Virus record (IMG/VR): IMGVR_UViG_3300037246_001629
Span: 1 to 54,986 of that record
Length of the DNA stretch: 54,986 nt
Origin: a virus
Lineage: Duplodnaviria > Caudoviricetes
Strand: one strand, 5' to 3'
This document shows positions 1 through 54,986 of the stretch, in pieces. Position 1 is the first letter of the stretch, and each line of letters opens with the position of its first letter. The notes below the pieces were generated by a model that worked only from the letters and a program-made list of their open reading frames with translations, was not told the DNA's origin and did not search any database. Both the position numbers and the translations under genes were made by a program.

Positions 1-9
1 GCGAAATAG
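1..9. repeat. Terminal direct repeat GCGAAATAG (copy 1); circularisation overlap
   Basis: Identical to 54978-54986; merging the copies restores an ORF across the junction. Confidence 0.85.
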
Positions 10-185
10 ATTTGTAACCATCCATATTCTCTAACTGAACATTTAGATAGTGCATCATCAGTTACAATAGTGCTGAATTGCTTGATCAGTTCTTCTTTCT
101 CAGCAATTGCTTTTTCATCTTCTGGATTCGCTTCAAGTGCTTGCGAATTTCTTAGTATTTTATATCCGTATTCGTGTAAGTTCAT
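1..185 (-). CDS. Hypothetical protein, 66 aa, spanning the genome junction (185..1 joined to 54977..54962)
   Basis: ATG at 185 with AGGAG upstream; MNLHEYGYKILRNSQ...WLQIYF continues ADKLE-stop after the join; not in the ORF track. Confidence 0.8.
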   Translation of the reverse strand, partial: MNLHEYGYKILRNSQALEANPEDEKAIAEKEELIKQFSTIVTDDALSKCSVREYGWLQIYF

Positions 186-199
186 ATTGTATGTCTCCT

Positions 200-2152
200 T
201 TATGTTTCTATAAACCTGATTTTTATCTCAGTTTTAATTTTCTCTCCTGTTTTTTTAGGAAGTGCGGATTCAAGTATAAATCTGAATAACAGATCTGTAT
301 TCTCGAATAATCCTAGTTCATACCCATCAAATACAACAATATCTGAATTTGTGATCTCAGTGGAAAATTTAGCAGTTCCATCATCTGTTCCATCTTGTGG
401 ATATCCTGCTGTCATTGATTTACGAGTTGCGGGTAGATCATCAGTTGCTAGATCAGAATCGGTGGCAGTAACAGGTGTTATCCCCGATCCATATTCAATG
501 ATAGTATTTGCATTATCAAGGGCCTGTACTGATTTACCCTGTGCAAGATCACGTATTTTATTCAGAAATCGTGTCATGATTTTGATTGGATCAATATCTG
601 AGTATATAGTTGTTACGCGTACGCGTATAGCTTCATTTTCTGATTTCGTGAATGATGAAGCCAATACAACGCGTGCCATCAGTGTTGATCCTATTTTAAG
701 GCCAATCTCATTGCATGTGAAATTGATCACATCGCTATCATCTAATGATGATTGGTGTATCATCTCCGCGTCATCGCCATCTCGAGGATACGTAGAATCC
801 ACATTTTTCTCAGTTCCTGCAATCGGCGTATCCAGTGCAGTATCATCAATCATCACAATTGTTGTTCCTGATCCTAGTTCAATGATAGTATTTGCTGTGT
901 TAAATGGTGGTACTGCTTCACCTTGTAAGATATCACGCATACGCGTATATAATACTGTCATTGGAATCATTGTCGTGCTTGTGACTTCAGAATTCCATGC
1001 AGTAGGTTGGCTATTCCATATAGCACCCTCATCCTGTGATGATTCATTCCATACAAAATTAGTGCCTACCTGTTTCTCAACCACCACTGACATTGCAACA
1101 CCGACATTTAGTAATACATCAGCTAGGATAATAAGATCCAGATCAGTATTTATATTTCGTTTCTGTAACTGCCTTCTATCGCTGAAAAGATCAGATAAAG
1201 CCTCATCAGTATCAGGATCATAATTTACAAGTTCGATTGCTGAATTAGGTACATGTAATGAATGCGTTACTCCAACAATATATACCAGTTTATTAACCCA
1301 TGCAAGTTTTGCATAGTTTACTCTTATTAATCCTGTACCCTGTACATCGAGATCCTGCGGTATATTGATAGTTGTTGGAGTGAGGACCTCGCTATTTTTT
1401 GTTAGTCTTGCATCCAGATATCCGCGTACTTGAGCCTCTGTTGTTGCATCGGGAACATCTATAAATCCTGTACGCGGTAGATTATTTGCAGCAGATAATA
1501 AATCCTGTTTTTTATATGCCTGACCATCGCTATCAATCACATAGTAACTATTTTTTATTCTGTTACTGGATTTTACTATAGCAGGATCAAAAAAATCAGT
1601 TCCCTCTGCATATGATTTTCCAAGATCATTAGCAGTACGCGGTGCAAATATCCATTCAAGTGTAGGAGTTAATCGCAGTGAATGATTCTCCCTTAATGCT
1701 AGTTCCTGCATGATCTCAAGCGGTGTCAGATAATTGAATATATCATCATATACTGCGGTTGTTGCAGTGATTGATGTTGTGAATAAACCACCACCGTGTG
1801 TTGCGATCAGATCTGCTATAATCGCGGATGCAGTCTGTCCTGCACAATCATATTTTGTTATAGGATCCCCATGTAATTTGATACTGTAATCAATTGCATA
1901 TACATTGATAGTTCCTTCCTCGTTAGGTGTCCAGTTCTCAACTATTCCATTGAATACATTGACTGCATCAACTTGTAGAATTAATTGTTTTATTCCTGAT
2001 TGTCGCAATGTAATAACTAGTGTTTCATTTATATTATCAAAGAATAATAGATTTGTATGATTAATCCTGTAAGTATGATCAACATCGGTAAACAATCCAG
2101 TATATAATTCAGATGAAAAATCAGCTCCATTTATGGTTAATGTGTTTGTCAT
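200..2152 (-). CDS. Tail tip / baseplate hub-like protein with two C-terminal repeated domains
   Basis: Follows TMP and Dit-position gene; duplicated RDxxQG...NxNTIIExGSGxT domain resembles tail-fibre N-terminal modules; start moved to ATG 2152 (GGAGGT RBS). Confidence 0.65.
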   Translation of the reverse strand: MTNTLTINGADFSSELYTGLFTDVDHTYRINHTNLLFFDNINETLVITLRQSGIKQLILQVDAVNVFNGIVENWTPNEEGTINVYAIDYSIKLHGDPITKYDCAGQTASAIIADLIATHGGGLFTTSITATTAVYDDIFNYLTPLEIMQELALRENHSLRLTPTLEWIFAPRTANDLGKSYAEGTDFFDPAIVKSSNRIKNSYYVIDSDGQAYKKQDLLSAANNLPRTGFIDVPDATTEAQVRGYLDARLTKNSEVLTPTTINIPQDLDVQGTGLIRVNYAKLAWVNKLVYIVGVTHSLHVPNSAIELVNYDPDTDEALSDLFSDRRQLQKRNINTDLDLIILADVLLNVGVAMSVVVEKQVGTNFVWNESSQDEGAIWNSQPTAWNSEVTSTTMIPMTVLYTRMRDILQGEAVPPFNTANTIIELGSGTTIVMIDDTALDTPIAGTEKNVDSTYPRDGDDAEMIHQSSLDDSDVINFTCNEIGLKIGSTLMARVVLASSFTKSENEAIRVRVTTIYSDIDPIKIMTRFLNKIRDLAQGKSVQALDNANTIIEYGSGITPVTATDSDLATDDLPATRKSMTAGYPQDGTDDGTAKFSTEITNSDIVVFDGYELGLFENTDLLFRFILESALPKKTGEKIKTEIKIRFIET

Positions 2153-2373
2153 CTTCTGGACCTCCAATCTTGCCAATACAACGGAGGTTTGGTATTAGAA
2201 TAATTATGATGATTCATGGACCTTATTTTCAGGTTATCAAGCATAAATCTCTTTTCTCTGCGTGCTTCCTCATAATAACCATATGCACTAGAAAGATATT
2301 CCAATCCTGAAAGATCTGCTGTATCTAATGAAATCCATTCAGAACTAGAATTATAGATAAAAGTATCAGCCAT
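2149..2373 (-). CDS. Small hypothetical protein in tail operon
   Basis: 74-aa ORF, stop overlaps next start (ATGA). Confidence 0.55.
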   Translation of the reverse strand: MADTFIYNSSSEWISLDTADLSGLEYLSSAYGYYEEARREKRFMLDNLKIRSMNHHNYSNTKPPLYWQDWRSRR

Positions 2374-2378
2374 AATAA

Positions 2379-2807
2379 TCAGCTCAGACTAAGACTTGTG
2401 GGATCTATCGCGATAGTAACGGTCCAGCGTGTAGTACCCTGTGTTTTCACAACTCCTTTGGTAAGATTAACTAACATCCCCACTACATATTCAAAATTAG
2501 CTGCACCAAAATCAACGGATAATTTTACTATCTCATCAGGAAAAGATACCCATCGTTCAAACATAAGCTTCCATTGTGCGAAAGGTGTGGACCCTGAACC
2601 CGATGTAAAATAAAATGTTGCTTGATATGTTGCACCTGTACGACCAAATGCTTTTACTTCCTGTGTTAATACTGGACTAGGTGTGGGATTTGTTTTGGGA
2701 TATACTTTCACACCATCGAGGAAATTATTATTGGCTAAATCTTCCCATGATCGCAGAAGTGTTGTTACAACAGGAGTTCCCACAGGTTGTTCTAACATTG
2801 ATGTCAT
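2379..2807 (-). CDS. Putative distal tail (Dit-like) protein
   Basis: 142 aa, directly after TMP; positional call only. Confidence 0.45.
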   Translation of the reverse strand: MTSMLEQPVGTPVVTTLLRSWEDLANNNFLDGVKVYPKTNPTPSPVLTQEVKAFGRTGATYQATFYFTSGSGSTPFAQWKLMFERWVSFPDEIVKLSVDFGAANFEYVVGMLVNLTKGVVKTQGTTRWTVTIAIDPTSLSLS

Positions 2808-4126
2808 CCTACATAGCCTCCATTAGTAAATAACGATATTTTTTTAATTCCTGTATTTACACCCATCTCAACATTTGATCGGACAGTCTCAATATCCCTG
2901 TTATTTCGTACCTGTGTATTGTACATATTGACATTGATTGTCATGCCTCCGCTACCACCGATTCCTTTTTTCATTGTATCAGCATCGATGACACCCTCAC
3001 CTATTTTGAGTACTCGCAAGACCTCCTCCGTTCCTGATCCGCCACCCACAACTCCACCACTATGCATTGAGGGGATGTCTCCTAATCTCCATCCGATATT
3101 CACACCTGGGATATTATTTATTAATTCTATAAGTGCATTCACACTATCGACAATTAGAAAATTGAGAAGCCCGACCAACATATTTATTAATCCTTTGAAA
3201 ATATCTCCCAATCCTTCCCCGATCAATGCAATATCCCATGTGAATAGTCCAATCAATATCTTTACTATTCCACCAATAATATCTATGAAACCATCGACTA
3301 TTGCAATGACTAATTGAATCATTGATTCTAATTTAATAACAAATAAGTCCCACAAAATCTCTCCAATAGCCATTACAATAGGTTCTATTACCTCCCATAG
3401 ACGTACAACATTATCTATCAGTTCTTGAAAAGTACTGCTATTATCACTAGCAAAGCTACTGAACAAATCACCTATTACACCAAATACTGCTGCTGTTTTT
3501 TCTTGGATACCAAAAAAATTTGTATGCCATGCTAGTGCAAGAGCAGCAACAGCAGCAATTATTATTAAAATAGGCCATGCGACAGATGCAATGGAGATTC
3601 CTAGAAAACCTAACACAGTAGTTAATGCACCTGCACCAAATGCCAAAGCAACGAATGAGGCAATCATAGTTTGGACATCACCATCAAGGTCCATAAATAG
3701 GTCTGTCATATCTTCTATATAGGGAATAAGAACTTCTATCATTGGAACCAGGGAATCACCTAAGACATTGAAAATTCTCTCAAATTGAAATCCTATCTCA
3801 TCCAGACTACCCGCGAGTGCAGGAGATGACGATATCATCTTGCTCAGGAAACCACCTGCTAGAAGTGTCACACCTGCAATTGCTTTGCCTACGCGACCCC
3901 ATGAATTAGTTTGTTTCTGCGAACTTGCCTCCATAGTATCATCAAGATTTGCGGTGTTATCTGATATATCATCGAGTAATTCATTTGATATTTCTAACTG
4001 ATGATTTATATCATCAAATGCTTTTGTAAAAATATCAGCTAATCCCTCAATTGAATCCTCTGCATCTTTTGTGACAACACTTACAACTGCCTTCAATGGC
4101 ATTTCCACGCCACTCATAGATTCCAA
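2804..4126 (-). CDS. Tail tape measure protein
   Basis: Amphipathic Ala/Gly/Ile-rich helical repeats, hydrophobic core, C-terminal MHSGGVVGG...GEGVI motif typical of TMPs; follows chaperone pair. Confidence 0.85.
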   Translation of the reverse strand: MESMSGVEMPLKAVVSVVTKDAEDSIEGLADIFTKAFDDINHQLEISNELLDDISDNTANLDDTMEASSQKQTNSWGRVGKAIAGVTLLAGGFLSKMISSSPALAGSLDEIGFQFERIFNVLGDSLVPMIEVLIPYIEDMTDLFMDLDGDVQTMIASFVALAFGAGALTTVLGFLGISIASVAWPILIIIAAVAALALAWHTNFFGIQEKTAAVFGVIGDLFSSFASDNSSTFQELIDNVVRLWEVIEPIVMAIGEILWDLFVIKLESMIQLVIAIVDGFIDIIGGIVKILIGLFTWDIALIGEGLGDIFKGLINMLVGLLNFLIVDSVNALIELINNIPGVNIGWRLGDIPSMHSGGVVGGGSGTEEVLRVLKIGEGVIDADTMKKGIGGSGGMTINVNMYNTQVRNNRDIETVRSNVEMGVNTGIKKISLFTNGGYVG

Positions 4127-4338
4127 GCATCCTCCATATTCTGTTTAAATTCAGCTTTTTTATTTTTAGCTTCTGAGATCTCCTGTTCTATCCAGTAATC
4201 TCGAATTGGTAATCTGTCCATTTCATGCGGAAATTTACTGAATTTCTCTGCCATCATACTACGATCATATAACAATCCTGCCGTGGGATTTATAGAATCT
4301 ATCTCGTCATTAAGAAAATTAGCCAATTTCTCAAACAC
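4114..4338 (-). CDS. Tail assembly chaperone, T (frameshift) portion
   Basis: Lies in the -1 frame of the upstream ORF, open from the A9 run; directly before TMP. Confidence 0.7.
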   Translation of the reverse strand: MFEKLANFLNDEIDSINPTAGLLYDRSMMAEKFSKFPHEMDRLPIRDYWIEQEISEAKNKKAEFKQNMEDAWNL

Positions 4339-4343
4339 CTTTG

Positions 4344-4688
4344 TTATTTTTTTTTCTTCTCTTTAAGAGCAGTAGCAAATGCCTCTCCAAATTTAAACAA
4401 TTCATCTGAATAGAATCGTTTAAAAAATGATATAAATTCCTCTTTTTCTGGAATTATAACCATTTCTGCAAAAGAGACTCTGAGTTCTTTTACTGTCGCA
4501 GTTTTATCTGAAATAATCTCCGTTTGTCCTAGATCTGGTTCTTCAAATACATACAATGTTTCGGGTACTTTATCAGATTCAAAATAGAATGCTACCTCTC
4601 TTCTACCAATCTTAGAATATGCCTTCTCATTGATTTTAATATAGTTAATTTCTCTTGGATTCTCTGTCTGTATTGCCATGATATTCAC
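4344..4688 (-). CDS. Tail assembly chaperone (gpG-like)
   Basis: Between tail tube and TMP; ends KEKKKK on a slippery A-run. Confidence 0.7.
   Translation of the reverse strand: MNIMAIQTENPREINYIKINEKAYSKIGRREVAFYFESDKVPETLYVFEEPDLGQTEIISDKTATVKELRVSFAEMVIIPEKEEFISFFKRFYSDELFKFGEAFATALKEKKKK
4347..4356 (-). other. Programmed -1 frameshift slippery site G AAA AAA AAA
   Basis: Frame 0 AAA AAA AAA TAA; -1 frame AAA AAA ATA ACA AAG GTG TTT GAG runs into the 4114..4338 ORF. Confidence 0.7.
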
Positions 4689-4960
4689 TCCTTGAATACT
4701 TTTGGAAATGCATTATTGATCAGATTAAATGCATTCTTATCATCATTGAATATTTTCTTAGTCTGTTCTGATGATAATTTCAGTTTCTTTACCTCTGCTA
4801 CAATCTCTTTCTCACGTTTTTTAAGTGGTTTAGCTCTTGTATTAAGTTCATCACGGATCTGATTAAGCGTAGTTTTTACTGTGTTGTATTCAGTAGCTAA
4901 TCCTTTCAGATAATTGCGTAAAGGTATTTTTTTCTCGGTTATTATTGTTACTTCATCCAT
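4685..4960 (-). CDS. Hypothetical coiled-coil protein
   Basis: 91-aa ORF in the tail operon. Confidence 0.6.
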   Translation of the reverse strand: MDEVTIITEKKIPLRNYLKGLATEYNTVKTTLNQIRDELNTRAKPLKKREKEIVAEVKKLKLSSEQTKKIFNDDKNAFNLINNAFPKVFKE

Positions 4961-4972
4961 AATAAATCATTC

Positions 4973-5902
4973 CTATACTGGATCAGTATACACTGCAATA
5001 CTATCCACCGCAGATGCGGAATATTTTGTTGTGGTCTGTGCTTTGCAAGGTAAGCTCATCCTGAATGCACCACCGCCCCCTGGACTGGACCTTGCAGGTT
5101 TAAATGTTTTTGCAGAGGGAATTGTGAGCGTGAATGTATCATTTACAGCTCTTGTGATAACATGCGAGATTGCAAAATCAGTATAGTTTGATCTCAATTC
5201 ATAGATAGATTCATTCTCAACTCTTAGCGTATAGTTAGCTACAAGTCCTCGTGTTCCTGGAATTATTTCAGAGGGTGCAATATCGCATATGCCATATTCC
5301 TCAGATACTCCATTTTTATACTGATACTGTGCTCGTTCAACTTTACATTTTTGATCAATTGAATTGATATTCAGCGTACTGGTCTGATGCCATTGAATAG
5401 GAACTGTGGTTAGTTTTCCTGGAACACCTGGTGTTGTGTCAACAGGGAAACCCGATTTTGCAAATCCTGTGAGTTTTACTTTTGGAATCTCTCCTGATAC
5501 AATCGTGAGATCAAATGTATTGACTTTGCATCCAAGCAGTTTGATTGAGAAATCACCATTACCGAATACTGGTTCTATTGATAACGGTGGTATCGTGTTT
5601 GCAAGCGTGGTTGCATGAGTATATGGATCAACACCTGAATCGACAACTGCACCAAAGGCCCAATACACCCATATCCAGTTCTGAATGCTGAATTCAATCT
5701 CCCATGGGAAATTCTCTTTACCATGTAATAAAAATTCAGCCTCATCTCTAGAACTGATATCCGCAACCATGATTTCCTCATTTTGCGGTGTGATTGACAT
5801 ACTGCTTACTCTACCAGGCCATGGTTTAAAGCTTGCAGCTTCTGTCCCATCGACAGCCTCTTCTGCTACCTGAACAGATACAAGATCTAATAAAGTTGCC
5901 AT
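4973..5902 (-). CDS. Major tail (tube) protein
   Basis: 309 aa, beta-rich, LLGCKVNTFDLTI...GEIPKV pattern typical of siphovirus tube proteins; position. Confidence 0.8.
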   Translation of the reverse strand: MATLLDLVSVQVAEEAVDGTEAASFKPWPGRVSSMSITPQNEEIMVADISSRDEAEFLLHGKENFPWEIEFSIQNWIWVYWAFGAVVDSGVDPYTHATTLANTIPPLSIEPVFGNGDFSIKLLGCKVNTFDLTIVSGEIPKVKLTGFAKSGFPVDTTPGVPGKLTTVPIQWHQTSTLNINSIDQKCKVERAQYQYKNGVSEEYGICDIAPSEIIPGTRGLVANYTLRVENESIYELRSNYTDFAISHVITRAVNDTFTLTIPSAKTFKPARSSPGGGGAFRMSLPCKAQTTTKYSASAVDSIAVYTDPV

Positions 5903-6624
5903 TATAATCTGCCATCCTCTTCATCTTCCATAGGATCCTCTTTTATTTCAATAATTGGCTCGCCCATACGTGTCATAAACCCTGAATAATTTTCTTCATA
6001 ATGTTCGTGGTCATAATGCTCTTCTTCTAATCCACAATCCCCTGCACATATTTTTGGTTCGATGGCTTCTTCATCATCTTTAGTAGGACCTGTATATTCT
6101 TGTGAATGATCACTTGTAGCTTTTTTATCATCGGTTTCTAAAACAGGATTAGGAACAGTATCTTCCTCTAATTCTTCGAGTTCCTCTGTTTCATCATCTG
6201 TTTTTGATACAAGTTCCTCCATTACAGCAGCATCATTGATCGCTAGTCTCTCAGAATTATCTGCAATATTATCCTCGGATTCTTCTGGTAATGCTAATTT
6301 GATTTGTTCTTGAGATCCATCTAGACTATATTCTATAATATGTGTTTCATGTGCTTTTGCTGTTAAGTTTTCGAATATAATATCTTCTGAATTACTTTCA
6401 TGTAATTGTACATTCCAATCATCCGCAAATAAATCCTCAAAATCAGGATTATAGATAGTTTTAGTAGCATCAATAGAATCGTATTTTACTATGATCCAAC
6501 CGTATTCAGTTTTAAGAGCATGGATATATTTTTTTTCCCATGTTTGTCTCCATGCAATATTATTTCCATCTCTGAGAAATTCAAATGCTGTAGAGAAATT
6601 TATTTTTAAGAATGGTTCACTCAT
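5902..6624 (-). CDS. Tad2/DUF2829-like N-terminal domain plus long acidic tail
   Basis: NFSTAFEFLRDG..AWRQTW...PDFEDLFADDW matches the DUF2829 pattern; the rest is very Asp/Glu rich. Confidence 0.6.
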   Translation of the reverse strand: MSEPFLKINFSTAFEFLRDGNNIAWRQTWEKKYIHALKTEYGWIIVKYDSIDATKTIYNPDFEDLFADDWNVQLHESNSEDIIFENLTAKAHETHIIEYSLDGSQEQIKLALPEESEDNIADNSERLAINDAAVMEELVSKTDDETEELEELEEDTVPNPVLETDDKKATSDHSQEYTGPTKDDEEAIEPKICAGDCGLEEEHYDHEHYEENYSGFMTRMGEPIIEIKEDPMEDEEDGRL

Positions 6625-6636
6625 TTTTTATAACCT

Positions 6637-7083
6637 CTAGTTTATGATTTCATCAACGATGTACAGACGCACTTCGATAACATACCTGAAATTCTTACCC
6701 TGTGATAGATTATTTCCTCTATCTAGTAAAATCATATATTCCCACGGAGTAGTTAGATTAGTTAGATTTGCACTGAGAATACTTACTATTTTTGTTTTCA
6801 GATTTTTGATACGCTGTGAATACGTACTTCTGATATCTATGCGTACAACTTCGTCACCATCTACACAATCTAGATTAATCGCGGGATAGCCTGTTTGCCA
6901 TTTTCCATCTTTTACCAGAATATTATCAAAATTTGCTTGTTGAGTTCCCTTATATTTGTCGCGATCCATTACTCTTACATTAGTTCTATCATAAGAACCC
7001 CAATTATCGGATTCATTCTCATGATCTATATCTAGTACTGTGAGTATTGCTTCTTTCGCTTCTACCATATAAATAAACCCCAC
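6637..7083 (-). CDS. Putative tail terminator / completion protein
   Basis: About 145 aa, upstream of tail tube, VRIDIRS...RYVIEVRL strands; mainly positional. Confidence 0.5.
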   Translation of the reverse strand: MGFIYMVEAKEAILTVLDIDHENESDNWGSYDRTNVRVMDRDKYKGTQQANFDNILVKDGKWQTGYPAINLDCVDGDEVVRIDIRSTYSQRIKNLKTKIVSILSANLTNLTTPWEYMILLDRGNNLSQGKNFRYVIEVRLYIVDEIIN

Positions 7084-7142
7084 GTCATAATCGTGTGCTA
7101 TGCACTACGTTGAGTTGACTTCTATAAACATTCAGATATGCA

Positions 7143-7151
7143 GTATTTAAA
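7143..7151 (-). promoter_or_regulatory. Putative late-promoter TATA box TTTAAATAC
   Basis: Same 9-mer in intergenic gaps at 8838-8846 and 14540-14548. Confidence 0.55.
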
Positions 7152-7156
7152 GTAAA

Positions 7157-7609
7157 TTACATTGCTGTATCCTTATCTATTTCCTCCTTTATCTCGGTTA
7201 TTTTATCAATGCTCTCATTTATCGCAGTATCTTTATTGATGTCCTCTTTTATCTCAGTTATCTTATCAATACTCTCAGTAATTGCACTTATACTGGATAT
7301 CTGCTCTATTATCTCAGTGGTAATATTTTTAGATTCTATAAAATCAGTATCAATAATAATATTTTCGGAGAACTCAGTGATTATATTTAATGTTTCTAGA
7401 AATTCTGTTAGAAGATTAAGTATCGTATTAAATTCGCTTAATATGCTTATATCTTCGATAAAACTGGTATCTAAATCTAATTGTTCGCTAAAAATAGATA
7501 TGACCTCAACTGTCTGCGATTCTGTTTTTTTAATCAGATTGCTTAATCTACCCATAACCGCAACAGAATCACCACGGTAGATTCTACCGAATGTTATCAG
7601 ACTACTCAA
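7157..7609 (-). CDS. Low-complexity Ile/Glu/Thr repeat protein (10-aa periodicity)
   Basis: ITESIDKITE IKEDINKDTA INESIDKITE IKEEIDKDTA. Confidence 0.65.
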   Translation of the reverse strand: MSSLITFGRIYRGDSVAVMGRLSNLIKKTESQTVEVISIFSEQLDLDTSFIEDISILSEFNTILNLLTEFLETLNIITEFSENIIIDTDFIESKNITTEIIEQISSISAITESIDKITEIKEDINKDTAINESIDKITEIKEEIDKDTAM

Positions 7610-8514
7610 GATTTCACCATCTTATATGTTGCAAGATTGGTTCCTATGTAGGTCGCAGTTATAGTATATGTTGCAGTTACATCATTATCAGTGCCAACAC
7701 TTCCAGCTACTGAATATATTCTTAATCTTCCTGTTAACATATTACCTTTGCTATCATGTGTGGTAGTATCTATAAATTGATTCTCCTGTGTTAATCCAAG
7801 TACTCTTTTTAATAATGCACCCATGGATCCTGCGGTAACATTAGTATCAGCCGCAGCCCATACATGAGTTGCGATCCCTTCAGGATTGATATGTGTTGGT
7901 AATACTGCATAGCCTGTTGTTGTATCAGGTATTACTACCCAATCAAGACCAAGAGTTGCTATTTTTGTAGTGCCATCATATGAGGATATATGGCCTACTT
8001 GATCCTGTCCAGTTCCTGATCGCAAAAATACGGATTGATACCGATATGCATTATCATCATCAGAAGCAAGTGCATTCAGCGTAATTGTATTTGAAGTACC
8101 TCCCCGTGCTAATCCCTCATTGACATGTTCTCGACCTGCATCCGCAAATATAATATATTCAGATGTGTTATCAGGTTCTACTTTCCAATCACGATCAATT
8201 GTCGCTATTCTTGTCGATCCCGCATACTCATAGATTAATCGCGTCTGCCCTGCTCCCATTCCATCAATAATTGCAATCTTTGCAGGATCATAAGCACCGT
8301 CAAAATCCGCGGCATCTAATGATAGTTGAATTTGATTACCGTTAACCGCAGGCCCCTGCGAAGTGCCTGTATGAAGTGCCTGAGCGGCTATATCACGTAA
8401 TCGTTTACCTGCTGAATTCTGTATGTTATGCGATAATCCTGTTAATATCTCATCCCATACCGCATCAGCTACATTATCCAAATCTGTTTGATCTAATATT
8501 GGAATAATAATCAC
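7606..8514 (-). CDS. Virion structural protein with internal duplication
   Basis: DAVWDE motif and two copies of G.GQ...I..Y.G.T.IAT...DW...PD.T..Y. Confidence 0.65.
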   Translation of the reverse strand: MIIIPILDQTDLDNVADAVWDEILTGLSHNIQNSAGKRLRDIAAQALHTGTSQGPAVNGNQIQLSLDAADFDGAYDPAKIAIIDGMGAGQTRLIYEYAGSTRIATIDRDWKVEPDNTSEYIIFADAGREHVNEGLARGGTSNTITLNALASDDDNAYRYQSVFLRSGTGQDQVGHISSYDGTTKIATLGLDWVVIPDTTTGYAVLPTHINPEGIATHVWAAADTNVTAGSMGALLKRVLGLTQENQFIDTTTHDSKGNMLTGRLRIYSVAGSVGTDNDVTATYTITATYIGTNLATYKMVKS

Positions 8515-8816
8515 CCAAATTTAGGATATATCTGGAATTCTCTCGTCTCTGAGAAATATTCCTTTGATCCTGTGAAAGTTCCAAATACCTGTACTTTCCA
8601 TAGTCCTGCCTTGTCCAGAAAATCTGATTCGGTAATATATTTTACTACACCTGTTGCCTCTATAACGATTGTCACATCTGCAGGATATGCTTTTGATACT
8701 GTTGTTTTATCAGGTTTGTAAAAATCCATTGTGAGTGTAGCTATATTGACGAGATCTTTATTTGTTGTGACAACAATATCAATACCAACTGAATCTATAT
8801 ATATCTTATCTGACAT
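8511..8816 (-). CDS. BppU-N-like (baseplate upper protein type) domain protein
   Basis: KPDKT...GVVKY....DFLDKAGLWKVQ pattern. Confidence 0.55.
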   Translation of the reverse strand: MSDKIYIDSVGIDIVVTTNKDLVNIATLTMDFYKPDKTTVSKAYPADVTIVIEATGVVKYITESDFLDKAGLWKVQVFGTFTGSKEYFSETREFQIYPKFG

Positions 8817-8837
8817 CTATATACATTGTATTTCGGT

Positions 8838-8846
8838 GTATTTAAA
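8838..8846 (-). promoter_or_regulatory. Putative late-promoter TATA box TTTAAATAC (leaderless transcript)
   Basis: About 22 nt upstream of ATG 8816, which has no RBS. Confidence 0.6.
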
Positions 8847-9560
8847 TTATAAATAAATAGGTTTAAATGCTTGGCTATCATATCTATCAAGTATTCTTTT
8901 GGTTGCTTTTTCCCATCTATTTTGTAATTGCATGTAGCTTATTCCTCCAGATTCACCTTCTGCTTTGATGAACATATCTGGAAGATAATCGATTACCTGT
9001 GATGCAGCTATCATTATACAGGCTTTTCTAATATCTTTCGGAACAACTGATCTACCATAGGTGTATTTAATTCTGATATTATCCTCACCTTTGATTGGAA
9101 GTTGCTTTAGTAAATATATTCTACCTTCTGGTTGCTGTACAAAGTAATCACCTGTTGTATCATATGGGGTGGATCCTGCGGTTCCTGTTGCTATAAGATC
9201 AGTCCATTCATCATTATTTGTCAATATCTCAAGCGTTGTCACACTTCGAATATCATCAAAATTAGTTTTTATCACATATTCAGTACGGCCATAACGCGTG
9301 CGTCTACCTTTTTTATAATCTCTGAAAGTAAATTCATGATATTCATATTCAGATACAGTTATTTCTCGCCATGCACGCCCACATTCCTTCTCAATATCAA
9401 CCTCAGCTTCCTCAATCATTTCCTCAATAGTTGTCTTTGTTGGATTTTTTATAGAATCAATATTTTCTTCATCATAAGGATTACCTGAGACATCGGTAAG
9501 ATTTAGTCTGTTAGCGACTTGATAGGCCTGTGCATACGTTACATCTACCAAATTAACCAC
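8847..9560 (-). CDS. Head-tail adaptor (gp6/gp15-like)
   Basis: IEEAEVDIEKECGR and YTYGRSVVPKDIRKACIMIA motifs. Confidence 0.8.
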   Translation of the reverse strand: MVNLVDVTYAQAYQVANRLNLTDVSGNPYDEENIDSIKNPTKTTIEEMIEEAEVDIEKECGRAWREITVSEYEYHEFTFRDYKKGRRTRYGRTEYVIKTNFDDIRSVTTLEILTNNDEWTDLIATGTAGSTPYDTTGDYFVQQPEGRIYLLKQLPIKGEDNIRIKYTYGRSVVPKDIRKACIMIAASQVIDYLPDMFIKAEGESGGISYMQLQNRWEKATKRILDRYDSQAFKPIYL

Positions 9561-10122
9561 CTAGTTGTTTTTTGAGAAGTTCATCTGGAAATAATTCATC
9601 CTCATTTATATTTTCAGGTTCTCTCTTTTTCTCCTTTGACATAATTTTAGTCATAGATTTATATACCGCACTTTCCATCAGTTTGAAATCAGCCAAGAAT
9701 ACTCCAAGCGAATCAGCTATACTTGTATGAACAATTGCAAAATCCTCTTTGAGATCAGCAGTGTTTGCAATACCCATGAATTTACCAAGTGCATTAAGAA
9801 TAGTTATTTTCTCAGCATCAGTATTCGCATTAGGTAACCATTTCTCAAGCGTATATTTTCGAACCTCAGATATAGTATTTAATCTGTTCTCCTGTGCCTT
9901 ATCGCGTTCAGCGATAATTGTTTTCTGTTTCTCATCCCAATGTTCAATTCCATATGTGGAAATAAACCAGAGACAGAGGACCATCCATACAATACCTATT
10001 CCAATCATGTTCATAGGATTGAATGAATCACCCTGACGGAGTTTAAGAGCCACATCTGTTGCTAGACCTGATGTGATAGTACCGAATATTACTCTGAATA
10101 CTCTGATCTGACGGCCTAGCAT
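9553..10122 (-). CDS. Membrane protein (1-2 TM) with coiled coil; possible lysis/holin-like
   Basis: Hydrophobic MIGIGIVWMVLCLWFISTYGI segment; function is a guess. Confidence 0.5.
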   Translation of the reverse strand: MLGRQIRVFRVIFGTITSGLATDVALKLRQGDSFNPMNMIGIGIVWMVLCLWFISTYGIEHWDEKQKTIIAERDKAQENRLNTISEVRKYTLEKWLPNANTDAEKITILNALGKFMGIANTADLKEDFAIVHTSIADSLGVFLADFKLMESAVYKSMTKIMSKEKKREPENINEDELFPDELLKKQLGG

Positions 10123-10213
10123 TTGATCTATTTTGGATCCTATGATTTGAGCTTTGCCATCGGTATTATTTTTTTTTTTGATTTTTGTTATTGTTTCGAT
10201 TTTAATTCCTCCT

Positions 10214-10630
10214 CTAGTGGCGTGCCAAGATTGGAACTACTGTAATTGTTGTTTCCGCACCTACTGCCGCAGAGGAAGTGACTTTCATTGCATGAAAACC
10301 AAAAAGGTAAATCGGAGTATTATTACTTGTTGAATCCTGGACATCGACATAATGATCTTTAGCCTGTGCTAGACCTGCTTTGCTGTATACAAGAGCTTCT
10401 GCATTCTGCATATCTACAGGGAAGATTTCCACTGTCAGCGTAGCAGTTCCATTTGCAGGATGAATGACGATAAGGCCAACCATTTTTCCGTTAGCCTCAA
10501 AATTTTCAACTTGGATTGTTTCACCATTAGCAATTACTAATTCAATAGCACTACCTCTGAAACCTCTAGCAACATGAACGTTCTCGTCTTTTGCACGTCT
10601 ATCTACATTATATTTTGAACCATATGCCAT
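10214..10630 (-). CDS. Putative virion structural protein (beta-rich)
   Basis: GGTGAG RBS; head-gene cluster. Confidence 0.55.
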   Translation of the reverse strand: MAYGSKYNVDRRAKDENVHVARGFRGSAIELVIANGETIQVENFEANGKMVGLIVIHPANGTATLTVEIFPVDMQNAEALVYSKAGLAQAKDHYVDVQDSTSNNTPIYLFGFHAMKVTSSAAVGAETTITVVPILARH

Positions 10631-10639
10631 TTATCTCAC

Positions 10640-10939
10640 CTATTTTGCTGTGATCTTAGTACGGATAGAAAAACCATCAAGATCTGTCGTGTTTGTTTCT
10701 TCTGTCGTACCATTGTACGCTAGGATTTTACCAGAAGTGTATTTGAAATTATATCCAAGTACTGGTTCAAATTCAACCATTATGATTGTATTCACACTAA
10801 GAGCAGCAGCAAGATCCAGCGTATCACCGCCCGTTGCATATGAGCTAGACATAGTGATATCACGGATATATTCTTGTAGCAACCCTACATGGTTCTTTCT
10901 TGGAATACCATCAACAGTTGCAATTGTTGCATTTCCCAT
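10640..10939 (-). CDS. Small virion protein (possible head decoration)
   Basis: SSSYATGGDTL motif, recalled from small proteins encoded near MCP genes. Confidence 0.55.
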   Translation of the reverse strand: MGNATIATVDGIPRKNHVGLLQEYIRDITMSSSYATGGDTLDLAAALSVNTIIMVEFEPVLGYNFKYTSGKILAYNGTTEETNTTDLDGFSIRTKITAK

Positions 10940-11340
10940 TATTCACTCACTGTATCCTCTACAGGCTCAACTTTCTCAGCCTCGGCTTTAGCTTTCTCAG
11001 CCTCAACTATCTTTGCATATTTGCCCTGACTTTCTTTCAGTAGTCTCTGTATTGCAGGTGTTGACAGGTCTATTTTCCTATCAACGACATGCCTTTTCTT
11101 ATATTCTTTAGGAATTTTTGCATGCATTGATAGAAATGGGAATTGTTCTCTCTTACTATAGAAATATAGTATATCCTGTGGATGTGAGATTGCAACAACA
11201 TTACCCTGATCAAATCTGTATCCTCCGAATTTCTTCGCGTATAAAGATCTTCCAGAATGCTCATAAGAACTTTTACCTATTAATGCTAGGTATAATTTCT
11301 TAGGCATTGCTGATCCTTTTTCTTTCTTTACTTTACTCAT
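10939..11340 (-). CDS. Hypothetical protein
   Basis: 133-aa ORF, GGAGG RBS, coupled to neighbours. Confidence 0.65.
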   Translation of the reverse strand: MSKVKKEKGSAMPKKLYLALIGKSSYEHSGRSLYAKKFGGYRFDQGNVVAISHPQDILYFYSKREQFPFLSMHAKIPKEYKKRHVVDRKIDLSTPAIQRLLKESQGKYAKIVEAEKAKAEAEKVEPVEDTVSE

Positions 11341-11950
11341 CTGTGATATCCTCCTCTAGATCGAGGCTTTTACCCTCTGTGTTGACTGCTTCTAGCCATA
11401 TATCGACTAGTTCTCTTTTCTTGATTCTTCTTTTTGGAGCAGCCCATCCAAATTTTTCATTCAATGCATCAAATATATCTTGTCTTGTTACTGCATCATA
11501 ATTTGTTTCGGGATTAATCCCATTGATAGCGAATCTTACATCCATTGCTGTTATTTCCTGAGTTGGAGATTTGAGGGTAAGTTGTAAATCTCTTTTTCCA
11601 GGAAACTCGCGTAGGACAAATCTAATATCTGTCCACATCGGTTCGCATGTCTTTCCACCTTTATCCAGCGGTGTATCGCCTAGCGTACGCACAGATAATA
11701 AAAGCCATTCATTTCGATCAGTTCGCTTTGGATTGAATTTTCTATGACCACTTCTTAGAAGCCAATCATAGAATGCTACGCCACCAACGTAGCGTACCCA
11801 TATTTTCAATTTGCAGGAATAATCTTTTGGATCCTTCAATATCCCTTCAAGGTCTTTTTCAAACATCTTTCTGAAATCAGCTTCTTTCTTTCCATACTGA
11901 TTTTTCCAGTCGTTATCATTGCGGAGTGAACCTTTCATTTGCATTGCCAT
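11333..11950 (-). CDS. Hypothetical protein
   Basis: 205-aa ORF, GGTGG RBS, directly after MCP. Confidence 0.7.
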   Translation of the reverse strand: MAMQMKGSLRNDNDWKNQYGKKEADFRKMFEKDLEGILKDPKDYSCKLKIWVRYVGGVAFYDWLLRSGHRKFNPKRTDRNEWLLLSVRTLGDTPLDKGGKTCEPMWTDIRFVLREFPGKRDLQLTLKSPTQEITAMDVRFAINGINPETNYDAVTRQDIFDALNEKFGWAAPKRRIKKRELVDIWLEAVNTEGKSLDLEEDITDE

Positions 11951-11958
11951 AATACCAC

Positions 11959-13197
11959 CTATTGGAAATCTCTACATTGGAAATTGGCTCTTGGATTGTT
12001 ACATCCAATCTCACCAATACTGAGCAAAGCTTCCTTGCTCTTGAATGCATCTAGATCAATATAATCTGAGGATGCAAATAATGTGGTGGGTAGAAGATCT
12101 TTGTAGTAAGTTCCTACTTTAGTATCAAGATAGATACCGTAGATTCGCTCAAGAGTATCAGTTGTTACAGCAGTTGATTCAATGATTGGAATATCTCTGT
12201 ATGATGCAAGACCGAAGCCACCATCATTTTTGAGACCATCAACATTTCTTAGGCCCTTAAATCCTGATGCATATTTGCTAGGATTCACATTCTGGAATCT
12301 CTGTTTTGCTCCTTCTTCCTCAGACATTCTTTCAACCATATTTGGTCCAGTGATAAGAACTAACTGACCACCATAAAGTGATCCTGTTCTGTATCTTCTG
12401 GTTGCTGCAAGTGCTGTATCAACAATATCAAATGAGAAATCACGATCAACATTTGAATTGTGATTGACATAGGGATCAAGATCTGTTGAGCTGTCTTTGG
12501 TAATTCCGAAGATATCCTCGTCATTTGCATCATAAGATACTGCGGTTGTGAGTGCAGTTGTTGCAGTTAATCTGTCCAGAGATTCTGTATTGACATCTGC
12601 AAGTGTATCATAATCCTGAAGAAGATATGTCTCAATATCTCTCATGTGTTCCTGTTCGATAAGTGGCCTCTGAGATTCAAGTGGTGGAATATTATCATCA
12701 CCTGTTTTTGCAAGTAATATTGCCTTGAGAGATGCTTCATATGTGTGAATAATCTCTTTTGGAGTATTACTGTATTTCTCAGGCCCCTGGAAATCGGTAT
12801 CAGGAAGTACTGCACCTTCAGTATGTCCTCCACCTGTTGCATGTCTTGCTACTGCATAATTCCATCCAGATCTATCCCATGGTGCATGAGGTAGGATGTC
12901 ATATACATTATGGCTAAGGTCCTGTGTCTGATGTAATTGTGCTCCGTAGGTAATATTTGCAAAACCTGCGGTGTCTGTCAGCATAGGATCATCTGTTTTT
13001 TTCAGCCATGACATATAGGCCCCATCAGTATTTGGGAAATATGTTGCTAGCAGATCATCAATTGTATTGAAATTAAGTGATCTGCTCTTAATTTGACTAG
13101 TTGCATTAAGATATTCTTTTCTCTTTTTATCCATGATACCGACATATTTTATTACGTCACCTAGCATTGCTTCTGATAATTCAGTTACTCTTGGCAT
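11959..13197 (-). CDS. Major capsid protein (HK97 fold)
   Basis: 412 aa after protease/scaffold; ESLDRL, SYRDIPII and GEIGCNNPRAN motifs typical of HK97-type MCPs. Confidence 0.85.
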   Translation of the reverse strand: MPRVTELSEAMLGDVIKYVGIMDKKRKEYLNATSQIKSRSLNFNTIDDLLATYFPNTDGAYMSWLKKTDDPMLTDTAGFANITYGAQLHQTQDLSHNVYDILPHAPWDRSGWNYAVARHATGGGHTEGAVLPDTDFQGPEKYSNTPKEIIHTYEASLKAILLAKTGDDNIPPLESQRPLIEQEHMRDIETYLLQDYDTLADVNTESLDRLTATTALTTAVSYDANDEDIFGITKDSSTDLDPYVNHNSNVDRDFSFDIVDTALAATRRYRTGSLYGGQLVLITGPNMVERMSEEEGAKQRFQNVNPSKYASGFKGLRNVDGLKNDGGFGLASYRDIPIIESTAVTTDTLERIYGIYLDTKVGTYYKDLLPTTLFASSDYIDLDAFKSKEALLSIGEIGCNNPRANFQCRDFQ

Positions 13198-14522
13198 TAT
13201 ATTATCACCTTTTCCATTTTACCACCATTCACCTGAATTGCGATAACCTCAGCATTTGTTGCTATTCTTCCCTTAATTTTATGGGAATATGCATTTATTA
13301 CCTCGAGACCAGGAATACTGATTTCCTTTTCTTTTTCACCTGGTTTTACTCCACCTGCATTTGATTCAGGAGTATTGGTCTTTTGTAATCCAAATGCTTC
13401 AGGATCAGCTTTGATTAATTCCTGATAAGCCTGTACCTGTTCCTTTTTGGTAAGAGCAGCAGGTATTGCTGATTTGGTTTTGATTTTTACACCATCACCG
13501 AAATGAGATTGCAATCTTTTCTGAGCTTCTGACATTTCCTCTTCTTTGGCCATTTTTCTGAATTGATCGGAATCATCCATTAGTTGTATGAGTTGTTCAT
13601 CTTGAACCAGGGTATAACCTTCTTTACTCATTTTTTTCATATCGGATCCATAAGATTCTCCACATTTTGGACAGGTCATCTTTTCCTTTTTCTTTGAATC
13701 CTTCTCATCTTTCTCATCATTATCTTCCATCTTAGTTTTCTCATCTTCAATGGGAGGGTTTTCATCTTCTTTCATTTTTGTTTTTAACTCCAGATTTTCT
13801 TTCTCTAGTTCAGTTATTTTAGTATCCTTGGTTTTTACCTCAGATACAGTACCACCGCAATCAGGCATTTTTTTAACATCCTTTTTCATTTTTGTTAGTA
13901 CAACCGAATATGGTTTGGATTGTTGGCCATCCTCTGCAAGCGTTACGCTCCAGAATTTAGTACCCATAACTTCCTTACCACAATTACCCTCAACATCACA
14001 TACATTTGAATGTTTTTTGGTTTTTCCAACACCGCGTAGCGATACTACGTTGAGCGTACCATTTTGACATAATTTCCAAACTACATCATCTAACGCTGGT
14101 GTATCGGTGTACATTTTAGATTCACCATAAATACACGCTACATCCTGATTAACATCAGAATTAAGTCGCTCTTTCATTTTTGGGAATCTCTCAGCCACCT
14201 CACCAATAGTTGTTTTCTCTAGATGATAGACTTTTCCATTAATAGTATCTGTATGCAGAAGCGTAAGAGATACGCCACGCTCAGAACTAAGCATGTCAGG
14301 AATAAGTTTGGCTACGCTATCAATATTATCGATCTCTCCATCATCATCCACATGTGCAGATGTAACAATGAAGTGAAGGATCCTATCTTTAGCTTTTTTC
14401 TCAAAAAAATCCATGTCCATTACAATACCAGGAACATTGAAAATATCCTCAAAATGTTTGGATAATTTACGATGTTCAGGTGTATGCTGAACTAGATATT
14501 TCAAATCGGTTGCCATTCTCAT
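13197..14522 (-). CDS. Prohead protease fused to scaffold, with a CPKC zinc knuckle
   Basis: His in LTLLHTD, Ser in VVSLRG, charged C-terminal scaffold; between portal/MuF and MCP. Confidence 0.75.
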   Translation of the reverse strand: MRMATDLKYLVQHTPEHRKLSKHFEDIFNVPGIVMDMDFFEKKAKDRILHFIVTSAHVDDDGEIDNIDSVAKLIPDMLSSERGVSLTLLHTDTINGKVYHLEKTTIGEVAERFPKMKERLNSDVNQDVACIYGESKMYTDTPALDDVVWKLCQNGTLNVVSLRGVGKTKKHSNVCDVEGNCGKEVMGTKFWSVTLAEDGQQSKPYSVVLTKMKKDVKKMPDCGGTVSEVKTKDTKITELEKENLELKTKMKEDENPPIEDEKTKMEDNDEKDEKDSKKKEKMTCPKCGESYGSDMKKMSKEGYTLVQDEQLIQLMDDSDQFRKMAKEEEMSEAQKRLQSHFGDGVKIKTKSAIPAALTKKEQVQAYQELIKADPEAFGLQKTNTPESNAGGVKPGEKEKEISIPGLEVINAYSHKIKGRIATNAEVIAIQVNGGKMEKVII

Positions 14523-14539
14523 AAATAATTAAGCATCAA

Positions 14540-14548
14540 GTATTTAAA
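14540..14548 (-). promoter_or_regulatory. Putative late-promoter TATA box TTTAAATAC
   Basis: 18-24 nt upstream of the protease start codons (14522/14516). Confidence 0.6.
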
Positions 14549-14550
14549 TA

Positions 14551-15036
14551 CTAATTATAATTGGTTGGACCTTGCATTTCGCAGACCATCTCAATTCCAA
14601 AAGCTGCAAAATCTTCAGGTATGATAAACCATATTTCATTATTTTTCATATCAATTGGTTTTCCTTTATTAAATTTCTCTACTGTTATTCTTGCACTCAT
14701 TATAGTATTTTTTGTTGCTAGCTTATCTTGATCCAAATGACCGTCAATTCCTGCATATCTTTTAAAATCAGAATTTTTTTTGAATTCAAATAAATTTATT
14801 GTTTTTTCTGAAGTATTCGCATCAATCATTCCTATTTTTATATCCACTTTCAAACCTGTTCCTAATGCATCTTGATCCATGAATTTCACCCATGATGCTG
14901 CGTTTTCTACCCATGTTAATTGAAAATTTAATCGTGTAAGATCGCTACCTCCAATTTTTTGAGTAAAACCCTGCCATTTTATTGTCTGTGCGGATACACG
15001 TAAATCTACTGTTTCTGAAATCGGATAATTAGTCAT
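14551..15036 (-). CDS. Hypothetical protein (probably structural)
   Basis: 161-aa ORF with own TTTAAA box. Confidence 0.6.
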   Translation of the reverse strand: MTNYPISETVDLRVSAQTIKWQGFTQKIGGSDLTRLNFQLTWVENAASWVKFMDQDALGTGLKVDIKIGMIDANTSEKTINLFEFKKNSDFKRYAGIDGHLDQDKLATKNTIMSARITVEKFNKGKPIDMKNNEIWFIIPEDFAAFGIEMVCEMQGPTNYN

Positions 15037-15066
15037 CTATATATATTATACTATTATATTTTTAAA

Positions 15067-15561
15067 CTAGAAAGCACTATTTTTCACAGCATCATTCCAT
15101 ATTCTAGGAGCCTCACGCAATCCTTTCTCAACCGCAGATCGTAGGAATGGTCGCTCACGCAATCCTGTTTTCTCAATAGTCTTTGCAATTGCCCATGCTA
15201 CTTTTTCAGGTTTTGGAATTCCCACACGTCTAGCCCATGCGATAAGCGGTGCAATCGGTGGTCGGTGTCCTGGATCAGTTCCAAACTCAACTGCCAATGC
15301 ATAGTCTTTTGATTCAGGCCCTCCAAATCCAACTATTACTTTATTTTTCTCATGTTTCGATGTACCTGAATTAGCAAGTGCTCCCGAATCAAATGCTTTT
15401 GTACTCGGTTCGAATTCTAGATTACGCTGTGCATCGGATAATATAAAATCAGCTAGATCTTGAAGATAAGTATCAACTATTTTTTGTTGCATTTTTTTTG
15501 CAGCAGATATATAATTATTCAAATCTGATGTGTCAAATTCTATCTTTATCTCAACGCCCAT
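15067..15561 (-). CDS. HK97 gp10-like tail completion protein
   Basis: DSGALANS, YALAVEFGT, RPFLRSAV motifs. Confidence 0.8.
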   Translation of the reverse strand: MGVEIKIEFDTSDLNNYISAAKKMQQKIVDTYLQDLADFILSDAQRNLEFEPSTKAFDSGALANSGTSKHEKNKVIVGFGGPESKDYALAVEFGTDPGHRPPIAPLIAWARRVGIPKPEKVAWAIAKTIEKTGLRERPFLRSAVEKGLREAPRIWNDAVKNSAF

Positions 15562-15562
15562 A

Positions 15563-15703
15563 TTATATCACCTTTATCCAACATTTGAAATGATCCTTTA
15601 GCATTATATCAGGATCATTTGTTATTATTTTACCGAAACAGACAGTACAAATGAATGTTTCAGGTTTTATTATTTTTCTAGATGTTATTTCTAAACTTTT
15701 CAA
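15563..15703 (-). CDS. Small C2HC zinc-finger protein, 46 aa (below track cutoff)
   Basis: TTG start overlaps MuF stop; CTVC...HFKC; fills the gap exactly. Confidence 0.5.
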   Translation of the reverse strand: MKSLEITSRKIIKPETFICTVCFGKIITNDPDIMLKDHFKCWIKVI

Positions 15704-16425
15704 ACAGCTCGCCTCGGTCCAGACCTGCAATTATAATGAGGATTAAGAGGTCGTTGAATAAAATCAGGAAACCATTTACCACCGCTGAAAGCTACTATTT
15801 CAAGTAATCTCTTCATCGGTACACCTCGTTTATTTGCTGCTTTTGCCTCTGCAGTGACAGTTGCATCTATCTCTATACAGCATTCAGTTACTCTGGAATC
15901 ATGACCACGCCCCCATGTATAAACATACTTTCCTTCAGGATCCCGTTTATCCCATTCTGTCATCCTTGCATTATTACGGAAAAACTGTGTCTCAGTTCTT
16001 GCAAGCGTCTGGAATTTGCTAAGTTCAGCATTTGCTATATTTGTAACTACTTCTTTAAATGGTATTTTATTTGTGATAATCATCTGTCGTAATGCAGGCA
16101 ATTGTGATAATTTACCGTAAAGACGCTCAGATAACCGTAAAATTCCGCTCTTAATATTTGCATTTGATATTAATTTTTGGAATTCTAGAAATATCTCAGT
16201 CTCGGGGATTTTTCTTGATGATCCCTCAACCAATCCGCGTTTGAATACTTTGAACATATGCTGTTCCATTTTACTATGCAATTCAGTGTATAATGAATTA
16301 TTTATCTCGCGGATAGCATCGTTGAATTCGGTTGGATCCTTGATTGTAATCAATGGTTCTACTATTGCATCATTCCAGTAGCCTGATATCTCGCGTACTA
16401 TCTGTGAACTAAAACTCTGTGACAT
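15700..16425 (-). CDS. MuF / SPP1 gp7-like minor head protein
   Basis: LARTE, W...DSRVTECC, PHYNCRS motifs. Confidence 0.85.
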   Translation of the reverse strand: MSQSFSSQIVREISGYWNDAIVEPLITIKDPTEFNDAIREINNSLYTELHSKMEQHMFKVFKRGLVEGSSRKIPETEIFLEFQKLISNANIKSGILRLSERLYGKLSQLPALRQMIITNKIPFKEVVTNIANAELSKFQTLARTETQFFRNNARMTEWDKRDPEGKYVYTWGRGHDSRVTECCIEIDATVTAEAKAANKRGVPMKRLLEIVAFSGGKWFPDFIQRPLNPHYNCRSGPRRAV

Positions 16426-16426
16426 A

Positions 16427-16723
16427 TTATCCCTCTATCTTTAATTCCTTCCAGTAATAAGGATCATAGTAAATATAGTAAGTATCATCCAGTACGATTA
16501 TATCTCCTATGGAAAAAAGACCAAACGTTACAGTCTTTTCCTTATCATAGAGTATACTCAGAATATCATTAATATTCCTATATTTTATTTCCTCATCAAT
16601 ATCACCTGAATGTGAATAAGTCTCATCAAATTCAGATTGTGATATTGTATCTAGTTTTCTTAGAATTATCTTTTGTTGTAATTCTGTGCTCTCTTCGCGA
16701 TTTAATTGATATACTTCTATCAT
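16427..16723 (-). CDS. Possible YodL-like domain protein
   Basis: C-terminal FSIGDIIVLDDTYYIY..WKEL resembles the YodL S.S.GD.V...Y motif. Confidence 0.4.
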   Translation of the reverse strand: MIEVYQLNREESTELQQKIILRKLDTISQSEFDETYSHSGDIDEEIKYRNINDILSILYDKEKTVTFGLFSIGDIIVLDDTYYIYYDPYYWKELKIEG

Positions 16724-16726
16724 AAT

Positions 16727-19700
16727 TTATACCTCCACTGGATATCCTGCACCACCATGATATCGGTGGCGTGGTTTCAGACCGAATAATACCTGCATTG
16801 TATCCTGCCATTTACTACCATGACCTTCTGTGAAATGTTTTAGTTTATTGGATTCAAACCATTCTCTTGTGAATTGTTTGCTGTATTCATTCATTTTATC
16901 AGCGATCAGCGTTGCTTCGAAACTATGCCATTCCAATGATTCATATTCTCGATGCATGGTCCAATAATCAGGAGCTGTACCCATGTGATCCATGAAATGT
17001 GCAATCTCATGTCTGATAGTTTCTTGAATACTAGTTGGATCTTTTTTGAATAATTCCATATTCAATGCAATTGTTCTACCTGCGAAATCAGAATATCCAA
17101 AAGATCTTGCATTAATTCCAGGAGGATCAAATTCTAGAATTATCTCAGGCATTCTATATTTACCTATATTCAATCTTTCTCTAGCCCATTCGACTTCTCC
17201 ATCAAATAATTTTTTGATTGCTTTTGTATCATTCTCATCAACCATTCTTCTGAGTTCGGTTTTTTTCTCATATTCCTTCATTTTATTATGTTTATAATAT
17301 TTCCAAAGCTCACCATCTTTGCGTATCTTTCCACGTTTGAGGACCTTCAATCGCTCTGAATTCTCATCAACGAATTTCTTACTCTCATCATATTTGCTAA
17401 GTTTATCCTCATAATCTTTCAGATTGTTAACACTTATTGCTAATAATTCGCTGAAGGTTTCAAGACCTTCCTCATCTGTTAATTCTGCAAAATCTGGATC
17501 TATCTCAACCCATGATTTATTCTTTATCACTCGTTCATATGTGGCTATTTCTTTCTTCTCAAATTCAACACGGTTCTCATAAAAATCTTTGTTGTTTGCA
17601 ATAGTTTTTGCTTCCTTCATCTGCGTTCCAAGAACATCGTATTGATCAGCAATATCATAATCTGGATATCTTCTTCGATCTTGATATACCTCAATATCTC
17701 GTTTGAGCGAATTTATCTCAGTCTCAATATCTAGTACTTCATAATCCATATCATACAGCTCTGTTCGCAGTGCTACTATCTGATCTGATATCTCGTCATT
17801 ATTCCATCGATCAGGATCATTTCTTAATTTATTTGCTTGCTTGACTTTCGTTTTTATATCTTTATTTATCTGTTTGACTTTCTTATCCTTGATAGCTATT
17901 TCAACTCTAGTCTCTTTTATCTGACCACGCATATCCTGTTTTACATCGCGTCGGTAATCTGGTAATAATTTTTTAGGTTTTTTTTTGTCATCTGCAACAG
18001 AATCAACAGATCCTGCATCTTTTCCCTGTTCGACTGCTTGCTTCTCCTCAGTGGACATATTCTCAAGTACTTCTTTCGGAATGAATTTACCACCTGCATA
18101 GAATTTACCCTGGATTGTGACACCTCCTTTCGGTGCTCTTAATTGTGCTTTCATCTGTAATTCATCTTCATAAACAATTTCAAGTATTTTGGTTTTTGGC
18201 TTGACTATCGCAGCAGTAACCATTTCCTGTTTTCTCTTATCGAGTACATATTTACGGTGATTACCATCGAGTAAATTATAGTTAATATCCATTATTAGAG
18301 GATCCATCTCTGTTGCTTCTGATAGATAATATATGATTGTTCCCGCACGCACGCGAGGCGATCCGTTCTCAATATCCTCCTCTTTGATCTCAAAATCAGG
18401 ATGTGATTTTATCTCGCTAAGATGTATAATTCTGAACTCAACTAGTTCATAATCATCCTTCCATTCCCAATCAGGATAAGTTTCTAGAAAATCATAAGGT
18501 TCTTTCATTTTCTTAAGTGCAACATCTGGAGTTTTGGGTGCTCCCTGTAATCCATCTGAACTTTTAGGCTGATCGCTAGTTTCAGATCCTTCTTCCAATG
18601 CAGGTACATCCTCATTCATTATCTGATATCCCGCAGCATTCTCCTCTTCAAATAATGCTTTATATGGATCATCTTCGGGCATATCTTTCTTTGCAATTAT
18701 CTGTAAATCATGATTAGAATCGAGTTTATTATCATATCCAAGTCGCAACATTTGTTCAGCATAACCTGCAACTTTTATCTTGTAATCTAGTTCAGCTACT
18801 TTATCCTGTTCCTCATTCGGTGCTAATCTAATTATCCAATCAGTAAGATTAAGTAAGTTTGATATTGGAGTTAGAAAATTACGGTTAATATATTGCTGTG
18901 CTTTGCTTACTGCACGGTTAGTAACGGTGAATTGTAAGCCCTCATTATTAAGACCACCACCTGCGGAAACATCTGCCTGCATGATAGGAGATACACCATA
19001 GAATGCTGACATTCTACCTCTTGCCTCATCACGCGTGGGTATGAATTCCATCTCTCGAGGTGTGGTATCAAATCGAACAAATTCAGGTTTTGCAGTTCCG
19101 TCTGGAGAATAAGGTAATACACCGATAGCGAATGGATCCATCTGTAATTCCTTACGCATTCTTTTTGTTTCTTTCCAAACATCTTCCCAGGATTTCGTAG
19201 TTGGTAATAATAAATATCCTGGAGTTTTATGATAATTCACATCGTCATAGTAATCAGACATATATTTCATCTGATTAGTAGTGAGCGATAATTCATATTG
19301 TAATGTGATTGCGGGGGGATATCCATTCAATGCTGATGGTCTGTGAAGTGATCCATGTAATACCTCATTTGTGATATATCTTTGGATTATAGTCTGCGTA
19401 CCTGGATGATATCGTACTGCAATAACAGGATATAGTATATTACCGCATCCATCAACATCGCAGAATGTTCCTGGCTCTTTTGCTATATGACCTCTATGCT
19501 CAACGCATGTCCATTCATATTTACCTATTTTATTAAATTTATCAACAGACCATGCCATATTTGCAGGATGAATAACCCATAATTCCTGCGGTGTTGTTGC
19601 CATAATATAGCCTTTATTGAGTATATATTCATTCTCAATCACCCACCAGCCATCATCCACGATATCAGTGAATTCAAGCGTCATCTCAATGAGATCAAAC

Positions 19701-20239
19701 AGATTCTGACGGTTATTATTTACTTTGAAATCTTCCTCAATCCATGATTCTGCGAATTCTTTCTCCTTCTCATCAGGCAGAATGAAAGCAATATCTTCCT
19801 CAGTATTACCGCAGTTATCGCATTCTTCCATGATCTGATCATAATCAATCTCACATGCTGGACATTTGCTTGCAAATACTGATACTAATTCGAGGCCATT
19901 ACGCGTCAGTTCCTGCTTTCTTGCCTGTAACATAGGTCGCGAGGTTGAATTACCAAGCATATTATTAATAAAGAAATCATATGCTTCAGGTGGAAATGTA
20001 ATTACCTCGCCACCGCTTGTACTGTATGTCTGTCGGTAGCTTATAGGATTTATCAGCGTCTGCGTTTTCTGCTGCATATCAATGAGATCGAGGATCTGTG
20101 ATGATAGCGAACTTTTTCGGGCTACGCTCTGCTCTAATTCTATTATTCTATTGTTATTAGCTATAAGATGATTGTCTAATTGACTTCCACCAAAAAAGCG
20201 TGTTAATCTACCTCGGAATCCTTTATTGATGACAGACAT
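16727..20239 (-). CDS. Portal protein (with Zn-ribbon inserts) fused to ParB-like, coiled-coil and SprT-like zinc metalloprotease domains
   Basis: Follows TerL; portal motifs EVLH...NGYPP and MSAFYGVSPIM; ParB-like LLDGNHR; HEIAH...HGSKWQ. Confidence 0.85.
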   Translation of the reverse strand: MSVINKGFRGRLTRFFGGSQLDNHLIANNNRIIELEQSVARKSSLSSQILDLIDMQQKTQTLINPISYRQTYSTSGGEVITFPPEAYDFFINNMLGNSTSRPMLQARKQELTRNGLELVSVFASKCPACEIDYDQIMEECDNCGNTEEDIAFILPDEKEKEFAESWIEEDFKVNNNRQNLFDLIEMTLEFTDIVDDGWWVIENEYILNKGYIMATTPQELWVIHPANMAWSVDKFNKIGKYEWTCVEHRGHIAKEPGTFCDVDGCGNILYPVIAVRYHPGTQTIIQRYITNEVLHGSLHRPSALNGYPPAITLQYELSLTTNQMKYMSDYYDDVNYHKTPGYLLLPTTKSWEDVWKETKRMRKELQMDPFAIGVLPYSPDGTAKPEFVRFDTTPREMEFIPTRDEARGRMSAFYGVSPIMQADVSAGGGLNNEGLQFTVTNRAVSKAQQYINRNFLTPISNLLNLTDWIIRLAPNEEQDKVAELDYKIKVAGYAEQMLRLGYDNKLDSNHDLQIIAKKDMPEDDPYKALFEEENAAGYQIMNEDVPALEEGSETSDQPKSSDGLQGAPKTPDVALKKMKEPYDFLETYPDWEWKDDYELVEFRIIHLSEIKSHPDFEIKEEDIENGSPRVRAGTIIYYLSEATEMDPLIMDINYNLLDGNHRKYVLDKRKQEMVTAAIVKPKTKILEIVYEDELQMKAQLRAPKGGVTIQGKFYAGGKFIPKEVLENMSTEEKQAVEQGKDAGSVDSVADDKKKPKKLLPDYRRDVKQDMRGQIKETRVEIAIKDKKVKQINKDIKTKVKQANKLRNDPDRWNNDEISDQIVALRTELYDMDYEVLDIETEINSLKRDIEVYQDRRRYPDYDIADQYDVLGTQMKEAKTIANNKDFYENRVEFEKKEIATYERVIKNKSWVEIDPDFAELTDEEGLETFSELLAISVNNLKDYEDKLSKYDESKKFVDENSERLKVLKRGKIRKDGELWKYYKHNKMKEYEKKTELRRMVDENDTKAIKKLFDGEVEWARERLNIGKYRMPEIILEFDPPGINARSFGYSDFAGRTIALNMELFKKDPTSIQETIRHEIAHFMDHMGTAPDYWTMHREYESLEWHSFEATLIADKMNEYSKQFTREWFESNKLKHFTEGHGSKWQDTMQVLFGLKPRHRYHGGAGYPVEV

Positions 20240-20299
20240 TATTCAAAAGTAATATGCGGGGCGATATATAACTACGGATAATTTACCGTTTCCAACGGA

Positions 20300-22141
20300 T
20301 CAATGTCTATATCTTCTCGACTTGGCAAGCTTTTTCTTGCGTTGTCTTTCTATTCGTTCCATTGCAGGATCATCGAGTTCTGTATTTGTACCATATCCAT
20401 ACTGCCCTCTCTGGAAATGATCTCTAGCAATTCTGGACATCCACCAGGCGATTGTTGTATCATCATTCTTTGCTTTTGATTTATATTCCATCTTATCAAT
20501 CTGTAATTGCCATCCTTTGAGTTCATGCACAAATTTAGACATCTCATCAACACTGTATGAATTTCCCCATGGAATAATAAATCTGTTATCTCGGAAAGGT
20601 TTATCCAGTCCTGGGATCCCGATTACTGCCTGATGTTTTTCACCTCCTGTATTATATTCTTTAACATGCCGACCTGCTTTTCTGAGCGTATTACCGAACA
20701 TACGTTGGAACCCTACTTCCTCAGCAACTGTATAGCTGAGATAATCCTGCCATTCATCCATCACGGATAATAATTTGTACTCGATATAATCCTCTACCTC
20801 TCCTTTTTTACCGAAATCCTCTGATTTACCGTAGTTAAGATCTGCACCCTGAAATCGGATCATATCAAGTGGAATCTCCCATCCCTCTTTTGTGAATTCT
20901 GTCAGGAAGAATACATTGTAATCTGCTGATTTGGATATGGATATTGCAAAATCAATACCGAGCGTTACTATGGATCCCTCAGCAGGAGTTCTTCGTAGTT
21001 TGTAATCCTTTCCGCGTTCTTTTGCACGCTCAATCCAATCATGACGGAATAATGCAAGCTGTTCATTTATTGTTTTCAATAAATATTCCTTATCATAGAA
21101 TAATTTTCCCAGAATATCAAACTGCTCAAGATGATAAGATATTGGTCGTTTGCGTTCCCACAGTACGCGAGGTTTTGGTAATTTTATTCGCCGAATGATT
21201 AATTCAATCATTTTCTGTGTTACATTGAATTCTCCATTTTTAATCATCTCATCCTCAATAGCGTAGAATTCTCCGCTCTCAATCATCTGTGATTTGATAT
21301 CAATAAACTCATCTGCATAATCATCCCAGATAGGAATATCATCTGCAATAATACCTGTGTATTCTCCACCACGGAATAATCCTTTTGCTATCTCTCCATT
21401 CCTGATTTTATCAAGTGGATCGCCCTCCTCAACAACAGTTCCGATATATAGTATCTGTGCATTCTTACCCTCGAGGTTAGGTGTACGCGTACCAAATATC
21501 GCAGATCTCAGAATATTCTCAGCAGTTGCAATACTCATACTCATTCGCTCATTTATAATATCATCAAGCGTGATACGGTCTGTATGTTTCATACGTATAG
21601 ATCCACCCATGGACCGCCCGACAGATGCAGATGAGTTATGTTTACCATTTGGCATAACTCCCTTTAGTGCAATATTAGCTTTTGAACTAGTTGCAAAATC
21701 CAGTCCAAGGTCCAGATTCTCACTTACATGTACCAGCATGCCTTTGAGGCCACCGTTACCGTCAAGACCTGTATGCCATTCAATCGCCTGTTCTTTGGAA
21801 TATGATACCTGAAGATTGGTGAATGATCGTTTTTTACCTATCATTGGATATCGTGTCATATCATAGGCATTTGCTGTTTGTGTCCATGTGGTTTTGAGAT
21901 GTCCACGTGAACATGCCTCATATATACTATTATAAGTTTTAATATGATAATTCCATTTGCCATGTAAGTGAGAATCATGTTTCAGACATAAGCTAGGATC
22001 CATACACGTCTGCATATCATTACCCATGACATGCCATTGGAAATAAGGAAGCGATGAAAATGCGAATTCACGGTGTGCAGTCAGTGCAGATCCTGATATC
22101 GGCTCTTTGATGAGTGCAGGTGCAGGTGGTTCATACACCAT
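20300..22141 (-). CDS. terL: Terminase large subunit
   Basis: Walker A-like SRGHLKTT, Walker B ITLDD, YIGT coupling motif, RNase H-fold GIDFA...E...DD. Confidence 0.9.
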   Translation of the reverse strand: MVYEPPAPALIKEPISGSALTAHREFAFSSLPYFQWHVMGNDMQTCMDPSLCLKHDSHLHGKWNYHIKTYNSIYEACSRGHLKTTWTQTANAYDMTRYPMIGKKRSFTNLQVSYSKEQAIEWHTGLDGNGGLKGMLVHVSENLDLGLDFATSSKANIALKGVMPNGKHNSSASVGRSMGGSIRMKHTDRITLDDIINERMSMSIATAENILRSAIFGTRTPNLEGKNAQILYIGTVVEEGDPLDKIRNGEIAKGLFRGGEYTGIIADDIPIWDDYADEFIDIKSQMIESGEFYAIEDEMIKNGEFNVTQKMIELIIRRIKLPKPRVLWERKRPISYHLEQFDILGKLFYDKEYLLKTINEQLALFRHDWIERAKERGKDYKLRRTPAEGSIVTLGIDFAISISKSADYNVFFLTEFTKEGWEIPLDMIRFQGADLNYGKSEDFGKKGEVEDYIEYKLLSVMDEWQDYLSYTVAEEVGFQRMFGNTLRKAGRHVKEYNTGGEKHQAVIGIPGLDKPFRDNRFIIPWGNSYSVDEMSKFVHELKGWQLQIDKMEYKSKAKNDDTTIAWWMSRIARDHFQRGQYGYGTNTELDDPAMERIERQRKKKLAKSRRYRH

Positions 22142-22238
22142 ATATGTAGATTAGATTTATAATTCTAAAAGCAATTTAAACAAAATTATATTTTAGTTTA
22201 ATTTAGTATTTAATAGCATAGAATTATATTTAATATAT

Positions 22239-23117
22239 ATGATGGAAATTAACCGTTTAAATTGCATAAATTGTAAAAAAACAGATGTGCGATATACAGT
22301 GCAGTTTATTATCTGTAATCGATGCGGTGAATGTCTGGACAGGATCTATGAGACAGATCTGTATGAACCGAGTTTCAAGGAGGTAAGCGAGTTCAGCCAA
22401 CCATTATTGCAGGATAATCTGAAATCAGTTACAGTGATTGAGAATCTATTATCCTGGTCTAAGCTAGATATAACGCTCAGGACCAAACAACAACTGATAG
22501 CATATACTAGTATATTGAAAGAACAATTGAGAATAAATAGTATAACTTATCCGAGCGAATATTTTCTAGCAGGTTGTATTGTGTTTTCGAGGAAATTTGA
22601 TATAGATGCAAATATAGCATTAGAGCATCTGAGTTCTGATTATACAAAGAAGCATGGTGAGATGATCAGAATTGCATCTGAAATTGAGCAGAGCATCAGT
22701 GCTAATAGTAAAAATACAATTGAAAATCTCATACTATATGATACAACTGAATTAAATAATGAAACAATTGATTATATTGATCGGTATCTAGATGATTACT
22801 GGAAGATCAAAATAAATCAGGTATTGAAGATTCAGAAAAATGGTAAATTAAAAACTGAGAGAGAAATTTTAAGGAAAGCAAAAGTATCAGCAAGCAGTTA
22901 TTACAGAGCAAAGAAAAGAATTATGGATGGACCAACTAAGAAGAAATCGAGATCTATAATAACTGATGAGATAGGAGAGCGGATTAAACGGTTTCATGCG
23001 AAAGGATTTGTTGTGAGAGATATTCAGGTTGAACTTGCTATTGAAACACGATTGGAGGGAAATATGATTAATATCCATTTCAATACTATTGCAAGATATC
23101 TGAGTGATGTTAGATAG
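22239..23117 (+). CDS. TFB/TFIIB-like protein (Zn ribbon, putative cyclin-like repeat, C-terminal HTHs)
   Basis: CINC-x13-CNRCGECLD; SEYFLAGCIVFS resembles the TFB AAcIY helix; SASSYYR and HFNTIARYL HTH-like. Confidence 0.5.
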   Translation: MMEINRLNCINCKKTDVRYTVQFIICNRCGECLDRIYETDLYEPSFKEVSEFSQPLLQDNLKSVTVIENLLSWSKLDITLRTKQQLIAYTSILKEQLRINSITYPSEYFLAGCIVFSRKFDIDANIALEHLSSDYTKKHGEMIRIASEIEQSISANSKNTIENLILYDTTELNNETIDYIDRYLDDYWKIKINQVLKIQKNGKLKTEREILRKAKVSASSYYRAKKRIMDGPTKKKSRSIITDEIGERIKRFHAKGFVVRDIQVELAIETRLEGNMINIHFNTIARYLSDVR

Positions 23118-23227
23118 CGATTACCAATCGCTGTCGCGTTGGAATGTGCCTCGGTACTGTAATATGATTATCCATACAAGTATTATTCAGCGAATATTTA
23201 ATGTAAATTTATTAGTGAATAATCATC

Positions 23228-23260
23228 AGTGTACTGACAAAGTGTACTAATACTTATATA
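23228..23260 (+). promoter_or_regulatory. Operator AGTGTACT-N5-AGTGTACT plus TATA box
   Basis: Same architecture and spacing at 45591-45623. Confidence 0.6.
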
Positions 23261-23294
23261 TCACCAATCAATGTATATTATTGTGACACCTACA

Positions 23295-23480
23295 ATGAAC
23301 ACCGAGAATAAACTAAAGGAATATCTAACTGAACTCAAAATAGAGGAAAAAGTAACACAAGACAAAGTAAACAATCCAGTATGGCATCCAGGTAAAAGCG
23401 AATTAATATTAGCAATGAATGAAGGAAAATTGGTACATATTAAAAGAGTAATCGGGAAGTTAGAAAAAATACTAAAGTAG
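23295..23480 (+). CDS. Hypothetical early protein
   Basis: Leader ATTGTGACA...ACAATGAACAC shared with ~50150-50175. Confidence 0.6.
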   Translation: MNTENKLKEYLTELKIEEKVTQDKVNNPVWHPGKSELILAMNEGKLVHIKRVIGKLEKILK

Positions 23481-23492
23481 TTTCCTAGGGCT

Positions 23493-23545
23493 TAGTGTGG
23501 GTGCAATTCCCATAATACTAATGGTGGCGATCTTAAACGCGAGGA
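23493..23545 (+). repeat. Intergenic T-loop hairpin repeat, copy 1
   Basis: GTGGG-TGCAATT-CCCATAATACTAATGGTGGCGA. Confidence 0.6.
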
Positions 23546-23553
23546 ATTATAGA

Positions 23554-23775
23554 ATGGCAATGTTTGAACCAATAAAAATCAAATCAGAATCAGGAAAAGA
23601 ATACAATGGATATTTCTGCACTGGATGCGAGACTAATATCTTCCAGTCACAGCAAGCAGATCATAGAGGTACATGCCATAAAGATATTCCTGTAAGGAAA
23701 AAGAAGAGTTCTTATTTTTGCAGAGAATGTAATGAATTCAGATCAGCAGAGCATGTATATGTGCATAACGGATAG
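23554..23775 (+). CDS. Small zinc-finger protein
   Basis: CTGC...H...C and CREC...H; GAGGA RBS. Confidence 0.65.
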   Translation: MAMFEPIKIKSESGKEYNGYFCTGCETNIFQSQQADHRGTCHKDIPVRKKKSSYFCRECNEFRSAEHVYVHNG

Positions 23776-23835
23776 TACAATGGTTTATGTGGGTTCGGTT
23801 CCCATAGTACTGATACTGGCGAGTTACGCAGGAGA
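23774..23835 (+). repeat. Intergenic T-loop hairpin repeat, copy 2
   Basis: GTGGG-TTCGGTT-CCCATAGTACTGATACTGGCGA. Confidence 0.6.
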
Positions 23836-23842
23836 CAAAACA

Positions 23843-24331
23843 ATGATAGAAATAACTAGAATAAACAGAACCACAGTGTATAATGTTAATAATGAAGCTC
23901 ATCCATATTATGCAGAGACAATTGCTATTGCTAAAGAAGGTGAAAAGGTGAAAAAATATATGGTAATACTTGATTATATGGAAGATGGATCTGTACGCGG
24001 TATTAGTGAACTTGTTCAGATCATGGCATCTAGATTCCAAAAAAGTTTGTTTGAGGTTCCAAAACATTACATCAATCAAATTAATTATGACCAGGATAAA
24101 TATACATTCGGTGAGATCAATGAATATCCAGATAAAGATGTATTGGATTGTTGGCTCAAAACTTGCAAAGCAAAAACAATTACTTGGACCAGAGATAAAG
24201 ATGCAATGACATTAGATGGGATCTGTTCTACATGTACATTTGTGTATATGGTAGGTGGAACTATTAGTGAACCTGGTATGACATGCAGCAAAGAACAATA
24301 TGAAAAAATTAAAAGTATAAATAAACAATAA
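23843..24331 (+). CDS. Hypothetical protein with C-terminal Zn ribbon
   Basis: GGAGA RBS; CWLKTC...CSTC. Confidence 0.65.
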   Translation: MIEITRINRTTVYNVNNEAHPYYAETIAIAKEGEKVKKYMVILDYMEDGSVRGISELVQIMASRFQKSLFEVPKHYINQINYDQDKYTFGEINEYPDKDVLDCWLKTCKAKTITWTRDKDAMTLDGICSTCTFVYMVGGTISEPGMTCSKEQYEKIKSINKQ

Positions 24332-24332
24332 A

Positions 24333-24356
24333 GTCTAAATCAATTAATATAATCAA
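24333..24356 (+). promoter_or_regulatory. Repeated promoter AGTCTAAATCAATTAATATAATCA (copy 1)
   Basis: Exact copy at ~24573-24596 and partial copy at ~24768-24785. Confidence 0.65.
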
Positions 24357-24375
24357 TTTAGTTATTTATTATAAT

Positions 24376-24549
24376 ATGAAAAATCCTTTTAAGAGGGAAA
24401 AACCACCTTCACAAATTGAATTAGATAATAAAAATAAAGAAATAAAACTTCTCAAAGATGAATTAGTCTATGAGGAAAGAAGATATAAACTATTATCATG
24501 GGAAATGTCAGTACAGAAAAAAGAAGAATGGAGATCGTTTTATGAGTGA
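24376..24549 (+). CDS. Small leaderless protein, 57 aa (below track cutoff)
   Basis: MKNPFKREKPP...RSFYE; starts about 25 nt after the TATA element. Confidence 0.55.
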   Translation: MKNPFKREKPPSQIELDNKNKEIKLLKDELVYEERRYKLLSWEMSVQKKEEWRSFYE

Positions 24550-24611
24550 ATATCGGGAAATCCAAGAGAAATAGTCTAAATCAATTAATATAATCAGAAT
24601 ACAATAATAAT

Positions 24612-24749
24612 ATGCAGTCAGGATAATTCCAATAGGTCAGATCAACCAGCTTGGCAACGAGTATAGTTATCCTTTCCGCACGATCACGTTAGCAGGCCTC
24701 GTGCACAGATATCTGAGGATATCGATATAGAGGCGTGATCACTTTTTTT
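24612..24749 (+). ncRNA. Candidate small structured RNA
   Basis: Own promoter copy, nested stems, T7 tract at the end, no ORF. Confidence 0.5.
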
Positions 24750-24809
24750 ATATTTTTACAAAATGATATAAATCTATTAATATATTGGATTCAAGTATTT
24801 ACTAGTAAC

Positions 24810-25076
24810 ATGAAATTCGAAGAAATTTTAATGGAATTGAAAGATGATACGAACGATGATGTGAAAGCATATCGTAAGGGCTGGAATGGAATTGAAGCTG
24901 GAATTGATATGTATATATATCTAGTAAGAGGTGCAGAGATAGATGCAGGTCGTAATGGAATACTTAGTCCTGATCCATTCTTTATATTCCATCATTCAAA
25001 AAATGATACCGATAATATCTGGATACCTTCTATATGGGACATAATGGTAGAAGATTGGGAAATCCGCAAAAATTAA
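24810..25076 (+). CDS. Tad2/DUF2829-like protein
   Basis: MKFEEIL..LK...AYRKGWNG...MYIYL...WIPSIWDIMVEDW; start moved to ATG 24810. Confidence 0.8.
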   Translation: MKFEEILMELKDDTNDDVKAYRKGWNGIEAGIDMYIYLVRGAEIDAGRNGILSPDPFFIFHHSKNDTDNIWIPSIWDIMVEDWEIRKN

Positions 25077-25482
25077 AAGTGCTGAAATAAATATGATATT
25101 AGACCATATTCATAAAATGATACAAATCAAAAATACCACTATACCTTTTGAAGATAGAGAATTCGAATATGAACAATTTCATTGTGTGACAACTGATTGT
25201 GATTATCATGAATTTAAATATCTCAGGCATGATGAAGTAAAAAATAAATTAAAAGTGAACAGCTAGTAAATACCTGAAATTCCCACCGATAGAAAATTGA
25301 TTTAATAGTTTGACACGTTATAGATGCAATGTTCACTTTTTAGTTACCCTATCATTTTTTGTCATAGCATTTTTTATGATATACTTTTGTAAACCAATCG
25401 GCCTCATCTTTCTCAATTATTATTTCTGGAATATCTTCACAGCATACTTCACATACAGCAACTTCAATATCACTCATACCGA

Positions 25483-25680
25483 TCAGGTCCCACCTGTGGT
25501 ATAAAAACCAGGTATCCAATCTTCAGGTTTAGATTCAATGTCTAATTTTCGGCCACAATAAGGACAGAATTTAATCGCCTCACGTCTTTCAGGATGATAG
25601 AATTCCCATCGCTTATCAGCAGGAAAATATACAATACCTACTTCCTGTTCGGATCCCTCATCGCATTCATGATCACTCAT
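25483..25680 (-). CDS. Small Zn-ribbon protein
   Basis: HEC...IKFCPYCGRKL. Confidence 0.6.
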   Translation of the reverse strand: MSDHECDEGSEQEVGIVYFPADKRWEFYHPERREAIKFCPYCGRKLDIESKPEDWIPGFYTTGGT

Positions 25681-26186
25681 TCTTTATTGCTCCTGACACT
25701 GATAAAAAATTCACTGAAATCCTCATCTGGAAAATCCATCTCATTATCCCATACAGGATCTCGATCTATACCTACGATATCTTCTCGTTCAAATATTCCT
25801 AATAGTCCTCTGATTATTCTTTTCCACAACGGTAAAGGTGCGACCAATCTATCCATACTTTCATATAAGAGTACATTAGTATTTATCTTAATTTCATTAG
25901 CATAATATGTTCTCATGAATTTAGCATCAAATACATGGATACCAAATAGCTGAGACAATGGAGAAGGAAAGAAAACGGGTTCACATCCATGTAACATTGC
26001 AATAGGTGCTCCATATGGAATAATTCCACCCACATGTAATTTAGGAATACCTGATAATTTTCTACTATCCATACTTTTTTTACTAGCAATACATTCATCA
26101 CAAATATTTCTATCGCCATCTACTGTTTTTGTAAGAAGCAATTCATATTGGCCACATCCAGAACAATTTCCTTTATGTACAGTCAT
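25677..26186 (-). CDS. Hypothetical protein, N-terminal CxxC pair
   Basis: CSGC...CDEC; coupled to neighbours. Confidence 0.6.
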   Translation of the reverse strand: MTVHKGNCSGCGQYELLLTKTVDGDRNICDECIASKKSMDSRKLSGIPKLHVGGIIPYGAPIAMLHGCEPVFFPSPLSQLFGIHVFDAKFMRTYYANEIKINTNVLLYESMDRLVAPLPLWKRIIRGLLGIFEREDIVGIDRDPVWDNEMDFPDEDFSEFFISVRSNKE

Positions 26187-26455
26187 TCTTCTTCCTCCAG
26201 TATTTCAGGATTTATCTTAAAAAATGGAGATTTAAGATCATAAAGATTGGGGCCCTTTTGGATTAGTTCAGCTTCTTCCAATCTACGTAGAGTGTATCTT
26301 AATGATTTAGTAGGAATTGACATTTCATTTATCAATTCTCGCTGTGTCTTTTTCCCATGCTCTGATAAATAGTCTAGTATCTTCTTTGCACTATTAGGTA
26401 AATTGTGTAAAATAAAAATGTATTTTGTTTTAATATTCATTGTGTGGACCTCCAT
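26183..26455 (-). CDS. Archaeal MarR-like winged-helix regulator
   Basis: LPNSAKKILDYL..HG..TQREL..E..IP...LRYTLRRL...PNL.D pattern. Confidence 0.8.
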   Translation of the reverse strand: MEVHTMNIKTKYIFILHNLPNSAKKILDYLSEHGKKTQRELINEMSIPTKSLRYTLRRLEEAELIQKGPNLYDLKSPFFKINPEILEEEE

Positions 26456-26751
26456 ACTGTTGCAATAATATATGTCCAGATAGTAACATTGGAAATTATA
26501 AAGACTGTCCAGAATCCTAGTTTATGTTTATTATTATATAATAATTTATATTTTTCATTGTCATGTTTCTTATTATACGCTCTCATTTCACATACACCAC
26601 AGTTTTCAGCATCTATATGATTTAATAATATATTATGACCATACCTTAATTTATGAAAAAAATTAATTAGTTTATGTCTATTCATCAGTATCATTCTCCA
26701 TACTCCATTCAAACTCGCATTGATATTCCTCTGCAATCTTATTGGAAGCAC
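26437..26751 (-). CDS. Hypothetical protein with C-terminal TM helix
   Basis: FWTVFIISNVTIWTYII; true start probably later. Confidence 0.5.
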   Translation of the reverse strand: MLPIRLQRNINASLNGVWRMILMNRHKLINFFHKLRYGHNILLNHIDAENCGVCEMRAYNKKHDNEKYKLLYNNKHKLGFWTVFIISNVTIWTYIIATVWRSTQ

Positions 26752-27325
26752 TTTTACAGATTATAGAAAATTGGAACTCTTCATAAACTAAATATAGATC
26801 AGCAGTATGATTGTTGCTTCGACCACTCGTACTATGATAGTCACTTGCAGCTTTAAATTCTTTGATTATAAGATTACATTCCAATTGATTCTCATTAAGA
26901 GCAAATTCTTCAAACATATAATCTATTGTTTTCTTCAAATCTTTAACTGATGAAAAATAATCTTCTTTTGAAATATCATCAGTAATCAGTACATCATATA
27001 ATGTGTTTAATTTGGTCTTTAAATCCTCTGTATAAAGTCCCTTGTTTTTAACTGCGAATAGTAGACCTTCATCATTAAGGCCACCTTTCTTCGATATATC
27101 TTCAGGTCTAATCTTAACCACTCTTCCAGAATTCTTCCATGGTTCTTTGGGTAGTATTTCATAAGCAGTAAAAGATTGTGACCTTATAGCATCAAATCTT
27201 TTTTGACGTTCTTCGCGTGTCCAAGTTTTAAAATCAGCATCATATCTGTATAGAATACGATGGACCAATTTTGTTAATTTCCTTGTAAAATAATTCATTG
27301 TGTTTCCTCCTGGTGGCAGTTGCAA
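26678..27325 (-). CDS. Hypothetical protein
   Basis: 215-aa ORF, GGAGG before the second Met. Confidence 0.6.
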   Translation of the reverse strand: MQLPPGGNTMNYFTRKLTKLVHRILYRYDADFKTWTREERQKRFDAIRSQSFTAYEILPKEPWKNSGRVVKIRPEDISKKGGLNDEGLLFAVKNKGLYTEDLKTKLNTLYDVLITDDISKEDYFSSVKDLKKTIDYMFEEFALNENQLECNLIIKEFKAASDYHSTSGRSNNHTADLYLVYEEFQFSIICKSASNKIAEEYQCEFEWSMENDTDE

Positions 27326-27407
27326 TCACATAAATCTGAATCTAATGTGCATTCATCGTGTAATTTATCCCTACATGCTTCAGAGATAAAACCATTATCA
27401 ATTATGC

Positions 27408-27851
27408 TCATAATAATTCTCCCTCGAATAATTCATCTTTCAAATCTCTGATCATACCCACTGGTTTATTCTTAATACTGAAATTAAAATTTTCAATAGC
27501 AGTAAGATGCACTGCATTCACCAGATAGATCCTACCGAGAGTATCTTGTAATGTGGGTGCAAGAATAACGGGAGATCCCATAAGATAAAAGGTGTTATCC
27601 TTGGCAGTTACAAGCTTTGATACTCTTGTGACATAGAATAATACCTCTACATCCATTAACCAGAAGAATTGTTTAGCTCCTTCAGCTCTATTCATTCTAT
27701 CATACATTGCTATCAGTAAAGACATATTAATATCTCTATCGCGTTCGCTGTTATGATCAATATATCCAATATTCTTCTGATTCACGATTTGATCTATGAA
27801 ATCAGGATCAGTGAATATAAATTTTAGTTTAAGTAATTCATCTATTAACAT
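27408..27851 (-). CDS. Hypothetical protein
   Basis: 147-aa ORF. Confidence 0.6.
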   Translation of the reverse strand: MLIDELLKLKFIFTDPDFIDQIVNQKNIGYIDHNSERDRDINMSLLIAMYDRMNRAEGAKQFFWLMDVEVLFYVTRVSKLVTAKDNTFYLMGSPVILAPTLQDTLGRIYLVNAVHLTAIENFNFSIKNKPVGMIRDLKDELFEGELL

Positions 27852-27852
27852 T

Positions 27853-28098
27853 TTAATCCAGACCTACCCCGAAAAGACTTGGTATAATTTTTTCAAGAAA
27901 CATTTTTACAATTCCATTACGACATTCTTCCAATTTATTTTGAATTATTATTTGTCGTTCAAGTGGATCTAAATCTATTTTAATTGCTTCAGTAGGAACA
28001 GCAGTTAATCTTTCAAATTCGACAAACTCATCTTTTTCAAGATATTCTTTAGCAAATTCAATAGCCTGTTCATTATTAAATTCTTTTTCTTTACTCAT
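27853..28098 (-). CDS. Hypothetical protein
   Basis: 81 aa, GAGG RBS. Confidence 0.6.
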   Translation of the reverse strand: MSKEKEFNNEQAIEFAKEYLEKDEFVEFERLTAVPTEAIKIDLDPLERQIIIQNKLEECRNGIVKMFLEKIIPSLFGVGLD

Positions 28099-28199
28099 TG
28101 TTTTTCCTCACGTTAAACAAATATCCTAGTAATAATATATAAAGAAATTTAGATGAAAATATATAATTATATAATTTTTATAAAAAAAGAGAAAATTTA

Positions 28200-28475
28200 T
28201 CGGGTGCATCTATGTCTTTCTATATTCGGTCGGCCTAAGCCCATCCAATCCTGCCCGTGTGTAGATATCCGCTGAGCGAATACCTGACAGGATATTATCG
28301 TTAACCGACTTCCGTAAAAGCCAATTCGGTCCAACATAGTTAACAGCACCCTTCAGAGGGCATCGTAAATGGGAATATTATAAAAGAGACCAATCCATAA
28401 TAATATTCCCGACACAGGATACAGCCATTAATAGCCGCTTGCCTATGTATCATTGGTTCGTAAACCAAGCAGATA
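28200..28475 (-). ncRNA. Candidate multi-stem structured RNA (~270 nt)
   Basis: GC-richer non-coding island with at least six stems and three UACG-type loops, followed by a T-rich tract on the minus strand. Confidence 0.55.
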
Positions 28476-28482
28476 TATTATC

Positions 28483-28725
28483 TTACTTGAAGATATATAA
28501 AAATATAATTAAACTAAATTGGAATATTGAAAAAATTGATACTAGTTTCAGTATCCGATTCATAGATCTTATTTTATTATCCTGGACAAGCAGCGTATCA
28601 GTCAGATATTTAATGCTATCATTCATCAGATTTGTGGTCTCAATATTACCCGCACTAAATTCATTATAATTTGCTAGTAATTTAGCATACTCCTCCTGTG
28701 TAACATAAGGGCTGAAATTACTCAT
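28483..28725 (-). CDS. Small C-terminally anchored membrane protein
   Basis: LVSIFSIFQFSLIIFLYIF. Confidence 0.55.
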   Translation of the reverse strand: MSNFSPYVTQEEYAKLLANYNEFSAGNIETTNLMNDSIKYLTDTLLVQDNKIRSMNRILKLVSIFSIFQFSLIIFLYIFK

Positions 28726-29552
28726 AACCGCACCACCGAGGGTTGATCGCTCTCCTCCTTAACGCCCTTCATGATCTCTGTGATAATCGCATCTGATTCA
28801 GTAGTATCCTCACTGGAATTATCAAGTAATGCTGTTACCTCAGCCATTTTACCAGGTGTTGTCTCAACTATCAGCTTTGCAAGATACTCGATTTTACTCT
28901 GCTGTTCATCGATTGTCTCGGTTGCAGCTTGCGTATGAAGCGTACCCCACTGAGTAATATTATCTGTGATCATATCGCGTAGCTTACCTGCTTTCTTATC
29001 AGTGATAGATGCATATAGACCACGCATTTTGTAATCATCCTCTGTTTCAGGTCTCAATACTTTACCAACGAATGTGCGGTATATACTCAGTTCATTGATA
29101 AATACGTATTTGGATGCATGTAGTAATAATTCCATCCAATCTTCAGTTTCTGGACCTCCGATCAGCGTCAGTTCATCCTGGATATGCCCTAGTAAATCAT
29201 ATCCTTCAGGATCCTTACCACCTTTCATTTTAGCAAGATCATTAGAATCGCCTATCTGTTTTGCAGTCTTTGTAACTTTCTTGATATGCTTCTTTTTGAT
29301 ATCCTTTCCCATGGATCCCGATGCAATGCGTTCCTTTAATCCACTCTCTTTCTTCTGTAATCTCCTACGCATATTATGCATAGCCTCGGTTGTAGTTCCG
29401 AGTATCTTTGCAACAACGATGTTAGAATGCGTTTTCTTGTTAAATCTCCAATTATAGAATAATTCCTTACCTTCTGGTTTTTTCTTGAATGAATTATCGC
29501 TTCTCAGCGTATTAAATTCCAATTCGACAAGTGCAGCGGTTAGCTCTGTCAT
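28722..29552 (-). CDS. HTH plus helical protein; candidate terminase small subunit
   Basis: SNIVVAKILGTTTEAMHNMRRRL HTH then helical/coiled region; no TerS next to TerL. Confidence 0.35.
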   Translation of the reverse strand: MTELTAALVELEFNTLRSDNSFKKKPEGKELFYNWRFNKKTHSNIVVAKILGTTTEAMHNMRRRLQKKESGLKERIASGSMGKDIKKKHIKKVTKTAKQIGDSNDLAKMKGGKDPEGYDLLGHIQDELTLIGGPETEDWMELLLHASKYVFINELSIYRTFVGKVLRPETEDDYKMRGLYASITDKKAGKLRDMITDNITQWGTLHTQAATETIDEQQSKIEYLAKLIVETTPGKMAEVTALLDNSSEDTTESDAIITEIMKGVKEESDQPSVVRL

Positions 29553-29578
29553 ATAATGTATCCTCTAACACTAACATT

Positions 29579-29857
29579 CTAACTAGTGTTAGTGTTAGTA
29601 TCTAATGTTATTATGTCAGTTAATTTATAAGGACAATTTCCAAGTTCATGATCTGATAGGTATTTCAATTCTGGTTTATCACATTTCTTACAGATGAAAA
29701 TATTATCATCAATACCCTGCAGACATAGAACTACCACGCGTGAGATTTTCCTTAATTTCTTATTACAGATATAGCATTCCTTATGATTGGGATTGTATGC
29801 GATATCGAGAACCCTGATCCAGTTGATACTGTTCATTACATACACCTCGCACTGCAT
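29579..29857 (-). CDS. Zinc-finger protein
   Basis: CYIC...CKKC. Confidence 0.55.
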   Translation of the reverse strand: MQCEVYVMNSINWIRVLDIAYNPNHKECYICNKKLRKISRVVVLCLQGIDDNIFICKKCDKPELKYLSDHELGNCPYKLTDIITLDTNTNTS

Positions 29858-30186
29858 TTATGCCAATCACCTTTGAAATGTCCACATCTGGAATCACCAT
29901 GTTTATGAAATGTAATATTCCATAGTCTGATCAACCATAATTTTAGGATATTCAATTCAAAGAACTCCTTTTATACTTGCGGGCTTTAATACAATCATCC
30001 CATTCACATTCTAAAGTTGTTCTATCTTCTCCTGTGGCATCATAATCAGTCCAATCAAGACGACCACAATGTTTACAATAATATCTTTTCATCTGTTAAT
30101 ACTCCAGATAAATAAGACTAGATAAATAAGATCAATTATAATCAATAAAATAACAAGAGCATTTATTATTGATATGATTTTATTAC

Positions 30187-30381
30187 TCATTTATCACTCA
30201 CCTTCTTAAATCCCTTCACAATATCCTCCAGAAGTTCTATTATCTTTTCCTTCTCGATATATAGTTCTAGATCTTTAAATGTGATATCACCCATACCAAT
30301 CTCTTTGATTATAATCTTCTGATCATCTATATCCAATATAACAGAATGAAGTCCTAATTTAATTTGTTTCACAGAAGTCAT
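30187..30381 (-). CDS. Hypothetical protein
   Basis: 64-aa coupled ORF. Confidence 0.55.
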   Translation of the reverse strand: MTSVKQIKLGLHSVILDIDDQKIIIKEIGMGDITFKDLELYIEKEKIIELLEDIVKGFKKVSDK

Positions 30382-30761
30382 ACAGGGTAACGCTCCTTTT
30401 CAGCTTTATCATATACTGAAGAGAATAATTTCTTGGCCCGTTCACTTACCTCAAAATTCGCTTTTTCCAGACTGGATACTGATCTGAATGATTTGATTGG
30501 TGTCGGTTCTTCCAGGACCTTTATTCGTTTGTATAACAGCGTAACTAGTTCATGCCATCCGAAACCACCTCTATGTTTAAAATCCTCAAAGTTCACGCCA
30601 TCATGCTCCTTGTAATATTCTTCAAAGGCAACTTTTGCTATTTCCTCAGCAATATACTGTTTCTTATGTTTTCCCTCACTGCTATGTACTGGATACTTGC
30701 GAGGTAGTTTCCAGATATCATTCCATTTTATTACCATAATGATAACATCCATAATGCACAT
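30378..30761 (-). CDS. Hypothetical protein
   Basis: AFEEY...RGGFGWHEL motif; coupled ORF. Confidence 0.6.
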   Translation of the reverse strand: MCIMDVIIMVIKWNDIWKLPRKYPVHSSEGKHKKQYIAEEIAKVAFEEYYKEHDGVNFEDFKHRGGFGWHELVTLLYKRIKVLEEPTPIKSFRSVSSLEKANFEVSERAKKLFSSVYDKAEKERYPV

Positions 30762-31561
30762 ACAGCAAATATAATGAGTGCAATCATATCGCCTAGTATA
30801 CCCCTTTTTCCTTTTTCAGGAATTTGATCGCTTGCATCCTGCCCACTTTCACCCCACTTGAATCCTATTTTATTACCATCACTGTACAGTTGTAAATCAT
30901 CACTTGCACCTGCATAGAAACCTCTTCTGAATTTCGTTCCCTTTCTACAAAAACATGAATCTTTACATTGACCCATATGCCCCTTTAAAGCACGTGTCCG
31001 TTGTGATTTTGGAGGTTTACCTTTACTGAAGTTCTTTATTTTATTGCCGTCATCCATAGCCAGCATTCTAGTTGATGTATCCAATTCGAAAAGTTTCTCA
31101 GTATCAGTAAGCATTGGATCATCGGGCATATATTGCATATCTTTAGGAGTATCATGTAATTGAGGCCATGGATCACCAAGTAAAATAGGTACAGTATCAA
31201 ATCCACCATCTTTAAGACCATGTTTAAATCTAGATTTGTATGATTCCTTAAGGAGTGGCCCAATACCAAATGGACTATTTTTTCTCAATTCTGCCATTTG
31301 TTCAGCTATTTTGTTTAATCTATCAATTTCACCATAAACAATCCCACAACTAGCACAGTTCCATTCCTTAGTATGGTATTGTGCTGGTAAATCCTTACAG
31401 CAGTAATCATATTTATCATTAGTCTGCTGATGATCGCAATGATCTCTTTGACAGACAATACACCTACGTCTAGGAGTAACAGGTATTTCTAGCTTCAGTC
31501 CACATTCAGTACACCAATTACTATCGGCATCATTGGATTGACCACAACCAGGACACCTCAT
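30731..31561 (-). CDS. Multi-zinc-ribbon protein with C-terminal TM anchor
   Basis: CPGC...CTECG, further CxxC pairs, hydrophobic C-terminus. Confidence 0.65.
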   Translation of the reverse strand: MRCPGCGQSNDADSNWCTECGLKLEIPVTPRRRCIVCQRDHCDHQQTNDKYDYCCKDLPAQYHTKEWNCASCGIVYGEIDRLNKIAEQMAELRKNSPFGIGPLLKESYKSRFKHGLKDGGFDTVPILLGDPWPQLHDTPKDMQYMPDDPMLTDTEKLFELDTSTRMLAMDDGNKIKNFSKGKPPKSQRTRALKGHMGQCKDSCFCRKGTKFRRGFYAGASDDLQLYSDGNKIGFKWGESGQDASDQIPEKGKRGILGDMIALIIFAVCALWMLSLW

Positions 31562-31881
31562 TTTAACAGACTTCCCTGCATAATAATTCTCCTAATAAAT
31601 GCTGTGAGAGTTATTGTTGTATCTCTAATACTGATATCTGTTATCAATCTCTGTGCAGCATTTGACATTATTGTACTTATTACTAGTTTTTGATGATCAT
31701 ACCATGGTAAATTAAATACAAGTGATAATTGAAAAGTCTCAAGATCAAAATTACGCCATTCATGCTCGATAATTTCAAAATCAAGTAATTTGTATTCATA
31801 TTCTACTTTCTCATAGAATGCTTGCAATACGTCATCTATCCTCATTAATTTTATTTCTTCAATTGTTTTTTCTTCATTCAT
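31558..31881 (-). CDS. Hypothetical protein
   Basis: 107-aa coupled ORF. Confidence 0.55.
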   Translation of the reverse strand: MNEEKTIEEIKLMRIDDVLQAFYEKVEYEYKLLDFEIIEHEWRNFDLETFQLSLVFNLPWYDHQKLVISTIMSNAAQRLITDISIRDTTITLTAFIRRIIMQGSLLK

Positions 31882-32074
31882 CTTTCATCAGCTCCTTCTC
31901 CACATACTCATTGCCTGTATCAGACAACACCAATCTATTCTTATCAATGTCAATCTTCATCATACCCATTTTTATTAATCCATCAATAGCCTCATCCAAT
32001 TCTTTATCACTCTTTCCACTTGGCATGAATTTCATTATTTCCTTATAATTATCAAAACTCTTTAATTTTTTCAT
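31874..32074 (-). CDS. Small winged-helix-like protein
   Basis: LDEAIDGLIKMGMM...LVLSDTG. Confidence 0.5.
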   Translation of the reverse strand: MKKLKSFDNYKEIMKFMPSGKSDKELDEAIDGLIKMGMMKIDIDKNRLVLSDTGNEYVEKELMKDE

Positions 32075-32075
32075 C

Positions 32076-32378
32076 TTAAGGATCCTCCTTTCCTATGAAT
32101 ACCTTCGCGTATTCTGGCCACCATCTTTCTTTAGTAACATCGCTCATCACGCTTGTATCATCTGTAAAATGATCATGAGCACACGGTTCGCAGAAATAAA
32201 TAGTACAGTATAAACATCGTATCATTCTACTAATCAATCTCTTTGAACCACAAGGACAAGTAATAAATACTTTTAATAATCCTACTTCGTTAACTTCTTT
32301 TGATTGATTCACAATCTTCTGCAATATTTCAAGTCTATCCATTTTTAGCATTCTCCTCCAATTTTTTATAAAAATCAT
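32076..32378 (-). CDS. B-box-like zinc-finger protein
   Basis: CPCG...CLYC..YFCEPCAHDH. Confidence 0.55.
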   Translation of the reverse strand: MIFIKNWRRMLKMDRLEILQKIVNQSKEVNEVGLLKVFITCPCGSKRLISRMIRCLYCTIYFCEPCAHDHFTDDTSVMSDVTKERWWPEYAKVFIGKEDP

Positions 32379-32853
32379 CTCTTATTTTGGATTTATATTC
32401 ATCGAATCCTTCTATATAGGACCATTCAGCTTTTACTAGCTGATGCCCTCCTTCATCATCGCCGAAAACTTCTTCGCCTTTATGATTTCCATCACAATTT
32501 ATGTTCTCACATTCAATCTCAGTATCTTCTATGGGAAACACAAATTTACATTTATTATCTGTTTTGGTGCATTCTTCAAAATCTATCACTGTACATACAT
32601 TGAAACAATATGAACACTGAGTAATATGAGAAATTTCCATAGATGCTTCTTTTTTACAGCAATTACAGAGTTTCTTCTTTGTCATATTGATGGTTTCATA
32701 ACTTATGATTATTGCCACTCCTTCAGGTAAGATTGCTCCAAGATTATCCATGATATCTTCTTTTTGATATGCACCAACTCTATGTATTGTCAAAGCGAGT
32801 AAATCTCCTGATTTCAGGTTTTCTTTTTGTATTTTTTTAATTAAACTATCCAT
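32335..32853 (-). CDS. Cys-rich hypothetical protein
   Basis: GGAGA RBS; several CxxC. Confidence 0.6.
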   Translation of the reverse strand: MDSLIKKIQKENLKSGDLLALTIHRVGAYQKEDIMDNLGAILPEGVAIIISYETINMTKKKLCNCCKKEASMEISHITQCSYCFNVCTVIDFEECTKTDNKCKFVFPIEDTEIECENINCDGNHKGEEVFGDDEGGHQLVKAEWSYIEGFDEYKSKIRDDFYKKLEENAKNG

Positions 32854-32979
32854 TTTTCTGTGTCTCCTTTAACATTGTTCTTAGAGGTTTGTTCTTCTTT
32901 GAACATCTCCAACATTCTTTATTCCATCTGTTTTTATTATGAGTCCTGCAAGAAGGACATAAATTAATTCTAGTCATAT

Positions 32980-33405
32980 TTACCATCTCCAATAAATTAT
33001 GGGGATATCCTTATTATAAGGCATGATATTTTCTAATAAATTTTTCCACCATTTTTTCACATCATACAAATGCACATTAATAATAATTATCATATCAGGT
33101 TTTAAAAGTCCAATTAAACTTTTGTGATAAGTAAAATAAGTCATTCTAATTTTTTTTGCAAACCATAAAGAACTTATAATTGACTCTCTTGAACGTCGTA
33201 TGGGTTTACCAAATCTTTCAGCCCAGATTTTAAACAAATCATGTGAAAATGGAGAACTATCAACATAAGGACCTATGAAAAATATCCTTTTTGTATGTGC
33301 TGTGATTAATTCATCTAATCCTAGTAATTGATCTTGGTATGTTGTTAAAACACCCAAATTTTTAGGTGGTGTTACTTTAGTATAAACTTTAATGTCTTTA
33401 TTCAT
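32980..33405 (-). CDS. Hypothetical protein
   Basis: 141-aa coupled ORF. Confidence 0.55.
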   Translation of the reverse strand: MNKDIKVYTKVTPPKNLGVLTTYQDQLLGLDELITAHTKRIFFIGPYVDSSPFSHDLFKIWAERFGKPIRRSRESIISSLWFAKKIRMTYFTYHKSLIGLLKPDMIIIINVHLYDVKKWWKNLLENIMPYNKDIPIIYWRW

Positions 33406-33655
33406 TTTTATTCCTCACGTATTTTCTCCACACTCTGTTCAGCTTAGAAAGGCTCATCCAGTAATTTTTGTGAACAAATAGTGTGTATTCATTTTCCATT
33501 CTCTGATTCTCATGGTCCACAGGCATAGTATATTTACGCAGTGGATATTCTTCAAAGGGCCTATATATAATACACATATCGCCATACATCGCTATTAATC
33601 GTAATGCAAAACAAACGATCAAAAAGAATGCAAAAACTAGCCATTTAAATATCAT
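33398..33655 (-). CDS. Small protein with N-terminal TM/signal
   Basis: WLVFAFFLIVCFAL. Confidence 0.55.
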   Translation of the reverse strand: MIFKWLVFAFFLIVCFALRLIAMYGDMCIIYRPFEEYPLRKYTMPVDHENQRMENEYTLFVHKNYWMSLSKLNRVWRKYVRNKNE

Positions 33656-34115
33656 CAGTAGTATTCCTCATCAGTATATCTCTGAGATTTGTATCATTCA
33701 TTAAATTATACAATATAGGCTCTTTATATTTTCTTCTATAATAAATCCTGATAACTGGAATTCTATATTTCCAAGCCATCTTTGACCAAAAAGGAACGAG
33801 GATTAATCCTGCTTTCAATATAGTATCTTTTTTAGCTTTCAATATAGTATCTACTATTTTATTCTTCTTATGGACATATAACTCTTTGAATCTTGTATCA
33901 TATTTTGTATCAGAACTAACTGGAGTATCAGTATTGGGGAGTGCTGTATTCACTTCTAAATCCGCTTTGTAAGGTGTCCAAGCTTTCTTACAGGTAAAAC
34001 ATACAGCATAATGAAATCCGCTATCACAAAATGCACTATGGCCTAATTCCTCACATTTATCTATCATTTCATAAACCATATCGGATCCATTGTCAACATA
34101 TATCAATTCAATCAT
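33645..34115 (-). CDS. Hypothetical protein with Zn-binding motif
   Basis: C...H...CFTC. Confidence 0.55.
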   Translation of the reverse strand: MIELIYVDNGSDMVYEMIDKCEELGHSAFCDSGFHYAVCFTCKKAWTPYKADLEVNTALPNTDTPVSSDTKYDTRFKELYVHKKNKIVDTILKAKKDTILKAGLILVPFWSKMAWKYRIPVIRIYYRRKYKEPILYNLMNDTNLRDILMRNTTDDI

Positions 34116-34484
34116 CTATATCTCAACTACCTCGAACTGTTTAGCATTATTTTTTGTTGTGAAATAATATTTGTCATCAATTAATCTAAAAAATAATCTT
34201 CTCCTGTTAGACCATGTATAGGACCGTGTGCTTATCATCAATGTATTACCGATATTATGATTACCCTTGATCTTGAATCCATTAACATCATTTCCTGATG
34301 ATGATTCATAATCAATATCCACTAGATATGTTTTCTTTTTTATTCTCAGCCATACCTGCCATAATCCCTTACCATATTGATTAAGAGGATTTTTGACTAT
34401 GTACATATACAGGATCCTTACTCTTGCATCAGTCTCATTGGTTGAGGGGTTGAGTTTATTATAGTATAATCTTTTTTCTACCAT
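34116..34484 (-). CDS. Hypothetical protein
   Basis: 122 aa, GAGG RBS. Confidence 0.55.
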   Translation of the reverse strand: MVEKRLYYNKLNPSTNETDARVRILYMYIVKNPLNQYGKGLWQVWLRIKKKTYLVDIDYESSSGNDVNGFKIKGNHNIGNTLMISTRSYTWSNRRRLFFRLIDDKYYFTTKNNAKQFEVVEI

Positions 34485-34490
34485 GGATCC

Positions 34491-35711
34491 TCATTCCTTT
34501 GGTAGTAGTTTTATGCATTCTTTGCACATAGGTAGATTGGATATTTCCCATTCTCCAGAACTGTATGTGTGAAACTGTATGTGTGAAACTCGTACCTCAC
34601 ATAATTTTTTGTAATTAATAGGTAATTGTGAATTTCCTATTTCGCCTATTCCACCACCTGATGCTAGTTCAACTATGAAATGGCTTTCTAATGGGGCAGG
34701 TTCTTTATTCTTTCCAATTATTAATAGATGAGCTACACGGTAAGTCATTGGTTTATCACAGCCAATACATGGATATACATTATTTGGCATTGAATATTTG
34801 CTTGTTAAGGATCCCTCTTCATTCGTTTTTGGATAACATTTATGTTCAGGTTCAGTATCAGGTGATAGTCTTGTACATTCTGTGCAGGGATCCAATCTGG
34901 ATTGCTCCCATTTACCACCTGTATATAGCACATTTTCTTCTATGTCACACAGAAATGCGAAGTTAGAAGGTATTCCAGAATTGTCACCTATTCCACCACC
35001 ACCTGATGCTAATTCCACTGTGAAATGATTTTCAAATGGAGCAGGATCTAATGTGCCTTTCATATTCTTTTCATCTAATAGTATCATAGATGCCATCTGG
35101 AAAGTCATAGGTATATTACAAATAATACATTCAATTTGTTTTTTATTATCTGGAGTTCCATCCTTGTCAATTTTTGGATAACATTTATGAGGTGGAAGAA
35201 CTCCTATATTTTTGCTATGATTATGTTCAGTATCAGCATGTAGTTTACATGATGACTTAATACCTATTGCAGCATCCATAACCATTTTTGTACAGGTACA
35301 TTTTGCATCCGCGGTTGGAAGTAATAAAGTTTCACCACCATCAGCTATTTTCAGATTAGGTTTGGGTATATTATTATCTATCAATTCGATTGCATCAGCG
35401 AATAATTTCTTACCCTCTTCTGTTCTCTTTTTATCTTCCTGAACTGATGTCCAATCATCTGATATTGTATCAACCATTGATGGATGCCATACAGATCTGA
35501 ATGATTCGGAACTATCATACAATATGAATACAGTATTCATTTTTATCTGTGCGTATTCACGTACAGGTGTTGCATGTGCTAAGTATCTGATAACTACCTC
35601 GTCAGCTATCATATATACATATATGGTTTTTCCTACTTGGATTCCATTCCAACCCAATCGATATACCTGCTGTCCTTCTTTCATCTTGCGTAATGCATTA
35701 CTATAATCCAT
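34491..35711 (-). CDS. Tad2/DUF2829-like domain fused to two tandem Cys/His-rich repeats
   Basis: MDYSNALRKMKEGQQVYRLGWNG...WHPSMVDTISDDW; two HKCYPK...PAP.E.HF.VELASGGG...CxEC repeats. Confidence 0.75.
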   Translation of the reverse strand: MDYSNALRKMKEGQQVYRLGWNGIQVGKTIYVYMIADEVVIRYLAHATPVREYAQIKMNTVFILYDSSESFRSVWHPSMVDTISDDWTSVQEDKKRTEEGKKLFADAIELIDNNIPKPNLKIADGGETLLLPTADAKCTCTKMVMDAAIGIKSSCKLHADTEHNHSKNIGVLPPHKCYPKIDKDGTPDNKKQIECIICNIPMTFQMASMILLDEKNMKGTLDPAPFENHFTVELASGGGGIGDNSGIPSNFAFLCDIEENVLYTGGKWEQSRLDPCTECTRLSPDTEPEHKCYPKTNEEGSLTSKYSMPNNVYPCIGCDKPMTYRVAHLLIIGKNKEPAPLESHFIVELASGGGIGEIGNSQLPINYKKLCEVRVSHIQFHTYSSGEWEISNLPMCKECIKLLPKE

Positions 35712-35857
35712 GATAATTATTATATAAAAATTATATATTTATATTTATTTCAACTGAATTGAATTAATCTTACTAAAAAACAGAAAAAATTGAGAGTATC
35801 GCAAAATACTCCGAATTCTGAAATACTCTCACTTATATTATGATACTTATTATATAA

Positions 35858-36256
35858 CTACCCATATTTGATAGTGCTATCATCGCGGAGTACCACTTCA
35901 TACTGTAATTCGCTTAATTCACAGAAGAAACGGATAGGTACACGCTTAGGTAGCGGGAAATTATATTCTATACTGCATTCACCATAACATGCGAATTTTG
36001 TCAGTTCTGAGGTAACATACAGTTCATCATCATAGATCATTATTCCAAGCTTACTATTACATGCATTGCAATTAACCATCATGAATGCATTATGATGCAA
36101 TAACTCTCTGTATACTACCTCACAATCAGGACATATAATCAGATTAAGTGAACTGCGTGGCGATCGCACAGATTGCGAGTATGCAGTCAATTCATTTACC
36201 ATCATCATATATATTAGTTTATAGATTATATTTAATAAACGATTTAAACTACACAT
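35858..36256 (-). CDS. Zinc-ribbon protein
   Basis: CPDC...CNAC; true start probably at the MMM run. Confidence 0.5.
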   Translation of the reverse strand: MCSLNRLLNIIYKLIYMMMVNELTAYSQSVRSPRSSLNLIICPDCEVVYRELLHHNAFMMVNCNACNSKLGIMIYDDELYVTSELTKFACYGECSIEYNFPLPKRVPIRFFCELSELQYEVVLRDDSTIKYG

Positions 36257-36365
36257 GATTCTTTGTTCTACTTTGTAAAAATAAATACTTGTAAAAAATA
36301 TACATTGAGAGAATAATATTTATATAATTTTAATTCTTTAGTATTCTGAGGAGATTCATAAATAC

Positions 36366-36686
36366 ATGAGTGTCAGAAATTTAGAGAAAGAGATCAAGAG
36401 ATTGAAAGGAAAGGTTACTAGCCTTAAAAATGACCTTAAAGGACAACGCAACAGGAATATTGATCTGGATAAGAGAGTCCAGAGCTTTGCAAGGACAGTA
36501 CGCTATCAGAAAGCAATGATCACGCGGATGACTGATCTTGAGAGTATTTTCAGGATTGCCATACTGACCAATTATGGTTTTGATGGATCTATGTACAATG
36601 TCATAGATGGTGTGGAAAAGATTACGCCCCTACAGGATGCAATGCAGATTCCAGTCGATCACAAAATACTGAGGTATAGCAAATGA
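36366..36686 (+). CDS. Coiled-coil protein
   Basis: Heptad pattern, GAGGAG RBS. Confidence 0.65.
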   Translation: MSVRNLEKEIKRLKGKVTSLKNDLKGQRNRNIDLDKRVQSFARTVRYQKAMITRMTDLESIFRIAILTNYGFDGSMYNVIDGVEKITPLQDAMQIPVDHKILRYSK

Positions 36687-36907
36687 CCGAAACATTAGTA
36701 GGTGCTGCAATACAGATGAGGAAGCTTATGGTAACCGTAACAAACAAATCAGCAATTTTAGCAAGCCATAGAACTGATTTAGATATGAGGATTAAGAAAT
36801 TACAATACCGAATATCTAATGAAACTATGACGTCTGAGGGATTAATAGAGTCCCAAGCCTACAGAGATGCATATCTATTCACAAAGAAGGTGCTTGATGA
36901 ATTATGA
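36683..36907 (+). CDS. Hypothetical protein
   Basis: Coupled ORF, GAGG RBS. Confidence 0.55.
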   Translation: MTETLVGAAIQMRKLMVTVTNKSAILASHRTDLDMRIKKLQYRISNETMTSEGLIESQAYRDAYLFTKKVLDEL

Positions 36908-37076
36908 GCGATAGAATAAGAGCATATTGCACTGACTGCAGGATATATTACTCAGAAAAAGATGTCGTGAAGATGGATGAAGAGGAGGGTGATACCACCA
37001 TTGTTTTCAGAATCAAATGCAAAGAATGTAATGTTAATATATTCTGGATGCATAAAGATAAGGAGAATGAGAAAAA

Positions 37077-37721
37077 ATGAGCCTAGGATTTAGAGATCTT
37101 AATAAAGTAACCATTAGTCGCGAAACACGATTGGAACTGGAATTCAGACAACGCAATATAATTCTGAATTTCTTTATGGATAAATCAACATATGGATTAC
37201 AGGATATTCTTACACGATATGCTGAGATGTGTATGTGTGAGGAAGAACCCTGCGAGATATGTAGATTTGTTGAGAATGATGATATCATATCGCTTATAGT
37301 AATGTGGTGTGAATGTGGACATCAGTTCGAATCACATATATCTGGCAACTATGGAAATGGTAGATGTCTCATATGTCATTGCGAGCATTATAATGAATTG
37401 AAAATGGATATTCCATACTGGAGAAGAGAATATGATTTTAGACCACAGGCACTTAATTGCAGAGGATGTAACCTGCTGAATAAAGATACTGTTGCTAGAG
37501 ATACAGGAGATAATTATATCTGTTCAGAATGCAAAGAGAGTAAAAAATGTGAGGTCTGGGAAAAAAGAGATGATTTAACAGAGGAAGAATTAATGATTGT
37601 TGGCCTTCTAAAAACCTATTGTTCTGTATGTATCAGGGAATTCCAGTATGATCCAGATATTGAGGATGGAAAACCTAGCCCATGTTGGAAATGCAAGGAA
37701 AAGATGAGGTTGGATAAATGA
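37077..37721 (+). CDS. Multi-zinc-finger protein
   Basis: Many CxC/CxxC/H motifs. Confidence 0.65.
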   Translation: MSLGFRDLNKVTISRETRLELEFRQRNIILNFFMDKSTYGLQDILTRYAEMCMCEEEPCEICRFVENDDIISLIVMWCECGHQFESHISGNYGNGRCLICHCEHYNELKMDIPYWRREYDFRPQALNCRGCNLLNKDTVARDTGDNYICSECKESKKCEVWEKRDDLTEEELMIVGLLKTYCSVCIREFQYDPDIEDGKPSPCWKCKEKMRLDK

Positions 37722-37918
37722 CTGAACAGATATACAATCTCAGAGAATTACAGGATATCTATGAGGGATACAAGAATGATGGGAGAACACACATATGTCA
37801 GTTATGCGTGAATGATATTTCTAAGAGCAATTGTCCAAGTTTTCAGAGAATAATAGGAAAAGTTGAGGCATTAGAATTATTAATCAGAAATAAAAATGGA
37901 GGCTCGTTAGTATTATGA
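37718..37918 (+). CDS. Small Cys-containing protein
   Basis: HICQLC...C. Confidence 0.55.
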   Translation: MTEQIYNLRELQDIYEGYKNDGRTHICQLCVNDISKSNCPSFQRIIGKVEALELLIRNKNGGSLVL

Positions 37919-38331
37919 ATATTCGACATAAATATTATCGTTTCCAAAATTGGTTGCAAAGAAAAGAGACTGAAAAAATTCTCAGAGAAATGAAAAAATG
38001 CTACATTCGAATTGTGAAAAAATGTGATGTGGGTAATTGTACTCATAAGGCAGGATGGCAGTGTTTACGATGCGGATTTAGAATATGTTCTGGTGATTGT
38101 CATGATCTAGATATAAAGGAATATCCTGGTGATGGAACAGATTATTGTTTAGGTTGTGCAGAATACCATGAGGAATACGAAGAAGTAGTATCTCTTTCCA
38201 GTTCTCTTGTAATACATGACAAATCATATTTTAACACATGTGATGATTGCAGCAAGAAGTTTGAGACTGGAGATTTTTACAGGCATTTCCGTACAGGTGA
38301 GATAAAAATGTATAGGGAGACTAAACAATGA
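37915..38331 (+). CDS. B-box/HIT-like zinc-finger protein
   Basis: CDVGNC...CLRC...C...CH...CLGC. Confidence 0.6.
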   Translation: MNIRHKYYRFQNWLQRKETEKILREMKKCYIRIVKKCDVGNCTHKAGWQCLRCGFRICSGDCHDLDIKEYPGDGTDYCLGCAEYHEEYEEVVSLSSSLVIHDKSYFNTCDDCSKKFETGDFYRHFRTGEIKMYRETKQ

Positions 38332-38649
38332 AAATAGATATTTCTAAAACTATACGCAACTTCATTCACTTCGTGAAATATAGACATAAACTGGATATGA
38401 TGTACGTTCTAAATGTCGATATTAATTTTTCTCCAATTAAATTTGAAAGAGATAATCATTGTGTTACTTGTAGAAAGGAGAATGAGAATCAATGATTAAA
38501 CCAATCACGCAATCAGAAATAGACAAACTGATAGAATATATAGAGGATATATCAGAATACACAAATCCTGATGGTGGAGGTGCATACCCTGCAGTAACAA
38601 AGATGAAGTCTCTTCTAACAAGAATTGATAATAAAGGAGTTGTCGCATA

Positions 38650-38868
38650 GTGAAACTGGAAATTTATGGTGAGAGGAAATATCTATACAGCGAACTCAAA
38701 GATGTTGCAGAGATAAAACAAGATATGGTTGCCAATAAAGAGAATAAGGATTATATCTCTAAGATCCTCACACATAAACTCACTGCACGATTATACAGGG
38801 CCTTATACAGTATAAGACCTGAATATCCAACAACTGAAGATTTAAGAGGAAGTGAGAATAATGGGTAA
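38650..38868 (+). CDS. Hypothetical protein
   Basis: 72-aa ORF. Confidence 0.5.
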   Translation: MKLEIYGERKYLYSELKDVAEIKQDMVANKENKDYISKILTHKLTARLYRALYSIRPEYPTTEDLRGSENNG

Positions 38869-39151
38869 GAAATATCCCCGAGATTATGATATATGCACTG
38901 GATGCAATAGCACTATCATGAATAAAACTACATTGCCAATTGTATGTAATGCATGTGCTAAAAAAGAACAGATGAATATAGAGATACTTACATGCCATAA
39001 TTGCGGTAAAGAGGAAAGCATTGATCATAGTAAAAGAGGTATCAAAAATCATGCTGAGAATGCTGAGAAATATCATGGCTGTTCAGATTGTGGACATATG
39101 CGAGTACCTGAAGAACCCAAAAGCGGAAGTGAGGTTAAATATGACAATTAA
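38852..39151 (+). CDS. Double Zn-ribbon protein
   Basis: Four CxxC pairs. Confidence 0.6.
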   Translation: MRIMGKKYPRDYDICTGCNSTIMNKTTLPIVCNACAKKEQMNIEILTCHNCGKEESIDHSKRGIKNHAENAEKYHGCSDCGHMRVPEEPKSGSEVKYDN

Positions 39152-39542
39152 AGAAGATGTTGAGCTGATATACAGAAATGCGATACATAACAATATTCCA
39201 GATTGTCCCTGTGCTAGATGTGATACAGGTGAATTACTTGTATCATTCATGAAAATTAAAGGAATACCGATTTCAGAATATCTGAATTATAAGATGGTAA
39301 AAGAGATCATCCGACAGCTCCCCATGGTAGAACGCGTATCGCGAACCATCAGAAATGATGAGGGAAAATTCAAAGGCAATGATTATATCGAGGAGATCCG
39401 CGATAGTAAGGCAAATGAACACCGCGTCAGCATGAAAAAGATACCTGTAAAAGTATGCAAATCATGCAGTGCAGATAATCCAAGTATGCTTACAATGAGA
39501 GGCATGTTTTGTAATAGAATCTGCTATGATAGGGGATATTGA
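39141..39542 (+). CDS. Hypothetical Zn-binding protein
   Basis: Start moved to 39141 (GAGGT RBS); CPCARC, CKSC...CNRIC. Confidence 0.6.
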   Translation: MTIKEDVELIYRNAIHNNIPDCPCARCDTGELLVSFMKIKGIPISEYLNYKMVKEIIRQLPMVERVSRTIRNDEGKFKGNDYIEEIRDSKANEHRVSMKKIPVKVCKSCSADNPSMLTMRGMFCNRICYDRGY

Positions 39543-39637
39543 TATGTTGGAGAAGTTAGGTATTAAATCAGCAATGTTTGTGTATTTCTTACTTTTATTA
39601 TTTTTATTTGCAGGTATATATACCGTTGAGGTGTTCC

Positions 39638-40414
39638 ATGAGTAAAATCAAAGGAGTATTCCGATATCCAGGAAGTAAAAACAAAGCAGCAAATGAAATT
39701 ATCTCATATTTTCCACAGCATGATTTATTTGCTGAGATATTCGGTGGTTCCGCTGCTGTGATTATCAGAAAAGAAATATCAAAAGTTGAGATATATAATG
39801 ATATCAGAAATGATCTAGTTAATTTATTTCAGGTACTAGTCCATAATTTTGATGAATTTGAGAATAAAGCACAATTCATGGTTAATTCACGATCATGGTT
39901 CTATGATATCAAAGAGGGGAAGTTACCCAATACAGATTCTATTGATAAGGCAATTAATACTTATTACACTCTTAAATTTTCATTTGCAGGTAGAAGATCA
40001 GGATGGCCTTTATCAATCAATCAGAATTCTAGACCATCAATAGATTTGAAATTCTTGAAAAAAATTAGTACGCGATTCTCACAAGTACAGATAACTGACT
40101 ATGATTATAAAAAAGCAATTACTAAAATTCAAGATCAGAATAAGGATCATAAAATTCTATATTATCTGGATCCCCCATATCCAGGTGTTAGATCAGAATT
40201 ATATGGTGAAAAATTTGATAATATCGAATTCGAGGAATTTTTGAATGAGATACAGGATCCATGGATCCTATCCTATCCTGCGAAGCTAGATGGATGGTAT
40301 TCAGTACCGATTAAAATACAGTATTCTCTTGTTAAACAAGAAATCGTCACAGAGTATCTTATATCCAATATTCCTTTTAAGAAAAGGTCATCACTGGAGA
40401 GGTTTATCAAATGA
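39638..40414 (+). CDS. dam: Dam-like (D12 class) DNA N6-adenine methyltransferase
   Basis: FRYPGSK, EIFGGS, YND, YLDPPY; start 39638 with GAGGTG RBS. Confidence 0.9.
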   Translation: MSKIKGVFRYPGSKNKAANEIISYFPQHDLFAEIFGGSAAVIIRKEISKVEIYNDIRNDLVNLFQVLVHNFDEFENKAQFMVNSRSWFYDIKEGKLPNTDSIDKAINTYYTLKFSFAGRRSGWPLSINQNSRPSIDLKFLKKISTRFSQVQITDYDYKKAITKIQDQNKDHKILYYLDPPYPGVRSELYGEKFDNIEFEEFLNEIQDPWILSYPAKLDGWYSVPIKIQYSLVKQEIVTEYLISNIPFKKRSSLERFIK

Positions 40415-40788
40415 AAAAACATCAAGCCGCGTATATTCCTGTGAATATCACGCGTAAAGAAGCACAGGAAATATTTGAACATGAATTAAAGCTTATGGGC
40501 CTAGAATTCACGCAAAGATATGATAATCATAATATATACAATATTAAAGGGAAATTAAATAATGATGTCCTCAGAAGTATGAGCATCAAATGGTATATCA
40601 GAGACCTAACCATGCAGGAAGCAAAACTTGCTGAAAAAACTAGGAAATTAAGAAAGGCAATGCATAAAAAAATTGCAAAGATATTTGGTGTTACTCCCAT
40701 TCAAATGGGAAGTTCAAACAGAAAACCAAAGAAAACTTTACCTCCAGAAGAGATAACAATAATTGAATTTATGGGGCCTAAACTGTGA
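40411..40788 (+). CDS. Hypothetical protein
   Basis: 125-aa coupled ORF. Confidence 0.6.
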   Translation: MKKHQAAYIPVNITRKEAQEIFEHELKLMGLEFTQRYDNHNIYNIKGKLNNDVLRSMSIKWYIRDLTMQEAKLAEKTRKLRKAMHKKIAKIFGVTPIQMGSSNRKPKKTLPPEEITIIEFMGPKL

Positions 40789-40980
40789 GTGGCAGTAACC
40801 ATTCAAGGAGACATTAATATGTGTAATTTATTCAGAAAATACGGACACAAATGGACCACATGCGATAAATGTGGTGAAAAAATAAAAGTTTGTGCGATAC
40901 ATGATACAGGCGAGAAAAAACATTACAAAGTATGTGGACCATGCTATGTGAGCTTTACAGAGGTAGTACAGAATGTTTGA
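40789..40980 (+). CDS. Small zinc-finger protein
   Basis: C..H..CDKC, CAIH...CGPC. Confidence 0.55.
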   Translation: MAVTIQGDINMCNLFRKYGHKWTTCDKCGEKIKVCAIHDTGEKKHYKVCGPCYVSFTEVVQNV

Positions 40981-41272
40981 GACTATTGATAAGAAACTGT
41001 TTCATCCTCAGCGGATTACTATGATTTATCTCATGATAATTCAGAAGGTGAATACTTTCAGAGGATTCAAAGATTATATTAATAATATTAGCGATGGAAA
41101 TCTTATATCTCATCTACGAGCACTGGAACAGGCAGGATTTATTATTATTGAGAAAACTATTAAGAATAATAAATACCGTACATTATACAAATTGTCAGTA
41201 ACTGGAGATAAAAAATTCAAAGAAATGCTTGAGGGTATGGTAATTATGGCAAACGAGGCTTACAATATATGA
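40973..41272 (+). CDS. Winged-helix transcriptional regulator (HTH_34/ArsR-like)
   Basis: HPQR...F......ISDGNLISHLRALEQAGFI..EK......RTLYKLS..G. Confidence 0.8.
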   Translation: MFETIDKKLFHPQRITMIYLMIIQKVNTFRGFKDYINNISDGNLISHLRALEQAGFIIIEKTIKNNKYRTLYKLSVTGDKKFKEMLEGMVIMANEAYNI

Positions 41273-41544
41273 GCTATGAAATCCTATCACCTGTTACCAG
41301 GATCCTGAAAAGAGGATTGTGTATTGTTGGATGGCACTTTGTCAATCATGATACGCTGATATGTGAATCATGTAAGAATTCATTCACTAAAGATTTCGAT
41401 AAGGGAATTCCATATTATCGGAAATCAAAGTATTACACATGTTTAGATGCAAAATGTGCTAAAGAATTCAAAGGAAAAGGACCTGGATTCTGTTCAGATA
41501 AATGTTCCATAGATCATATGGGAATATCAACGGAGGAGAACTAG
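41269..41544 (+). CDS. Zinc-finger protein
   Basis: C..GWH...CESC; C...C...FCSDKC. Confidence 0.6.
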   Translation: MSYEILSPVTRILKRGLCIVGWHFVNHDTLICESCKNSFTKDFDKGIPYYRKSKYYTCLDAKCAKEFKGKGPGFCSDKCSIDHMGISTEEN

Positions 41545-41952
41545 ATGTTTAGTTTTATCCGTACCCCATTATCGCATTTCTTCATGTGGTGGGGTCTAGT
41601 ATTTGATATGATTGCAGTCTGGATACATCCTAATAAAATTGTAGAGGAGGATCCTGAAATGTTCACTTATCACTTATCACAACTAAAAGAGAAATATCCA
41701 GATCTATACTCATCATTTGATATTGTAAAATATAAAGAAGAGAAATCAAAGAATCATTTCTGTAAGAATCTGGATGCTGATGAGGATATAACCATTTCAG
41801 AAAATAGAAGAGGCGGAATCACTCAGTATTGGCTGATTGATAGTAGTCGTGCATGTATATGCGGTCGTGAATCGGAATATGTTCTTATTATATTCTTTTG
41901 TCCATGGTGTGGAATAAAATTACCACCTAGAAAAATTAAGGAGAATAGCTAG
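41545..41952 (+). CDS. Hypothetical protein, N-terminal hydrophobic segment and Zn ribbon
   Basis: HFC...FFCPWCGIKL, similar to 25483..25680. Confidence 0.6.
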   Translation: MFSFIRTPLSHFFMWWGLVFDMIAVWIHPNKIVEEDPEMFTYHLSQLKEKYPDLYSSFDIVKYKEEKSKNHFCKNLDADEDITISENRRGGITQYWLIDSSRACICGRESEYVLIIFFCPWCGIKLPPRKIKENS

Positions 41953-41953
41953 A

Positions 41954-42226
41954 ATGTCAGACGATATTAATCCAATCCATAAGAAGATAAGAGATGAATT
42001 GTATTTTATTCTCAGAGAAGATAATGACGATCTGTACAGGCATGAATTTGTTACTACTATGTGTGTTAAATTCAAGATAACCAAATCGCTTGTATACAAG
42101 GAGATAGAGAAAGCAATTGATAGCGGAGACATTGAATACTTCAAACCATATCGACTTCCATTCGCAAGGGCCAAGGCAATGAGAATGGTTACCGAACCAG
42201 AAAGACCAAAAATAATTAAATTATAA
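41954..42226 (+). CDS. Winged-helix-like protein next to candidate origin
   Basis: ITKSLVYKEIEKAIDSGDIEY helix-wing pattern. Confidence 0.5.
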   Translation: MSDDINPIHKKIRDELYFILREDNDDLYRHEFVTTMCVKFKITKSLVYKEIEKAIDSGDIEYFKPYRLPFARAKAMRMVTEPERPKIIKL

Positions 42227-42264
42227 TTACTTAGATAAATGATTAATTAGTAGTAGTATATCAA

Positions 42265-42509
42265 CCCCCCCTCCGCATGATTTCCTACGGAAGTGTAAAA
42301 ATAATTTTTTAAAGCATGTAAAAAGCCTGAAAACGATGAATAATAGACCTATTTCTTATTCCATACGAAATAGCCTATATCAATAGACTCTTTTTCCGTT
42401 ACTAGAATTATAAATATATAAATAGAATCTATAGAAAATAGTCATATATACAAAACATGATTTTCTAGTTTTTTTCGCTCAAGTTTTTCCAGTTCATAGG
42501 AAATCATGC
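42265..42509. other. Candidate replication origin: inverted ORB-like boxes around an AT-rich core
   Basis: GCATGATTTCCTA (42275-42287) and its reverse complement (42497-42509); C7 run at 42265-42271. Confidence 0.45.
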
Positions 42510-42578
42510 TAGCACTGAGGTAGTTATAATACGATTGGTTTAAACAACAGTTAAGTAATAGTATTATAATATAAACAT

Positions 42579-42992
42579 GTGATTGATAACAAACCAGTCA
42601 AAATACATAATTATCATAAATTCCCATATCTAATAGATAGATCAAGTAATGTATATTCACAGCGAGGATTTATATTAACTCAGAGAAAGAACAAACCTGG
42701 ATATGTGATAGTTGATCTGCACAAAAAAGGAAAGAGCAAGCAGGTTGTGGTGCATAGACTAGTAGCATTGGCCTTTTTGAAAAACGAAAGAGATCCGTTT
42801 ATTTATAGATTAGTGGATCATATAGATGGAGATCTATTAAATAATAAAATCTGTAATCTACGCTGGATATCCCACAAAGAGAATATGCAATACACGAGAG
42901 AACGCGGTAATTATGAATTTGCAAACAGATTGGATGAATGGATTAATCTGAATCATAATCATAAAGTATGTATCTGTGAACTTAGCAAATAA
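42579..42992 (+). CDS. NUMOD4-type HNH homing endonuclease
   Basis: GYVIVDL, VHRLVALAF, VDHIDGDLLNN...NLRWISHKEN. Confidence 0.85.
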   Translation: MIDNKPVKIHNYHKFPYLIDRSSNVYSQRGFILTQRKNKPGYVIVDLHKKGKSKQVVVHRLVALAFLKNERDPFIYRLVDHIDGDLLNNKICNLRWISHKENMQYTRERGNYEFANRLDEWINLNHNHKVCICELSK

Positions 42993-43018
42993 TTCCTATG
43001 GAACCACTGGAGAAACTA

Positions 43019-43216
43019 TTACCGCCTTGAACATTTTCGGCAATGAAAAATTTTGGTATGGATGCATTTACAACAATGAAATTCATCATGATAATTGAAA
43101 GTATAGAGACAATCAGTAGCATTGCACATAACACATTCATTAGGTCGTATGTACCGCAAAAACGTGAGATAAAAAAATAATCTAAGATTGTGTCTTAATT
43201 CTACTTTTCGCGTCAT
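43019..43216 (-). CDS. Small Cys-rich protein (counter-strand)
   Basis: CVMC...HCCKC...CRKC. Confidence 0.45.
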   Translation of the reverse strand: MTRKVELRHNLRLFFYLTFLRYIRPNECVMCNATDCLYTFNYHDEFHCCKCIHTKIFHCRKCSRR

Positions 43217-43299
43217 AGTAATTCATAATAGAAAATTATGTTTTATTAATACATTTATAGAAATATATTTTTATATAAATTATAATTATATAAATAAGC

Positions 43300-43611
43300 A
43301 TGGAAAATAAAGAAAAAAGTAAAACAATTGCATTAAAAAATACAGTATTTAATATTTTTAAGAAGAATAAACGAAATTATATGGACCTTGAAGATTTCTC
43401 AACCTTCTCTGATTCTAAATTTATGAATATCCTGAATGATCTTTATCTTAAAAAATTGAAAGATATTATATTCAGTAAATTTACCAGGAATGAAAAGGTT
43501 GCTCTGTTATATGCACTGACTGATCATAAACATGATTGTGCTGTATGTCAGGATGACGAGAAATGTAATATCCGCAATCTGATTGAAGTTCTGGAGAATG
43601 AGACAGAATGA
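43300..43611 (+). CDS. Ribbon-helix-helix-like regulator with C-terminal Zn motif
   Basis: SKTIALKNTVF...SDSKFMNIL; HDCAVC...C; leaderless after TATA. Confidence 0.5.
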   Translation: MENKEKSKTIALKNTVFNIFKKNKRNYMDLEDFSTFSDSKFMNILNDLYLKKLKDIIFSKFTRNEKVALLYALTDHKHDCAVCQDDEKCNIRNLIEVLENETE

Positions 43612-43979
43612 AAGTTAAGACCAAAGCTACTGATGAATGCGAGAACTGTGCAACTGATCAGCAGCATTGTTTTCTTGGAGATCTCAGTTGTAATTGTAAA
43701 CGTTGCGATGATGCACTCAAACAGGAGGTATTTGCATATATCAATGAACATTGCGAAAGATGTTCTGCAAATTCATATATTCTGCTTGAGAATCATTATC
43801 TGACTGATAGAATGAAGAAGATTATTGAAAATGCCTCACATGATACATTGTATATGATGTGGTTATTTTATAATACTGAGGATAAAGATTGGTACAAGAC
43901 TGAGAAAGAGGAGGCAGTTTTTACTAAGGAATTCAATAAGAGTTGGATCCGTAGATTGATAAGGAAGATACGCACATGA
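43608..43979 (+). CDS. Cys-rich hypothetical protein
   Basis: CENC...HC...CNCKRC. Confidence 0.6.
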   Translation: MKVKTKATDECENCATDQQHCFLGDLSCNCKRCDDALKQEVFAYINEHCERCSANSYILLENHYLTDRMKKIIENASHDTLYMMWLFYNTEDKDWYKTEKEEAVFTKEFNKSWIRRLIRKIRT

Positions 43980-44371
43980 TTGATAGCGTGATGATTCAGC
44001 AGGCTCAATTTCAAACAGATGCATACATGTATCTCAACAAAAAATATATGATGGCTGCACTTGAAAAGTACATTCTAATAAATTATAATCCATTTATACA
44101 ATTACCAAAATGGGAAAATATGTCAGAGGATAATCAATTCAATGAACGTCATTTCTATTCTAATGAATTATTGGAGGCAATATCTGAATCACACCTTCCA
44201 TATGAATATAAATCCATAATAATTGAATTACTGGACAAATGGATTGAGAATAATACCAGGGTTGGATGGTTGCGAGCAGAACATGGTGAGTATGGTATGA
44301 CATCATTCAAAATATTGTATTATGATATGCTAAAAGCAATAGATCAGTTAGATATGGAGATGTTATCATGA
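43976..44371 (+). CDS. Hypothetical protein
   Basis: 131-aa coupled ORF. Confidence 0.55.
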   Translation: MIDSVMIQQAQFQTDAYMYLNKKYMMAALEKYILINYNPFIQLPKWENMSEDNQFNERHFYSNELLEAISESHLPYEYKSIIIELLDKWIENNTRVGWLRAEHGEYGMTSFKILYYDMLKAIDQLDMEMLS

Positions 44372-44549
44372 TTGAAATAAACTGCCCCTTCTGCGATGGA
44401 AAATCCGTCTCTGATATCATTGATAGAAAAGAGGAAGTAAAAGGACAATGGGAATGTGAAAATGGACATCAATTCATCGTGGAGTGGATTGCATAACTAG
44501 AGAATTTTTTGATCTGTATATAGAGGTAGGATCTATAAGCTGTCTTTCA

Positions 44550-44852
44550 ATGAAAGAGAATAGACCACTTGATGATCTGGAACATATAAGATTGCATTCA
44601 GTAGAGATGGAAGATCTGATCAAACAGATTCTTAAATATAAAGGTGAGATGAAATTTATCAGAAAACCTGTTAAGAAACTGGAAGAATTTTTCGCATACC
44701 TCGAGATGAATCCAAAGGAAAAATGTTTGATACTGGATACTAGACATGGTCCTGATACCTGCGGAACTGTTGATAGTGTGTATTGCAAGGCACATGAGAA
44801 ACCCTGTTCTTTATTTATCTGTTTCTGTAAAAGGAGATTTGAAAATGTGTAA
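44550..44852 (+). CDS. Hypothetical protein with Cys/His motif
   Basis: Start moved to ATG 44550. Confidence 0.5.
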   Translation: MKENRPLDDLEHIRLHSVEMEDLIKQILKYKGEMKFIRKPVKKLEEFFAYLEMNPKEKCLILDTRHGPDTCGTVDSVYCKAHEKPCSLFICFCKRRFENV

Positions 44853-45090
44853 TCGAAAAGATTGGAGTGATTGGGCGAACATATATAAAAATATGCCTAT
44901 GAAAGAGATCCATGCGAGAATAAGTGAATTGCGTGAGGAAATATTACAGATGGAGAAAAAAGTCGCTGCATTATCACTTCAGGAATATAATGTTACAGAG
45001 ATGAAGAATGAGAAGATAAAAGAATACCGCAATCTCACTCATGAGCGGACCTGCATTGAACTTACATTAGCATCAATGGCATTGGGATGA
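44845..45090 (+). CDS. Coiled-coil protein
   Basis: GGAG RBS before ATG 44845. Confidence 0.55.
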   Translation: MCNRKDWSDWANIYKNMPMKEIHARISELREEILQMEKKVAALSLQEYNVTEMKNEKIKEYRNLTHERTCIELTLASMALG

Positions 45091-45095
45091 TTTAG

Positions 45096-45356
45096 ATGTC
45101 AGTTTCGTATAAGCGATCAATCGAGAATGAAAAAAGAAATAATATAAAATACAAATGCCCCCTCTGTATTTACAACACAAGTTCATTTTCTAGATTAAAA
45201 GATCATGAGAATAATTTTGATCATGATAAATTAACAACTGTCCTGAATAAGCATGGTAAACATGATTATTCATGCAATGAGTGTGGATATCGCACTGTTA
45301 GTAAAGCTAGAATAAATAAGCATCTGAATAAACACAGGAATAAAAATGCGAAATAG
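45096..45356 (+). CDS. Tandem C2H2 zinc-finger protein
   Basis: YKCPLC.Y.....RLKDH....DH and YSCNECGY.....RINKHLNKH. Confidence 0.75.
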   Translation: MSVSYKRSIENEKRNNIKYKCPLCIYNTSSFSRLKDHENNFDHDKLTTVLNKHGKHDYSCNECGYRTVSKARINKHLNKHRNKNAK

Positions 45357-45600
45357 TTTCACAGATGGGTCTCAGTTTGATAATTATGATCGGCTTAGAT
45401 TATTATATGCAAACGTTGAGAAACCTGTAAAGGAATTGCATCAATGGGTTATCATATATGATGATCCATATCCAAAAACAGTATCTAGAATTAAATGCAG
45501 ATGCAACTCCAATCCAACCATGCATGAGATTGTAACAGAAACAAATACAAAGGTATGTACTGAATGCCATAAATTATCAACTAATAATACAGTACACTAA
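45346..45600 (+). CDS. Small Zn-ribbon protein
   Basis: CRC...CTEC. Confidence 0.55.
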   Translation: MRNSFTDGSQFDNYDRLRLLYANVEKPVKELHQWVIIYDDPYPKTVSRIKCRCNSNPTMHEIVTETNTKVCTECHKLSTNNTVH

Positions 45601-45623
45601 TAAAGTATACTTTAATTTATATA
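45591..45623 (+). promoter_or_regulatory. Operator AGTACACT-N5-AGTATACT plus TATA box
   Basis: Matches 23228-23260 in sequence and spacing. Confidence 0.6.
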
Positions 45624-45649
45624 TTCCCAATACAAATACATTATTAGCT

Positions 45650-46066
45650 ATGACACAATGTAATCATAATTTAAGGAAAGTTTACAGGCGAGATCAGACA
45701 AATAGAAAGGATCAGTATGTCCGTATTGATACACATGGATATTGCTTGGCCTGCATGTCAGTGGTAAAAGGTATTATTTTATCCGATTTTAAAACAATAC
45801 GCGAAAATTTTGAAGCCACTATAATACATCACTATCCAGAATTTCAAATGAATATAGTTTCTAAACTTCATAAAAAACTAGGATTTGTCACAGATCTTGA
45901 TAGTAATAAAATATGCTATACAATTCAAAATAATCCTGAGATGTTATTCAATATACTTGGAATGTTTGATTTATATCAGGCTAATACAGGATATACGGAA
46001 CTAGATAATACTGATTATGTGGTGATAGACTGGGATGAAATAAATGAGGTGTATGTAAATGAGTGA
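45650..46066 (+). CDS. Hypothetical protein
   Basis: Leaderless after TATA; CNH...CLAC. Confidence 0.6.
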   Translation: MTQCNHNLRKVYRRDQTNRKDQYVRIDTHGYCLACMSVVKGIILSDFKTIRENFEATIIHHYPEFQMNIVSKLHKKLGFVTDLDSNKICYTIQNNPEMLFNILGMFDLYQANTGYTELDNTDYVVIDWDEINEVYVNE

Positions 46067-46514
46067 GCCTAATTTATTAACCAATAGAACTACAGACGTG
46101 AAATGTGTCTGTCGGAAGAAAGATAAGGATTGCAAAGTACGAATTCTTTGGAAGTGTAAGAGATGTGGGATCTCTGCAATGTATGATTGTAATAGGTGTA
46201 TGGTATGCGATCCACATACCACTCATAAAGAAGTTACTTTGACTCACTGTTATGATTGTGGGATGACACCATGCGATGATTGTCAAATGGGTGAGAGTAA
46301 TTGTTGTACCGAACCACCAATGAATTTCGGAAAACCTCATGATTGCTTCTGTCAAAACTCTTGGAATACTGGATGCTGTTGTATGACCGCAACTCTTGAT
46401 GAAACACAGATGGAGTTCTGTCAGAATTGTCATGAATTTTCAGGTCTATTCGAAGAGGATGAACCAAGGAACATATTTGGAAGAATTATACAATGGATAA
46501 GGAGTTTCTTCTAA
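46059..46514 (+). CDS. Very Cys-rich protein
   Basis: More than 20 Cys in 151 aa; GAGGTG RBS. Confidence 0.65.
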   Translation: MSEPNLLTNRTTDVKCVCRKKDKDCKVRILWKCKRCGISAMYDCNRCMVCDPHTTHKEVTLTHCYDCGMTPCDDCQMGESNCCTEPPMNFGKPHDCFCQNSWNTGCCCMTATLDETQMEFCQNCHEFSGLFEEDEPRNIFGRIIQWIRSFF

Positions 46515-46894
46515 TGACCAGACTTGATACCATAAGTATTGAGGATGATCTTCAAGATGTTGTCTTAAAATCTTACTACAAGAGAAAATTGAAAATATCT
46601 ATTATTTCTAAGAATATGACATGGGATGAATTCAAAATTACATTTGATTGGTTACCTTTTGATTTAGTTGAGCAATTAGTAGATTTTAATAATACACATC
46701 GAAGAAATCCATACCAACATTTTAATGATTATAATACTCCTTTAAATATTGATAATTTCACATATCATATTACTGAGAGCGATGGAGAAAGAGTTTCAGG
46801 ATTATTTATTCATATGTGGAATAATATGGGTAGATTAGTAAAATTTGATACTTATAGAGTTGTAGCGTTTGATTGGAATGGGGATTTGTTCTAA
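46514..46894 (+). CDS. Hypothetical protein
   Basis: GGAG RBS, TAATG coupling. Confidence 0.6.
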   Translation: MTRLDTISIEDDLQDVVLKSYYKRKLKISIISKNMTWDEFKITFDWLPFDLVEQLVDFNNTHRRNPYQHFNDYNTPLNIDNFTYHITESDGERVSGLFIHMWNNMGRLVKFDTYRVVAFDWNGDLF

Positions 46895-47349
46895 TGTCAG
46901 AACGTAAACACTTTGAATTAGTGGGATATGTATCAGGTGAGAAAATCTATTGTCTAGAATGTTCTCAAAGTTTACCTGAATTACATGTTATAACTGGAAA
47001 TGTTATTTTTAGAGTAGCACTAGAATATTCACTTGCTAAAGAAAAGTGTGATAAATGTGAGCAACAAATAGTTCCAGATGATAATGATATCCGCAGGTGT
47101 AGAAAATGTTTGGTAGGCATATATCACGGTACGCTATGCAAGAGTGAAAAATGTGGAAAATCTAGTTTGCATGGAATAGAATTCAATGATTGTATTAGAT
47201 GTGTGAATAAGCCCTCTGAATTGATATGCAACCATTGTAATGAATATTTCTGTAAGGAATGTTTTGAGAAAGAAACAATTCCACATCAGATAAACTGGAC
47301 ACCTGAGGATCCAGAATATTATACGAATATAAGTAGTTGGTCGGGATGA
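46894..47349 (+). CDS. Multi-zinc-finger protein with C-terminal B-box-like motif
   Basis: CIRC......CNHCNEYFCKECF....PH. Confidence 0.65.
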   Translation: MSERKHFELVGYVSGEKIYCLECSQSLPELHVITGNVIFRVALEYSLAKEKCDKCEQQIVPDDNDIRRCRKCLVGIYHGTLCKSEKCGKSSLHGIEFNDCIRCVNKPSELICNHCNEYFCKECFEKETIPHQINWTPEDPEYYTNISSWSG

Positions 47350-47470
47350 ATTTATTCAAGAAATTTAAAGAGGAATATGATTCATGGGGATTTATGAACC
47401 TTTATGTTTTTTGGCTAATCACCGTGGATATAATCTTCATAATTATTTTTCTAATAGTAGAGGTTTTGTA

Positions 47471-48664
47471 ATGAGTAAATCAAGTTTCATATCATTAGCA
47501 GATCTGAAGAATACTGATAATAATCTTTCAAAATTAGTTCATAAATCAATTCAGAATATAGTTGACAGTCTTTCGGATAATCCAGATCAAATAATTGTAG
47601 TTTCAACATCAGGTGGGAAAGATAGTTCTGTTCTTTGTGCTTTATTTATGCTTGCTGTAAAATGGGGATTAATTGATCCAAAAAGATTAAGATTTACTTT
47701 TTCAGATACAAAGCTAGAATTACCAACACTGCATAAGCATATAACTCTTCTTTTTGAATATGCAAAAAGTCTGGGTATTGAAAGCGTAATCGTTAAGCGA
47801 CAGAAAGCAACCTACTGGACACGCGTTCTGGGATTAGGTACATTCACATCTAACTGGAGAGAAAGATGGTGTGTACAATTATTGAAATTGGGTCCGCTGC
47901 AAAAATATTTTAAAACTCTTCCAAAGGATCATATTGTTGCAACAGGTGTTAGACGTTCTGAATCTGCAGTTAGAGAAACAAAATATAAAGACGCACAGCA
48001 AACAATAAAGGAAATGAAGAAAACAACCTGTGATACCGCAGGTGAATGCTTTGTTAATCTAGAAGATCTTGATAATGTATTCCATCCTATATTGGATTGG
48101 TTAAATTGTCATATCTGGGATTTCATAAGATTTTTTTATCATGGAATTCCGCTACATCTTCTTTTTGATCTTTATTTGGGTGAGGATAGTGCTAGGTTAG
48201 GTTGTTGGAACTGTACTGTTGTCTCTACTAATCTAGTAGTCGAGAAAATGGGTAAAACTGATTTCAGATATAAAATTTTACATAATATCTGGACCGAATT
48301 AAAATTCTATAATAAACCTGAGACTAGGCCTTTGGATTGGATTTATATTTTTAGAAATGCAGGAAGGTCTGCTACAAAAGACACTATCGGTATGAAATGG
48401 AGGCCATCATTCATCAGACTAGAAGTAAGACAGAGGATATTTAATATGTTAATTGATGCACAAGAAGAAACAGGGTTCGAATTAATTTCAGAAGAAGAAA
48501 TTATTACTATTAAAAAATTATGGGAAACCAGGACAAATAATTTTGATCCTGTAATTAAGAGATCTGCACCTGTAAAAGTAATTGACCAGATGTCAAAAGA
48601 TGATCTTACTAAAATAGATAAGAGAATACATATCAGGATTGCAACTTTGGAGGATTTTTTCTGA
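47471..48664 (+). CDS. DndC-like PAPS-reductase-family (PP-loop) protein
   Basis: SGGKDS, SDTKLELP, RWC...LKLGP, GVRRSES..R, PILDW, RLGCWNCTVV, R......L..Q.....LISEEE...I...W. Confidence 0.75.
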   Translation: MSKSSFISLADLKNTDNNLSKLVHKSIQNIVDSLSDNPDQIIVVSTSGGKDSSVLCALFMLAVKWGLIDPKRLRFTFSDTKLELPTLHKHITLLFEYAKSLGIESVIVKRQKATYWTRVLGLGTFTSNWRERWCVQLLKLGPLQKYFKTLPKDHIVATGVRRSESAVRETKYKDAQQTIKEMKKTTCDTAGECFVNLEDLDNVFHPILDWLNCHIWDFIRFFYHGIPLHLLFDLYLGEDSARLGCWNCTVVSTNLVVEKMGKTDFRYKILHNIWTELKFYNKPETRPLDWIYIFRNAGRSATKDTIGMKWRPSFIRLEVRQRIFNMLIDAQEETGFELISEEEIITIKKLWETRTNNFDPVIKRSAPVKVIDQMSKDDLTKIDKRIHIRIATLEDFF

Positions 48665-49458
48665 TGAATCATAAACTATACAAAAATAGTTCCGAGGATA
48701 TGAGTCTAGTAGCTGATAATTCGGTTCATATGGTAATTACAAGTCCACCATATAATGAGGATAAAAAATATGGAGATATTCCTGGTTCTGATTTATCACC
48801 CTGGAAAGATTATATTCCACTGATGAGAACAGTATTCACAGAGGCAAAACGAGTACTAGTTCCTGGCGGAAGAGTTGCTGTAAACATTGCAAATCTAGGA
48901 CGATTCAATGAAACGAGGGGTACATATTACAAACCTTTAAAATCACTATTTGAGGAAATATTACTCAATCTAGATTTGATATATTTAGGTGAGATTGTAT
49001 GGTGGAAATCAACTAGTGCAAATATCAAAACTGCATGGGGTTCTTTTCTTTCACCGCGTGCTCCATCATTACAAGATACTCATGAATACATTATTATTTT
49101 CAGAAAGGAAGGAGAATTTCCAATACCTCGAGAATATGAAAATAATCCAAAAATTATTCCTCAACCTAGATTTATGAAACTTATAAAATCTATCTGGAAT
49201 ATTGCTGCAAGAAGAAATAAATCTCATCCTTGTGTTTTTCCTGATCAACTAGTAGATAATCTACTTACTCTTTATACTTTTCCAGGACAAACAGTATTGG
49301 ATCCATTTGGAGGAAGCGGGACCACTGCAAGAGTTGCTAAACAACTAGGTAGAAATTCAATATCATTTGAGGTAGTTCCACGATTCCAGAAAATGATAGA
49401 GATTGAGATAGGAAAAACATTCATACAGGATTGGTTTGAGGGGTTGGATAATGAATAA
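48664..49458 (+). CDS. Beta-class N4-cytosine/N6-adenine DNA methyltransferase
   Basis: TSPPY ... HPCVFP ... VLDPFGGSGTT in beta order. Confidence 0.9.
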   Translation: MNHKLYKNSSEDMSLVADNSVHMVITSPPYNEDKKYGDIPGSDLSPWKDYIPLMRTVFTEAKRVLVPGGRVAVNIANLGRFNETRGTYYKPLKSLFEEILLNLDLIYLGEIVWWKSTSANIKTAWGSFLSPRAPSLQDTHEYIIIFRKEGEFPIPREYENNPKIIPQPRFMKLIKSIWNIAARRNKSHPCVFPDQLVDNLLTLYTFPGQTVLDPFGGSGTTARVAKQLGRNSISFEVVPRFQKMIEIEIGKTFIQDWFEGLDNE

Positions 49459-49900
49459 AAGAAATAGTCTTATTATTGATTTATGTTCAGGTGGTGGAGT
49501 GTTGGCCGAGGCATTTTATGATAGTGTGGGTCTAGACCTGGACCGAGATAAACTAAAATATTATCCTAATCAAAAAATTCAAGGTTCTGCAATACAAACA
49601 CCATTCAGAAATAAAGCTGTGTATTTTGCTAATGGATCACCACCATGTCAGGCATTTTGTTCATTAGCAGATAAAGAAAAACATATTGATATCGTGGATC
49701 CAGTGAGAAAAGAATTGCATCGAATTTCTGAGAAGTATTCAATTGAGAATGTGGTGGGTGCTCCTATCAGAAAGGACCTAATGTTATGTCAGTCAATGTT
49801 TGATTTACCTGTAAAAGTTTCAGGATTAGGCGTACCTCCTTCATTCATGAATTATATACTGGACCATTTAGATAATAAAAATTTAGATGATTTTTTTTAA
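49451..49900 (+). CDS. Short C5-cytosine methyltransferase-like protein
   Basis: DLCSGGG (I), GSPPCQ (IV), IENV (VI); appears to lack the target-recognition region. Confidence 0.65.
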   Translation: MNKRNSLIIDLCSGGGVLAEAFYDSVGLDLDRDKLKYYPNQKIQGSAIQTPFRNKAVYFANGSPPCQAFCSLADKEKHIDIVDPVRKELHRISEKYSIENVVGAPIRKDLMLCQSMFDLPVKVSGLGVPPSFMNYILDHLDNKNLDDFF

Positions 49901-50586
49901 AATGTTAGATAATGAAAAATAAATTGTTGGTTGAACCCCAGAGACTCAACCACGCGAGGAGACACTAAATTTTAGTATCTAATATGTAATTATTATATTG
50001 TATTTTAAAGATAATGACAAGCACTTATTGTATTACCTTATTAATTGCGGTAGCATAGACAATAGTTTATAGATGTTAATTTATAACATTATTTGTTAAT
50101 TTATTGTTTATTCTTAACAAAGTATATATAATCGAAAATACATATATTGTATTGTGACAAGCACAATGAACACTGAGCTAACAGAAATGACAAAAAAAGA
50201 ATTAGTACACACTGCAATTAAAATAGGAGTACTTCCAACTTATTTACAATCACTGAGAAAAGAACACATCATTCATTTAATCGAGGAAAGGAGTAATTAA
50301 AATGAAATGTAATGCAATACTATCATTCGATGGAAAGGAATATCTCTGTGAAAGAGATCAACATGGATATCAGATAAAACACCACGTGAAGAAAAAAACA
50401 TACTTTGATATTGATTCTGAAACTGAACACCTGTATGTAATACAGGAAATTACATGGAGAGTTGAAACTAAATGAGCGATTGTAATAGTGGTTGGAGAGG
50501 ACAGGAAAAGAAAGAGAAACGCGAATTGCAGAAAGCTCTCAAAATAAAGAGTTTCAGAAAAGAATACTCATACAGGAGACAATGAA

Positions 50587-50919
50587 ATGAATATAGAATT
50601 AGAACAAACAATCATAGAACAGATGAATACTTTCAACTGTGATAGATCCAAACTACTTGAGATGTACAAAGCAGAATGCAGCGAGTTCCAAGCAGAAATG
50701 GAAAAAACAAGCGAACACATGAAAATATGCATTGTGAATATTAAAACCTCAATAGAGTGTATTGATATGGATATCGAGTATTATCATGTATATGATGAGG
50801 TTAAACAGCTTAAAAAACACACCTCAATACTTGATGAATATGCAGATGAATATGCACATGATAAAGCAGAATTTGATGACCGCGATAAATTAGTCAAATA
50901 TCTGGAGGAGTTATTATGA
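50587..50919 (+). CDS. Helical hypothetical protein
   Basis: 110 aa, GGAG RBS. Confidence 0.6.
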   Translation: MNIELEQTIIEQMNTFNCDRSKLLEMYKAECSEFQAEMEKTSEHMKICIVNIKTSIECIDMDIEYYHVYDEVKQLKKHTSILDEYADEYAHDKAEFDDRDKLVKYLEELL

Positions 50920-51290
50920 AAAAAGAAATCAAGAATATTGAACTAGCACCAAAGATCAATAATTTACTGTTCAAGAATAAAGACTGGACCGTACCTGATG
51001 CAATCAAAGATCTAAGTGATACTTACAAGATACCATCACAGAAATATAATGCAATAGCATCTGCATACTCGCGTTGGAAAAGAGAGTTTAATCAGTATGA
51101 TATCCAGAATGCTCATGATCTGATAAAATATATATCTACTGAGAATGTTACTGATTTCCTGGAAGCATACGAAGGTCAGGATCCCGATTATGCATACTCG
51201 CTCAACCGATTCAATAACCGAAAAGGTGCAGCAGATTCACGTAAAATAATTAAAATTGTAAGAGCTATGCTAACTCAGGCTATTAAATAA
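50916..51290 (+). CDS. Hypothetical protein
   Basis: 124 aa, GGAGG RBS. Confidence 0.65.
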   Translation: MKKEIKNIELAPKINNLLFKNKDWTVPDAIKDLSDTYKIPSQKYNAIASAYSRWKREFNQYDIQNAHDLIKYISTENVTDFLEAYEGQDPDYAYSLNRFNNRKGAADSRKIIKIVRAMLTQAIK

Positions 51291-52149
51291 TAATATTAAT
51301 TTTGAATTTCTTATAGATAATCACTGGAATAAATGCAAATAATGATAGATAGAAAGGTGATCCCTCAGTATTACTTTCGGATACCTCTACCAGGAAATAC
51401 TCAATCAATTCTGTGGACTGACTTAACCCCAGATCGGAAGTAGTTTTAACAGGTTCACTTTGAATTATATATCTGGGTAATGATGAGAATTCATCAATAA
51501 TAAATTTATAAGCATCAAGAGAAGATAATTTTAAATTCACATCATCTATATAATAATTTTTTAAAAATTGATTATCAACATCATTAATTTTTATTTTATA
51601 TCTCTCATACTGTATCGTGAATGTTGTATCATTTACAATACTGGAAATTATCAGATCAATAGTAAATTGGATATATGATGTATTTGAGAAAGGAATGAAA
51701 AACATAATTTGATATGATGTGGGATTATTACTACTTATACTATTTGAAGGATCATTAGTTTCCAAATATTCATCGAATTCTATCTTACTATCATTTATCA
51801 ATATGGTATAATTACCATACGAGACAATGCCTGAAACTAAGCCATCAAAAAATATTGGTATTGCACCTAATTGTGTGATATATAATGCTGATTGATTATA
51901 ATTTAAATTTAATTCTAAATCATCTGATATTATATTGTTAATTACTAGTGGATATGATCTTGTTGTATTTATTTTAGCAACTGCCATACTACCATAAAGT
52001 AGTAAATCAACTGCTTCCTCATCAAAATCGCGTCCATCTTTGTCTTTATATTTCCACTTATCATTTTCTTTAATTTTTACTGTGGAAATAGCCAGTGTAG
52101 GTACTAAAAGCACCATTATTAGTATTATTGTTATTGCTATTTTTTTCAT
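51283..52149 (-). CDS. Secreted surface protein with signal peptide and CTERM-like anchor
   Basis: MKKIAITIILIMVLLVPTLA; many N-x-S/T sequons; SESNTEG-SPF-hydrophobic-KKFK tail. Confidence 0.7.
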   Translation of the reverse strand: MKKIAITIILIMVLLVPTLAISTVKIKENDKWKYKDKDGRDFDEEAVDLLLYGSMAVAKINTTRSYPLVINNIISDDLELNLNYNQSALYITQLGAIPIFFDGLVSGIVSYGNYTILINDSKIEFDEYLETNDPSNSISSNNPTSYQIMFFIPFSNTSYIQFTIDLIISSIVNDTTFTIQYERYKIKINDVDNQFLKNYYIDDVNLKLSSLDAYKFIIDEFSSLPRYIIQSEPVKTTSDLGLSQSTELIEYFLVEVSESNTEGSPFYLSLFAFIPVIIYKKFKINIII

Positions 52150-54242
52150 TTTATCATTTCCTTTATTTCTTCTACCTCAGCAATTAATTCCTGAATTCCT
52201 TTGGTATTCAATGCTGTGAGATTATCATACTGAATTCCAGTAATTATTACCTCACCCCTTTTATTTGTAGTCTCATGCAGTATAAAATTCAATTCAGATG
52301 GTATCTCTTCAAGAATAATACCATATTCTTTTGAATATTGTTTATTTAAATTGTGTTTCCAATCAAAAGATCCTGTTGCCAATAGTGAAAGTAATTCAAG
52401 AGCATTTGTATCATCATAATCGAAATTGGTTTTCATCTCTCTATTAGAAGCAGAACTTTCACTGTTTCTATAAATAACATCCCATCTGATATCAACTCCA
52501 CCTACATCAAAACTACTATTTAATGATGGTTCAAAATTATTATTAAGTGATGTAGTACCACCTGAAGCAGAAAATCTACCCACTGCACCTGCACCTATTT
52601 CTAATTCACCAAGTATGTTAGTATTGCCATGGAATGTTGATACAATATTATCTGCACTAGCTCCAATATCTAACGTTCTAGCATTTGAATCGAAATTATA
52701 TATTTCTACATCGCTATCATCTCTATCATTAACTGTGATTGATCCTTTAGTATACATTCTTATATTTAAATTCCGATATAATCTCAATTCTTTTGTATCA
52801 AAGCTATCTAGATAATTAATTGATCCGCCATCATGATACATTCTGAAATCATCGCTTGCACCCGTATAGAATCCTGAATTATCCAATGGATTCTTAACAG
52901 TTCCATAAAGTGAGGATGCGATATTATCTGATGCTGCTCCTATATCAAATGTTCTTGCAGTTGTATTAAAGATGAACAAGCTTACATCTGAATCATTTGT
53001 ATCCTTGATTTGAATGGCCTCGGTAGTGAAAAAGTTAATAAATCTACCCTCAATCGATAAATTAGTTGCATTACTCTCATCACCGATAATGTTTGATGAA
53101 CCATTATGATACATCCTCAGATCATCGCCCGCACCTGTATAGAAACCTGCATTATCCAATGGATTCTTTACCGCACCATATAATGAGGTGGCAATAGGAT
53201 CTACTGCTGAACCAATTAATAGTATTCTTGTAGATGTATTAAGATCCAATAATGGAGCATCTGAATCATCTGAATCTGCAACTCTAAATATTCTCCCTGT
53301 GTTATTTTTTATGTTTCCTAATACATTTTCTATAATCAAATCTCCAGTGTTGTTGCTAAGAAAAGATGCAATTCCATCATGATACATTCGCAGATCATCG
53401 CCCGCACCTGTATAGAACCCTGAATTATCTAACGGGTTATTTACCGCACCATAAATTTTAGTTGCAATAGGATCTCCTACTGATCCGATATCTAGTGTTC
53501 TAGCACTTGTATCTAAAGACCATAAAGTTGCATAGCTATCATCAATATCTTTAACTCGAACTCTTGTACCAGATCGTAAATTAATATGGCTTAATGCATC
53601 AATGTGTAATTCCCCTGTATTATTGTTTATAATAGAATTAGTCCCATCATGATATAATTGTAAATCATTACTATCTCCAATGTTTATAATATCATTATCA
53701 CCTATAAAAATATCATCGAAATATGAATCTCCACCCTCGAAAAATCCACCTTTGGGAGAATATACAATATTATCGCGTATCTGATCAATCTCCATTAGAC
53801 TATCTGCTTCTGTCAGATAGATCCATGCAAGAGGTGTTGTATCAACAGGTGTCCATCCATCACCTACTGATTCTGGTAATTGATTTCCATCAGTTGTTCT
53901 ATCTCCAGATATTGTTGCTACTACACCACTACTATTGATATATATCAGAATTAATCTTGATTGTCCTGTTGTTAGTGCATTGAATGCAGTACTGAGATTA
54001 ACATTCGCAGCAGATATAGTTCTTTTTTCACCATTGACAAATGCTACACCTGATGCAATAGTAACATGTGTTCCTGATGCTGATAGATCTGTTTCACCAC
54101 CGACTGCGGCAAGACAACCTGATATAGTATAATTCCCCTGCATTGCCATGATAAAATCATTGATATCCTCTGCAAAAAATCTGTTATTTCCCACACCAAC
54201 ATCGTTGAAATCCTGGTACAAGATTGTCTTACCGTATGCCAT
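52146..54242 (-). CDS. Tail fibre/spike with tandem repeats and C-terminal S74-like intramolecular chaperone
   Basis: Repeats NPLDNxGFYTGAxDDxRMYHxG; SNREMKTNF...YGIILEE...IQYDNL......GIQEL. Confidence 0.85.
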   Translation of the reverse strand: MAYGKTILYQDFNDVGVGNNRFFAEDINDFIMAMQGNYTISGCLAAVGGETDLSASGTHVTIASGVAFVNGEKRTISAANVNLSTAFNALTTGQSRLILIYINSSGVVATISGDRTTDGNQLPESVGDGWTPVDTTPLAWIYLTEADSLMEIDQIRDNIVYSPKGGFFEGGDSYFDDIFIGDNDIINIGDSNDLQLYHDGTNSIINNNTGELHIDALSHINLRSGTRVRVKDIDDSYATLWSLDTSARTLDIGSVGDPIATKIYGAVNNPLDNSGFYTGAGDDLRMYHDGIASFLSNNTGDLIIENVLGNIKNNTGRIFRVADSDDSDAPLLDLNTSTRILLIGSAVDPIATSLYGAVKNPLDNAGFYTGAGDDLRMYHNGSSNIIGDESNATNLSIEGRFINFFTTEAIQIKDTNDSDVSLFIFNTTARTFDIGAASDNIASSLYGTVKNPLDNSGFYTGASDDFRMYHDGGSINYLDSFDTKELRLYRNLNIRMYTKGSITVNDRDDSDVEIYNFDSNARTLDIGASADNIVSTFHGNTNILGELEIGAGAVGRFSASGGTTSLNNNFEPSLNSSFDVGGVDIRWDVIYRNSESSASNREMKTNFDYDDTNALELLSLLATGSFDWKHNLNKQYSKEYGIILEEIPSELNFILHETTNKRGEVIITGIQYDNLTALNTKGIQELIAEVEEIKEMIK

Positions 54243-54243
54243 A

Positions 54244-54588
54244 TTATTCCACCGCTGTTATTGTCTGCACATGTTTCTCAAAGTGTGCAGGAAATGCCTC
54301 TGATAATTTGGTATACAGTTGTATTTTTTCTGATTTCAAATAATCTTTCTGAGATTTATCTATTTTCAGTACAAATCGCGTGTATAGATCTGTGATCTCT
54401 TTTTCCTCATCAGCAATTTTTTTATTTATCTGGATGATTTTTTGTTGCTGGATCTCTCTGTTTTTAAGAAATGCAATCTGTCTATCTGCAAGTTTTTCAA
54501 AGTATATATCGCGATTAACAATTACTGTCTCAGGAGTAATGATAAAATCACCACTCATATTTGTATCAATAGCATCAGGCATCAGCAA
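54244..54588 (-). CDS. Hypothetical coiled-coil protein
   Basis: GGTGA RBS; tail operon. Confidence 0.6.
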   Translation of the reverse strand: MLMPDAIDTNMSGDFIITPETVIVNRDIYFEKLADRQIAFLKNREIQQQKIIQINKKIADEEKEITDLYTRFVLKIDKSQKDYLKSEKIQLYTKLSEAFPAHFEKHVQTITAVE

Positions 54589-54955
54589 TCACCTTTTTCT
54601 CCTCTTCTGGATCTTTCAATTTCTTCTCAGGTTTCTCCTCTTCCAGCTCAAGAATCTTTAATTGTTCTTTTGTCAATTCCAATCCATCAATTTCAAGAAT
54701 GATATCAATAAGCGTATTTATTTTGGTTTTTAGTATATTGACTTTTCCCATATTTGGATTAAATGTTTCTCTCATAAACTCGTTAGTCTCTCTATCGATT
54801 CTTGCAATTCCTTCTGCATTTACAGCACTAGCCTTAGCTCCGACCTCAGCAACATCATTGATTTTACCAATCAAAGCCTGTTCTACCTGACTAATTTGCA
54901 GTCTTTCCTGTTCTTTTTTCGTTTTAATTTCTCTTCTTTTGTATTTATTTCCCAT
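54575..54955 (-). CDS. Hypothetical coiled-coil protein
   Basis: GGAGTGA RBS overlapping the stop of the junction ORF. Confidence 0.65.
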   Translation of the reverse strand: MGNKYKRREIKTKKEQERLQISQVEQALIGKINDVAEVGAKASAVNAEGIARIDRETNEFMRETFNPNMGKVNILKTKINTLIDIILEIDGLELTKEQLKILELEEEKPEKKLKDPEEEKKVIADA

Positions 54956-54977
54956 AATATATCACTCCAATTTATCG

Positions 54978-54986
54978 GCGAAATAG
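54978..54986. repeat. Terminal direct repeat GCGAAATAG (copy 2)
   Basis: Identical to positions 1-9. Confidence 0.85.

Follow-up and report, generated by a model that had tools for sequence, protein, structure and literature searches.

Candidate PCNA-docking tails on predicted DNA-modification enzymes of a virus with archaeal affinities

Why should four predicted DNA-modification proteins encoded by one virus finish in similar short peptides? The stretch of DNA that raises this question, hereafter the window, is a 54,986-nucleotide virus record from IMG/VR (IMGVR_UViG_3300037246_001629), analyzed as a whole. An original prediction made from its letters had assigned PIP-box-like tails, of the kind used by archaeal partners of the sliding clamp PCNA, to four enzymes. 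All four ORFs do lie on the plus strand and carry the ends quoted for them: KRSSLERFIK in the Dam-like protein, RIATLEDFF in the DndC-like protein, KTFIQDWFEGLDNE in the beta-class methyltransferase (MTase), and NKNLDDFF in the small C5-like protein, each directly before the stop codon (Table 1). Each appears to be built from a hydrophobic residue and, after two spacers, a pair of residues that are aromatic or hydrophobic, placed on what would be a flexible linker at the C-terminus or close to it. This design seems to have been appended to unrelated folds, its carriers being a DndC-like PP-loop enzyme, a small C5-like protein, and two MTases, one D12 Dam-like and the other beta-class N4/N6. 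We favor, as the probable explanation, that the tails are PIP-type short linear motifs coupling viral DNA modification to the PCNA and replisome of the host.

Table 1. Positions in the window of the predicted enzymes, their putative tails, and a fifth tail-bearing protein.
Feature	Position	Strand	Length or residues	Matches and remarks
D12-class (Dam-like) N6-adenine DNA methyltransferase, predicted	39638..40414	+	258 aa from ATG	PF02086, phrog_56, DPPY
Dam-like tail RSSLERFI, PIP-like 8-mer	40385..40408	+	residues 250-257	followed by K and stop; Arg at the Gln position
Cys-rich protein ending IQWIRSFF and stop	46059..46514	+	151 aa	one of 3/110 ORFs with the exact-end motif
PP-loop ATP pyrophosphatase, PAPS-reductase family, DndC-like, predicted	47384..48664	+	426 aa	PF01507, PADLOC DndC
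DndC-like C-terminal extension	48527..48661	+	residues 382-426	ends IATLEDFF and stop
Beta-class N4/N6 DNA methyltransferase, predicted	48664..49458	+	264 aa	PF01555, phrog_67, SPPY
KTFIQDWF, PIP-like box	49414..49437	+	residues 251-258	6 residues before the end of the beta-class MTase
Small C5-cytosine-MTase-like protein (weak family call)	49451..49900	+	149 aa from ATG	phrog_363; internally deleted copy
NKNLDDFF, PIP-like box	49874..49897	+		exact C-terminus of the C5-like protein

The Dam-like ORF, which would encode 278 aa from an alternative TTG start at 39578, matched PF02086 at 4.2e-17 (63.2 bits against a cut-off of 22) and phrog_56 at 6.4e-44, and its translation contains the catalytic motif DPPY within YYLDPPYPG; on these matches it is predicted to belong to the D12-class N6-adenine DNA methyltransferase family. 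Identity with the Dam equivalog was rejected, TIGR00571 giving 59 bits against a cut-off of 114.85. The beta-class ORF, whose start shares one base with the stop of the DndC-like ORF, matched PF01555 at 4.9e-37 (128.4 bits against 26.7) and phrog_67 at 9.5e-48, carries SPPY near its N-terminus within VITSPPYNE, and is predicted to encode a beta-class N4/N6 DNA methyltransferase. The product of 47384..48664 matched PF01507 (5.7e-20) and PADLOC DndC (2.6e-22) and, as judged by these profiles, belongs to the PAPS-reductase/PP-loop superfamily and is DndC-like; the homologue alignment (A4) shows no variation in SGGKDS and GCWNC, and the structural neighbors of its AF2 model (mean pLDDT 71.8) are PP-loop proteins. 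With DndC of Dnd phosphorothioation and BrxP of BREX type 4, it shares the PP-loop/PAPS-reductase fold, SGGKDS, and the CxxC pair, and DndC is its best profile. It differs from them in that TIGR03183 reached 66.3 bits against an equivalog cut-off of 290.4, for which a true DndC identity was rejected, and in that the Pfam matches of the 87 window ORFs include no Dnd partner family.

The C5-like ORF (154 aa from an alternative TTG start at 49436) matched the phrog_363 family "DNA methyltransferase" at 2.9e-6, its relatives doing so at 9.3e-13 to 6.9e-5. The window copy had no Pfam match, the protein had no PDB sequence match, its AF2 model had a pLDDT of only 31, and the best of its relatives scored E = 0.072 against PF00145 (12.9 bits against a cut-off of 22). 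By eye, DLCSGGG, SPPCQ, IENV, and GLGVPP are present. "C5-MTase" is nevertheless a weak family call for 49451..49900: on these results the window copy is not placed in the C5-cytosine DNA methyltransferase family (PF00145), which is marked by motifs I (FxGxG), IV (PCQ), VI (ENV), VIII (RxR), and X together with a target-recognition domain, and phrog_363 is the sole support. In alignment with five relatives, which are 206-221 aa long, the window copy lacks 63 aligned residues, including the RHR block, at a gap between F117 and D118 (~49801/49802). Because these residues occur in all five relatives, the window copy may be inactive.

To judge how unusual the tails are, we counted motifs in 110 ORFs of at least 40 aa, picked greedily so that none overlap; some of the short ones are probably spurious, but all were kept. 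Expectations were derived from 2000 composition-preserving resamplings. The motif [LI]xx[FW][FI] occurred within the last 11 residues of six ORFs against 1.31 expected (5/2000 resamplings reach six); its carriers are the four enzymes, the Cys-rich ORF 46059-46514, and a 42-aa ORF at 44368-44496. At the exact C-terminus it occurred in three ORFs against 0.19 expected (0/2000 reach three), as did the stricter [LIM]xx[FWY][FWY] (0.30 expected; 4/2000). Within the last 11 residues, however, the strict form was not significantly enriched (five against 2.08 expected; 117/2000). The count over all ORF ends that the original prediction proposed as a check is favorable at the exact C-terminus and unfavorable for the strict motif nearby. 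The above-chance signal inside the window consists of the three exact-end tails in FF only, and for LERFIK and IQDWF the window alone gives no such signal, so that comparative evidence is needed. A Fisher test of the motif in 4/4 enzymes against 2/106 other ORFs gave p = 2.6e-6, a post hoc value because the motif was fitted to the four tails. As to the PIP consensus Qxx[LIMV]xx[FWY][FWY], its hydrophobic and two aromatic positions are satisfied by IATLEDFF, KTFIQDWF, and NKNLDDFF, while RSSLERFI has F-I. The Gln is absent from all four, as had been noticed at the outset, and canonical Qxx[LI]xx[FY][FY] boxes are found in relatives.

The comparisons relied on homologues of each enzyme and on contig C302 of the metagenome-assembled genome (MAG) G001, a related virus in which 25 of the 110 window ORFs have matches. 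The C5-like tail lies beyond GLGVPP..M.YI, the final block conserved in its family. Its Leu is invariant, an aromatic residue stands at +3 in 6/6 members and Phe at +4 in 5/6, and L-x-x-aromatic is retained in all five relatives, whose ends include LETWF at the stop, LKEWF eight residues before it, QPKLEEYF three before it, and QHPLEAFN two before it, the last two with Gln. We regard this tail as quite likely to be a PIP-type clamp-docking motif. For the beta-class MTase, the PF01555 match stops at residue 245 of 264. Two close relatives, at 68-69% and 61-62% identity, have KTFIQDWF unchanged, and the residues after it vary (EGLDNE, IELDN, GEL). A 41%-identical MTase has QTKLDDFF directly past its domain, and the orthologous slot in C302 reads QSNLSDYY; here too a docking motif is likely. 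Of the C302 ORFs, 2/107 have a canonical Q-box within their last 22 residues (0.34 expected from resampling), and these two are the beta-class MTase and the C5-like protein, with QSNLSDYY and QPKLEEYF.

The DndC-like tail overshoots the ends of 15 aligned homologues by 14-39 residues, and the pLDDT of the AF2 model falls below 50 at residues 386-401 and 413-426. A canonical box was found in the last 25 residues of none of 36 homologues, the tail being in this respect a further difference from DndC and BrxP, and in two crenarchaeal viruses the PAPS reductases have no such tail at their ends. We consider that this tail, too, is probably a clamp-docking motif. The Dam-like tail lies past the domain end EYLISN, and some homologues terminate 1-4 residues beyond LISN. 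It can be aligned with QTSL..F tails in a hand-picked set of homologues, and in the nearest relative, P0162 (63% identity), the tail is QTSLGEDFL, that is L-x-x-x-F-L with a spacing one residue longer. Tails of at least eight residues are present in 85/118 single-domain sequences of this family, and canonical Q-boxes occur in these tails four times against 0.2 expected (0/1000 shuffles reach four). The window tail, with F-I and then K, is the weakest of the four and weak by itself, and we put a docking function for it at about even chances. The evidence supports the tails being extensions outside the catalytic folds in the DndC-like, Dam-like, and C5-like proteins, with the Pfam match of the beta-class MTase also ending before its tail; PIP boxes of PCNA clients lie in flexible segments beyond the folded domain, in archaea often at the very C-terminus. 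All four enzymes may plausibly have gained their tags independently.

These data bear on the view that the tails hold no functional motif and arose by chance, by composition, or from overlapping translation signals, a GGAGG-type ribosome-binding site (RBS) being read as L-E-[DR] and a T-rich spacer as Phe. The codons for L-E-D in the DndC-like tail (TTG GAG GAT) coincide with the GGAGG-type RBS of the overlapping downstream gene, and those for L-E-R in the Dam-like tail (CTG GAG AGG) double as the RBS for the gene that overlaps at 40411, for which reason part of the motif in these two tails may have been shaped by translation signals. The motif was moreover defined after the four tails had been seen, its strict form is not enriched in the last 11 residues, and its loose form is frequent near C-termini (13/110 ORFs, last 15 residues). 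Against this, NKNLDDFF is free of RBS constraint since no gene overlaps it downstream, IQDWF is located upstream of its RBS, the exact-end motif is enriched, the relatives keep the motif despite other codons, other spacing, and an added Gln, and in C302 the stop follows the boxes after 3 and 14 residues. We therefore find it quite unlikely that the tails are without function.

If the tails are docking motifs, the identity of the host matters. Among 50,697 records of a phage collection, the major capsid protein (MCP), which is 65-68% identical between the window and C302, matched archaeal viruses in 9/9 cases and the portal in 10/10, which supports grouping the window virus with archaeal tailed viruses and from which we infer an archaeal host. 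Six-frame searches of the window found no PF00705, PF02747, or PF00136, and neither 87 ORFs of the window nor 37 of C302 have a Pfam match to a PCNA or polymerase family. The window has a completeness rating of 86%, so that a clamp gene outside it is possible in principle, but synteny with C302 spans both window ends, which argues that little is missing. As the virus is of archaeal type and shows no PCNA or family-B polymerase of its own, the host clamp is the natural target of the tails, and replication would be carried out by the host replisome.

A bacterial host, whose beta clamp or SSB-tail recognition pocket would then bind the tails, appears very improbable. The consensus of bacterial beta-clamp-binding motifs is of the QL[SD]LF type, likewise a penta- or hexapeptide tag found across diverse DNA enzymes, and many homologues of the Dam-like enzyme end in ..Q..LF (8/84 family members against 0.56 expected). 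SD-like sequences precede 33/89 window genes, a language-model comparison likens the MCP to SU10-type capsid clusters, and C302 was binned in a MAG labeled gammaproteobacterium. A contig such as C302 (54 kb, 31% GC, a whole virus-like genome) is nevertheless easily mis-binned, the MCP and portal match archaeal viruses only, and the beta clamp belongs to another clamp family with another motif spacing, whereas the window tails and the boxes of their relatives have PIP spacing rather than Q-L-x-L-F. PF00705 was not found in G001, and its absence from the rest of that MAG is uninformative on the host either way.

Co-folding with an archaeal PCNA, as suggested in the original prediction, gave a positive result for the DndC-like tail. 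Residues 381-426 were paired with Swiss-Prot PCNA_NITMS, a stand-in PCNA from an arbitrary archaeon, and reached an ipSAE of 0.69 (runs 0.69, 0.69, and 0.68), compared with 0.02 for the best of three controls and 0.00 when PCNA was replaced. Of solved complexes, 51/78 reach the mark that this pair passed, and of mismatched pairs, 2/108. The runs share at least 53% of their contacts, and the pLDDT of the partner is no lower than 48. In the modeled interface, residues 416-426 are placed against PCNA residues 41-48, 122-126, 224-225, and 241-248, and L422 and F425 abut these residues, which we take from general PCNA anatomy to be the PIP-peptide face. The pass may reflect a memory of the motif class, PCNA-PIP peptide complexes being common among solved structures.

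That last point also favors a partner other than PCNA, which could be a different protein of the host's replisome or repair machinery, a scaffold encoded by the virus, such as the Cys-rich 151-aa protein, or the tails themselves binding each other in a modification complex. Shared, conserved add-on tails imply a likely common partner and not its identity, the Gln is absent from every window tail, and a fifth protein bears a tail as well: the Cys-rich ORF had been raised as a caveat to the clamp interpretation, its IRSFF end is indeed present in the translation, and it had no Pfam, PHROG, or NCBIfam match and no atlas lead. We hold a non-PCNA partner to be unlikely, given that relatives carry full canonical PIP boxes with Gln at the same place, that the co-fold sets L422 and F425 on PCNA and drops to zero when PCNA is replaced, and that the Pfam matches of the window and C302 yielded no alternative hub candidate in either virus.

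PCNA is the receptor that we propose. The clamp tag originally suggested gains from the add-on position, conservation, and exact-end enrichment of the motif, the archaeal-virus affinity, the lack of a viral clamp, and the co-fold, and loses from the weak Dam-like tail and from the two tails that overlap an RBS. On the host PCNA ring that remains on new DNA, the tails would enter the hydrophobic pocket beneath the interdomain connecting loop, the enzymes would thereby be concentrated on nascent viral DNA, and this DNA would be modified ahead of cutting by host restriction enzymes, which is what the virus would gain by tying modification to replication. Since the tails resemble the peptides by which archaeal replication proteins grip PCNA, modification of the viral DNA probably takes place at the replication fork.

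In archaea, according to a review on Haloferax volcanii (PMC7776575), PCNA clients with a C-terminal PIP box include the RFC large subunit, PolD DP2, RNase H2, Fen1, NreA, PolY, and Hef; a short QxxLxxFx-type box lets such archaeal clients ride the clamp, and degenerate boxes, for example that of PolY, are tolerated. The window tails match these boxes in position and spacing, with the canonical form in relatives, but their carriers are virus-encoded DNA-modification enzymes rather than replication or repair factors, and the window copies have no Gln. Our literature search found no paper on clamp-docking tails of viral DNA-modification enzymes, and the papers that it found on clamp-binding motifs, methyltransferases, and phages, one of them on MuC of phage Mu, do not describe methyltransferase tails. 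A DNA methyltransferase coupled to PCNA is known in DNMT1, whose tethering, according to the sources, leads to preferential methylation of newly replicated DNA (PMC9690074, PMC5393148, PMC4575159); in the window the binding is only predicted. [quoted passage not shown]

Translation of the window returned the four DNA-modification ORFs and their C-terminal ends exactly as the original prediction had quoted them (LERFIK, LEDFF, IQDWF and LDDFF in the Dam-like, DndC-like, beta-class methyltransferase and C5-methyltransferase-like proteins, respectively). The first three family labels were firm (PF02086, 4.2e-17; PF01507, 5.7e-20; PF01555, 4.9e-37), whereas the C5-like protein had no Pfam match above the cut-off and no PDB sequence match; its assignment comes from phrog_363 (2.9e-6 for the window copy, 9.3e-13 to 6.9e-5 for relatives) and from motifs recognized by eye. 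We counted the motif [LI]xx[FW][FI] over a greedy, non-overlapping set of 110 ORFs of at least 40 aa, none removed, using composition-preserving resampling as the null (2000 resamplings). It occurs in the last 11 residues of six ORFs, against 1.31 expected (5/2000 resamplings reach six), and at the exact C-terminus of three, against 0.19 expected (0/2000). The strict form [LIM]xx[FWY][FWY] gave three ORFs at the exact end (0.30 expected; 4/2000) and only five in the last 11 residues (2.08 expected; 117/2000). The exact-end counts mark the three FF termini, LEDFF, LDDFF and the IRSFF of a Cys-rich 151-aa protein, as a real anomaly, whereas LERFIK and IQDWF are unremarkable taken alone. All six motif carriers lie in a plus-strand block at 39.6–49.9 kb. 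The sole canonical PIP box near an end in the window belongs to a hydrophobic 80-aa ORF, and we take it as chance.

Features of the window (nucleotide positions)
Feature	Position	Strand	Remark
PF11195 protein	5902-6624	-	E = 5.9e-6
Major capsid protein	11959-13197	-	tailed-virus structural module
Portal fusion	16727-20239	-	tailed-virus structural module
Large terminase	20300-22141	-	tailed-virus structural module
PF11195 protein	24735-25076	+	E = 1.8e-11
147-aa ORF	27408-27851	-	end LKDELFEGELL
Hydrophobic 80-aa ORF	28483-28725		canonical box near end
PF11195 protein	34491-35711	-	E = 8.7e-13
Run of small Cys-rich proteins	36366-47349	+	with zinc-ribbon or C2H2-like proteins
Dam-like enzyme	39638-40414	+	end LERFIK
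HNH endonuclease	42579-42992		in the Cys-rich run
Small Cys-rich protein	45096-45356		in the Cys-rich run
Cys-rich 151-aa protein	46059-46514	+	in the Cys-rich run; end IRSFF
133-aa ORF	46493-46894		end WNGDLF
Small Cys-rich protein	46873-47349		in the Cys-rich run
DndC-like enzyme	47384-48664	+	end LEDFF
Beta-class methyltransferase	48664-49458	+	IQDWF near end
C5-like protein	49436/49451-49900	+	end LDDFF

The Cys-rich 151-aa protein has no family match, and its best atlas score (0.81) is at chance level; it belongs to a long run of similar small proteins. The end of the 147-aa ORF recalls the QDWFEGLDNE end of the beta-class methyltransferase, and the motif spacing is not the same. We rejected proteasome docking (HbYX) as an explanation of the FF ends: HbYX motifs have a hydrophobic residue before the aromatic, and in these ends Asp or Ser precedes the aromatic pair. 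Degron and virion-packaging signals were also considered and found to be without support.

Part of the resemblance could stem from translation signals. At its stop codon the DndC-like gene overlaps the start of the beta-class methyltransferase gene, and the Dam-like gene overlaps its downstream neighbor in the same way; the L-E-D (TTG GAG GAT) and L-E-R (CTG GAG AGG) codons make up GGAGG-type ribosome-binding sites, 9–16 nt upstream of the overlapping start. These two motifs may therefore in part be doubly constrained. The overlap gives no explanation for the Phe codons, for the LDDFF tail, which is followed by a 253-bp intergenic region, or for IQDWF, which lies upstream of its GAGGGG site. 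With the exact-end counts and the conservation described below also in view, we consider chance resemblance compounded by such constraints an improbable account of the tails.

The strongest evidence for the tails comes from conservation among relatives. The C5-like tail comes after the last conserved block (GLGVPP..M.YI), with a linker that varies in length and sequence among five relatives (42–74% identity; P0312 was added from a separate look-up). These relatives end in DDDLETWF, in DADLKEWF followed by eight residues (two sequences), in KQPKLEEYFENE or in RQHPLEAFNFV, so that with the window copy the tail Leu is invariant, an aromatic stands at +3 in 6/6 and Phe at +4 in 5/6. Compared with all five relatives, the window copy is missing 63 aligned residues, their RHR block among them, at an in-frame gap between two 'DLP' strings at ~49801/49802, and the motif-IV Cys is Tyr in two relatives (P0159 and P0312). 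The catalytic status of the family is uncertain given this loss and substitution; the tail is nonetheless kept. The AF2 model of another relative, P0158, built with an alignment, was unusable (pLDDT 31.4).

The C5-like protein also led to C302, a contig of a related tailed virus (54,138 bp, 31.4% GC), whose capsid protein is 65–68% identical to that of the window and which has blastp matches to 25/110 window ORFs. A canonical box, Qxx[LIMV]xx[FWY][FWYLI], is present in the last 22 residues of 2/107 C302 ORFs, and these are the beta-class methyltransferase (QSNLSDYY) and its C5-like neighbor (QPKLEEYF); the expectation is 0.34, and 86/2000 resamplings reach two anywhere in the genome. A third methyltransferase-like ORF is a near miss, ending in QTTIDYEFE. 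Two tetranucleotide palindromes are missing from the window altogether, CCGG (30.7 expected) and GCGC (61.7 expected), with no avoidance of GATC (304 vs 324 expected), and C302 contains 2 GCGC (29.7 expected) and 72 CCGG (65.7 expected; no avoidance). Since C302 combines a full-length C5-like gene with CCGG sites, and the window a deleted copy with none, CCGG may be a site that the enzyme protects and that was instead purged from the window, a comparison of two genomes only.

For the beta-class methyltransferase, the Pfam match stops at residue 245 of 264, and KTFIQDWF is kept exactly in two close relatives (68–69% and 61–62% identity) in which the following residues differ. A homologue at 41% identity carries QTKLDDFF directly after the domain; of the 119 homologues listed, no other has a canonical box within 30 residues of its end. 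No relatives were found in IMG/VR with a single sequence or the alignment as query, nor in JGI metagenomes with the alignment.

The DndC-like enzyme belongs to the PP-loop ATP pyrophosphatases and, among profiles, matches PADLOC DndC best (2.6e-22); against TIGR03183 it scores 66 bits, far short of the equivalog cut-off of 290. The structural neighbors of its AF2 model (mean pLDDT 71.8) are PAPS domains of FAD synthases, GMP synthetases and PAPS/APS reductases. The conserved core ends in ELISEEEIxxIxxxW, and the window protein runs 14–39 residues past the ends of 15 aligned homologues; in the model, most of the core (45–385) is confident apart from loops at 212–215 and 316–341, and residues 386–401 and 413–426 fall below pLDDT 50. 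No canonical box occurs in the final 25 residues of any of 36 homologues, and one of them has the [LI]xx[FW][FI] motif in the last 11. No relatives were found in IMG/VR, and the window protein as query found none in G001, the MAG that holds C302. The PAPS reductases of the crenarchaeal viruses ATSV and SMV2, tried as further carriers, form a shorter subfamily ending in CPLCRTLI and CPLCSTLTF, with the tail absent. To our knowledge, the PAPS-reductase/DndC-like family is common in archaeal viruses, and its role has long been unexplained.

Residues 381–426 of the DndC-like enzyme were then co-folded with Swiss-Prot PCNA_NITMS, a stand-in clamp whose choice does not imply a Nitrosopumilus host. 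The predicted complex placed the tail on this PCNA: the score was 0.69 (runs 0.69, 0.69 and 0.68), compared with 0.02 for the best of three controls, and the mark applied is reached by 51/78 solved complexes and 2/108 mismatched pairs. The runs agreed in at least 53% of contacts; pLDDT of the DndC-like fragment was at least 48, so that its own fold is uncertain. Confident predicted contacts were confined to residues 416–426 (HIRIATLEDFF), with L422 and F425 against PCNA residues 41–48, 122–126, 224–225 and 241–248, a surface we take to be the pocket under the interdomain connecting loop and the C-terminal tail, that is, the PIP site. Many PCNA–PIP peptide complexes have been solved, and the result therefore shows likeness to that class rather than binding. 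Docking on a hub protein other than PCNA would likewise call for a conserved tail; with these predicted contacts and the canonical boxes of C302 alongside it, we regard it as unlikely.

The Dam-like tail comes after the domain end EYLISN, and some homologues stop 1–4 residues past that Asn. In P0162, the nearest representative (63% identity), the end reads SKQTSLGEDFL, with the Gln and Leu and one extra spacer residue. An alignment hand-picked for tails is illustrative only, and an unbiased count was made separately on the window protein and 117 single-domain sequences of 230–330 aa from the best 150 matches (33 excluded for length). Tails of at least eight residues were present in 85 sequences; 11 carry a loose PIP-like motif (5.0 expected; 8/1000 shuffles reach 11) and four a canonical box (0.2 expected; 0/1000). 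Within the best 150 homologues (P0162–P0311), 16/84 tails have [LM]F in the last five residues (3.1 expected; 0/2000 shuffles) and 8/84 have Q..LF-type ends (0.56 expected), both resembling the bacterial beta-clamp-binding motif; other tails end in GQxGLDAFAD or in acidic residues plus W. In phages, too, orphan Dam enzymes may commonly carry clamp tags.

We read the window as an archaeal-type tailed virus, and its host domain as probably archaeal, because its capsid and portal matches are exclusively archaeal viruses. When 50,697 phage records were searched by tblastn, the major capsid protein matched nine records (9/9 archaeal; eight of Haloarcula tailed viruses and one of a Methanofastidiosa-assigned virus) and the portal ten (10/10 archaeal; eight Haloarcula-virus records and two of one Methanomassiliicoccales-assigned virus); the terminase had a single weak match. 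A tail tube, tape measure and tail fiber are also encoded. A bacterial host, with tails that bind the beta clamp, would fit the title of the C302 MAG, a gammaproteobacterium; C302 carries a complete set of tailed-virus genes, of the type found in archaeal viruses, and is probably a mis-binned virus, and we hold this alternative to be very unlikely. Six IMG/VR contigs encode distant capsid relatives (32–33% identity), and neither PF01555 nor PF02086 was found in the two fragments examined. Neither virus has a clamp or polymerase gene in the searches made: six-frame profile searches of the window found no PCNA_N, PCNA_C or DNA_pol_B (archaeal controls were positive), a profile search of G001 found no PCNA_N, and no clamp or polymerase family was among the Pfam matches of 87 window ORFs or 37 non-structural C302 ORFs.

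The evidence speaks strongly for a clamp tag on the C5-like protein and the beta-class methyltransferase, well for one on the DndC-like enzyme, and only weakly for one on the Dam-like enzyme. The tails are probably PIP-type docking peptides that would hold the modification enzymes at the host's PCNA rings during replication of the viral genome, such that viral DNA would be modified before host restriction acts. What the sequences show directly is the motif with its enrichment, add-on position and conservation; the receptor, host domain and benefit are the inferred parts of this reading. According to passages of PMC7776575, archaeal RFC, PolD DP2, RNase H2, NreA, PolY and Hef bear C-terminal PIP boxes (QxxLxxFx), and a passage of a clamp review lists eukaryotic Dnmt1 as its single methyltransferase among clamp clients (PMC9690074; see also PMC5393148 and PMC4575159). 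A PCNA-tethered DNA methyltransferase is already known in eukaryotic DNMT1. In the full-text literature outside subscription journals and supplements, we found no description of such tails on methyltransferases of archaea or archaeal viruses. PIP-mediated recruitment is itself established; DNA-modification enzymes as a new client class are partly supported. If the tails bind PCNA, they would provide a simple rule for how a virus that lacks a replisome times its protection against restriction. They would then also help to pick out enzymes that act on DNA from among viral genes with no annotation, in this case the PAPS-reductase/DndC-like protein, and the difference between PIP and beta-clamp motifs would allow the host domain of an uncultured virus to be read from its tails.

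More tentatively, and with some doubt on our part, clamp-docking tags might be a device that orphan DNA-modification enzymes of viruses use generally and across domains, with PIP boxes in archaeal viruses and Q..LF beta-clamp motifs in phages added repeatedly to unrelated folds, so that modification outruns restriction at the fork. If so, the DndC-like tag would mark the PAPS-reductase-like family as replication-coupled DNA-modifying enzymes, and the internally deleted C5-like protein, having retained its tag, might have a second role as a decoy that occupies the clamp.

The window (54,986 bp, an entire IMG/VR virus record; 30–39% GC; no tRNA genes found by tRNA search) is classed in IMG/VR as linear, with a CheckV completeness of 86%. 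No terminal repeat of at least 12 bases was found at its ends; bases 1–9 recur as bases 54978–54986, and in C302 the genes from either end of the window adjoin each other (21808–27602). On these grounds the record probably represents a near-complete, circularly permuted genome despite that class. The portal protein has 1170 aa, of which portal profiles match only residues 90–484, against 769 aa in the C302 orthologue, which points to a C-terminal extension of ~400 residues in the window copy. Finally, three window proteins contain a Tad2-like (Thoeris anti-defence 2-like) domain, PF11195, one of them inside the tail-gene block.
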